NCBI GenBank assembly: GCA_002269645.1 | Contig: NIVC01001576.1 | Location: 1 to 60,743 of the forward strand | DNA: 60,743 nt | Reading direction: 5' to 3' | Source of the DNA: Macrostomum lignano | Taxonomy: Eukaryota | In this document: one piece after another, positions 1 through 60,743 of the stretch | Layout of the letters: every line of letters begins with the position of its first letter | Position numbering within the stretch: the stretch's first letter is position 1 | Notes under the pieces: generated by a model | What the model saw: only the letters and a program-made list of their open reading frames with translations | What the model was told of the DNA's origin: nothing | The model's database searches: none | Made by a program: the position numbers and the translations under genes

Positions 1-30
1 GACAGACAGACAGACAGACAGACAGACAGA
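1..30 (+). repeat. (GACA)n microsatellite, truncated by window start
   Basis: Direct GACA tetramer run. Confidence 0.95.
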
Positions 31-609
31 GAGCAGAACAAGTTTCCGAAGAAAATTCATGGTCAGTTTCCGATGCGCACGCAAATATAGACAGCAATGT
101 CCGCACGGCACGCTGATCAGTAGTACAATTAGTATATTTATCAATAAATAATACGCACAGATCGAAGCGATTCTCTGATATAGGGGAATGTATCAACAAG
201 CTGCATTTACAGGTGTGCAATACAAAGGGGCACAATATGTACACTGTAAATAGGCGATATAAAAGTGCCGTCGTATCAAAATGTTCCGTTCGGTAACTGA
301 GGGCAACTTGAAATTGTCCCCTGGCAGGCGGTTTTGGTAAAACAATAAACAATAGATTATACATTGGAATGCTGAGCTTAGCGCAGGTAAAATCAATTTT
401 GCAATAAAATTAACAATTGTACTGTAAATTCATGAATCGTGGCACTCCTAATTAGAGTTAGCAGTTCATGCACATGAACGCGGTTGAATAAGCTAATTGC
501 ATTGCCAATTAAACGGCTAAGTATTGTATAAAAGACAGATATTTATGAAAAAAAGCGATTGACGGCAAGTTCATCGCCATCATGGATATGTTTTTGTCTC
601 AATTTCCGA

Positions 610-960
610 CTTCTAAAAATAGCCTGGAAAATCCTGAAGGTAATTCTTGGGACTTTTCGGTGGATAACTAAATAATAGAATTCTGCTGAGCCGTAAGGAT
701 ATTTAGGTGAATCCCATTAAAAATTGACCCGTGAGGGAATCTGCGGGGTTTCTTTTGTAGATTATAAAAATAACCTGGAGAATCCGGAAGGTAATTCTCA
801 CAGGTTTAAGAATACTTTCCAGGGAAAGGAAATAATACAAAATTCTGTGGAGCCGTCAAAAAATTAAGGGGAATCCCATTACGAACTGTCCCCTACTTAG
901 GAATCTCCGGGGTTTCCTTGATGTATTCCAAAATAACCTGGCAAAAGCTGGGGGAATTCC
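610..960. repeat. Degenerate ~155-bp tandem repeat (about 2.3 copies) downstream of the Fas2 stop codon
   Basis: AAAATA(A/G)CCTGG recurs near 615, 766 and 929. GAAGGTAATTCT, GAATCCCATT and GGAATCT..GGGGTTTC each follow twice in the same order. Confidence 0.6.
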
Positions 961-1003
961 CGAAAATTATCCCACTGTAAACTGGTCGGACAAAGTCGCA
1001 GCA

Positions 1004-2780
1004 TCAAAGGAAGCCGCCAGTCAAAGGCAGCCGTGCGGCAAGCAGCGCCGCCGTCAGCAGAGCGCCGCGCCAGGACGGCGCCAGAGCTGGCGGCGCCCGG
1101 CTCAGCACGCGATCCGGCCGGCCCAGAGCGTCAGGGGCGGCGGTCAGAAACACGGTGCGCTGAGTCTGCGACTCGCCAACCGCGACAGCGCTTTGATCTC
1201 GGCCTCGTACCAGGTACTGGCCTCCAGATCGGTGACTCGGTACTCGCTCAGGTACGGATTGTAGAACGGCGGCCGGTAGAGAATCCAGCCGCCCTTGTAG
1301 CCGGTGATGGCCCGCCTGGCCGGGTCGTAGAACACCGGCCGGACGCGGATCTCGTAGCCCACCAGGGGGTCTCCGCCGTTGACCGGCACCTTCCAGCGCA
1401 GCGTTTGGCTGTACGGGTAGGTGCTGCGGTTCGACGACAGGAAGATCACGGGATCGGGCGAGCCTCGGTCCTTGGTTCGAATCTGCAACGGTAGCTGCAT
1501 GTTGTCGGCCGTGACGCCTACAGCATTTCTGGCCCTGACCCGGATGCTGTAGTCCGTGCTGGGCATCAGGCCGTGGATTGTGATGTCGGAGTTCAGGGCG
1601 AACTGCACCGGTCCGTACCTGGATAACAGGGGGGATTCTGGCTGTTAAATTAGGAATTTGGCCAGGGAATCTCGAAAATTTGGATTTTGAATAACAAATT
1701 CTGAAAAAGGAGATTAAATTATAATTGAATATTTAGGAATTCCCAGGTCTAATTCTGGCATTCGGGAATTCCCAGGTCTAATTCTGGCATTCAGGAATTC
1801 CCAGGTCTAATTCTGGTATTTGGGAATTCCCAGGTCTAATTCTGGTATTTGGGAATTCCCAGGTCTAATTCTGGTATTTGGGAATTCCAAGTCTAATTCT
1901 GCAATTCGGGAATTCCCAGGTCTAATTCTGGCATTCAGGAATTTCCAGGTCTAATTCTGGTATTTGGGAATTCCCAGGTCTAATTCTGGTATTTGGGAAT
2001 TCCCAGGTCTAATTCTGGTATTTGGGAATTCCCAGGTCTAATTCTGGTATTTGGGAATTCCTAAGTCTAATTCTGCAATTCGGGAATTCCCAGGTCTAAT
2101 TCTGGCATTCAGGAATTCCCAGGTCTAATTCTGGTATTTGGGAATTCCCAGGTCTAATTCTGGTATTTGGGAATTCCCAGGTCTAATTCTGGTATTTGGG
2201 AATTCCCAGGTCTAATTCTGGTATTTGGGAATTCCCAAGTCTAATTCTGCAATTCGGGAATTCCCAGATCTAATTCTGGTATTTGGGATTTCCCAGGTGT
2301 AATTCTGGAATTTGGGAATTCCCAGGTCTACTTTCGACAGCAGAGATTCAAACAGCCAGACACACACCAGGGGAGGGGAGGGCGGCAACGCCAGCTTACC
2401 AAGTCAGCTGTCCGCTGAGGGCGCTGTAAGTTAGCTCATAGTACCAGAGATGCATCCCACCGTCCTCCGCTGGCGGCTGCACGTCCAGCTGGACGCTGCT
2501 GGCGGTGGTGGACACTACGGTGACCCGGGGCGGGCCTGGCACCGAGGCCTTGTAGAACATCATTTCGTGCCTGCCGCTCCCTATGCGGTTGCTGGCGTTG
2601 CAGATGTACCGGTCGAATACCCAGCGCTCGATGCCGTAGTCAGGGTACACCTTGGCGGATCGGGCGGGCGGGGCGGCGAAATTGGGGCTCGCTGAGACTC
2701 AAAAGCGGACAGAAAGAAAGCAGACTGGCAGCTTACCAGATGGCCAGACACAGACAGATAGACAGACAGACAGACAGACC

Positions 2781-2831
<51 letters not shown>

Positions 2832-5800
2832 GGACAGACAGACAGACAGAAAGACAGACAGACACTAAGACAGACAGACACTAAGACAGGAAGACAGACA
2901 GACAGACAGACAGACAGACACACAGACAGACAGACAGACAGACAGAAAGACAGACAGACAGACAGACACAGACAGACAGACAGACAGACAGGCAGACAGG
3001 CAGGTAGACAGAAGACCATAAAACAGAAGCGGGGAATCCAGCAGCATACCTGCAGCCAGCTCTGTGAGTAGATCTCATAATCCCAGGTGAAGATCCGGTA
3101 GGTGCCATTGTCAGTGTACGGTGGAATCTCGGCGAACTGGCGGTACCAGCGCCACTGCGGGTGCGGCAGGCCGTAGCTGATGCAGGTGATGTTGGTGACA
3201 TTGCGCAGCCAGCCGTACATCATGCTCACATTGTTGGAGGTGAGGTTGGGCTGCATCAGCACCATCACAGTGCCATTCAGGGTGCTGTTCCAGGCTGGGT
3301 TCACCGCCATGCAGGTGTAGTTCCAGCTGTCCAGGTACACCGTGCGCTTGATCTCCAGGTGCAGCCGGTGCACCCGGCCGTCCACGGGGTCCTGACTGCG
3401 GCGGATCTGTCATTTAAAGAAATATTATTGGGCAAGTTGTTTCTTATTTTTTGCGTGTTGTTCATCTTCTGGTCCGATATGGCTGCTCCTTCTCAGTGTC
3501 CTTTCATTACCTGTGGCTTCTTCTCCTCTAACCGTCTACTCTCCCTAACCTCCCTCCTGCCTTCTCCCTACACTCTCTTCCCCTCACCACCCTCCCTTCC
3601 CCTCCCCGCCCTCTCTTCCCCTCCCCGCCCTGTCTTCCCCTCCCCGCCCTGTCTTCGCCTCTTTACCCTCTTCCCCTCCCCGCCCTCTCTTCCCCTCCCC
3701 GCCCTGTCTTCCCTCCTCGCCCTTTCTTCGCCTCTTTACCTCTTCCCCTCCCCGCCCTCTCTTCCCCTCCCCGCCCTCTCTTCCCTCCCCGCCCTGTCTT
3801 CCCTCCCCGCGTCTTCGCCTCTTTCCTCTCCCTCCCCCTCTCTTCCCCTCCCCGCCCTCTCTTCCCCTCCCCCGCCCTCGTCTTCCCCTCCCGCCCTCTC
3901 TTCCCCTCCCCGCCCTCTCTCCCCTCCCCGCCCTCTCTTCCCCTCCCCGCCCTCTCTTCCCTCCCCCGCCCTCTCTTCCCCTCCCCGCCCTGTCTTCGCC
4001 TCTTTACCCTCTTCCCCTCCCCGCCCTCTCTTCCCTCCCCGCCCTGTCTTCCCCTCCCGCCCGTCTTCGCCTCTTTACCCTCTTCCCTCCCCGCCCTCTC
4101 TTCCCCTCCCGCCCTCTTCCCCTCCCGCCCTCTCTTCCCCTCCCCGCCCTCTTCCCCCCGCCCTCTCTTCCCCTCCCCGCCCTCTCCCCTCCCCGCCCTC
4201 TTCCCTCCCCGCCCTGTCTTCCCCTCCCCGCCCTATCCACGCAGCCTGAGCAGCCGGTGCACTCACACTGATCCTGCTGTCATCAGGCTGGGGCCCATCA
4301 CATACGGCGCGTAGGTGCCGTACTTCTGGAACTGCAGGTCCAGCGGGCTGGTGGCGTACACCTCGCACACCAGCTCCACAGTATCGCCGAGCCGGACCTC
4401 CCGGTTCATCATGGCCTGGTAGTTGCGAAACTGCGGTATCAGATGCACGACAACGTCGATCTCGGCCTCGGTGTACATGTCGGCAGTGATCTCCCTGATG
4501 ACATCGGAGGTCACCACGGCCCGGCAGATGTAGGTGTCGTCGTCTTTGAGGAATTCCGCCATAGCGATACGGAGTTCGCCAACGTTGGCCCGGGTGTCCA
4601 CGAAGTACTTGTTGGTGCCGTACAGGTGAAGGGGCCGGTTGCGGTCCTGCGCTCGATACCAGATCACCTGGGCAGGGAGTAGCACGGGGAGAAGGCAGTG
4701 CATGACTGACAGGTATTGGCAGCATTGGAGTGCTCTGACGAGAGTGACAGTAAAGAATTGACTACAAGAGTGACAGGCAGTGACAATAGAATACAGTAGT
4801 GACAGGCAGTGGCAATCCAGGAGTGACTGACAGGCAGTGACAATCCAGGAGTGACTAACAGGCAGTGACAATCCAGGAGTGACTGACAGGCAGTGACAAT
4901 TCAGGAGTGAGTGACAGGCAGTGACAATTCAGGGAGTGAGTGACAGGCAGTGACAATTCAGGGAGTGAGTGACAGGCAGTGACAATTCAGGGAGTGACTG
5001 ACAGGCAGTGACAATTCAGGAGTGAGTGACAGGCAGTGACAATTCAGGGAGTGAGTGACAGGCAGTGACAATTCAGGAGTGAGTGACAGGCAGTGACAAT
5101 TCAGGGAGTGACTGACAGGCAGTGACAATTCAGGAGTGACAATTCAGGGAGTGACTGACAGACAGTGACAATCCAGGAGTGACTGACACACAGACAGTGA
5201 CAATCCAGGAGTGACTGACACACAGACAGTGACAATCCAGGAGTGACTGACACACAGACAGTGACAATCCAGGAGTGACTGACACACAGACAGTGACAAT
5301 CCAGGAGTGACTGACACACAGACAGTGACAATCCAGGAGTGACTGACACACAGACAGTGACAATCCAGGAGTGACTGACACACAGACAGTGACAATCCAG
5401 GAGTGACTGACACACAGACAGTGACAATCCAGGAGTGACTGACACACAGACAGTGACAATCCAGGAGTGACTGACACACAGGTAGTGACAATCCAGGAGT
5501 GACAGGCGCAGTGAGTCCCTCACCTGAGGCACTGGAGTGCCAGTGGCCATGCACTTGAGATAGCAATCCATGCCGTTGATGCAGGCAGCGGGGTACTTAA
5601 TCACGGGTCCGTAGGTAATTTCAGGCTTGTGAAACACTCGCACCACAATGTTGACATCCATGAAATCCGAGCCCGTGCTGCGGGCCTGGCAGACGTAGGT
5701 GCCCTGGTCAGATGATAGAGAGGGGCTGATGATGAGGCCCTGCAGCGGGTTGATGGTGTACCGGCCGCCAGTCCTGATTGGCTGGCTGTTGAAGAACCAA

Positions 5801-6097
5801 GCCACGCTGATGTCGCTGCCCTTGAACGAGCAGAATATGGTGCTGGTCTTGTTAAACGGGATCCACTGCTCGGTTGGCGCGTAATTGATCTCAATGCGCT
5901 GGATGATGCGCACGTTGATATAGTCCTCGCTGACCACCTCGGGCGGGTTCACCAGCTGGTTCATGTACCTGCAGTAGTATCTGCGGGCCAAGGCGAGGCC
6001 GAAGTTGCAGGGCGAAGTGAAGGGTGGCGAGAGGAGAGAGCGGGAGGAACAGAGACAGTCATAAGATGAGGCAGGAGGGTGAAGAGTGAGTGAGATA

Positions 6098-6144
<47 letters not shown>

Positions 6145-6572
6145 AAAAATACATAGGAGACATATGAGAAATAAAAGGTACAGATGAGAGACATGGGGGG
6201 GCCAATCACGCCAGACAATGCAACGCACCTGCCCTGATCGTCATCTTTGAAGTTGTTAACGAATATCATGAGCACTCGGGGATCGCTGGTGTCCCGCTTG
6301 ATGTAGACCTGCTTATTCATGTCCTGGTTGGACACGGGGGTGTAGTAGTTTCGCGGATGGTACCAGAATAGGGTGAGGCTGGTCTCAGTGCTGACAGGCC
6401 GGCAGGACAGGGAGATGCTGCGGTCCCGGTCAACATAGATCGTATCGCCGTCGGCAGGCTTGTTCGAGATCACCACGCCGGCTGCAGACTGGGCAGGCCG
6501 CGGTGCCACCAGCAGGTGGAGAGCAGCTACCAGGGCGTGGACTGCCAATTGGCTGCTGTGGTGCAGCTTCAT
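1004..6572 (-). CDS. Fas2: Fasciclin II / NCAM-family cell adhesion molecule (signal peptide, 5 Ig, 2 FN3, hydrophobic GPI-like tail; about 808 aa after correcting two 1-bp deletions)
   Basis: Exons 6572-6229, 5980-5524, 4667-4267, 3406-3050, 2650-2400 and 1618-1004, all with GT..AG introns. Splicing creates Ig F-strand motifs (DDQG|RYYC, DQGTYVC, DDDTYIC, DSWNYTC, FDRYICNASNRIGSG) and FN3 motifs (PPAEDGG..YY, GLMPSTDYSIRVRARNAVG, W..PVNGGDPLVGY, DLEASTWYEAEIKA). The 5Ig+2FN3 layout is diagnostic of NCAM/Fas2/apCAM. One base is missing at 4290-4293 and one at 1176-1177. Confidence 0.92.
1735..2330. repeat. 29-bp minisatellite (GGGAATTCCCAGGTCTAATTCTGGTATTT), about 20 copies, Fas2 intron 5
   Basis: Direct tandem units. 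A GCAATTC variant recurs at 1901, 2075 and 2249 (174 bp = 6 units). Confidence 0.95.
2748..3008 (+). repeat. (GACA)n microsatellite, Fas2 intron 4
   Basis: Direct; source of the spurious DRQT and SVCL ORFs. Confidence 0.95.
3560..4235. repeat. Polypyrimidine/polypurine minisatellite (about 19-bp CCCTCTCTTCCCCTCCCCG), Fas2 intron 3
   Basis: Direct C/T-rich tandem units. Confidence 0.9.
4795..5505. repeat. Two related minisatellites (27-28 bp, then 32-bp GAGTGACTGACACACAGACAGTGACAATCCAG), Fas2 intron 2
   Basis: Direct tandem units sharing a CAGTGACAAT core. Confidence 0.9.
6100..6138 (+). repeat. (GA)n microsatellite, Fas2 intron 1
   Basis: Direct. Confidence 0.9.
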
Positions 6573-7149
6573 AGGCGAGCAGTTGGCATCCAGTGCAAGG
6601 TTTGAGCATTCTGGATAGCAGAAGTCCTGGAGTTTGCCTACTCATCTAGTAGCAAATGCCCTAGCAACCAAATATTGCCCTATATACAAAAAATTAGCCT
6701 TATTAGTTGACTACCTTTTGGCTAATTTACATATTTAACAATTCGAACAAACTCAATCAATTAAAAATGAGTTTTAAATAAAATTTATAACTTCTCATTT
6801 TTCAGGTTCAACTGTTGCATGCACAAACTCTTTTTTATTCCAAAGTTTATTGAAGAATAAATTTTAGATAAAGTGATTTATATGAGAACCTTAAGCCTAG
6901 CCACTCTAAACTCTACTCTATTAGAAGTTTTACAAATCCAGTTCTAAGCTATTGTCAGGGTATACACAAACTAAAGAATGACCTTGGCATAAATGCAATA
7001 TGAATCCTTATATGAAGTTAATATTTGATACAACTACATTTAGATTCTATATTAATAGTATATAGCTTATGATATATATGTTTTATATATCAGTATTATA
7101 TATTCTAGATTTATCAGGCATATTATTGGCATTGCAAGGGTATAAATTA

Positions 7150-7970
7150 TATATTTAATCTATTTAGAATGAACTAGCACATAAAGCCCCCATGGGGCAT
7201 TCGAATCCAAAATTATAACATTGAAAGTATTAAAAAAACATTGTTTTTAAAATATTTGACACACTTTCAAATCAATTTTTTCATTGTTTGAAGTTTTACA
7301 GAAACATTATAAGCCCCATGGTGCACATTCAAATTTAAAATTCAAGTACTGAAAGCATAAACAACATTGTTTTTTGAATATTTGACCCATTTCCAATTGT
7401 GGTGTAAGTTTTATATACCAATTTGCCAAATTAATATGAATTAATTGGGCTCATTAAATACTACTAAAAACTGCAACCATGTCACCCTCTGAGTCTGTTG
7501 TAAAATAACACAAACAATATTAAAGCAAATTAGAGGGTTGATAAAAAGGCTTCACATATTGCATTTCAGCCTTTTCAGGCCAGCTTTAAAACCCCTTGCT
7601 CTCTTTCATCAATTGTCTATCACATTGGTTGGTAAACAATAAAATTGAATTAACACTGCAATTAAATTATGAACCTGCTGCACCAAAGGTCATAAAAATC
7701 CTTATCTTTATTGTGAATACACACTCTTCTACACTGTACATTGACCAATTAGATAATTAAATAGAGCACCCATTAGAAGCATTAAAAATTGTTTCTCAAA
7801 TATTTGACCCCCTTCCCATTTGATTTTTCATAAAAAAAGTTATACATGATAGGCAAAAATTTATATTTTTAAAGCTTATTTGAGATAAATTGGTCAGGTA
7901 GTTCTTGAAAAGATCAATGACAGACAGACAGACTTACAAACAGCACAAAATTAGCATGTAGCAAGTTATC
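7150..7970. mobile_element. Old degenerate interspersed repeat with an internal ~125-bp duplication; possibly a Helentron/HINE-like remnant
   Basis: AAGCCCCATGG..GAAAG..ACATTGTTTTT..AATATTTGAC occurs twice (near 7185 and 7310), with a partial third copy near 7770. It ends in AAATTGGTCAGGTAGTT..TGACAGACAGACAGAC, a layout typical of DINE-1/HINE-like elements. The family call is weak. Confidence 0.3.
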
Positions 7971-8339
7971 ATATAGTAGATTTCATAATTTTAAAAATGA
8001 AACAAATAATAAGACTCATATATTGCGCCTGATTAGGAAAACATTTTATATTTATTACATAATTATTATATTTTATAAATTGTTTTTTTTGCTATATACT
8101 AAGTTGATATAATTTTTAAGTTCAAACATATTCTTTTAATATACATGGCATAAATATAAAAAAGCTAACATTGTCTTTGTGCCAGCTTAGCATAATCTTT
8201 AATGTATATTACAGGATAGCAAACTCTGGCCTATAAGAAATATATAGCTGGCAAAGTATAATAAACAAATGCCAACAAAAATATAAAAAAAATTTCTTTG
8301 TTTTTTATATTTCTAAAAACAAAATGTACTACTAGTAGG

Positions 8340-8870
8340 AAACTCAAAGTCTATAGAAAAAGCTTTAATTGGAGCTAGTCTTGGCAGCTTATTTATTTAC
8401 CAATAGCAAGTCTCCTATCAGTTAAGCCCTCATTCTAAGCCTCTTATAGGGCTGTGAGCCTCAAGGCTTTTTCACTACCCAGCTCTAAACAATATTAGAG
8501 ATTTTTTTAAGTGGTCCAAGAGTGGAAAACTGAAGTCTATAAAAAGGCTTATTTATTGGAGCAAGTCTAGAAGCTTATTGTGATAAGCAAGTCTCCTCTC
8601 AGGGGCTTGCAAGGATTAGGCTCCTATAGGGCTATAAGCCTTAAGGCTTTTTTACTATCTAGCTCTAAAAGCCTAAGCCAAGGGGTTAGAAAAGAGCACA
8701 AGGAGCAAAAGGAACCGAGACTTAGCCAGTTATTTCCCGATTTAGGATGAACTCTTCCCCAAGACACCAATCTACTATCAAAGATGAGAGCCAAGATACA
8801 ATAAACAAGGAGACTATTAGAGGAGCCAGCAGATAGACCAAGGCTAAGATAGAAACACACTTACCAAGGC
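8340..8870 (-). mobile_element. Decayed non-LTR retrotransposon (LINE) RT C-terminal remnant with a ~190-bp tandem duplication
   Basis: Minus-strand translation ILALIFDSRLVSWGRVH...LELDSKKALRLIAL resembles the YLG..lDskL.W..Hi and Q.kalR.i.g motifs downstream of LINE RT. The segment 8340-8490 is repeated at 8527-8670, and stops are frequent. Confidence 0.3.
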
Positions 8871-10721
8871 AAGATCTATCAACTCTGAATTATTGAATGG
8901 CTCAAATGTCAGATAGAACCATGGAATAAAACACTAGGATAAAACTGTAGAGGATCACATAAGTGTGACATAACCATAAGGGCTTAGCCTCAAGGCTGGT
9001 ATCAACTAGGCTCTAATGTACATTTTTGTGAATGGTTATCTTTCCTACAAGGTAGATACAACTAGGGGGCTCAAGTCTCATTCTAGCTATACTATTCTAG
9101 AGTGTTATATCTCCCGCATAAGTAAAATAAGTCAATCGTAGGATGCTACTATAAGTAAGCAATTGCATGCATATGCACCTAAAAGATGATTCATGTTACT
9201 ATTTTTAGCAGATAAATCATGTTACTAATGTTAGCAACCAACCAATCTCGTGTGACCTACAATTGTCAGTTTAAAACCCATCTGCGATTCATCATTGGTC
9301 ACGTGCAACCTACATTTGTCAGTTCAAACCTCACCTATAATTCATCATTGGCTTGAACTCAAATAAACCCATTGAAGTATCTAAAAATAGCGCAGCTACA
9401 GTAATCAATCATGCACACTTACACTAGACTAGTTGCTTAACTTTCCATCCTATTATGCTTGATAACAACCAAAGTGTGACCTTTTGACATTTGCAAAAAA
9501 GGTGATGAATGACCTCACAAGGGGTCTGTTTCTCTATAAATACAAGTGGTCCGAAGCTGACCCAGAGCCAACTTCCAATGAGAGAAGTTCTAAAGAGGAA
9601 GCCTTGGGAGGAGCAATACAATAATCACCAAGTCAATTGAGACTCAGTCGAGTTGTTGCAGTAAGCCTTTCTTATTTGCACCAGTTGTTATTGAGTCAAC
9701 TCACTATTGTTATAGTGTTAGAGTGTATTGAGACTCTTGAGTCCATTTGAGACTCCTTTGGTTGTAGTTGCCCAAAGGACTACCCTAGATCTTAGAGGAT
9801 CTAAATAGAGATTACTGGAGCATTACCTAGAGTGCATAGAGGCACTACTAGAAAGAGAAGGCTAAGGAGAAACCGCTATTTGGCGCAAGGTACCCATTGT
9901 TTGATACAAGGCCTCTGATTGGTCCTGATGGCAGATACCGGCCAGAAGTAGCTTCATCGGAAATACAAAAAGAACCAAGACAACAGGAGAACCATGAACC
10001 TTATCTGATAACTGGGTTGCCTAGCAAGGTAGCTAAAAGTGATTGTTCCTTGATTACAATAAAAGGACTAGTAATAAGGAACATATCACTATAGTCCAGA
10101 TTCCAACTCATTCCAAGTACACCCCCTTTAAACCAAGGCAGGGCCAAAACATTAGAGAAAATTTAAGGTCTATTTTTAGATTTGAAAAATCTAAGCCTTT
10201 TAGTATTAGATTTCACAAGGACATTTAGGAATTAAGCTACCCAAGAGCCAGGACAATTGGATTGCAAAAAACCTAAGAAATGCTACTAGAAGGTAGCCAG
10301 GGTAAAAACAGTCAAAGACCATCTTTATGCCTATGGCTTTTAAAACTTTATAGTAACAATCTAGTCTACTTTAGAAAAGCTAGTCCTTTTTCTTTTTTAA
10401 GCTTTTTTTAATTTATCTTTTTATCTCTTTTCCCTTTCTCTCTCCTTTTTCCTACTTTTTGTCTTTTCTTATTTTTATTTTTTTATAATTTCTTTATTCT
10501 TTGCTTTATTTCTTTCTCTATTTCCTGTCTTCTTTTCTCTCTTTTGATTTCTAGTCATGCACTATATTTTCTTGGTCATTATTAAGATAAAATTTTACCA
10601 ACTTATTTAATACTATGCAATGCATGTTTATAGTAGCCACAGTCCAAAGATAAGATAGGCCTATAGCATTTAGATTTCAAACACAAAAATTAGGTAGATT
10701 TTATAAGAGCTAGCCTACACC

Positions 10722-11615
10722 CAATGTTGGGCACAGGTCTGATACTCCAATACTCCAATAGTATTGCCAATACCATTTGAGTATCGGAGTATTGGACCTC
10801 GTTACTTTTTTCTCAATATTGGACCTTGGTATTGCCAATACATTTTCTTAAGTCCAATAATCTGATACATTTAATCAAACTAATAGTAATAAATTTGACT
10901 AAAAAGCCTAGAAAGAAAGAAAGAAAAAATAAAGAAAGAAAGAAAAAATAAAGAAAGAAAATAAAAGAAAATTCTAGAAAGAAAGATATAATGAAAGTTC
11001 TCTGTGCTCTGTGCTAAGCGCGCTCCACTGACCAATTTGACCCTCATGATAAGGCTAGTACTTCTCCGGGGCAATCAGCATATCTTGCTTGAGCCACTCT
11101 GAATTGAATTCTGAAATTATATTAGCTATTAGGCAAGTAGGTTCCTGTTAAATTGTTCATAAATGTAATTTAGTGAAAGTCAAGTAATACCTAATTTCTA
11201 ACTAATGAGTTGGAATTTTTATACATCATGCGCATTATTATTTTTGTATTATCTATCATGTAGTCTTTTCATCTTAATGTACTATGTAGGTGCAAATGCA
11301 AATATAAATATAATGAAAATTTATAACAATATTTTTCCCATTTAATCTTCTTCTCTGGTCAGCCACTTTTCACTAGAGTTTTAAATGTCTAAAAATTAAG
11401 TAGCTAAGAGCTTTTTCTTTATTTTTGGCTTGTTAGATAAAGAAAAGTGAGAAAACATGAAAAAATGATGTATTGGACCAAGTATCGGAATAAAGTATCG
11501 CGCAATACTCAAATTTTGGTATTGGACCAACAAATATTGCCAATACCTTTTAGAGTATTGGTATCGGAGTATCGCTTTAAAACAATACTTTTTTTAAATA
11601 TTGCGCTCAACACTG
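10722..11615. mobile_element. Non-autonomous hAT-like MITE (element A)
   Basis: Termini CAATGTTGGGC...GCTCAACACTG with GATACT/AGTATC/CAATAC subterminal repeats. The 8-bp flanks are CCTACACC (10714-10721) and CCTATGCC (after removing element B). Confidence 0.65.
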
Positions 11616-11728
11616 CCTATGCTGGGTTTTTTTTTTCGCCAGAGATAAGGTGCGAAATCGCACCTTGTGCCAAATTTCAAGGTGCGATTTTAAGGCTCAG
11701 AGTGCAATTTCTCTTGAGTCTTGTTTAG

Positions 11729-14215
11729 AATGTGAGGGTTTCACGAGAGATATTCAGACAGACATTCGAAACGATCGTCTGTAACTTTAAACAAAATTGA
11801 CCCGCTTCAACCATCTTTTTGGCAAATACTTACGCAAGTGTTGGGCGTCGAATAAGCTTTAATTTATTAACTGAAGTAAAAATCCTTCTGACATACATTG
11901 ATTTAAAAATTGCTTAGCAACACTAGCTCTGATTAGAAATTGCTTTACTGTTGACTAAAATTGTTTTGATTGTAGCAGCCTAAAAGCAGATACTGGATTT
12001 AAAAATGCTTCGATTTACTCTATACGCATGTCTCAGCTTTAAAATGACACCTCAGGCGTCGCAAAAGACAGCTTTGATGCTGAGATATTCGACACTAAAC
12101 ATGCATTGCTTTGCGCAATCTCACATTCAGAAATTTCACTGATTTTTGTCGATATTTGTGCAGTTGCCGTGTCCTTGTTTTTCATCAGAAACTTGTCAAA
12201 TTCTAGTCATGTCCAGTTTAAACCTGGACTTCTCTTAAACTGTCTTAAGTATTTGATTTTTAATGATTCCTGCCTTTATATTGCATAGATTGTACCTGAG
12301 TCAGTGAGTCTGTGAGTGTACATTTGTACATATGGCAACCAATCATGACTTTTTCACCGCTTTGCGGTTCAAATAAATATACGAGTGTACGAGAAACATG
12401 TTCCAACTGTTATTGAGAGAAATTGACGTCGCGTTTATTAACAGTCAGTGGCAATTAATATGAAGCAAATAGTTTATTGTTATGTTTTTACTTTTTTTGC
12501 GTGGCAATTCTGCTATCCAAATCGGAATGAGGTAAGCGGTGGGAATAAAATAAAAAGGAAAAATTTTTTCTACTGTTGTTGCAACCCAATAGCTATATGT
12601 ACTTCAAACTTTTTAGATTGAACTGGCGATTTCTAATGTACTGCTAAGCTTTCCAATCCCTACGGACTACAGTAGCAGTTCTTAACTTTTTTTCTGTCTT
12701 GACTTCTAGACTCGGAATTCGGAACAACCTAAGGAGCCGCATGAAAATATTTAATTGGATAAAGATATTTTCTATAAACAGCTCAAGTCGTGACACATCT
12801 TCTTCTCACCTCAGTCCATCAACTGCTGCTCCTTCTGAGACCAAAGCGATCGTGAAAGTAAAACAGATCAGTTTAGATCCCATGGCCATGAATATAACCA
12901 TTTCAATTGTGAACCTGCTTCGCTTACAAGTACGAGCACTAGCCTTCCATTTGATGCCATTAGCTCACTTAACTCTGAAATAGTTCAAGGACGGTTCCAA
13001 ATGTTGAGATCTGACGTAGAAGCAGTCCAATTTGTGGAAATTTATCAACTGGACTCCATGAATCACTCCAATGAAAGGCGGCGAATAGCTGCAGAATGCG
13101 TAAACAAGTTTAAGTGAGTCACAAAAACCCCATTTACTGTAACTACATACACTTGTACGTTAGCAAGGCTCCATGCGATGGTTAATAAATGGAGAAGTAG
13201 ACAAGCATCTGAACAAATATTGAATAAAAATCAGTGAAGTTTCCGAATGTGAGTTTGAGCAAAGCAATGTTTAGTGTCAAATATCTCAGCATCAAAGCTG
13301 TCTTTTGCAATGCCTGAGGTGTCATTTTAAAGCTGAGACATGCGTATAGACATGACTAGAATTTGACAAGTTTCTGATGAAAAACAAGGACATGGCAACT
13401 GCACAAATATCGACAAAAAATCAGTGAAATTTCTGAATGTGAGATTGCGCAAAGCAATGCATGTTTAGTGTCGAATATCTCAGCATCAAAGCTGTCTTTT
13501 GCGACGCCTGAGGTGTCATTTTAAAGCTGAGACATGCGTATAGAGTAAATCGAAGCATTTTTAAATCCAGTATCTGCTTTTAGGCTGCTACGATCAAAAC
13601 AATTTTAGTCAACAGTAAAGCGATTTCTAATCAGAGCTAGTGTTGCTAAGCAATTTTTAAATCAATGTATGTCAGAAGGATTTTTACTTCAGTTAATAAA
13701 TTAAAGCTTATTCGACGCCCAACACTTGCGTAAGTATTTGCCAAAAAGATGGTTGAAGCGGGTCAATTTTGTTTGAAGTTACAGACAATCATTTTGAATG
13801 TCTGTCTGAATGGGTCTCCCTAAAACACGCCCCGCACCGCCCTGCAGCGCTACACATTAAAACAAATTGGACTATAACTAAAGACACTTCAAAATGCATT
13901 TTCTGTTAAGCTTCAAGTTTTTATTAAATTTAGTTTTTTTACTTTGAAATATAAAATTTGGTGAACAATAAGTGATATTAATAATAATATTAATAAAATA
14001 ATAATATTATAATTTAATAATGAAAACGAGAATATAAAAAATAATAATATTTAAAAAAATAAATAAAGATATTTATTCCATTACTATTTTAACTTTTCCT
14101 TGCAATCAAATACTGCATTGACAAAAAATGTTATAATGTGTAGCAGTTCGGGGCCCGGTGTGGGGCGTGTTTTAGGGAGCCTTTGTCTGAATATCTCTCG
14201 TGAAACCCTCACATT
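11729..14215. mobile_element. Foldback-type element (element C) with ~490-bp near-identical inverted arms, nested in B
   Basis: 11752-12213 is the reverse complement of 13349-13811 with few mismatches. 11729-11760 matches 14184-14215. About 13240-13350 is a direct duplicate of part of the right arm. Confidence 0.85.
13812..14183. mobile_element. Mutator-like MITE (element D) inserted in the right arm of C
   Basis: ~45-bp TIRs (GGGTCTCCCTAAAACACGCCCC.CACCG..GCTACACATT) and a 9-bp TSD TGTCTGAAT at 13803-13811 and 14184-14192; AT-rich interior. Confidence 0.8.
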
Positions 14216-16021
14216 GCTCACAGTTCAGACAACTGGGAATGTATATTTTAATATCTTACATAAGGCTATAGCTATAGGCTATATTGCCTATATGACTTAA
14301 TAGGATTTAAAGAGTTATTTTGTTTCATATTTAAAGGCAGTGCATAAAAAATAGCTTAAGCATGGTTAAGCCTTTAAAGAAAAATGGTTATAAGACCGCA
14401 CCTAAACCGCACCTACTTTTTTAATTTCAGGGTGCGATTTTAAAATTTAGGGTGCATACGCACACTCTGCGCACAAAAAAAAAACCCTGTGCCTATGCCT
14501 AGGTTTTAAATATACTATATCATTTTTACACAAATAAACAAATCTAGTTAGACCTAAAGTAGAAATAATTCTTTAAATAAAGCAGACAAGATAGTGTTAT
14601 CAACCTCTATCAATGCTTTATAGAAAGATAGATAGCTTATCTAATCTAGAGTAGATTACTAACTAACAGTAGACTTAGATCTTAAAATCTATGTGCATTT
14701 AATGTAGTTTTTGGCCCCAACACCATCAAAGTTAAAATTACAAAATAGCCTATATCAATATTAGAATGGAAAGTTATGGTATATTTTGGGTTAAATATAG
14801 CATAGGCCTATATAAAATCTAAGTCGAAGACAAGTTTAGCATATACAAAGCAAAGGCAAATCAACATTATAGACAAATTTTCTGATATCTGACATATACA
14901 GAGATTTATTATAGTTCATAAGTTAGAATCCAAAAAGCAATAAATACTTGCGTTTCGTTGTAGTGGTTAGTGGTAAATGCATTTGCGCATACATATGCAT
15001 GGAATTAACTCGGAAATATATATAATGATAGTTAAAATTTTATCAGCAATCCGGTATAACAAAAATGCGCTTTTGTTTGTATTGTCTTTAAATGATAGCA
15101 GCAAAGATTTACCACTGAAATTTTGAAATTTTAATCTATTTTCACTAATTCTTTAGTTACAGGCAAGTTATTCAAAAAGATTATGAGGCACAAGTGAACC
15201 TCTATTATAGACTGCAAACAGCAGAGCCCTCAAGTCCAAAACAGAGAACATGAAAATTTGCAATGGCGTCCGGCCGTTGTTTCCATGCAGTATAATTCTC
15301 TAAAGTACATGTATATGCCAAACAGGGGAAACAGCGCTACAATCACAGTTAGACAATATGCAGCGGATATTTTTGTATTTTTGCATCTTTGGCTGCCTGT
15401 TGTTTACTCGAGTGCATATGAAAACTGCAGCTTAAAAAATACGAGGTTACGAACCTCCTTCCACCCTTCTTATACCCTACATGTACCATGTAGATCCGTA
15501 GATCACTGTGATGCTTAAAAAAGAAAAGCTAAAATGCTGCGTTCAGGTTTTTTGCGTTGAGCAGCAGAGAAATCGGTAGCCACATACATAAGCGGAGCTG
15601 GTATGGTGGGCGCAGTAGAGAGGGGGCGCAGTCCCCCTCCTCATATTACCATAGACACTAAAATTTAAGTAAGAGACAGTAAGAAACAGAGACAGACAGA
15701 CAAACAAATAGAATCTGTGAGAGTTACAACTACAACTTCAACATGGAGGAAGACTTGGCTTTTGACCTGCGCAATTGAGCCTACATTGAATCCCGTGTCA
15801 AAAAGGTCAGTGGTACCGCAAAGAAGAAGATGCGTATGACGGTCAACGGTGAGACTAACACTGGAAATCACATTTGAGTGACCTTCGGGTTAACTTGTAC
15901 GAGCATATAACTAACCGAATGGACAATATAAAATGATTCGCCAATTTTCGTTACCATGCTTGTTTCTTTTCAAAACTTTGTTTAAACTAAGTAAAGTTTA
16001 ATGTTGAAAACAGGGGGGCCT

Positions 16022-16349
16022 ATAGGCGTCGCCACCGGGGGGGGGGGCAGGGAGGACATGCATGTCGCCCAGTAAAAGCTACATGTATGGGGGCATGCCA
16101 ATGCTCCTTTATGTCTCCCCAACCCCACCTCGTGAACCGTTATGGAAATCAATAATTTTGCTTCAGGGCGACAGAATATAGCGCCTACGGCGCCAAAATG
16201 AGTATCTGCGGCGCCAAAATGAGCGCTGACAACACCGATTCTGAAAATAATGTACATGTGGGAGTTTACATGTAGTCATGTACATGTATACGCTCGTACA
16301 TGTAGAGAATTCTTGGCTTTGTGCCATAAAATCGATGGCGACGCCCCTG
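16022..16349. mobile_element. Possible small MITE
   Basis: Inverted ends GGCGTCGCCA (16025-16034) and TGGCGACGCC(CCTG) (16336-16349); no TSD recognised. Confidence 0.35.
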
Positions 16350-16547
16350 GTTGCAAAGTTCAACTGGCCTCGTTTTCAGGCCTGTGAATTTGGTTAATTG
16401 GCCTCGTTGTGAGTTCTCAGGCTTTCATTTTTAGTGAGGTTTTGCCATAGGCGGCCATTTCACTGGTAAAAAAGACATTAGGAATCAAGCTTGAACCTTC
16501 ATATCTGTAGATTAAATCCTTTCTAGTTGACTTTCCGAGATGAAAGC

Positions 16548-16670
16548 GGACCATAGACATTTAATAAAGTTATATTCACTATGGTACATGTGGAGGCTCC
16601 GCTCCCACACCCCCGCAGGGGACTGCGTCCCCTTGACCCCTCTTTGCACTGTATTCAGTGTCTATGGTCC
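16548..16670. mobile_element. Possible mini-MITE
   Basis: 12-bp inverted termini GGACCATAGACA / TGTCTATGGTCC. A related end, ACCATAGACACT, lies near 15649. Confidence 0.35.
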
Positions 16671-17354
16671 AAACTGTTTTGCGGATTTGTATCTAAATAC
16701 ATCCCAGAGTTTGTAAGCACGATTTAATTGAGGTAATGCATGGTTTTTACGAGTTCTATTAGCGTAAATCCCTTAAAAGCTTAAAAGCCTTCAGCTCTCG
16801 GGATTTAAATTAATTCAACCCTAAAACCATGCATTATCTTCTACTATGGTGAATCCTCATTCAGCGCTATACGTTCTCCAGAGCTTATTAAGTGTGCAGT
16901 GCAGTACATGCAGCGATACAACAATAGATCTTCGGTGATTCATTTTGGCAAGTGTCTAAGTACATTGGATTTGTTGGGGTCGTGCGAAGCAGTTCTGTCA
17001 GCTCGACCCGGTCTTAAGATTCCGACCGCGGCCTCAGGAGTTTGGTCCTCACCTACGAGTAAATGCATTTATCAGTTTATTAATGCCGACTCACTCCAGT
17101 GCTGCAGTACTCTCCTAACTGAGCTGAATGAGCAATGACAACAGTGCCTAAACTCAGCTGTACTTGTCTGAGTGGCTTCAGCTTCTCGAACTGTGTCTCT
17201 GCTACCATATGGTTCTCTGCTTTGCCCTGATCTTCATCGGATCTTGAAACTTTTATAGTTACGTCACCTTTTCAATCAAAAGTCAAAGTTAAAGCCAAGC
17301 AAAAGCAAAAGCAATATTCAAAACCTAAGAAAAATTTTGAAAAATTTAGCTCAT

Positions 17355-17740
17355 TCTAGAGAGAAGGAGGGGGAATAGAGAAGAAAAGAGGAGAGGAGTG
17401 AGAGAGGAGAGAGGAGAGGAGGGGAGAGAAAAGAGAGGAGAGATGGGAGAGGAGGGGAGAGATGGGTGAGGAGGGGAGAGATGGGAGAGGAGGGGAGAGA
17501 TGGGAAAGGAGGGGAGAGACGGGAGAGGAGGGGAGAGATGGGAGAGGAGGGGAGAGACGGGAGAGGAGGGGAGACAAGAGAGAGGAGAGCAGGCAAGAGA
17601 GAGGAGAGCAGACAAGAGAGAGGAGAGCAGGCAAGAGAGAGGAGAGCAGGCAAGAGAGAGGAGAGCAGGCAAGAGAGACGAGAGCAGACAAGAGAGGAGA
17701 GAGAAGGGAGATAAGAGGATAGGAACGAGAAGGGAGATGC
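17355..17740 (+). repeat. Purine-rich minisatellite (GGGAGAGGAGGGGAGAGA(T/C) and AGGAGAGCAGGCAAGAGAG units)
   Basis: Direct. Confidence 0.9.
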
Positions 17741-17744
17741 GAGC

Positions 17745-17835
17745 TTGAGCGGGCCGGATTGCTACTTTGAAGTTTCAAAGAACATGAAGGGCCGGATACA
17801 CGAGTAGACTTCGCTTGGGAGTTTGCCGACCCCTG
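17745..17835. mobile_element. One end of a hAT/Charlie-like element
   Basis: GCGGGCCGGAT...GGGCCGGAT...AGTTTGCCGACCCCTG matches the common Charlie-type terminus; the partner end was not found. Confidence 0.45.
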
Positions 17836-19458
17836 AGCCAGACCACAGAATCAGAATTCAGAACCCAATGCAAGGCTCAGCCCTCTCAAAGTCTGAAATA
17901 ATCAAGCAAGCCTATTTTCATTTTTAAACTTTTAAACTGCTTTTGTCGGGTTTCGTGAACAAGAAGAATTGGTTGATTGAAAAATCATTTTAAAAGCAAA
18001 TTACCTCAGAAAAGAGATGAGACATGAGTCACAACCCCGAAACCACACATATTGGTGTGGCTTTGCGGTGATAAAGGTCAGCATAAAAGGGTTTAATAAA
18101 TCTTGCGCTAAAAATTAAGGCTATAGGTTTATTTAGGATCTTCCATAAATCTATATGAAACGAACCAGCGGATAGAGGAGATAAAAGCAGCAATTGGGGA
18201 GAGAATATTGGGGCAGAAAAATAGTGCTCAGAGACGATCGAAATCGGCAGACATTGCTGAAGAATCCGGAAGAGTTGTGCAGCGATCATCTGTGACTGTG
18301 CCAACCAAGCCAATAATTGTGAGACGGACATGGCTTAGCTTGGACACGAGGGACGTGAATCTGCAAGGATAGATAACAATGTTCTATCGATAAGTTTTCT
18401 CAATATGTGCCTGCTACTCATAAAAACAAAAAGAAGAAGACAGTTTGTGGAGCATTTTGCCAGTTAATTTTTAGTTAAATGTGGCCATCTGATACGCTTT
18501 TTAAAACGTTTAAAAATAAGGTAATTGCGCTTTAATCAGTGTACGGTGCATGTAAATTGTAGTCTGGGCTTAAGGGGAGGAAATAATAAATTCATTGGTC
18601 GCAGCACGGTTAAAAGCGAACCATGAGGCGCTCATGCTTGGGGCCCTTGCTACCCTAATGCCCGAATCTGGTGGGGGGGGAGGGGCAGGTTGCCCTCGCT
18701 CGGGACCCTCCTTGTGTCAAAGTCGGCCCAGCCAATAAGAATAGGCCTGGGCCGCATCAAAGAAGGTTGGGGTGGCAAGAAGACGACGGGACTTGCAGGC
18801 AGTAAAGCAAGCTATGGTTCGGATAGAAAGGCTTGAGCTTTTTGGGTTCATATAGTTAGTCATACGCATACACAGCACACTGAGCCAAGAGGCTCGCATT
18901 GGACGGCAGTTCTATCTAACGGAGGTTGGGTGGGTGCGAGGAGGTTGGGGGTTTGGGTGGCGGAGGCGAGGCGGGGTTGAACTGGAAGGGCTAGAATTCT
19001 AGTCTTTTACTTCCGTACCCCCCCCCCCAGAATGATATGGGTTTCTAAATGCGCCATGTATACTACTGTTCCGAAACGAAGTAGATCCTAGTTGGAAAAC
19101 TTTTTTATTTAGAAAATTAAAGTTCAACCTGCTATTAAAAGACGTTTTTCATGTTTGCATCTACGATTTGAGTTGTATTATTCGTCCAATAAGTTTAAAA
19201 GACTTCACAGGGAGAAAAGCTTTCCATATTACATTCGAGTTATTCTTGCTCTTAGCCCCTCCCCATAAGCGCTGGCCCGTCCCATAAAAAGTGGATGGGG
19301 CCCCCAACAGCTTGCTGATTAGTGGGCCAGACTTTCCTACTATAGCCACAGCCACTGAGTCTTTGGAGCACACAGGGTTTGCGGGCGAGCTTCGCTTTTA
19401 TCCTTCCCCACGGCCTATTAACTTCCAAGTTCCGCTCTTGTTTTGTCCGCCGCCTGCG

Positions 19459-22400
19459 ATGGATCCAATGCCGGCAAATTTGCGCAACTGGCAGGATCAA
19501 CTAAACGCTGCCATTCGAGCGCACCGGGTAAGAGTTTAATAAACTTGGCTACTTTCTAGGTTTTTATCCTGTTTTTTTCTATTGTATTTTGAGCTCAGTC
19601 TATGCCGCACCGCATAAAATTTATCTGCAAAATCGCTGTCAAAATCGCCATTTCACTAAAATAAGGGAAATTAGAAGCTGATTTTATTACCTATTATTAA
19701 GTTTTCGCTTTTCCAAACACATTTTGTACTGTCACCGATTCGTTCTATTTTTGGACCAAACGAAATGAATTCTATTTTTTGTTTATTTGTTTGCCGCTTA
19801 CTTCCACCTCTCATCCTGGCCAACTCTAAACTTATTCAAAATGACGCCCCAGGTGGCTTCTTGCCCAGAATTCCGAAATGACGCAACAATCTCCATTCTC
19901 CACGCCTCAGATTCCAAAATGGCGCCCCAATCTCCATTCTCCACGCCTCAGATTCCAAAATGGCGCCCCAATCTCCATTCTCCACGCCTCAGATTCCAAA
20001 ATGGCGCCCCAATCTCCATTCTCCACGCCTCAGATTCCAAAATGGCGCCATTTTGGAATATCAGGTGTGGAGATTGGGGCGCCATTTTGGAATCTCAGGT
20101 GTGGAGATTAGGGCGCCATTTTGGAATCTCAGGTGTGGAGATTAGGGCGCCATTTTGGAATCTCAGGTGTGGAGAATGGAGATTGGGCGCCATTTGGAAT
20201 CTCAGGTGAAAGAATGGAGGGGCTCCATTCTCCACGCCTCAGATTCCAAAATGGCGCCCAATCTCCATTCTCCACAACTGAGATTCCAAAATGGCGCCCT
20301 AATCTCCAATCTCCACACCTGAGATTCCAAAATGGCGCCCCAATCTCCACACCTGAGATTCCAAAATGGCGCCCCAATCTCCACACCTGAGATTCCAAAT
20401 GGCGCCCTAATCTCCACACCTGAGATTCCAAAATGGCGCCCCAATCTCCACACCTGAGATTCCAAATGGCGCCCTAATCTCCACACCTGAGATTCCAAAA
20501 TGGCGCCCCATTCTCCACACCTGAGATTCCAAATGGCGCCCAATCTCCATTCTCCACACCTGAGATTCCAAAATGGCGCCCCAATCTCTACACCTGAGAT
20601 TCCAAAATGGCGCCCCAATCTCCATTCTCCACACCTGAGATTCCAAATGGCGCCCAATCTCCATTCTCCACACCTGAGATTCCAAAATGGCGCCTTAATC
20701 TCTACACCTGAGATTCCAAAATGGCGCCCCAATCTCCATTCTCCACACCTGAGATTCCAAAATGGCGCCCCAATCTCCATTCTCCACATCTGAGATTCCA
20801 AAATGGCGCCCCAATCTCCTCACCTGAGATTCCAAAATGGCGCCCCAATCTCCACACCTGAGATTCCAAAATGGCGCCCCAATCTCCATTCTCCACACCT
20901 GAGATTCCAAAATGGCGCCCCAATCTCCATTCTCCACATCTGAGATTCCAAAATGGCGCCCCAATCTCCTCACCTGAGATTCCAAAATGGCGCCCCAATC
21001 TCCTCACCTAATCCAGTATAAAATCCTTAAATAAACTGAGCAACTAAGCGGACCCCAAACCAATGTCATGCAGAACCTGGTGGGCCGCACCAGCCTCAGT
21101 CCGCACGACCAGAGTCTGCAGGCCAAAGTGCAGTCTGCCGAGAAGCTGATTGTGCGCATCTACCAGGCTCAGGTGAGGCCTCGCTTGGCTGGCTGTCTGG
21201 CTGACATGTTGGCTGTCCTTAATTTGCCAATCACGACTATTTCTACTGCCGCAGATAACTGCATTGCAATCTATTCCATCTACTTCTACGAGTATAGTAT
21301 ACTATTCCAGCTTACTTTCTCCGTTCTACTCTACTTGTCACCCTACTCTTCACTCTACTTTTTCATCATCTCCAATCCTCTTAAGCTACTCCCCATCTTC
21401 ACTCCTACCTTCATCCTGCCCTTGACCTCACTTCCCAGTCTACTCTTCACCCTTACTTTCTATCTTCACCTCTACTCTTCATCCTACTCTTTACCCTATT
21501 CTCCACGCTGCTCTCCACTCTATTCTCTTCATTCTAACCTTCACCCTACTTCCCAGTCTATTCTTCACCCTACTCTCTACTCTACTCATCACTCTACTCT
21601 TTACCCTACTCTCCATCTACACCTCTATCTTCACTCTACTCTCCACTCTGCTTTCGACTCTACTCTTCACTCTACTCTACTCTTCTCTCTACTCATCACT
21701 CTACTCTAATCTTCACTCTACTCTACTCTCCACTCGACTCTCCACTCTACTCTTCACTCTACTCTCCACTCTACTCTTCACTCTACTCTCCACTCTACTC
21801 TTCACTCTACTCTCCACTCTACTCTCAACTCTACTCTTCACTCTACTCTTCACTCTACTCTTCACTCTACTCTTCACTCTAACTCTTCACTCTACTCTCC
21901 ACTCTACTCTCAACTCTACTCTCCACTCTACTCTCCACTCTACTCTTCACTCTACTCTCCACTCTACTCTTCATTCTACTCTTCACCTTACTCGATCGCA
22001 CGCTCCACCTGTAAACAAAGCTGATGACCATTCCGCAGAAGCCGCTGCTGGAGCAGTACAAGAAGGAATGTGAACGGAAACGCGCAGCCTTGAAAGCGAC
22101 CCACGGGCATCGCGTCATCAAGGTAGCAGCGCTGCGCACATTCTGCAATGACAAAAAAATCAGAACATTGAAACAGCTTTTCAAACCGAAATTAACTCCC
22201 TCATTCGAGCAGGACCAGGCAAAGTCGCTTGACGAAGTGTTGGACGACGGGGTGCGACATCACTTCTGCCCGTCAACTCTTGAACGACTTGGCAACAGCG
22301 TTGGGAGCCTCAGCCCGGAGAAGAAAAGGGTGAGTCTGCACTGAACTTGCTCAGCTACCGGATTTTCTACTCCAAAACTACCCGATTTTCTTTTCTAAAA

Positions 22401-25400
22401 CTACCGGATTTTCTACTTCAAAACTACCCGATTTTCTACTCCAAAACTACCCTATTTTCTTCTCTAAAAATACCGGATTTTCTACTCCAAAACTACCGGA
22501 TTTTCTTCTCTAAAACTACCGGATTTTCTACTCCAAAACTACCGGATTTTCTTCTCTAAAACTACCGGATTTTCTACTCCAAAACTACCGGATTTTCTTC
22601 TCTAAAACTACCGGATTTTCTACTCCAAAACTACCGGATTTTCTACTCCAAAACTACCGGATTTTCTACTCCAAAACTACCCGATTGTCTACTCCAAAAC
22701 TACCCTATTTTCTTCTCTAAAACAACCGGATTTTCTACTCCAAAACTACCGGATTTTCTACTCCAAAACTACCGGATTTTCTACTCCAAAACTACCGGAT
22801 TTTCTTCTCTAAAACTACCGGATTTTCTACTCCAAAACTACCGGATTTTCTACTCCAAAACTACCGGATTTTCTACTCCAAAACTACCGGATTTTCTACT
22901 CCAAAACTACCGGATTTTCTACTCCAAAACGACCGGATTTTCTACTCCAAAACTACCGGATTTTCTACTCCAAAACTACCGGATTTTCTTCTCTAAAACT
23001 ACCGGATTTTCTACTCCAAAACTACCGGATTTTCCACTCCAAAACTACCGGATTTTCTACTCCAAAACTACCCTATTTTCTTCTCTAAAACAACCGGATT
23101 TTCTACTCTAAAACTACCGGATTTTCTACTCCAAAACTACCGGATTTTCTACTCCAAAACTACCGGATTTTCTACTCCAAAACTACCGGATTTTCTTCTC
23201 TAAAACTACCGGATTTTCTACTCCAAAACTACCGGATTTTCCACTCCAAAACTACCGGATTTTCTACTCCAAAACTACCCTATTTTCTTCTCTAAAACAA
23301 CCGGATTTTCTACTCCAAAACTACCGGATTTTCTACTCCAAAACTACCCGATTGTCTACTCCAAAACTACCCTATTTTCTTCTCTAAAACAACCGGATTT
23401 TCTACTCCAAAACTACCCGATTGTCTACTCCAAAACTACCGGATTTTCTTCTCTAAAACTACCGGATTTTCTACTCCAAAACTACCGGATTTTCTACTCC
23501 AAAACTACCGGATTTTCTACTCCAAAACTACCGGATTTTCTACTCCAAAACTACCGGATTTTCTACTCCAAAACTACCGGATTTTCTACTCCAAAACTAC
23601 CGGATTTTCTACTCCAAAACTACCGGATTTTCTTCTCTAAAACTACCGGATTTTCTACTCCAAAACTACCGGATTTTCCACTCCAAAACTACCGGATTTT
23701 CTACTCCAAAACTACCGGACTTTCTACTCCAAAACTACCGGATTTTCTACTCCAAGACTACCCGATTTTCTTTTCTAAAACTACCGGATTTTCTACTCCA
23801 AAACTACCGGATTTTCTACTCCAAAACTTCCGGATTTTCTACTCCAAAACTACCAGATTTTCTACTCCAAAACTACCCGATTTTCTTTTCTAAATCTACC
23901 GGATTTTCTACTGCAAAACTACCCGATTTTCTACCCTAAAACTACCCGATTTTCTGCTCCAAAACTACCGGATTTTCTACTCCAAAACTACCGGATTTTC
24001 TACTCCAAAACTACCGGATTTTCTACTCCAAAACTACCGGATTTTCTACTCCAAAACTACCGGATTTTCTACTCCAAAACTACCGGATTTTCTACTCCAA
24101 AACTACCGGATTTTCTTCTCTAAAACTACCGGATTTTCTACTCCAAAACTACCGGATTTTCCACTCCAAAACTACCGGATTTTCTACTCCAAAACTACCG
24201 GACTTTCTACTCCAAAACTACCGGATTTTCTACTCCAAGACTACCCGATTTTCTTTTCTAAAACTACCGGATTTTCTACTCCAAAACTACCGGATTTTCT
24301 ACTCCAAAACTTCCGGATTTTCTACTCCAAAACTACCAGATTTTCTACTCCAAAACTACCCGATTTTCTTTTCTAAATCTACCGGATTTTCTACTGCAAA
24401 ACTACCCGATTTTCTACCCTAAAACTACCCGATTTTCTGCTCCAAAACTACCCGATTTTCTACTCCAAAACTACCCGATTGTCTACCCTAAAACTACCCG
24501 ATTTTCTACTCCAAAACTACCCGATTTTCTACCCTAAAACTACCCGATTTTCTGCTCCAAAACTACCCGATTGTCTACTCCAAAACTACCCGATTTTCTG
24601 CTCCAAAACTAAATTTTGTTCCGGTAGCACCAAAAAGTCCCTGATACCTTTAAACTGTCTAAAGCTGGCACAAAAAATCTCAAATCAATGGCTCAAACAT
24701 TGCAGAAGATGAACTTCTTGGCGCTATTTGATTTGGTCACCCCGAAGCTTAGCAATGGTGAGTTTTTGTGTTTTGCGTATTTTCAATCAATTTTGGCAAC
24801 AGTAGTTTTCGGTTCAAAGTGGTCTCTGCGTGGATCAGCAAGACTTTTAGCGGCTCAGTGAAGCGATAAAGTGATAATTGATAAGAGAGAATCAGGAGAC
24901 AACAAGAGAGACACACAGGAGACAAGAGAGACACAAAGGAGGCAAGAGAGACACACAGGAGACAAGAGAGACACACAGGAGACAAGAGAGAGACACAGGA
25001 GGCAAGAGAGAGACACAGGAGACAAGAGAGACACACAGGAGACAAGAGAGACACACAGGAGACAAGAGAGAGACACAGGAGGCAAGAGAGACACACAGGA
25101 GACAAGAGAGACACAAAGGAGGCAAGATCGAGACACACAGGAGACAAGAGAGACACACAGGAGGCAAGAGAGACACACAGGAGACAAGAGAGACACACAG
25201 GAGGCAAGAGAGACACACAGGAGACAAGAGAGACACACAGGAGACAAGAGAGAGACACAGGAGGCAAGAGAGACACACAGGAGACAAGAGAGACACAAAG
25301 GAGGCAAGATCGAGACACACAGGAGACAAGAGAGACACACAGGAGGCAAGAGAGACACACAGGAGACAAGAGAGACACACAGGAGACAAGAGAGACACAC

Positions 25401-28400
25401 AGGAGGCAAGAGAGACACACAGGAGACAAGAGAGACACACAGGAGGCAAGATCGAGACACACAGGAGACAAGAGAGACACACAGGAGACAAGAGAGACAC
25501 ACAGGAGGCAAGATCGAGACACACAGGAGACAAGAGAGACACACAGGAGGCAAGATCGAGACACACAGGAGACAAGAGAGACACACAGGAGACAAGAGAG
25601 ACACACAGGAGGCAAGATCGAGACACACAGGAGACAAGAGAGACACACAGGAGACAAGAGAGACGCACAGGAGACAAGAGAGACGCACAGGAGGCAAGAG
25701 AGACACACAGGAGACAAGAGAGACGCACAGGAGACAAGAGAGACACACAGGAGGCAAGAGAGACACACAGGAGGCAAGAGAGACACACAGGAGACAAGAG
25801 AGACGCACAGGAGACAAGAGAGACACACAGGAGGCAAGAGAGACACACAGGAGACAAGAGAGACGCACAGGAGACAAGAGAGACACACAGGAGGCAAGAG
25901 AGACACACAGAAGGCAAGAGAGACACACAGGAGACAAGAGAGACGCACAGGAGACAAGAGAGACACACAGGAGGCAAGATCGAGACACACAGGAGACAAG
26001 AGAGACGCACAGGAGACAAGAGAGACACACAGGAGGCAAGAGAGACATACAGGAGTCAAGATCGAGACACACATGAGACAAGATCGAGACACACCCGCTC
26101 CCCTTCCCCAACCCAGACATCGTGGAGTCGAAGGCACCGCACCGGAAGCGCCGGCAGGAGCTGGTGAACACGGACTTCAACGTGCTGCTGGGCCATCCAA
26201 TTGATCCCAATGCTCCGACCGTCGGATGCAAGCGCTTCAGAACTGCTGCTGCGGCTTCTGCTGCTGCTGCGGCTGCTGCGGCTGCGACTGCGGCTGCGAC
26301 GACTGCCACCTCGTCGAAGGCTGCGGACACAGCGGCTACCAGCACTTCGTCAGCGTTGGGCATCCTCACCAGGTCGTCGCGGCGAACTCGTGGCCGCGAC
26401 TCCACCGCCTCGACATCCGCTTCGGCGACTAACGGCGTCGACAAGTCCCCAACGCATTGTTCAGAGCCGCAGCAAGAGGTGGGTGGCAGACTCAGGGTAG
26501 CTTTTGCGGCAGACTGTCGGTAGCTTTTGCGGCAGACTGTCGGTAGCTTTTGCGGCAGACTGTCGGTAGCTTTTGCGGCAGCTTGTCGGTAGCTTTTGCG
26601 GCAGACTGTCGGTAGCTTTTGCGGCAGACTGTCGGTAGCTTTTGTGGCAGACTGTCGGTAGCTTTTGCGGCAGCTTGTCGGTAGCTTTTGCGGCAGACTG
26701 TCGGTAGCTTTTGCGGCAGACTGTCGGTAGCTTTTGTGGCAGACTGTCGGTAGCTTTTGCGGCAGCTTGTCGGTAGCTTTTGCGGCAGACTGTCGGTAGC
26801 TTTTGCGGCAGCTTGTCGGTAGCTTTTGCGGCAGACTGTCGGTAGCTTTTGCGGCAGCTTGTCGGTAGCTTTTGCGGCAGACTGTCGGTAGCTTTTGCGG
26901 CAGACTGTCGGTAGCTTTTGCGGCAGCTTGTCGGTAGCTTTTGCGGCAGACTGTCGGTAGCTTTTGCGGCAGCTTGTCGGTAGCTTTTGCGGCAGCTTGT
27001 CGGTAGCTTTTGCGGCAGACTGTCGGTAGCTTTTGCGGCAGACTGTCGGTAGCTTTTGCGGCAGACTGTCGGTAGCTTTTGCGGCAGACTGTCGGTAGCT
27101 TTTGCGGCAGACTGTCGGTAGCTTTTGCGGCAGACTGTCGGTAGCTTTTGTGGCAGACTGTCGGTAGCTTTTGTGGCAGACTGTCGGTAGCTTTTGCGGC
27201 AGCTTGTCGGTAGCTTTTGCGGCAGACTGTCGGTAGCTTTTGCGGCAGCTTGTCGGTAGCTTTTGCGGCAGCTTGTCGGTAGCTTTTGCGGCAGCTTGTC
27301 GGTAGCTTTTGCGGCAGACTGTCGGTAGCTTTTGCGGCAGACTGTCGGTAGCTTTTGCGGCAGATGATAGATCGGTAGCTTTTGTGGCAGATAATAGATC
27401 GGTAGCTTTTGTGGTAGATAATAGATCGGTAGCTTTTGTGGTAGATAATAGATAGGTAGCTTTTGTGGTAGATGATAGATCGGTAGCTTTTGTGGCAGAT
27501 GATAGATCGGTAGCTTTTGTGGCAGATGATAGATAGGTATCTTTTGTGGCAGATGATAGATCGGTAGCTTTTGTGGTAGATAATAGATCGGTAGCTTTTG
27601 TGGCAGGGTAGCTTTTGTGGTAGATGATAGATCGGTAGCTTTTGTGGTAGATGATAGATCGGTAGCTTTTGTGGTAGATAATAGATAGGTAGCTTTTGTG
27701 ATAGATGATAGATCGGTAGCTTTTGTGGCAGATGATAGATCGGTAGCTTTTGTGGCAGATGATAGATAGGTATCTTTTGTGGCAGATGATAGATCGGTAG
27801 CTTTTGTGGTAGATAATAGATCGGTAGCTTTTGTGGCAGGGTAGCTTTTGTGGTAGATGATAGATCGGTAGCTTTTGTGGCAGATGATAGATCGGTAGCT
27901 TTTGTGGCAGATGATAGATAGGTATCTTTTGTGGCAGATGATAGATCGGTAGCTTTTGTGGTAGATAATAGATCGGTAGCTTTTGTGGCAGGGTAGCTTT
28001 TGTGGTAGATGATAGATCGGCAGCTTTTGTTGCAGATGATAGATCGGTAGCTTTTGTTGCAGATGATAGATCGGTAGCTTTTGTGGCAGATGATAGATCG
28101 GTAGCTTTTGTTGCAGATGATAGATCGGTAGCTTTTGTTGCAGATGATAGATCGGTGGCTTTTGTGGCAGATGATAGATCGGTAGCTTTTGTGCCAGATG
28201 ATAGATCGGTAGCTTTTGTTGCAGATGATAGATCGGTAGCTTTTGTGCCAGATGATAGATCGGTAGCTTTTGTGATAGATGATAGATCGGTGGCTTTTGT
28301 GGCAGATGATAGATCGGTAGCTTTTGTGATAGATGATAGATCGGTGGCTTTTGTGGCAGATGATAGATAGGTAGCTTTTGTGGCAGATGATAGATCGGTA

Positions 28401-29728
28401 GCTTTTGTGGCAGATGATAGATCGGTAGCTTTTGTGGCAGATGATAGATCGGTAGCTTTTGTGGCAGATGATAGATCGGTAGCTTTTGTGGTAGATGATA
28501 GATCGGTAGCTTTTGTGGTAGATGATAGATCGGTAGCTTTTGTGGTAGATGATAGATCGGTAGCTTTTGTGGCAGATTGCCGGTAGCTTTTGTGGTGGAT
28601 AGATGAGGCTAAGAATAAATAAACAACAGTCAGGTTTTTGTTTTTAGATGATAGTTTTGCAGCAATTTGCAGTTCACACTACATGTCTTGCACATGCCCC
28701 TCGAATCCTCTCACAAGGCTGGCAGCGCCTCAGACACCGACTGTCGATTCTGCTGTGCCGCCTGCCTGCGAGTCCTGCCGAAACCGCCGAATGCCACCGC
28801 CACTGCCGCCTCCTCCTCGGTGGGTCTCTGCCCCACCTGCAGCGGTCGGCGACAGTCCCGAGCTTCAGGCGCCATCGGTCTGCCACCGGCCGCGGCGGCG
28901 AAAGCAGCAGCATCAGCTGATGCGCCTGCGGCAGCGGAGCCCGCCACTGCGACGGAAGAAAGCTCTGCTTCAGCAATAGGTATTGAAATAGCTTTGCTCT
29001 GATTAGCTAAAAACTTAATGAATTATTTTTGACCGGTTAAGGGGTGTTTTGTCAACATCTGATTGGCTGCTGAGCTTTCCACGTGTGTCTAATTGGCTGA
29101 ATAGTGTTTTGCTAATCTTTGATTGGCTGAAGAGTGTTTTGCTAATCTTTGATTGGCTGAAGAGTGTTTTGCTAATCTCCGATTGGCTGAAGAGTGTTTT
29201 GCTGATTTCTGATTGGTTGGTGAATGTTTTGCTGGTTTCTGATTAGCAGGTGAGTGTTTTTCTGATTTCTGATTGGTTGGTGAATGTTTTGCTGGTTTCT
29301 GATTGGCAGGTGAGTGTTTTTCTGATTTCTGATTGGCTGGCACGCCGTTTTTCTGATTTCTGATTGGCTGGTAGTGTTTTGTTGATTTCTGATTGGCTAG
29401 TAGTGTTTTGCTGATTTCTGATTGGCTGATGAATGTTTTGCTGATTTCTGATTGTCTAGTGAATACTTTTCTGATTTTTGATTGGCTGCTGAGTGTTTTA
29501 ATATTAAAAATATGCAATTTTTTACCAGACGCGGCCAGCGCATCCCCATCGGACAGCGTTGCTGCAGCCGAGATGGAGAACAAATCCTTGATGCAGGAGG
29601 CTGAGCGGTGGGAACGGAGTCTGCTCAACCAGGAGCAGACGCGCCAGTTGCTGGTGGAGAAAAATTGCCGAGCAGAGAAGAAACTCGAAGGACTTTTGGC
29701 CCAGTTTAGCAAAGTAAACGGGATGTGA
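19459..29728 (+). CDS. PHF21A: PHD finger protein 21 (PHF21A/BHC80)-like, about 414 aa, 8 coding exons
   Basis: Exons 19459-19527, 21074-21172, 22039-22122, 22213-22329, 24706-24757, 26117-26478, 28718-28979 and 29529-29728; all GT..AG and phase-consistent. The N-terminus WQDQLNAAIRAHRNLV..SPHDQSLQAKV..AQKPLLEQYKK aligns by eye to the PHF21A N-terminal coiled coil (LQEALKVEIQVHQKLV..DPQNADLKKQL..KQKRVVEQLRK). KMNFLALFDLVTPKLSNDIVESKAPHRKRR aligns to [29 protein letters not shown]. There is a C-terminal coiled coil. Exon 7 boundaries are the least certain. Confidence 0.82.
19870..21007. repeat. ~33-41-bp minisatellite (AAATGGCGCCCCAATCTCCATTCTCCACACCTGAGATTCC) with an internal inverted block at about 20047-20219; PHF21 intron 1
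   Basis: Direct; orientation flips at two hairpin junctions. Confidence 0.92.
21290..21990 (+). repeat. 12-bp CTCTACTCT(T/C)CA repeat, PHF21 intron 2; degenerate at the 5' end and homogeneous at the 3' end
   Basis: Direct. Confidence 0.9.
22355..24610 (+). repeat. 23-bp minisatellite (AAAACTACCGGATTTTCTACTCC), about 98 copies, PHF21 intron 4
   Basis: Direct; diagnostic variants recur at a 483-bp (21-unit) offset. Confidence 0.95.
24890..26090 (+). repeat. 20/22-bp minisatellite (GGAGACAAGAGAGACACACA), PHF21 intron 5
   Basis: Direct; source of the 400-500 aa pseudo-ORFs. Confidence 0.95.
26495..28595 (+). repeat. Compound minisatellite: 23-bp GGTAGCTTTTGCGGCAGACTGTC switching near 27360 to 27-bp GGTAGCTTTTGTGGCAGATGATAGATC; PHF21 intron 6
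   Basis: Direct. Confidence 0.95.
29055..29495 (+). repeat. 30-bp minisatellite containing GATTGG (CCAAT) in most units, PHF21 intron 7
   Basis: Direct; e.g. GATTGGCTGAAGAGTGTTTTGCTAATCTTT. Confidence 0.85.
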
Positions 29729-29794
29729 CGTCAGGGACAAACGGATCGAGTTATACTTTTGATCGGGCCGTCTTTCAGCACAACTTGTTTGATT

Positions 29795-30450
29795 ACCCAA
29801 CCTGCCCCAACCTGCCCCAAACCTGCCCCAACCTGCCCCAAACCTGCCCCAACCTGCCCCAATCTGCCCCAATCTGCCCCAATCTGCCCCAACCTGCCCC
29901 AATCTGTCCCAACCTGCCCCAACCTGCCCCAAACCTGCCCCAACCTGCCCCAACCTGCCCCAAACCTGCCCCAACCTGCCCCAATCTGTCCCAACCTGCC
30001 CCAAACCTGCCCCAACCTGCCCCAACCTGCCCCAAACCTGCCCCAACCTGCCCCAAACCTGCCCCAACCTGCCCCAAACCTGCCCCAAACCTGCCCCAAC
30101 CTGCCCCAACCTGCCCTAATCTGCCCCAACCTGCCCCAACCTGCCCCAAACCTGCCCCAACCTGCCCCAAACCTGCCCCAACCTGCCCCAAACCTGCCCC
30201 AACCTGCCCCAAACCTGCCCCAACCTGCCCCAAACCTGCCCCAACCTGCCCCAACCTGCCCTAATCTGCCCCAACCTACCCTAACCTGCCCCAACCTGCC
30301 CTAATCTGCCCCAACCTACCCCAACCTGCCCCAACCTGCCCCAACCTGCCCTAATCTGCCCCAACCTACCCCAACCTGCCCCAACCTGCCCTAATCTGCC
30401 CCAACCTACCCCAATCTGCCCAAATCTGCCCCCCCAACCTGCCCCAATCT
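29795..30450 (+). repeat. 10/11-bp AACCTGCCCC(A) repeat just downstream of the PHF21 stop (3' UTR region)
   Basis: Direct. Confidence 0.92.
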
Positions 30451-30789
30451 GACCCAACTGACCCAGGCCAGATTAAAGGCTCGGGTGCTTCTCCGGACGC
30501 ACTCAAGAGACTGTATCGTCAGTACAGACCTTCGGTTTGGCGTTGTTTTCTAAAAGTACTTAAACAAGTAATTAAAGTTACACCAAAATTTTCTTCTTAC
30601 CCTTAAACCGCTGTTTAATATTTCTTCGCTACTATGTGCAGAAATAATCCAGTAAATAAAAATCTGCGCTTAAAATAACATTATTTATTTCAAATTTATG
30701 ATTGTTCATCAAATGCGTTGGTTGCTGGTATGTGTACTTTTGACTTGTTAGTAGTCCTTGGCATGAGGAAAATGCTTTTAGTGCCATAC

Positions 30790-31310
30790 TGGGGTGCTTG
30801 GGGCGCCACTCTGGGTGTTTGGGGCGCCAGTCTGGGTTTTTGGGGCGCCAGTCTGCGTGTTTCGGGGGCCACTCTGGGTGTTTGGGGCGCCAGTCTGGGT
30901 TTTTGGGGCGCCAGTCTTCGTGTTTGGGGGGCCAATCTGGGTGTTTGGGGCGCCAGTCTGGGTTTTGGGGGCGCCAATCTGGGTGTTTGGGGCGCTAATC
31001 TGGGTATTTGGGGCGCTAATCTGGGTATTTGGGGCGCCAATATGGATGTTTGGGGAGCCAATATGGGTGTTTGGGGCGCTAATCTGGGTGTTTGGGGCGC
31101 CAATATGGATGTTTGGGGAGCCAATATGGGTGTTTGGGGCGCTAATCTGGGTGTTTGGGGCGCTAATCTGGGTGTTTGGGGCGCTAATCTGGGTATTTGG
31201 GGCGCTAATCTGGGTATTTGGGGCGCCAATATGGATCTTTGGGGAGCCAATCTGGGTATTTGAGGCGCCAGTCTGGGTGCTTACGGCACCACTCTGTGTT
31301 TGGGGCGGCC
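30790..31310 (+). repeat. 21-bp minisatellite (GGGGCGC(C/T)AATCTGGGTGTTT)
   Basis: Direct. Confidence 0.9.
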
Positions 31311-33544
31311 ACTGGGTTGCAGAGGCGCCACCAGCAACCTCTTACGACTTCCATATACTAAAAATGGTCTGTCGGTAGGTATCTAAGGTATGTGATAGAT
31401 ATTAGCAAGATACATGTACTAACTTGGATTTCGGCCGTAACGAGAACGAGGCAAGAAGGCCACAGCCACGGAAGCTGATTCGCGAGAGAAAACTCACGAG
31501 ATATTATTTCACAGTTGGCTTAATCTTTCAAACAAAATGCATCATTAGTAGTACTTTCTAAGAAAAGTGGGAATAACTCGCAACATTCCAGGGAAATCGG
31601 ATGGGGAAGAAGGCAGGCAAATCCGAGCAACTTGTTGCATTGCGCTGTTTTCAATTTTTTTAAGCCTTGGGTAAAGCATCTGAACAATGCGCACTAGAGA
31701 TAGAGAATTAACTGGCAACTTTCCCATTCAGTTCGAACACACTAAAGTGTCTTATAATTGGGTCGCACCCTCTGTAGAGAGCGCCAATCGCACCAAGAGG
31801 AGAAAAATAAGATTTGCTTGGCAGTTTCCTAGAATGCTGTCTTTATAGTCGATCATCGCGAAAATCGGATGACTTTTTTATTTTTTTTCACGAGAATTAA
31901 GATATCCCAACCAGGGATTCCTGTGACATTAGGTAAGAGCCGCGCAAGTTAAAGTTATTTAAGTCTCTATCCCTCATTTCTGCTTGTCTTCTTTGTCGGG
32001 GCTTTGGGAAGTGCTGGGAAAGGAGAGGTCCGCGGAGAGCCGCGCACCTCCCCCCTCTCGATCTGGACTCCTCCTCCTCCGCAACCCGGAGACACACGAG
32101 CGCGATAGTCTCCCAGTAAGTAGTCAGGCTAGTATGTCTCCTCCAACCCGGACCCGCCCCATTCCCCAGGGCCACGCAGATAGCAAACGGAGGCCACAAG
32201 ATGCGAATTGGGGCGGAGGTGGGTGACGCTTAGGGAGAGAAAGGGACAGGCAGGCAGTTGGGCTGGAGAGAAAGGGGGAACGGTTTGGAATCTAGAGAGA
32301 GAGAAGGGGCTGCTTTGCTCTCTAGTTCAAGGGTTGGAGGGGGGGGAAGACATAGGAAAGGAAGGGGGTTTCATGTTGATAGATCTGCAGATCGGTACAA
32401 CCAGTGCTGACTTTCTTGTGCCTGGCCAGAAACGTTCAATGGCTAGTGGAGGGGGGAGGTTTGCCTCGTTCTGTTTCCGTCTCCCTCCCTTAGCACAGGC
32501 GTCCCAGCACCTGCCCCCATCCCAGCCAATGGAATAAGGGCCCACTTCGCTCTGATTTGTCCACGAGTCGTGCCGTGGGGCCGTGAAGGCATTTTTGAGT
32601 GAAAGAAAATGGCCTAATACATTACACGGGCGCCATACACGAGAGCTTGCTGGAGAGTTAATGCTAGAAACTCAGCGAGTGAGTAGCTCTTCCCCCCCCC
32701 ACTCTCTCACCCCACTATTAATAAGTTCTTCCCTCCTGCTCTTTACAAAGTGAGACCAAGCACGGAACGCCTCCCCTCCCCATTTCCTTATCGGTTGGGT
32801 GTGGAGCGGCCAAGTTTGTGGATATGTACATTTCCCTATTGGAAAGGGGGGTTGTGGGCAAGCGAGGGGTAGGCCGTGCAGATATAGGCAGGAATGCTAT
32901 TTACAAGCCTCAAATCTCTCCTGCGCGGAGTGGGAGGGGTGCTGTCGCTGTGGGGTTGATGATCGTAAAATGGCTGCCATCGCGCCGCCCCACCCCACCT
33001 CCCTTTCAGGGGGGCAGAGGTTGAACAGGAGGGTAGGAGGCCACGCGGTGGTCGCCAGTTTAGAGGTGGCAAAAGGAAAGGAAGGCCCCACAGTCACCCC
33101 CCTGTTCAACCTCCCCTGCCCTGCCCATGCGAATGGCATGGCCATTTTGTTCTAGAACTTCATAGCAAATTGAGTTTGCAATCCCGCATCTCGCTACTGT
33201 TTAGTAGGTCTGTATCGCAGCGTGTTTTACGGAAATTTACTATAGCGATGAAAATTTAATTGTAATTTGTATAGTGAATCGATGATATGTCACTTTGAAA
33301 TAAACCAGACTTTTTACTATTCGCAATGAAAATTTAGGCAGCGCGAGTTTCACAATTCTCAAGTACATGGATGTACATGTAATATATACACTGTCAGTAA
33401 ATCTCTAGGCTCCACAACGACTCTAAGATCACCCAGGTCATAACATCGAGTGAGCGAACTTAACCAAGCTAATTTATATGTAATATTACGAAATTATCAT
33501 TTACGTAAAACGAGAAAGCATAGCAATCAGTTTATAATCAGATA

Positions 33545-35300
33545 ATTCATATCTCCGACACTTCATATCTCCGACACTTCATATCTCCGACACTTCACAT
33601 CTCCGACACTTCACATCTCCGTCAATTCATATCTCCGACACTTCATAGCTCCGCTGACACTTCATATCTCCGACAATTCACATCTCCGACACTTCACATC
33701 TCCGACAATTCATATCTCCGACACTTCATAGCTCCGCTGACACTTCATATCTCCGACAATTCATATCTCCGACACTTCATATCTCCGACACTTCATATCT
33801 CCGACACTTCACATCTCCGACACTTCACATCTCCGACAATTCATATCTCCGACACTTCATAGCTCCGCTGACACTTCATATCTCCGACAATTCATATCTC
33901 CGACACTTCACATCTCCGACACTTCACATCTCCGATACTTCATATCTCCGACACATCACATCTTTGACACTTCACATCTCCGACAATTCATATCTCCGAC
34001 ACTTCGCATCTCCTAAAATTCATATCTCCGACACTTCATATCTCCGACAATTCATATCTCCGACACTTCATATCTCCGACACTTCATATCTCCGAAACTT
34101 CATATCTCCGCTGACACTTCATATCTCTGACAATTCATATCTCCGACACTTCATATCTCCGACACTTCACATCTCCGACACTTCATATCTCCGACACTTC
34201 ACATCTTTGACACTTCACATATCCGACAATTCAAATCTCCGACACTTCATATCTCCGACAATTCATATCTCCGACACTTCATATCTCCGACAATTCATAT
34301 CTCCGACACTTCATATCTCCGACACTTCATATCTCCGACACTTCATATCTCCGACACTTCACTTCTCCGACAATTCATATCTCCGACACTTCATAATTCC
34401 GACACTTCACATCTCCGACACTTCATATCTCCGACACTTCATATCTCCGACACTTCATATCTCCGACAATTCATATCTCCGACACTTCATATCTCCGACA
34501 ATTCATATCTCCGACACTTCATATCTCCGACACTTCATATCTCCGACACTTCATATCTCCGACACTTCATATCTCCGACACTTCATATCTCCGACACTTC
34601 ACTTCTCCGACAATTCATATCTCCGACACTTCATAATTCCGACACTTCACTTCTCCGACACTTCATATCTCCGACACTTCACTTCTCCGACAATTCATAT
34701 CTCCGACACTTCATATCTCCGACACTTCACTTCTCCGACAATTCATATCTCCGACACTTCATAATTCCGACACTTCACTTCTCCGACAATACATATCTCC
34801 GACACTTCATAATTCCGACACTTCACTTCTCCGACAATTCATATCTCCGACACTTCATAATTCCGACACTTCACTTCTCCGACAATACATATCTCCGACA
34901 CTTCATATCTCCGACACTTCACTTCTCCGACAATTCATATCTCCGACACTTCATATCTCCGACACTTCACTTCTCCGACAATTCATATCTCCGACACTTC
35001 ATATCTCCGACACTTCACTTCTCCGACAATTCATATCTCCGACACTTCATAATTCCGACACTTCACTTCTCCGACAATACATATCTCCGACACTTCATAA
35101 TTCCGACACTTCACTTCTCCGACACTTCATATCTCCGACACTTCACTTCTCCGACAATTCATATCTCCTACACTTCATATCTCCGACACTTCAGTTTAGC
35201 AGCCTCTTTCATAGCTCCGAAACTCCCATGTCTCCGTTAGGGTTAGGTTTAGGGATAGGGTTAAGCTTGTTGGAGATATGAAGTGTCCGAGATATGATTT
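33545..35300. repeat. 16-bp minisatellite (TCATATCTCCGACACT, about 100 copies) followed by a TTAGGG-like core and two inverted copies of the unit; probable expanded MITE arm
   Basis: Array 33545-35193; TTAGGGTTAGGTTTAGGGATAGGGTTAAG at about 35237-35265; GGAGATATGAAGTGTCCGAGATATGA at about 35272-35297. Confidence 0.85.
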
Positions 35301-37854
35301 CGGCGGGAAAATTTAAATCCAATTTCGAGCCTAAAACATAAAGAATTCTATGGAGAAGTTCGTATTAGCTGGGATTGAAATAATTTTCAAGCTTCATCAA
35401 AGAGTCAGAGAATGCGGGCGAGCCCCGTACACAGTGAAATTTGTATCACATTTGAACACCCCAGTGAACCTCGGGACTCGAGTCTCGGGGCACTAAATTA
35501 GAAACAGGAGAAGGAGATAATGCCACCGCCGCATCGCTGAGCAACTACTTTGCTTTGAGACCTATCGATGAGTTCGAATAATTTTTTTCGGGAAGCTAGA
35601 ACCGCGACTCTCCGACTTTGCTGACCGAAGCGAAAGTCAATTCGAGTTGTGGCCGGAGCGAGATAAGGTTGCAGTGGAATGGAAATTCCCCGCCTGCTAT
35701 CTCCCAGCCCGCCCTCGTGACTCGCTCAGTTTGCAGTTTGCGGCTTACAATGGTCTGCTGCTTGGCTGACCTGATTTATCCTAATCGCTGAGCCTTGGGC
35801 CTGGGGGCAGAGGGATTCTGCTGGGCTATGAGCTAGTAAATCGCTTAACTTTTATCAACATCTCCTGCTAAGAGGAGCTCTCAGAGAGGGAGAGGAACCC
35901 TCAGACTTTGGTTTGCCGCTTCTGATCCTCACACATGAGTCCCCCCCCCGATCGGAACTTTTGAGCAGGTGGCTGACTGCGGGTCGCGCGGCACACTTAA
36001 CTCTTGTCACCCCTCCTCTTTCTCTCTCAGCTAAGTATATTTTTGATACCTAATAGATGGGCGCCATTGATAGGCCCGCCTGCTGGTATGCAAATTGAAA
36101 CGGGTGAGTTTTTCACGGGTGAGAACAGCGCCCGACACCCAGCGGCCTTATCACGGGCTTGAGCTCCGTTATCGCCCCCCGACCCTACCGAACCTGTTAA
36201 ATGGATATTTATTTCCCTACTCGCGTGAAGTGACTCAGAATTGAAAGCTCCCTCCCTCTTTTTTAAATCATTGCTTGTCCCAGCGAATTAAGAATTGGGC
36301 TGGTGCCCATGGGACGCCTGCAGACAGTTGCAACCTCTTCAAAGCACCCCTTTCCCAGCCTGCCCCTGTCTGCTGCTTTTTTGCCGGGCCCGCCCCCTCC
36401 CAATCCGAGTTTTTTAATCAAAACTTTTCTCACAGCTGAGCCGGCCGAGGACAAAGCACATGCGCGCCCCATCGAATATTGAATCGCTCAGCCGCCCGCC
36501 TGATTGGAGTTAACGGCCTCCCTCTGCCAGTTGTTTATCCATTGGAATTCTGTTTGCAAAGATTAATTTTATTCTCCGGGATTCCAGCCCCCAGCGCCTT
36601 GCCGCTCCCAGCCGTGACAGGAATGTCTCACGGGTCGGTGACCCCAGTGGGGAGTGTCTCTTCAATCCGTCCGTCGCACGTCCGTAATAAGCTGAAGAAA
36701 GAAAAGTTAAAAGAGGAAGGGTTGCCCGAAGCGACTCTCAGCTCGTATTTCCGAGCGGAACGCTGACGCAACCAAGCGCTCATCGCGAGCTCAAACTCAA
36801 TGCTTGTCAGCTGAAGGATAATTGAAGAATCAATTTAACGCAAGAGGAGCCCCGTGAGGGTGCTAAATTATTTTGAAAAGGGTGTTTATGTTTACGCCAA
36901 CCTCAATCTGTCTATGGATATTGAGCTTGACTGGAACTGTCACGTCTCAAAACCATTTGGTAATGCAGCCTTTTCCATTCAATATTTTGATTTCTTCATG
37001 CCCTAACATTGACGGACGGATGACCCCAGGACCAACTCTACTCAACGAGAGACTGCATGATGCATCTCCTCAGCTCCTGGTTCGCATGTTTCCACTTCCA
37101 GCAGAGCTCTGAGCAGCTGTTCCCAAGTCCAGATCTCAGAACCCCCGCCTGCAGGTTTGCCGAACATTATTCAGAGCCTTTCCTGCCATCGAAGCCAAAA
37201 AAATCAGAACGGATCGCCCGGTGGCGTGACTGCTCAGGGCAGCGCCATTTTCTTGGTTTGACTCGGGGATGCTCGGGGACCAGCGGAACCCCTGCTCAAC
37301 AGGAAGCTCAACGTCATGCCAGCTGATTCTGAGTAAAGCGCGCCCCACCTGAGCTCACATCCATTAGCTGAGGTGCACAGATCAGATCTGCATATTTTTA
37401 GCAAAGCTCCCTATCTGCTCACAAATTTCTTAGAATTGTTGACTCGAAAGCACCTGACACAAATTTATTTCATTCAGCAACACTCGTACAGCTTATAGCA
37501 TTCGATTAAGCAAAGTTTGCGGCAGCAGCCCGGTGCCTGACCGCTCAGATACCATCTGTTTGCTCATATCAGCTTCCACTTTGCTGCCCCCATCTGGAGA
37601 GCCCGGTAGGCTGCGTAAACACGCTGTCCGATACTCAGACCCCTTCTCCTTCGGGACCAACAGCTCCCGCCGATGCCAAGGGGGTCTGGGATCACCTTTT
37701 TTTCACAGCTTTTTTGTCGAAATCAGCATCCCAGCGGGGTGTTAAATATAGACAGATGGCACCTCAACTCTGGTGGAAACTTGGACAGCTAAGTGACGCA
37801 TGTTGATATGTTGATACCCGCCAAACAGGATAGGCAATATTTTGAAATCGATTC

Positions 37855-38344
<490 letters not shown>

Positions 38345-38379
38345 AAGGCAGGCAGAGCCGGTGCAGTGCAGGTCGGAGC

Positions 38380-38548
38380 CAGAGGAGGTCGGAGCCAGAG
38401 GAGGTCGGAGCCAGAGGAGACCGCAGCCAGAGGAGACCGCAGCCAGAGGAGACCGCAGCCAGAGGAGACCGCAGCCAGAGGAGACCGCAGCCAGAGGAGA
38501 CCGCAGCCAGAGGAGACCGCAGCCAGAGGAGACCGCAGCCAGAGGAGA
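38380..38548 (+). repeat. 16-bp repeat (CCAGAGGAGACCGCAG)
   Basis: Direct, about 10 units. Confidence 0.9.
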
Positions 38549-39124
38549 CATTCATCAATTGCAAATTCCTCTGTCGTTTCCCCAGCCCGAGACCCCCCTC
38601 CCGCAGCCAGTTATACAAAGTTTGTTTTCTTCTCCCAGCTTCCCAATCGGCGGAATTGGCGCGGATGAGGCGGAGCGGGGGGGCGGGGACGCGGAAGTGC
38701 CGTGGAGTGTAAAAATCCAATTTGGTGGCCGAGCAGCCCAGGCACGCGTAATTGAATCCGTGACACCTGATTTGCATAGCAATGGGGCCCGCGCAGATTC
38801 CCGGCCTGTTTACAGGCAGTGTTAAACACTTCCATTATCCCTTCTCTTCCGTCTCGCTTGCCCTTCCCCCCCCCCTATCGCACTCCCCTCCTCAATCACT
38901 TGCAACTCGCCAATCCATTTTATTAATCTCGTCAGACCGACTCAGACTTGCCACTTTCTCTCTCTCTCTCTCTCTCTCTCCTTCCTTTCACTCTGCCGAG
39001 CTCTCAGATCCCAAAGTCTTGCCCGCTTGCCTACTCAGCTCCGGCCCGGAGGGCCTCGGGCTGCTGAAACCCCCACTGAGCTCCCTTCAAATCGACATCT
39101 GATTAAAACTGGCCATGCAGCGAC

Positions 39125-40290
39125 TGCCACCCTGTCTACTCTGCCTGTCTACACTGCCTGTCTACTCTGCCTGTCTACTCTGCCTGTCTACTCTGCCTGT
39201 CTACTCTCCTTGCCTATTCTGCCTGTCTACTCTCCTTGCCTATTCTGCCTGTCTACTCTGCCTGTCTACTCTGCCTGTCTACTCTGCCTGTCTACTCTCC
39301 TTGCCTATTCTGCCTGTCTACTCTGCCTGTCTACTCTCCCTGTCTACTTTTCCTGTCTACTCTCCTTGTCTACTCTCCTTGTCTACTCTCCTTGTCTACT
39401 CTCCTTGTCTACTCTCCTTGTCTACTCTCCTTGTCTACTCTCCTTGTCTACTCTCCTTGTCTACTCTGCCTGTCTACTCTGCCTGTCTACTCTGCCTGTC
39501 TATTCTGCCTGTGTATTCTGCATGTGTCTACTCTCCCTGTCTACTTCCCTTGTCTACTCTCCTTGTCTACTCTCCTTGTCTACTCTCCTTTTCTACTCTC
39601 CTTGTCTACTCTCCTTGTCTACTCTCCTTGTCTACTCTCCTTGTCTACTCTCCTTGTCTACTCTGCCTGTCTACTCTGCCTGTCTACTCTGCCTCTCTAT
39701 TCTGCCTGTGTATTCTGCATGTGTCTACTCTCCCTGTCTACTTCCCTTGTCTACTCTCCTTGTCTACTCTCCTTGTCTACTCTCCTTTTCTACTCTCCTT
39801 GTCTACTCTCCTTGTCTACTCTCCTTGTCTACTCTCCTTGTCTACTCTCCTTGTCTACTCTCCTTGTCTACTCTCCTTGTCTACTCTGCCTGTCTACTCT
39901 GCCTGTCTACTCTGCCTCTCTATTCTGCCTGTGTATTCTGCATGTGTCTACTCTCCCTGTCTACTTCCCTTGTCTACCCTCCTTGTCTACTCTCCTTGTC
40001 TACTCTCCTTGTCTACTCTCCTTGTCTACTCTGCCTGTCTACTCTGCCTGTCTACTCTGCCTGTCTATTCTGCCTTTGTATTCTGCATGTGTCTACTCTC
40101 CCTGTCTACTTCCCTTGTCTACTCTCCTTGTCTACCCTCCTTGTCTACTCTGCCTGTCTACTCTGCCTGTCTACTCTACCTGTCTACTCTACCTGTCTAC
40201 TCTGCATGTCTGTTCCGCCTGTCTACTCTGCCTGTCTACTCTCCCTGTCTCTTATGCTTGTCTAATCTACCTGTCTACTTTACCTGCATC
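39125..40290 (+). repeat. 13-bp minisatellite (CTACTCT(C/G)C(T/C)TGT) with higher-order blocks
   Basis: Direct; the variant GTGTATTCTGCATGTG recurs near 39510, 39710 and 39930, with a similar variant near 40080. Confidence 0.92.
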
Positions 40291-40788
40291 CTCTCCCTGC
40301 AGCGGCCTCTCCATCCCTCCATCTCCTTCTTGTTCAAGTTGTTCGAGCCCGAGCCCCCTGTAGTCCAGAGCCCATTCTCGCAGCTCATCATTGATGACAA
40401 TTGAAAAGTTCAGAAGAATGACAGCCAGATGGGCAAAGCATCGAGTTTTAATCAGTAATGCTGCTACTCTAAGCAATTTTATTGAATTTTTTCAATCCTT
40501 TTTGTCAATAAGGACTAATAAAAATCATACATAAGTGATTCAAAAGAGATCATTTGCTCAAACAACAATATAAAAAAAGATTACGGTATGCAGTCTAAAG
40601 GAGTGGAATTACAGCAGGGCAGTTGACAAGCAGTGAGTTGTAAATGTTTGTAAGCAGTGTACATGCCTACCGACTCAACAGGTGCAGGCTTCATGGCACT
40701 GAGACTTCCTTTGTATCGCTTCATCTCAATCGAATATTCCAGCTTCATCAGTACTCGCGCCTGAAATATATTGAATTAAGGATTGAGT

Positions 40789-41062
40789 TCTCAATGACTC
40801 CAAACTGATTCTCAATGACTCCAAACTGATTCTCAATGACTCCAAACTGATTCTCAATGACTCCAAACTGATTCTCAATGACTCCAAACTGATTCTCAAT
40901 GACTCCAAACTGATTCTCAATGACTCCAAACTGATTCTCAATGACTCCAAACTGATTCTCAATGACTCCAAACTGATTCTCAATGACTCCAAACTGATTC
41001 TCAATGACTCCAAACTGATTCTCAATGACTCCAAACTGATTCTCAATGACTCCAAACTGATT
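40789..41062. repeat. Perfect 21-bp repeat x13 (TCTCAATGACTCCAAACTGAT) just 3' of the Irx stop
   Basis: Direct; no variants seen. Confidence 0.95.
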
Positions 41063-41181
41063 CTTTTGGCTCCGCCTTGTAAATGTGATGCCTGTAGGAA
41101 AGTGACCCCGCGTTGTTGGGTCAAAGCCTGCAGCCTCTCTGGTTCCCCTATCAGATCTGCTTCCCAGCGTCCCACCGCACC

Positions 41182-42816
41182 TCATCTCCCTGATCCGGAA
41201 GCTGGCAGGTGCTGCGCCGCCGGCCCGGACGCCATCTCCGACGTCAGCAGCGGCGGCGGGAACCCGGCGGCGGCGGCGGCAGCGGCGGCAGCGGCAAAGG
41301 CGGCGGTGGACGAAGCCGGCGGGAAAGGCGGGAACTGCAGGCCGAGAGGCGGATGCGGCGGCGGCGGGAACAGCGGCAGGTAGTGCGGCGGCGGCTGTGG
41401 CAGCGGCTGCGGCAGCGGCGAAGGCGGCAACAGCGGGTGGTGCCCAGCTGGTCCGCTGATTTTCGCAGCCGAGGCGGCGCTGGTCGCAGCTGCAGCAGCG
41501 GCCATCGCAGCGGCAGACTGCTGGGACAGCAGCCCCGCTAGAGGGTGCGCCAGTGGGAAAGGAAACAGGCTGTGATGGAATGGCTGCTGCTGTTGCTGCT
41601 TCTGTTGCTGCTGCTGCGGCAACTGCAACTGCGGCGGCAGCGGCGGCGGCAGACTTACTAACGGTGGAAAAATCGGCGGTGGCTGCTTCCGCAACATGTG
41701 CTGCTGCTGCTGTTGCTGCTGGTGGTTGTCGCTGATGGTGTCCACCAGGGACCAGATTCGCGGCTTCTTCGCCGCCGACGCAGCAGCCGTCGCTCCCGGC
41801 CGCTTTCCTGTCGCGTCGCCGTCGCCTTCGCCGACTCCACCGCTGTCATCACCGCCTTCCGCTTCGACATCCCCAGCTGCCGCCGCCTCTTCGTTATCCA
41901 GCTCGTCGTCGTCATCGTCAAGATCGTCGACATCGTCGTCCAGATCACCGGCCAGCAGATCGCGCTCGCCCGAGGCTGCCCCGCCGGCAGCGCCAGCCTC
42001 TTCAGCGAGTCGCTTCTCCTCCTCGGAGCGGTTGCGGGGGCTCCACGTCATCTTGTTCTCCTTCTTGAGTCGACGCCGAGCGTTGGCAAACCAGGTTGAC
42101 ACCTGCGAGGATGGAGACGATCCCAGCTGAGCTGATTGATCGAGTTCAGGATTGTCCTAGAATGGGGCGCTGCCTGTCCGGACTGCCTTTGGGGGGACTG
42201 TCCTGGGGGAATGTCTTTGAGGAAGACACTGTCTTTGGGTTGCTGTCTTTTTGGAGGCTGTCTTCAAGCGGAAACTGTACTTGAGGAAATCAAAGCCGGT
42301 GCTCATCGCTCACCTGAGTTAGGGTCATCTTGGTGATGATGGCCAGCATGATCTTCTCCCCCTTGGACGGGTAGGGGTTCCGCTTGTGCTCCTGCAGCCA
42401 GGCCTTGAGCAGGGCCGTGGTCTCTCTGGTGGCGTTCTTCCGTCTCGGCCCGTCCAACCCGATGCCGCTGTTGTACACAGCCAGCAGGTGCGGGTCCAGG
42501 TTGTAGGCGAAGGCCGCCTGCTGCAGCTGCCGCCAGCTCTCCGCCGGACTGGCCGCGTCACCGCCGTCGCCGCCTTCAGCGGCCGCTTCGAACAGCCCCT
42601 GCGGCAGAGGCGGTGGCGGCGGCGGTGGAAGCCACGGCGAGTCGGCGCTTGAAGCTGCGGACTGGATAGGGCAGAGAGAGACGTGTCGGTATTGATTCTG
42701 CCTTCTGCCTGTGCCTGTCTGTCTGCCTGTGCCAGCGAGTCTGTCTGTGTCTCTCTGTCTGCCTTCTGCCTGTGCCTGTCTGTCTGCCTGTCTGTCTGTC
42801 TGTCTGTCTGTCTGCC

Positions 42817-42861
<45 letters not shown>

Positions 42862-42961
42862 TAGTGTCTGTATGTCTATTTTTGAGCCAGCTGGATAAGC
42901 AAGCCAGCTAAATGGATATTGTCAAGCTGGTTGCAGAGGAAGCAGAAACTCTCACCTGCAT
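41182..42961 (-). CDS. irx: Iroquois-class TALE homeobox transcription factor
   Basis: Homeodomain [44 protein letters not shown]|[20 protein letters not shown], an acidic tract, and IRO box [12 protein letters not shown]. Exons 42661-42314 and 42102-41182; probable micro first coding exon 42961-42956 (ATG CAG|GTGAG). The start codon is uncertain. Confidence 0.95.
42715..42862 (+). repeat. (TGTC)n microsatellite, Irx intron 1
   Basis: Direct. Confidence 0.9.
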
Positions 42962-43429
42962 TGGCTCATTGTTCGAAATCTCCTTTGTCTTCTTGGCTCC
43001 AACGGACATTGTGCTCTGTCAATGTGAACTGTCGTAGAATTTGGTGCTCGAAGTTGAGCTGAGTCTGCCGCTGCTCCCGCCTATTTATGCGGCCCCCGCT
43101 CGTCCGCCCAGACTCGCGGAACATTTGATGTCGGTGGTTGGGGGCGCAGAACACGATGAGGAGCCTCCGCCAGCCTCCTCCCTCTCCCCAATTGGCTCGG
43201 GATGCAGCGATGCCCAGCAGCTCCAGCCAATGGAGAGGCCCGATCAGCCCCGGATCCCAGCCTGTCTGCCTGTCACTTGGCAACATCAAACCTTCATGAC
43301 GCCCTTAGCTCGATTCCGTTTGTTGAAATGATGCGAATCATTTATATCTAGTTTATGTAGTTCGACCTGGGCATTAGCAGCATTGAGGGGCTGAACCTTT
43401 TTACGAAATTATTACGAGGTCGTTACGTG

Positions 43430-44260
43430 CTTGTTGCGGGATTGTTACGGAATTTTTATGGGATTGTTACGGGATTGTTACGGGATTGTTACAGGATTGT
43501 TACGGGATTGTTACGGGATTGTTACGGGATTGTTACGGGATTGTTACGGGATTGTTACGGGATTGTTACGGGATTGTTACGGGATTGATACGGGATTGTT
43601 ACGGGATTGTTACGGGATTGATACGGGATTGTTTTTATTTTTTTATTAGAGGCAGGGGGGTTGTGTGCACCCTGGCGCACTTTAAGTGACATTGCCACAC
43701 AACCGGCGAGAGGCATTACTGCCCATTCCGCCGACTCCCCTGAGCAGGCACACACTCACACAGGAGTGTACAGCGGCCCTAACTTTATATTATCGTTAGG
43801 CATGTACACTTCACTGCGCCTTGGGGGGGGGGGGTTGACTCTCAAGGCCGCTAATTGCACGAGCAGAGCCAAGCCGAGATTCCAATGCAGCCCCAAATTA
43901 ATGTGTCTGCACTTGGAATCGAGCCTGGGTCGCTGGCACACCAGAGCAGCTGCGCTACCGCTGGGCTACGGCCCCCTTCTACGGGATTGTTACGGAATTT
44001 TTATGGGATTGTTACGGGATTGTTACGGGATTGTTACGTGCTTGTTGCGGGATTGTTACGGAATTTTTATGGGATTGTTACGGGATTGTTACGGGATTGT
44101 TACGTGCTTGTTGCGGGATTGTTACGGAATTTTTATGGGATTGTTACGGGATTGTTACGGGATTGTTACGTGCTTGTTGCGGGATTGTTACGGAATTTTT
44201 ATGGGATTGTTACGGGATTGTTACGGGATTGTTACGGGATTGTTACGGGATTGTTACGGG
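43430..44260 (+). repeat. 11-bp minisatellite (GTTACGGGATT) with a higher-order unit, split by a SINE
   Basis: Direct; arrays at 43430-43631 and 43981-44260. Confidence 0.92.
43632..43976 (-). mobile_element. tRNA-derived SINE, about 345 bp, apparently full length
   Basis: Minus strand begins GGGGCCGTAGCCCAGCGGTAGCGC (A box TAGCCCAGCGG) and has a B-box-like GGCTCGATTCC at tRNA spacing, a ~270-bp unique body and an A-rich tail AATAAAAAAATAAAAA. The acceptor stem does not pair. Confidence 0.75.
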
Positions 44261-45814
44261 TTAATGAATCAATGTTGTTGATCTTGATGAAGTTTTTCAC
44301 GCGCTTGCGCAGTCCCTCAAAGCACTTGAACGCCCGAAGTTCAGTGCCAGGTTTCCAGCCTGCCGGTAGCCAAGCCCCAGTTTGGTCTTTTTAAACACAA
44401 TTAAGAATGTGGAGATGGAATGAAGAAAGAAGATCCCCCAAAGCAACAGGCATGCAGCGCGGGGCAAGGGGAGTCTGCTGCTCAGCAAAGCTTCAGCTCC
44501 AGGATGCGGACTCCAGCAGTGTCTTCCTGTTCCCACAATGGACTCATTGGCTCAGCGGGGGTCCAGAACGGAACAGTGATTTTCCCATTTGTGGCCCATG
44601 CAGGCCAGGGTGGTCCCGTCTGACACACGCGCAGGTAGAGCAGTAATTCCCCAGAGGAATTAACCATAATACTTAACCAAAAAATCAGATTCAAGGCACT
44701 GGAATTCCACTCAGAGGCCGCGGCTTCCTGCCCACACCGGCGTGCCTCGGCTGGAGATCAGCCAGGGAGCCCATTGTTGCTCAACTTGTGCGAGTGCTCA
44801 TTTAATCAGATGATTGTCCTCACGCGATATTTTCTGTTGTGCCCCCCCTCCTCCCCCAAGGAGCTCATTCATTGCTCTGGCAGCCGGGCAACTTGCTTGA
44901 ATGCGGGGCCACTTCCTGCCATCCCGGACTGCACAGTCTGACAAAGCTCAACAGATAGCCATCAAATGCTCAGGCTGTGCCAGCGTCCTGCGGTGACAAA
45001 GGGGTCTGACTCTGCTCTCTCCATCACCCAGAATCCGCTCCATCGCTTCCTGCCGATTGCAGGCAAAATGGATTGTTGCCCCCCCCCCTCTTGGTTGCTG
45101 CTGGCTTTGACTCTTTTGCTGAATAATTTCCTTTCTAGAAGAAGCAGAAGAAGAAGTTAGAGCGGAGCAGTTGATTCCGTTTACTTGGGGCCTCATCTGT
45201 TCCTTGAGCAGGGATTTATCTCGGGGAAATTCTTCCCTATACGTAGCTGCAGGACTCGAACTCGGCTCCCCCTGGGGACTCAGTGGCGATACATGATGAA
45301 GTTGTACGGCCAGCCTCCACAGGCCGCTCAATCGTTGGAAAAGCGAACCGCATGACTCGAAGGCTCTTGTCAGACACGCGGGGTCTCCTGGGGCCTCTGG
45401 AGGGGGGCTCCCTGCTCAGCATGGTCTCGCTCTGTTAAGCAGAGATTAGCGCAGATTTCGAGTTCGACCGGCAGGCTCGAGTCCCGCCCGGCTTTCCGCG
45501 GGGCTCAAATTATTATAAATATTTTTTTCATTTATTTTTGCAAAGCCAACAAGCTCTGCTTTGCAGGGCGCTCAACACCGCTCTCCGGCTCGCTTCACCG
45601 ATTGAGACCTGAGCAGCTTCCACAGGGACAGGGGCTGGGGAAGCCATGGCTCCTGCTTGGCTACTGGCATCAATTTTCTAGGAAATCTTGCCGTATCCCA
45701 GCTGAGGACATTTTTGTACGGAAAAATAGAAGAAAAAAAACTGATCGTGTTGGAGTTGTGCGTCTGATCGATTTCAAAGGCTGGAAGGCGTTTAAAAGTA
45801 AAAAATGGTCGCAC

Positions 45815-46135
45815 CAATCTCTCCCTACCTCTCCCTACCTCTCCTTACCTCTCCCTACCTCTCCCTACCTCTCCCTACCTCTCCCTACCTCTCCCTACCT
45901 CTCCCTACCTCTCCCTACCTCTCCCTACCTCTCCCTACCTCTCCCTAGCTCTCCCTACCTCTCCCTACCTCTCCCTACCTCTCCCTACCTCTCCCTACCT
46001 CTCCCTATCTCCCCTACCTCTCCCTACCTCTCCCTACCTCTCCCTAGCTCTCCCTATCTCTCCCTACCTCTCCCTACCTCTCCCTACCTCTCCCTACCTC
46101 TCCCTACTTCTCCTTATCTCTCCTACCTATCTCTC
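45815..46135 (+). repeat. 10-bp repeat (CTCTCCCTAC)
   Basis: Direct. Confidence 0.93.
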
Positions 46136-46574
46136 TTCACATTCCTTACTCTTCTACCTGCACTCTCCTCTCATCCAGTTAGTCTTCCTTTTTCTGTAAA
46201 TAAAAAGTCGGGAGCCAGCAGAATGGTCAGCATTGCCTCAGCGCAGGTCAACCTGCGGTTCTAAGTACGCGTTAAACTTGTTGCAGTATCGTGAATATCA
46301 CAGCAAAGCAGCGTGACACGCTACTGCTCACAGTAGTGCAATGCGGGCCCGAATATTTCAAACTGCAGAAGTATATTTAACATCAGTCCAGAAATCGATA
46401 AAAATTGAATGTCGCCAGCAAGCAGCAAAATGAGCGAATTTCCTAGCAATGGAGGCATGATCTTTGGTTTTAACTTTTTTGTACTATTTTTGAACATCTG
46501 CATTTAAACGAATTCTAGAATACTATTTTAATAACAGTTTAAATAGTAAATCATTCGAATTCTCGAGCATATTC

Positions 46575-47375
46575 ATGAGATTGACAGGGACAATCATGAG
46601 ATTTACATAGACAATCAGGAGATTGACGGAGACAATCATGTGGGATTGACAGAGACAATCACAAGATTGACAGAGACAATCACAAGATTGACAGAGACAA
46701 TCACAAGATTGACAGAGATAATCACAAGATTGACAGAGATAATCACAAGATTGATCACAAGATTGACAGAGACAATCACAAGATTGACAGAGATAATCAC
46801 AAGATTGACAGAGATAATCACAAGATTGACAGAGATAATCACAAGATTGACAAAGATAATCACAAGATTGACAGAGATAATCACAAGATTGACAAAGATA
46901 ATCACAAGATTGACAAAGATAATCACAAGATTGACAGAGATAATCACAAGATTGACAGAGACAATCACAAGTTGACAGAGATAATCACAAGATTGACAGA
47001 GACAATCACAAGATTGACAGAGACAATCACAAGATTGACAGAGATAATCACAAGATTGACAGAGATAATCACAAGATTGACAGAGACAATCACAAGATTG
47101 ACAGAGACAATCACAAGATTGACAGAGATGATCACAAGATTGACAAAGATAATCACAATATTGACAGAGATAATCACAAGATTGACAGAGATAATCACAA
47201 GATTAACAGTGACAATCACAAGATTGACAGAGATAATCACAACATTGACAGAGACAATCACAAGATTGACAGAGATAATCACAAGATTGACATGGATAAT
47301 CACGAGATTGACAGGGATAATCACAAGATTAACAGAGACAATCACAAGATTGACAGGGATAATCACAAGATTGAC
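46575..47375 (+). repeat. 21-bp minisatellite (ACAAGATTGACAGAGA(T/C)AATC), about 38 copies
   Basis: Direct. Confidence 0.95.
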
Positions 47376-47417
47376 ATGCTGAGAAATTGAGGTATTGCCA
47401 ATCAGCACGACAAGGTG

Positions 47418-48345
47418 TCACGGACCCGTGGCAACAATATCCAAGTACACGGTGCACTCGCTCCCGTATTGGCAGTGGCGGACTAGGAACTCCGTACTTG
47501 GACCGGAAGCTGTGGCAGAAGCTCCAGTTGGTGGGCAGCCGAGCTCTACCAGTTCCTGCTCGTGCTGAGACTGAGCGGCAATTGCAGAGTAAGGTTTTAT
47601 GTAAAAGTGCATAAAAACTAGAAAAGGAAAAAATGAAGTGGCTCACTCCACTCTCTCGGGTGGCGGCTGCCGTTGCTGTCACCGGGCTGTAGGCCAAAAC
47701 GCGATGCTTCATCAGCTAAAAGTACGAAAAAAATCGGTTGTTTTCAAAGCCATCAATCAGTTTAGAAAGCGGAGAGATTGGCAGCCAGCGAAGATACCAA
47801 ATTTTAGGCAGTTTCAAGCGCTAACCATTGCTGCCAGAAGCAGACCAACGCATATGGCAATGGTGGCCGATGCTGCCACCAGCACTGTCGGCATGGAGGT
47901 CTGAGCTTTGTTTGAGCTTCTGCAGTCCAGCTCTGCTGTGGCTGAGCGCACCCACTGGAGCCCGGCTCCCGGTGGCCGCTGCACCGCGCTGCACTCGAGC
48001 TTGGCTTCCTGCATCGATCCCGGTCTCTGCTCCTCATCAATGTTGAACTGCCACGAGCTGACAGAGCCGTTTTCGCTTGAGTTCTGCAAAAACCCAGCCA
48101 GTCGGGTCACTTCTGTCGCATCAACCGACAATGTACCGGTAGAGAGACTCACCAGAGACAGAAGGGTCAGGTTGTGGGCTCCGAATCCACTTGTATCAAA
48201 TGAAATTTTACACCAATGCTGAGGCTTCGGCTGAGAGTCGGATGATGTGAATTGTACAGTCACATTTGACAGGTCACTACAGCTGGCAGCGTGCAGCAGT
48301 GGGGTTGACACGATCGGGCTGAGCCAGATCCAAGTTCGATGCTTT
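47418..48345 (-). CDS. C-terminal part of an unidentified single-pass type I membrane glycoprotein; 5' end lost in the 34-bp array
   Basis: Exons ~48345-47826, 47715-47647 and 47570(or 47564)-47418; all junctions GT..AG, phase 0. The ectodomain fragment has Cys residues and NVT/NLT/NSS/NGS sequons. The TM segment VLVAASATIAICVGLLLAAM|LM is followed by basic KHR, and the tail ends ...YGSECTVYLDIVATGP*. Confidence 0.65.
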
Positions 48346-51300
48346 AATCGGGCTGAGCCAGATCCAAGTTCGATGCTTTAATCGGGCTGAGCCAGATCCA
48401 AGTTCGATGCTTTAATCGGGCTGAGCCAGATCCAAGTTCGATGCTTTAATCGGGCTGAGCCAGATCCAAGTTCGATGCTTTAATCGGGCTGAGCCAGATC
48501 CAAGTTCGATGCTTTAATCGGGCTGAGCCAGATCCAAGTTCGATGCTTTAATCGGGCTGAGCCAGATCCAAGTTCGATGCTTTAATCGGGCTGAGCCAGA
48601 TCCAAGTTCGATGCTTTAATCGGGCTGAGCCAGATCCAAGTTCGATGCTTTAATCGGGCTGAGCCAGATCCAAGTTCGATGCTTTAATCGGGCTGAGCCA
48701 GATCCAAGTTCGATGCTTTAATCGGGCTGAGCCAGATCCAAGTTCGATGCTTTAATCGGGCTGAGCCAGATCCAAGTTCGATGCTTTAATCGGGCTGAGC
48801 CAGATCCAAGTTCGATGCTTTAATCGGGCTGAGCCAGATCCAAGTTCGATGCTTTAATCGGGCTGAGCCAGATCCAAGTTCGATGCTTTAATCGGGCTGA
48901 GCCAGATCCAAGTTCGATGCTTTAATCGGGCTGAGCCAGATCCAAGTTCGATGCTTTAATCGGGCTGAGCCAGATCCAAGTTCGATGCTTTAATCGGGCT
49001 GAGCCAGATCCAAGTTCGATGCTTTAATCGGGCTGAGCCAGATCCAAGTTCGATGCTTTAATCGGGCTGAGCCAGATCCAAGTTCGATGCTTTAATCGGG
49101 CTGAGCCAGATCCAAGTTCGATGCTTTAATCGGGCTGAGCCAGATCCAAGTTCGATGCTTTAATCGGGCTGAGCCAGATCCAAGTTCGATGCTTTAATCG
49201 GGCTGAGCCAGATCCAAGTTCGATGCTTTAATCGGGCTGAGCCAGATCCAAGTTCGATGCTTTAATCGGGCTGAGCCAGATCCAAGTTCGATGCTTTAAT
49301 CGGGCTGAGCCAGATCCAAGTTCGATGCTTTAATCGGGCTGAGCCAGATCCAAGTTCGATGCTTTAATCGGGCTGAGCCAGATCCAAGTTCGATGCTTTA
49401 ATCGGGCTGAGCCAGATCCAAGTTCGATGCTTTAATCGGGCTGAGCCAGATCCAAGTTCGATGCTTTAATCGGGCTGAGCCAGATCCAAGTTCGATGCTT
49501 TAATCGGGCTGAGCCAGATCCAAGTTCGATGCTTTAATCGGGCTGAGCCAGATCCAAGTTCGATGCTTTAATCGGGCTGAGCCAGATCCAAGTTCGATGC
49601 TTTAATCGGGCTGAGCCAGATCCAAGTTCGATGCTTTAATCGGGCTGAGCCAGATCCAAGTTCGATGCTTTAATCGGGCTGAGCCAGATCCAAGTTCGAT
49701 GCTTTAATCGGGCTGAGCCAGATCCAAGTTCGATGCTTTAATCGGGCTGAGCCAGATCCAAGTTCGATGCTTTAATCGGGCTGAGCCAGATCCAAGTTCG
49801 ATGCTTTAATCGGGCTGAGCCAGATCCAAGTTCGATGCTTTAATCGGGCTGAGCCAGATCCAAGTTCGATGCTTTAATCGGGCTGAGCCAGATCCAAGTT
49901 CGATGCTTTAATCGGGCTGAGCCAGATCCAAGTTCGATGCTTTAATCGGGCTGAGCCAGATCCAAGTTCGATGCTTTAATCGGGCTGAGCCAGATCCAAG
50001 TTCGATGCTTTAATCGGGCTGAGCCAGATCCAAGTTCGATGCTTTAATCGGGCTGAGCCAGATCCAAGTTCGATGCTTTAATCGGGCTGAGCCAGATCCA
50101 AGTTCGATGCTTTAATCGGGCTGAGCCAGATCCAAGTTCGATGCTTTAATCGGGCTGAGCCAGATCCAAGTTCGATGCTTTAATCGGGCTGAGCCAGATC
50201 CAAGTTCGATGCTTTAATCGGGCTGAGCCAGATCCAAGTTCGATGCTTTAATCGGGCTGAGCCAGATCCAAGTTCGATGCTTTAATCGGGCTGAGCCAGA
50301 TCCAAGTTCGATGCTTTAATCGGGCTGAGCCAGATCCAAGTTCGATGCTTTAATCGGGCTGAGCCAGATCCAAGTTCGATGCTTTAATCGGGCTGAGCCA
50401 GATCCAAGTTCGATGCTTTAATCGGGCTGAGCCAGATCCAAGTTCGATGCTTTAATCGGGCTGAGCCAGATCCAAGTTCGATGCTTTAATCGGGCTGAGC
50501 CAGATCCAAGTTCGATGCTTTAATCGGGCTGAGCCAGATCCAAGTTCGATGCTTTAATCGGGCTGAGCCAGATCCAAGTTCGATGCTTTAATCGGGCTGA
50601 GCCAGATCCAAGTTCGATGCTTTAATCGGGCTGAGCCAGATCCAAGTTCGATGCTTTAATCGGGCTGAGCCAGATCCAAGTTCGATGCTTTAATCGGGCT
50701 GAGCCAGATCCAAGTTCGATGCTTTAATCGGGCTGAGCCAGATCCAAGTTCGATGCTTTAATCGGGCTGAGCCAGATCCAAGTTCGATGCTTTAATCGGG
50801 CTGAGCCAGATCCAAGTTCGATGCTTTAATCGGGCTGAGCCAGATCCAAGTTCGATGCTTTAATCGGGCTGAGCCAGATCCAAGTTCGATGCTTTAATCG
50901 GGCTGAGCCAGATCCAAGTTCGATGCTTTAATCGGGCTGAGCCAGATCCAAGTTCGATGCTTTAATCGGGCTGAGCCAGATCCAAGTTCGATGCTTTAAT
51001 CGGGCTGAGCCAGATCCAAGTTCGATGCTTTAATCGGGCTGAGCCAGATCCAAGTTCGATGCTTTAATCGGGCTGAGCCAGATCCAAGTTCGATGCTTTA
51101 ATCGGGCTGAGCCAGATCCAAGTTCGATGCTTTAATCGGGCTGAGCCAGATCCAAGTTCGATGCTTTAATCGGGCTGAGCCAGATCCAAGTTCGATGCTT
51201 TAATCGGGCTGAGCCAGATCCAAGTTCGATGCTTTAATCGGGCTGAGCCAGATCCAAGTTCGATGCTTTAATCGGGCTGAGCCAGATCCAAGTTCGATGC

Positions 51301-54300
51301 TTTAATCGGGCTGAGCCAGATCCAAGTTCGATGCTTTAATCGGGCTGAGCCAGATCCAAGTTCGATGCTTTAATCGGGCTGAGCCAGATCCAAGTTCGAT
51401 GCTTTAATCGGGCTGAGCCAGATCCAAGTTCGATGCTTTAATCGGGCTGAGCCAGATCCAAGTTCGATGCTTTAATCGGGCTGAGCCAGATCCAAGTTCG
51501 ATGCTTTAATCGGGCTGAGCCAGATCCAAGTTCGATGCTTTAATCGGGCTGAGCCAGATCCAAGTTCGATGCTTTAATCGGGCTGAGCCAGATCCAAGTT
51601 CGATGCTTTAATCGGGCTGAGCCAGATCCAAGTTCGATGCTTTAATCGGGCTGAGCCAGATCCAAGTTCGATGCTTTAATCGGGCTGAGCCAGATCCAAG
51701 TTCGATGCTTTAATCGGGCTGAGCCAGATCCAAGTTCGATGCTTTAATCGGGCTGAGCCAGATCCAAGTTCGATGCTTTAATCGGGCTGAGCCAGATCCA
51801 AGTTCGATGCTTTAATCGGGCTGAGCCAGATCCAAGTTCGATGCTTTAATCGGGCTGAGCCAGATCCAAGTTCGATGCTTTAATCGGGCTGAGCCAGATC
51901 CAAGTTCGATGCTTTAATCGGGCTGAGCCAGATCCAAGTTCGATGCTTTAATCGGGCTGAGCCAGATCCAAGTTCGATGCTTTAATCGGGCTGAGCCAGA
52001 TCCAAGTTCGATGCTTTAATCGGGCTGAGCCAGATCCAAGTTCGATGCTTTAATCGGGCTGAGCCAGATCCAAGTTCGATGCTTTAATCGGGCTGAGCCA
52101 GATCCAAGTTCGATGCTTTAATCGGGCTGAGCCAGATCCAAGTTCGATGCTTTAATCGGGCTGAGCCAGATCCAAGTTCGATGCTTTAATCGGGCTGAGC
52201 CAGATCCAAGTTCGATGCTTTAATCGGGCTGAGCCAGATCCAAGTTCGATGCTTTAATCGGGCTGAGCCAGATCCAAGTTCGATGCTTTAATCGGGCTGA
52301 GCCAGATCCAAGTTCGATGCTTTAATCGGGCTGAGCCAGATCCAAGTTCGATGCTTTAATCGGGCTGAGCCAGATCCAAGTTCGATGCTTTAATCGGGCT
52401 GAGCCAGATCCAAGTTCGATGCTTTAATCGGGCTGAGCCAGATCCAAGTTCGATGCTTTAATCGGGCTGAGCCAGATCCAAGTTCGATGCTTTAATCGGG
52501 CTGAGCCAGATCCAAGTTCGATGCTTTAATCGGGCTGAGCCAGATCCAAGTTCGATGCTTTAATCGGGCTGAGCCAGATCCAAGTTCGATGCTTTAATCG
52601 GGCTGAGCCAGATCCAAGTTCGATGCTTTAATCGGGCTGAGCCAGATCCAAGTTCGATGCTTTAATCGGGCTGAGCCAGATCCAAGTTCGATGCTTTAAT
52701 CGGGCTGAGCCAGATCCAAGTTCGATGCTTTAATCGGGCTGAGCCAGATCCAAGTTCGATGCTTTAATCGGGCTGAGCCAGATCCAAGTTCGATGCTTTA
52801 ATCGGGCTGAGCCAGATCCAAGTTCGATGCTTTAATCGGGCTGAGCCAGATCCAAGTTCGATGCTTTAATCGGGCTGAGCCAGATCCAAGTTCGATGCTT
52901 TAATCGGGCTGAGCCAGATCCAAGTTCGATGCTTTAATCGGGCTGAGCCAGATCCAAGTTCGATGCTTTAATCGGGCTGAGCCAGATCCAAGTTCGATGC
53001 TTTAATCGGGCTGAGCCAGATCCAAGTTCGATGCTTTAATCGGGCTGAGCCAGATCCAAGTTCGATGCTTTAATCGGGCTGAGCCAGATCCAAGTTCGAT
53101 GCTTTAATCGGGCTGAGCCAGATCCAAGTTCGATGCTTTAATCGGGCTGAGCCAGATCCAAGTTCGATGCTTTAATCGGGCTGAGCCAGATCCAAGTTCG
53201 ATGCTTTAATCGGGCTGAGCCAGATCCAAGTTCGATGCTTTAATCGGGCTGAGCCAGATCCAAGTTCGATGCTTTAATCGGGCTGAGCCAGATCCAAGTT
53301 CGATGCTTTAATCGGGCTGAGCCAGATCCAAGTTCGATGCTTTAATCGGGCTGAGCCAGATCCAAGTTCGATGCTTTAATCGGGCTGAGCCAGATCCAAG
53401 TTCGATGCTTTAATCGGGCTGAGCCAGATCCAAGTTCGATGCTTTAATCGGGCTGAGCCAGATCCAAGTTCGATGCTTTAATCGGGCTGAGCCAGATCCA
53501 AGTTCGATGCTTTAATCGGGCTGAGCCAGATCCAAGTTCGATGCTTTAATCGGGCTGAGCCAGATCCAAGTTCGATGCTTTAATCGGGCTGAGCCAGATC
53601 CAAGTTCGATGCTTTAATCGGGCTGAGCCAGATCCAAGTTCGATGCTTTAATCGGGCTGAGCCAGATCCAAGTTCGATGCTTTAATCGGGCTGAGCCAGA
53701 TCCAAGTTCGATGCTTTAATCGGGCTGAGCCAGATCCAAGTTCGATGCTTTAATCGGGCTGAGCCAGATCCAAGTTCGATGCTTTAATCGGGCTGAGCCA
53801 GATCCAAGTTCGATGCTTTAATCGGGCTGAGCCAGATCCAAGTTCGATGCTTTAATCGGGCTGAGCCAGATCCAAGTTCGATGCTTTAATCGGGCTGAGC
53901 CAGATCCAAGTTCGATGCTTTAATCGGGCTGAGCCAGATCCAAGTTCGATGCTTTAATCGGGCTGAGCCAGATCCAAGTTCGATGCTTTAATCGGGCTGA
54001 GCCAGATCCAAGTTCGATGCTTTAATCGGGCTGAGCCAGATCCAAGTTCGATGCTTTAATCGGGCTGAGCCAGATCCAAGTTCGATGCTTTAATCGGGCT
54101 GAGCCAGATCCAAGTTCGATGCTTTAATCGGGCTGAGCCAGATCCAAGTTCGATGCTTTAATCGGGCTGAGCCAGATCCAAGTTCGATGCTTTAATCGGG
54201 CTGAGCCAGATCCAAGTTCGATGCTTTAATCGGGCTGAGCCAGATCCAAGTTCGATGCTTTAATCGGGCTGAGCCAGATCCAAGTTCGATGCTTTAATCG

Positions 54301-57300
54301 GGCTGAGCCAGATCCAAGTTCGATGCTTTAATCGGGCTGAGCCAGATCCAAGTTCGATGCTTTAATCGGGCTGAGCCAGATCCAAGTTCGATGCTTTAAT
54401 CGGGCTGAGCCAGATCCAAGTTCGATGCTTTAATCGGGCTGAGCCAGATCCAAGTTCGATGCTTTAATCGGGCTGAGCCAGATCCAAGTTCGATGCTTTA
54501 ATCGGGCTGAGCCAGATCCAAGTTCGATGCTTTAATCGGGCTGAGCCAGATCCAAGTTCGATGCTTTAATCGGGCTGAGCCAGATCCAAGTTCGATGCTT
54601 TAATCGGGCTGAGCCAGATCCAAGTTCGATGCTTTAATCGGGCTGAGCCAGATCCAAGTTCGATGCTTTAATCGGGCTGAGCCAGATCCAAGTTCGATGC
54701 TTTAATCGGGCTGAGCCAGATCCAAGTTCGATGCTTTAATCGGGCTGAGCCAGATCCAAGTTCGATGCTTTAATCGGGCTGAGCCAGATCCAAGTTCGAT
54801 GCTTTAATCGGGCTGAGCCAGATCCAAGTTCGATGCTTTAATCGGGCTGAGCCAGATCCAAGTTCGATGCTTTAATCGGGCTGAGCCAGATCCAAGTTCG
54901 ATGCTTTAATCGGGCTGAGCCAGATCCAAGTTCGATGCTTTAATCGGGCTGAGCCAGATCCAAGTTCGATGCTTTAATCGGGCTGAGCCAGATCCAAGTT
55001 CGATGCTTTAATCGGGCTGAGCCAGATCCAAGTTCGATGCTTTAATCGGGCTGAGCCAGATCCAAGTTCGATGCTTTAATCGGGCTGAGCCAGATCCAAG
55101 TTCGATGCTTTAATCGGGCTGAGCCAGATCCAAGTTCGATGCTTTAATCGGGCTGAGCCAGATCCAAGTTCGATGCTTTAATCGGGCTGAGCCAGATCCA
55201 AGTTCGATGCTTTAATCGGGCTGAGCCAGATCCAAGTTCGATGCTTTAATCGGGCTGAGCCAGATCCAAGTTCGATGCTTTAATCGGGCTGAGCCAGATC
55301 CAAGTTCGATGCTTTAATCGGGCTGAGCCAGATCCAAGTTCGATGCTTTAATCGGGCTGAGCCAGATCCAAGTTCGATGCTTTAATCGGGCTGAGCCAGA
55401 TCCAAGTTCGATGCTTTAATCGGGCTGAGCCAGATCCAAGTTCGATGCTTTAATCGGGCTGAGCCAGATCCAAGTTCGATGCTTTAATCGGGCTGAGCCA
55501 GATCCAAGTTCGATGCTTTAATCGGGCTGAGCCAGATCCAAGTTCGATGCTTTAATCGGGCTGAGCCAGATCCAAGTTCGATGCTTTAATCGGGCTGAGC
55601 CAGATCCAAGTTCGATGCTTTAATCGGGCTGAGCCAGATCCAAGTTCGATGCTTTAATCGGGCTGAGCCAGATCCAAGTTCGATGCTTTAATCGGGCTGA
55701 GCCAGATCCAAGTTCGATGCTTTAATCGGGCTGAGCCAGATCCAAGTTCGATGCTTTAATCGGGCTGAGCCAGATCCAAGTTCGATGCTTTAATCGGGCT
55801 GAGCCAGATCCAAGTTCGATGCTTTAATCGGGCTGAGCCAGATCCAAGTTCGATGCTTTAATCGGGCTGAGCCAGATCCAAGTTCGATGCTTTAATCGGG
55901 CTGAGCCAGATCCAAGTTCGATGCTTTAATCGGGCTGAGCCAGATCCAAGTTCGATGCTTTAATCGGGCTGAGCCAGATCCAAGTTCGATGCTTTAATCG
56001 GGCTGAGCCAGATCCAAGTTCGATGCTTTAATCGGGCTGAGCCAGATCCAAGTTCGATGCTTTAATCGGGCTGAGCCAGATCCAAGTTCGATGCTTTAAT
56101 CGGGCTGAGCCAGATCCAAGTTCGATGCTTTAATCGGGCTGAGCCAGATCCAAGTTCGATGCTTTAATCGGGCTGAGCCAGATCCAAGTTCGATGCTTTA
56201 ATCGGGCTGAGCCAGATCCAAGTTCGATGCTTTAATCGGGCTGAGCCAGATCCAAGTTCGATGCTTTAATCGGGCTGAGCCAGATCCAAGTTCGATGCTT
56301 TAATCGGGCTGAGCCAGATCCAAGTTCGATGCTTTAATCGGGCTGAGCCAGATCCAAGTTCGATGCTTTAATCGGGCTGAGCCAGATCCAAGTTCGATGC
56401 TTTAATCGGGCTGAGCCAGATCCAAGTTCGATGCTTTAATCGGGCTGAGCCAGATCCAAGTTCGATGCTTTAATCGGGCTGAGCCAGATCCAAGTTCGAT
56501 GCTTTAATCGGGCTGAGCCAGATCCAAGTTCGATGCTTTAATCGGGCTGAGCCAGATCCAAGTTCGATGCTTTAATCGGGCTGAGCCAGATCCAAGTTCG
56601 ATGCTTTAATCGGGCTGAGCCAGATCCAAGTTCGATGCTTTAATCGGGCTGAGCCAGATCCAAGTTCGATGCTTTAATCGGGCTGAGCCAGATCCAAGTT
56701 CGATGCTTTAATCGGGCTGAGCCAGATCCAAGTTCGATGCTTTAATCGGGCTGAGCCAGATCCAAGTTCGATGCTTTAATCGGGCTGAGCCAGATCCAAG
56801 TTCGATGCTTTAATCGGGCTGAGCCAGATCCAAGTTCGATGCTTTAATCGGGCTGAGCCAGATCCAAGTTCGATGCTTTAATCGGGCTGAGCCAGATCCA
56901 AGTTCGATGCTTTAATCGGGCTGAGCCAGATCCAAGTTCGATGCTTTAATCGGGCTGAGCCAGATCCAAGTTCGATGCTTTAATCGGGCTGAGCCAGATC
57001 CAAGTTCGATGCTTTAATCGGGCTGAGCCAGATCCAAGTTCGATGCTTTAATCGGGCTGAGCCAGATCCAAGTTCGATGCTTTAATCGGGCTGAGCCAGA
57101 TCCAAGTTCGATGCTTTAATCGGGCTGAGCCAGATCCAAGTTCGATGCTTTAATCGGGCTGAGCCAGATCCAAGTTCGATGCTTTAATCGGGCTGAGCCA
57201 GATCCAAGTTCGATGCTTTAATCGGGCTGAGCCAGATCCAAGTTCGATGCTTTAATCGGGCTGAGCCAGATCCAAGTTCGATGCTTTAATCGGGCTGAGC

Positions 57301-60300
57301 CAGATCCAAGTTCGATGCTTTAATCGGGCTGAGCCAGATCCAAGTTCGATGCTTTAATCGGGCTGAGCCAGATCCAAGTTCGATGCTTTAATCGGGCTGA
57401 GCCAGATCCAAGTTCGATGCTTTAATCGGGCTGAGCCAGATCCAAGTTCGATGCTTTAATCGGGCTGAGCCAGATCCAAGTTCGATGCTTTAATCGGGCT
57501 GAGCCAGATCCAAGTTCGATGCTTTAATCGGGCTGAGCCAGATCCAAGTTCGATGCTTTAATCGGGCTGAGCCAGATCCAAGTTCGATGCTTTAATCGGG
57601 CTGAGCCAGATCCAAGTTCGATGCTTTAATCGGGCTGAGCCAGATCCAAGTTCGATGCTTTAATCGGGCTGAGCCAGATCCAAGTTCGATGCTTTAATCG
57701 GGCTGAGCCAGATCCAAGTTCGATGCTTTAATCGGGCTGAGCCAGATCCAAGTTCGATGCTTTAATCGGGCTGAGCCAGATCCAAGTTCGATGCTTTAAT
57801 CGGGCTGAGCCAGATCCAAGTTCGATGCTTTAATCGGGCTGAGCCAGATCCAAGTTCGATGCTTTAATCGGGCTGAGCCAGATCCAAGTTCGATGCTTTA
57901 ATCGGGCTGAGCCAGATCCAAGTTCGATGCTTTAATCGGGCTGAGCCAGATCCAAGTTCGATGCTTTAATCGGGCTGAGCCAGATCCAAGTTCGATGCTT
58001 TAATCGGGCTGAGCCAGATCCAAGTTCGATGCTTTAATCGGGCTGAGCCAGATCCAAGTTCGATGCTTTAATCGGGCTGAGCCAGATCCAAGTTCGATGC
58101 TTTAATCGGGCTGAGCCAGATCCAAGTTCGATGCTTTAATCGGGCTGAGCCAGATCCAAGTTCGATGCTTTAATCGGGCTGAGCCAGATCCAAGTTCGAT
58201 GCTTTAATCGGGCTGAGCCAGATCCAAGTTCGATGCTTTAATCGGGCTGAGCCAGATCCAAGTTCGATGCTTTAATCGGGCTGAGCCAGATCCAAGTTCG
58301 ATGCTTTAATCGGGCTGAGCCAGATCCAAGTTCGATGCTTTAATCGGGCTGAGCCAGATCCAAGTTCGATGCTTTAATCGGGCTGAGCCAGATCCAAGTT
58401 CGATGCTTTAATCGGGCTGAGCCAGATCCAAGTTCGATGCTTTAATCGGGCTGAGCCAGATCCAAGTTCGATGCTTTAATCGGGCTGAGCCAGATCCAAG
58501 TTCGATGCTTTAATCGGGCTGAGCCAGATCCAAGTTCGATGCTTTAATCGGGCTGAGCCAGATCCAAGTTCGATGCTTTAATCGGGCTGAGCCAGATCCA
58601 AGTTCGATGCTTTAATCGGGCTGAGCCAGATCCAAGTTCGATGCTTTAATCGGGCTGAGCCAGATCCAAGTTCGATGCTTTAATCGGGCTGAGCCAGATC
58701 CAAGTTCGATGCTTTAATCGGGCTGAGCCAGATCCAAGTTCGATGCTTTAATCGGGCTGAGCCAGATCCAAGTTCGATGCTTTAATCGGGCTGAGCCAGA
58801 TCCAAGTTCGATGCTTTAATCGGGCTGAGCCAGATCCAAGTTCGATGCTTTAATCGGGCTGAGCCAGATCCAAGTTCGATGCTTTAATCGGGCTGAGCCA
58901 GATCCAAGTTCGATGCTTTAATCGGGCTGAGCCAGATCCAAGTTCGATGCTTTAATCGGGCTGAGCCAGATCCAAGTTCGATGCTTTAATCGGGCTGAGC
59001 CAGATCCAAGTTCGATGCTTTAATCGGGCTGAGCCAGATCCAAGTTCGATGCTTTAATCGGGCTGAGCCAGATCCAAGTTCGATGCTTTAATCGGGCTGA
59101 GCCAGATCCAAGTTCGATGCTTTAATCGGGCTGAGCCAGATCCAAGTTCGATGCTTTAATCGGGCTGAGCCAGATCCAAGTTCGATGCTTTAATCGGGCT
59201 GAGCCAGATCCAAGTTCGATGCTTTAATCGGGCTGAGCCAGATCCAAGTTCGATGCTTTAATCGGGCTGAGCCAGATCCAAGTTCGATGCTTTAATCGGG
59301 CTGAGCCAGATCCAAGTTCGATGCTTTAATCGGGCTGAGCCAGATCCAAGTTCGATGCTTTAATCGGGCTGAGCCAGATCCAAGTTCGATGCTTTAATCG
59401 GGCTGAGCCAGATCCAAGTTCGATGCTTTAATCGGCTGAGCCAGATCCAAGTTCGATGCTTTAATCGGGCTGAGCCAGATCCAAGTTCGATGCTTTAATC
59501 GGCTGAGCCAGATCCAAGTTCGATGCTTTAATCGGGCTGAGCCAGATCCAAGTTCGATGCTTTAATCGGGCTGAGCCAGATCCAAGTTCGATGCTTTAAT
59601 CGGGCTGAGCCAGATCCAAGTTCGATGCTTTAATCGGGCTGAGCCAGATCCAAGTTCGATGCTTTAATCGGGCTGAGCCAGATCCAAGTTCGATGCTTTA
59701 ATCGGGCTGAGCCAGATCCAAGTTCGATGCTTTAATCGGGCTGAGCCAGATCCAAGTTCGATGCTTTAATCGGGCTGAGCCAGATCCAAGTTCGATGCTT
59801 TAATCGGGCTGAGCCAGATCCAAGTTCGATGCTTTAATCGGGCTGAGCCAGATCCAAGTTCGATGCTTTAATCGGGCTGAGCCAGATCCAAGTTCGATGC
59901 TTTAATCGGGCTGAGCCAGATCCAAGTTCGATGCTTTAATCGGGCTGAGCCAGATCCAAGTTCGATGCTTTAATCGGGCTGAGCCAGATCCAAGTTCGAT
60001 GCTTTAATCGGGCTGAGCCAGATCCAAGTTCGATGCTTTAATCGGGCTGAGCCAGATCCAAGTTCGATGCTTTAATCGGCTGAGCCAGATCAAGTTCGAT
60101 GCTTTAATCGGGCTGAGCCAGATCCAAGTTCGATGCTTTAATCGGGCTGAGCCAGATCCAAGTTCGATGCTTTAATCGGGCTGAGCCAGATCCAAGTTCG
60201 ATGCTTTAATCGGGCTGAGCCAGATCCAAGTTCGATGCTTTAATCGGGCTGAGCCAGATCCAAGTTCGATGCTTTAATCGGGCTGAGCCAGATCAAGTTC

Positions 60301-60743
60301 GATGCTTTAATCGGGCTGAGCCAGATCCAAGTTCGATGCTTTAATCGGGCTGAGCCAGATCCAAGTTCGATGCTTTAATCGGGCTGAGCCAGATCCAAGT
60401 TCGATGCTTTAATCGGGCTGAGCCAGATCCAAGTTCGATGCTTTAATCGGGCTGAGCCAGATCCAAGTTCGATGCTTTAATCGGGCTGAGCCAGATCCAA
60501 GTTCGATGCTTTAATCGGGCTGAGCCAGATCCAAGTTCGATGCTTTAATCGGGCTGAGCCAGATCCAAGTTCGATGCTTTAATCGGGCTGAGCCAGATCC
60601 AAGTTCGATGCTTTAATCGGGCTGAGCCAGATCCAAGTTCGATGCTTTAATCGGGCTGAGCCAGATCCAAGTTCGATGCTTTAATCGGCTGAGCCAGATC
60701 AAGTTCGATGCTTTAATCGGGCTGAGCCAGATCCAAGTTCGAT
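48313..60743. repeat. 34-bp tandem satellite (ATCGGGCTGAGCCAGATCCAAGTTCGATGCTTTA), about 365 copies, continuing past the window end
   Basis: Exact 34-bp period (60-base lines repeat every 1020 bp up to about 59400). The only variants seen are 1-bp deletions in the GGG/CC runs in the last 1.3 kb. Confidence 0.99.

What the first reader, a model, noticed from the sequence alone, without database searches (positions are those of the whole stretch)
48313..60743. More than 12.4 kb of a virtually invariant 34-bp repeat
About 365 copies show no substitution that I could find. The only variants are 1-bp homopolymer deletions after about 59430, which look like falling consensus quality. Every other long array in this window is visibly heterogeneous, so this one is either extremely recent (rolling-circle or re-replication type amplification), strongly homogenised (satellite or centromere-like), or an artefact of collapse, polishing or library concatemers. 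The high-complexity unit is unlike the neighbouring low-complexity minisatellites and matches no adapter I recognise.
Basis: partly seen in the sequence, partly recalled or inferred. Interest (0 to 1): 0.8.

Follow-up and report, generated by a model that had tools for sequence, protein, structure and literature searches.

The report
Long uniform 34-bp satellite array
The last 12.4 kb of this flatworm-like genomic window is a real, non-coding, head-to-tail array of one 34-bp unit that starts next to a gene exon and runs off the end of the sequence; it is most likely an ordinary young satellite that the assembler could not cross, not a new kind of element.

Summary
From 48313 to the window end there are 360 exact copies of ATCGGGCTGAGCCAGATCCAAGTTCGATGCTTTA, 5 copies with only 1-bp homopolymer deletions, and a partial last copy. 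There are no substitutions, and the first 11,084 bp are perfect. All 7 deletions lie in the last 1,313 bp, as expected if coverage falls towards a contig end.

The window is metazoan. Two independent genes, an Iroquois homeobox gene and the exon that abuts the array, have their best or only relatives in the flatworm Macrostomum lignano. In that genome tandem repeats make up about 15% of the DNA and fragment assemblies.

The unit is non-coding. It matches no Rfam family, no other repeat in the window, no flank sequence, no searched collection and no paper.

The best reading is a young or strongly homogenised satellite-scale minisatellite. It sits in an intron or upstream region of a minus-strand Ig-like membrane-protein gene, and its true length exceeds what is assembled. 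The perfect identity may be partly inflated by consensus calling.

Telomere, centromere and adapter readings each fail at least one test. The unit is new but the kind is known, so interest is low to moderate.

The parts
48313..59396 (.). Perfect core of the array: 326 identical 34-bp units (ATCGGGCTGAGCCAGATCCAAGTTCGATGCTTTA), with no substitution or indel
   Evidence: only 34 distinct 34-mers, lag-34 identity 1.0
59397..60743 (.). Distal part of the same array. It has 5 units with 7 one-base homopolymer deletions (GGG->GG x4, GATCC->GATC x3) among perfect units, and ends in a 26-nt partial unit at the window end
   Evidence: clustering P about 1.5e-7; 0.53% deletions per bp; no substitutions
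48311..48314 (.). Abrupt flank/array junction (...GTTGACACG|ATCGGGCTGAG...). There are no degenerate edge units, and the first unit is already perfect
47814..48311 (-). 165-codon open frame that abuts the array. It is homologous to the membrane-proximal domain plus transmembrane helix (residues ~225-356 of ~400) of Macrostomum lignano 'Ig-like domain-containing' proteins. The N-terminal exons are not in the window, so they lie beyond the array or are missing
   Evidence: tblastn E 1e-9 to 4e-11; conserved Cys, VTVQFTSS.SQP and CSAVQ..P.G motifs

Best explanation
This is a genuine, non-coding, satellite-scale minisatellite. A 34-bp unit with no detectable progenitor in the window was amplified head to tail to more than 12.4 kb. 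It sits at the 5' side (intron or upstream region) of a minus-strand, flatworm-specific Ig-like membrane-protein gene. The surrounding genome makes minisatellites unusually readily.

Inferred mechanism: a de novo duplication, then expansion by replication slippage and unequal sister-chromatid exchange or gene conversion. Either the expansion was very recent, or turnover is fast enough to outrun point mutation, which gives near-identical units.

The assembler could extend into the array only as far as reads anchored in the unique flank reach. That explains three things: the sequence stops inside the array, the last ~1.3 kb carries low-coverage homopolymer deletion errors, and the real array is longer than shown.

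No function is needed to explain it. The most likely effect is a very large repetitive intron or upstream spacer.

Shown: the array anatomy, its non-coding nature, the gene context, the taxon affinity and the error clustering. Inferred: the expansion mechanism, the contig-end explanation and the true length.
For: - The array and its perfection.
- Non-coding: stops in all six frames. No Rfam family at the gathering or E<=1 thresholds and no tRNA.
- Genome context: 36% of the upstream 48.3 kb is tandem repeat, with 12 arrays of 500 bp or more, each with its own unrelated unit. These arrays begin 19-35 nt from canonical splice donors of an Ig/FN3 gene, so an array touching an exon is normal here.
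- Another young, 100%-identical array exists at 40788-41064, so recent array birth does occur in this genome.
- Taxon: the Iroquois exons are 77% identical to two M. lignano proteins, including residues outside the homeodomain. The abutting exon has eukaryotic relatives only in M. lignano.
- M. lignano has about 15% simple and tandem repeats, and these are blamed for its fragmented assemblies (PMC5730564).
- All 7 variants are 1-bp homopolymer deletions in the final 1,313 bp (P about 1.5e-7), as expected when anchored-read coverage tapers.
- CpG o/e is 0.94 in the unit against 0.68 in the flank, which fits a young sequence.
- With zero substitutions in 11,084 bp, the units would share an ancestor less than about 2.7e4-2.7e5 generations ago (mu 1e-8 to 1e-9), if the consensus is faithful.
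Against: - No raw reads, depth or whole assembly were available. Multi-read support for the junction, the copy number and the true unit variation are therefore untested.
- Perfect identity over 11 kb is unusual even for young satellites. It could be partly produced by read correction or polishing inside an unspanned array.
- The first unit next to unique DNA is already perfect, whereas old arrays usually have degenerate edges.
- The deletions fall in only 2 of the 7 homopolymer runs (P about 0.003), and they co-occur in the same unit more often than independence predicts (P about 0.023). Some of them could therefore be real variant units rather than errors.
- The unit was found nowhere else, so there is no independent confirmation that it exists in nature.
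Confidence: 0.58

Rival explanations
1. The array is real, but its 'invariance' and length are products of assembly. Reads lying wholly inside the array have no anchor. Read correction and polishing then average over registers and erase scattered unit variants. The 12.4 kb simply reflects read length, and the true array may be ordinarily heterogeneous (1-3% divergence).
For: - The array runs to the last base of the window, and quality decays only at the far end.
- Every array that reads could span (2.3 kb or less) keeps its heterogeneity. The one unspannable array is the one that looks perfect.
- Assemblies of the closest known genome are reported to be limited by tandem repeats (PMC5730564).
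Against: - Reads anchored in the flank fix the register for the proximal kilobases. Real variants there should survive consensus, as they do in the other arrays, yet the very first units are perfect.
- A short array (40788-41064) that reads certainly span is also 100% identical. Truly perfect arrays therefore exist in this genome.
Confidence: 0.25
2. The array is an in-vitro or chimeric artefact. A rolling-circle or ligation concatemer of a 34-nt oligonucleotide-like sequence was joined to genomic DNA in one chimeric read and kept as a contig tip.
For: - The identity is perfect, the unit is compositionally balanced (8/9/8/9 bases, entropy 2.0 bits), and the junction is abrupt.
- The unit occurs nowhere else in the window or in any collection searched.
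- The error-bearing tail would fit single-read support.
Against: - There is no match to plasmids or phages, nor to any adapter I can recall. The adapter check rests on memory only and is not a test.
- The error-free 11 kb followed by an error-bearing 1.3 kb suggests several reads cover the proximal part.
- The junction falls 2-35 nt from an exon boundary. Natural arrays in this window start at that distance from splice sites, but a random chimeric breakpoint would land there only about 1% of the time. That figure is my own estimate, not a tool result.
- Assemblers normally trim single-read tips when the true path continues.
Confidence: 0.07
3. The array is a chromosome-end structure: either a subtelomeric satellite lying just inside a canonical telomere, or a non-canonical telomeric repeat copied from a long template.
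For: - The array reaches the end of the sequence.
- Units synthesised from a template are the classic case of invariant repeats.
- The upstream region is very dense in minisatellites (36%), as many subtelomeres are.
Against: - Flatworm telomeres are canonical. (TTAGGG)n FISH signals lie at all chromosome ends in M. lignano and Macrostomum sp. 8 (PMC5068713). AACCCT is found at chromosome ends in Luticola (PMC13238120).
- There is no TTAGGG-type run anywhere in the window.
- The outward strand is not G-rich (GC skew about 0.06).
- At 34 bp, the unit is longer than any telomerase repeat I know of. The longest I recall are about 25-26 bp in budding yeasts (memory only).
- Dense minisatellites are reported genome-wide in this group, not only near chromosome ends.
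Confidence: 0.06
4. The array is a centromeric or pericentromeric satellite.
For: It is a long, homogeneous array, and centromere cores are the most homogenised satellites known.
Against: - A probable coding exon lies within 2-35 nt, and a conserved developmental gene (Iroquois) lies 6 kb away.
- The unit is far shorter than the usual nucleosome-scale centromeric monomers (general knowledge).
- Cytology found no strongly repeat-enriched chromosome regions in M. lignano (PMC5068713).
Confidence: 0.03

Closest known systems
Species-specific satellite DNA and large intronic or intergenic minisatellites, such as the abundant simple and tandem repeats reported for Macrostomum lignano (PMC5730564)
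   Same: It is a head-to-tail, non-coding array with a short unit (10-100 bp). It reaches satellite-scale length, breaks the assembly, and lies in a genome whose closest known relative is rich in such arrays.
   Different: The unit sequence is undescribed. The array is at least 5.5x longer than any other in the window. It shows no substitutions at all, where the other arrays show 2-19% lag divergence.
Telomerase-templated long telomeric repeats of budding yeasts (23-25 bp units in Candida and Kluyveromyces; from memory)
   Same: The unit is high-complexity and essentially invariant, and it is repeated to the end of the sequence.
   Different: The unit is longer (34 bp) and not G-rich. The host is a metazoan from a clade with canonical TTAGGG telomeres. 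Terminal location is unproven.
Recently expanded, highly homogenised centromere-core satellite layers seen in telomere-to-telomere assemblies (general knowledge)
   Same: Neighbouring units have near-100% identity, which implies very recent expansion or rapid turnover.
   Different: The unit is much shorter, genes lie immediately adjacent, and there is no higher-order periodicity. The variant units are spaced 2, 17, 6 and 12 units apart.

Membership tests
Satellite / minisatellite DNA | Head-to-tail tandem repetition of one unit | tested here: met
   365.8 copies, period 34; 355 of 359 intervals between successive exact units are exactly 34 bp
Satellite / minisatellite DNA | Non-coding, not a structured-RNA gene array | tested here: met
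   Stops in all six frames; no Rfam match at gathering or E<=1; no tRNA
Satellite / minisatellite DNA | High genomic copy number, confirmed independently of the assembly | not testable with these tools
   No reads or whole assembly were available; the unit is absent from all searchable collections
Telomerase-synthesised telomere repeat | Matches the clade's telomere motif (TTAGGG in flatworms) | tested here: not met
   No run of three or more tandem TTAGGG-type motifs anywhere in the window; flatworm telomeres are TTAGGG/AACCCT
Telomerase-synthesised telomere repeat | G-rich strand running 5'->3' towards the end | tested here: not met
   Unit composition is A8 T9 C8 G9; GC skew about 0.06
Telomerase-synthesised telomere repeat | Located at the physical chromosome terminus, at all ends | not testable with these tools
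   The array reaches the window end, but the chromosome position is unknown
Centromeric satellite | Gene-poor surroundings and association with centromeric chromatin | tested here: not met
   An exon lies 2-35 nt from the array and an Iroquois gene 6 kb away. CENP-A association is not testable here
Sequencing adapter / vector / contaminant concatemer | Sequence identity to a known synthetic, plasmid, phage or prokaryotic sequence | tested here: not met
   No hit in plasmids or phages, or in viral, metagenome or prokaryotic genome contigs. Adapter lists were checked from memory only
Sequencing adapter / vector / contaminant concatemer | Not contiguous with genuine host sequence in independent reads | not testable with these tools
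   In the assembly it is contiguous with a genuine exon; read-level support is unknown

The most novel reading that the evidence does not exclude
The units are truly identical in single molecules, and the array was made in one step by a templated or rolling-circle-type process. Candidates are re-integration of an amplified extrachromosomal circle, break-induced replication, or healing of a broken chromosome end by a non-canonical repeat. The array would then mark a new chromosome end or a very recent structural event next to the Ig-like gene in a macrostomid flatworm.
Probability: 0.05. Interest if true: 0.6.

Novelty: new member of a known kind. Interest (0 to 1): 0.25.

Why it matters
If it is real, this is a clean example of how fast a flatworm genome can build a multi-kilobase array from a unique 34-bp seed right beside a gene. 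It is also a concrete locus where these assemblies break. The unit would make a good single-oligo FISH or qPCR marker, and a useful test case for measuring array turnover between individuals or laboratory lines. It does not point to a new class of element. Its main practical value is as a flag for an unresolved assembly end and a probably split gene model.

Tried and rejected
- Coding repeat: rejected, because there are stops in every frame.
- Structured RNA or tRNA-derived array: rejected.
- Unit derived from the flank or from another minisatellite in the window: rejected. The best local alignments are no better than those of shuffled units.
- Unit-wide dyad symmetry: not significant, 20/34, P=0.11. 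Only a local 17-bp imperfect palindrome, ATCgGGCTgAGCCaGAT, is present. The single-strand fold is marginal (z -2.3 and -1.2).
- Literature search for the unit in any rotation and on either strand: only unrelated complementary primer pairs turned up. A search for a 34-bp flatworm satellite found nothing.
- Exact scans of viral, metagenome and prokaryotic genome contigs with the 34-mer, and of the metagenome and genome contigs with a 22-mer junction core: nothing.
- Plasmid and phage BLAST: nothing.
- Word-indexed homology searches with the abutting ORF and with an FN3 exon: nothing. Only the exhaustive HMMER search recovered the M. lignano relatives.
- tblastn extended one alignment 16 residues into the array ('GSARLKHRTWIWLSPI' against 'GSVEKRTTVAVLYPPL', 5/16 identical). 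I treat this as chance.
- The species itself could not be determined. The window is not M. lignano as represented in the database: identity is 77% for the Iroquois protein and about 31-36% for the Ig-like family.
Full report
**Observation.** Tandem Repeats Finder reports a single array from 48313 to the last base of the window (60743): period 34, 365.8 copies, 99% matches. Walking the array unit by unit gives 360 exact copies of ATCGGGCTGAGCCAGATCCAAGTTCGATGCTTTA, five variant units and a 26-nt partial final unit. There is not one substitution. The first 326 units (11,084 bp) are perfect, and that stretch contains only the 34 possible 34-mers.

The variants are seven single-base deletions. Four are GGG->GG and three are GATCC->GATC. 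They lie in units starting at 59431, 59498, 60075, 60277 and 60684. All seven fall in the final 1,313 bp, which has a probability of about 1.5e-7 if they were placed uniformly.
- One other array is also 100% identical, though short (40788-41064, 21 bp x 13.2).
- Many neighbouring units are not low-complexity.
- 12.4 kb is a lower bound, because the array runs off the window.

**What surrounds it.** The window is metazoan.
- Minus-strand exons at 1.1-6.6 kb carry Ig and FN3 domains.
- Two exons at 42541-42308 and 42108-41182 encode an Iroquois-class homeodomain protein.
- The best two database hits for the Iroquois protein, by a clear margin, are Macrostomum lignano proteins. Identity is 77% and extends outside the homeodomain.
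- The 165-codon open frame that touches the array (48311-47814, minus strand) had no word-indexed relative. An exhaustive HMMER scan then found relatives, and the eukaryotic ones are all M. lignano 'Ig-like domain-containing' proteins.
- That alignment covers their membrane-proximal domain and transmembrane helix (residues ~225-356 of ~400), with conserved cysteines and motifs.

So two independent genes place the window in a flatworm related to Macrostomum, though not M. lignano as held in the database. The array's flank is a probable real exon. The N-terminal 225 residues of that gene family are not encoded anywhere in the 48 kb to the left. The array therefore occupies the intron or upstream region of this minus-strand gene, with the missing exons beyond it, or else the gene copy is truncated.

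**The array fits the local genome style, at an extreme.** Upstream of the array, 36% of the sequence is tandem repeat. There are 12 arrays of 500 bp or more, and the longest is 2,257 bp. Each has its own unit. None is related to the 34-mer, and the 34-mer has no progenitor in the flank. In the Ig/FN3 gene, the two intron arrays whose junctions I read begin 19-35 nt after canonical splice donors. An array starting 2-35 nt from an exon is therefore normal in this window.

For M. lignano, the literature reports about 15% simple and tandem repeats and blames them for fragmented assemblies (PMC5730564). A rhabdocoel flatworm has 16.5% tandem repeats (PMC13238120).

**What it is not.**
- Not coding: there are stops in all six frames.
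- Not a known RNA family or tRNA array.
- Not detectably a contaminant or vector. There are no hits in plasmid or phage collections, or in viral, metagenomic or prokaryotic contigs, with the full unit; a junction-spanning 22-mer also found nothing in the metagenomic and prokaryotic contigs. The unit is in no searchable paper.
- Not a canonical telomere. There is no TTAGGG-type run in the window. The outward strand is not G-rich. Flatworm chromosome ends carry TTAGGG (PMC5068713; PMC13238120).
- Not centromere-like, because genes are immediately adjacent.
- Not strongly symmetric. Unit-wide dyad symmetry is not significant, and single-strand folding is marginal.

**Most likely explanation.** This is a genuine, young or rapidly homogenised satellite-scale minisatellite that the assembler could not traverse. 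Reads anchored in the unique flank fix the sequence for about 11 kb. As fewer and fewer reads reach further, the consensus degrades into homopolymer deletions, and the sequence ends where the longest anchored read ends. This single account explains the clean-then-noisy pattern, the absence of substitutions among the 'variants', and the termination inside the array.

If the consensus is faithful, zero substitutions in 11,084 bp means all units share an ancestor within roughly 2.7e4-2.7e5 generations, for mutation rates of 1e-8 to 1e-9. The alternative is that unequal exchange or conversion outpaces mutation. CpG observed/expected is 0.94 in the unit against 0.68 in the flank, which also fits youth. 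The expansion mechanism (slippage plus unequal sister-chromatid exchange) is inferred from general knowledge of satellites. It is not shown here.

**Caveats and rivals.** The main rival (about 0.25) is that the array is real but its perfection is inflated by read correction and polishing in an unspannable repeat. Only arrays that reads could span show heterogeneity. Against this, the short, certainly spanned 21-mer array is also perfect.

A chimeric or in-vitro concatemer (about 0.07) cannot be excluded without reads. It is disfavoured by the position of the junction at an exon boundary and by the long error-free proximal part.

Subtelomeric or non-canonical telomeric (about 0.06) and centromeric (about 0.03) readings each fail tested features.

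Two oddities remain. The deletions hit only two of the seven homopolymer runs (P about 0.003), and they co-occur in the same unit more than expected (P about 0.023). This could reflect context-specific sequencing error or a few real variant units.

**Verdict.** This is a new unit of a known kind (satellite or large minisatellite) in a flatworm-type genome already known for such repeats. Interest is low to moderate. Its main value is as a marker of an unresolved assembly end and a split gene model, and as a convenient locus for studying array turnover.

Noticed in passing
window 41182-42541 (-): The last two exons of an Iroquois-class (TALE) homeobox gene. The homeodomain is split by an intron after ...KMTLTQ|[12 protein letters not shown]. 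There is an IRO-box-like [10 protein letters not shown] motif and long poly-Q/poly-A tracts. The best hits are two Macrostomum lignano proteins (77% identity, including non-homeodomain residues).
   Followed up: partly
window 1144-6572 (-): A multi-exon Ig/FN3 (DSCAM-like FN3) cell-adhesion gene. Each of four successive introns is dominated by a different minisatellite (29-mer, ACAG, 19-mer, 28/32-mer). At the two junctions I read, the array begins 19-35 nt from a canonical splice donor.
   Followed up: partly
window 40788-41064: A second perfectly homogeneous array (21 bp x 13.2, 100% identity). It lies 118 nt downstream of the Iroquois stop codon, so probably in the 3' UTR. It shows that truly perfect young arrays exist in this genome.
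   Followed up: partly
window 19870-21009: A 34/41-bp minisatellite (core ATTCCAAAATGGCGCC) arranged in blocks of alternating orientation (+, -, +). The tandem arrays therefore form inverted repeats of one another. It has the same 34-bp period as the finding, but the unit is unrelated (P=0.6).
   Followed up: partly
window 1-48312: 36% of the sequence is tandem repeat, with 12 arrays of 500 bp or more and unrelated units. The window also begins inside a (GACA)n run, so both ends sit in tandem repeats. That would fit the window being a whole contig broken at repeats.
   Followed up: partly
window 37856-38344: A very pure (ATAG)122 microsatellite (98% matches), immediately followed by a 16-bp x 10.8 array with 98% matches (38377-38549).
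   Followed up: no
window 48312-48359 (-): tblastn extended the alignment to an M. lignano homologue 16 residues into the array (GSARLKHRTWIWLSPI against GSVEKRTTVAVLYPPL, 5/16 identical). The array unit also supplies a possible CTCAG| splice acceptor just upstream of the exon. This is probably chance, but it could hint that the unit was seeded from the original intron/exon junction.
   Followed up: no
window 59431-60743: The seven deletions affect only the GGG run and the CC of GATCC, never TTT, AA, TT or the other CC (P about 0.003). Two units carry both deletions (P about 0.023). This suggests context-specific sequencing error, or a few real variant units.
   Followed up: partly
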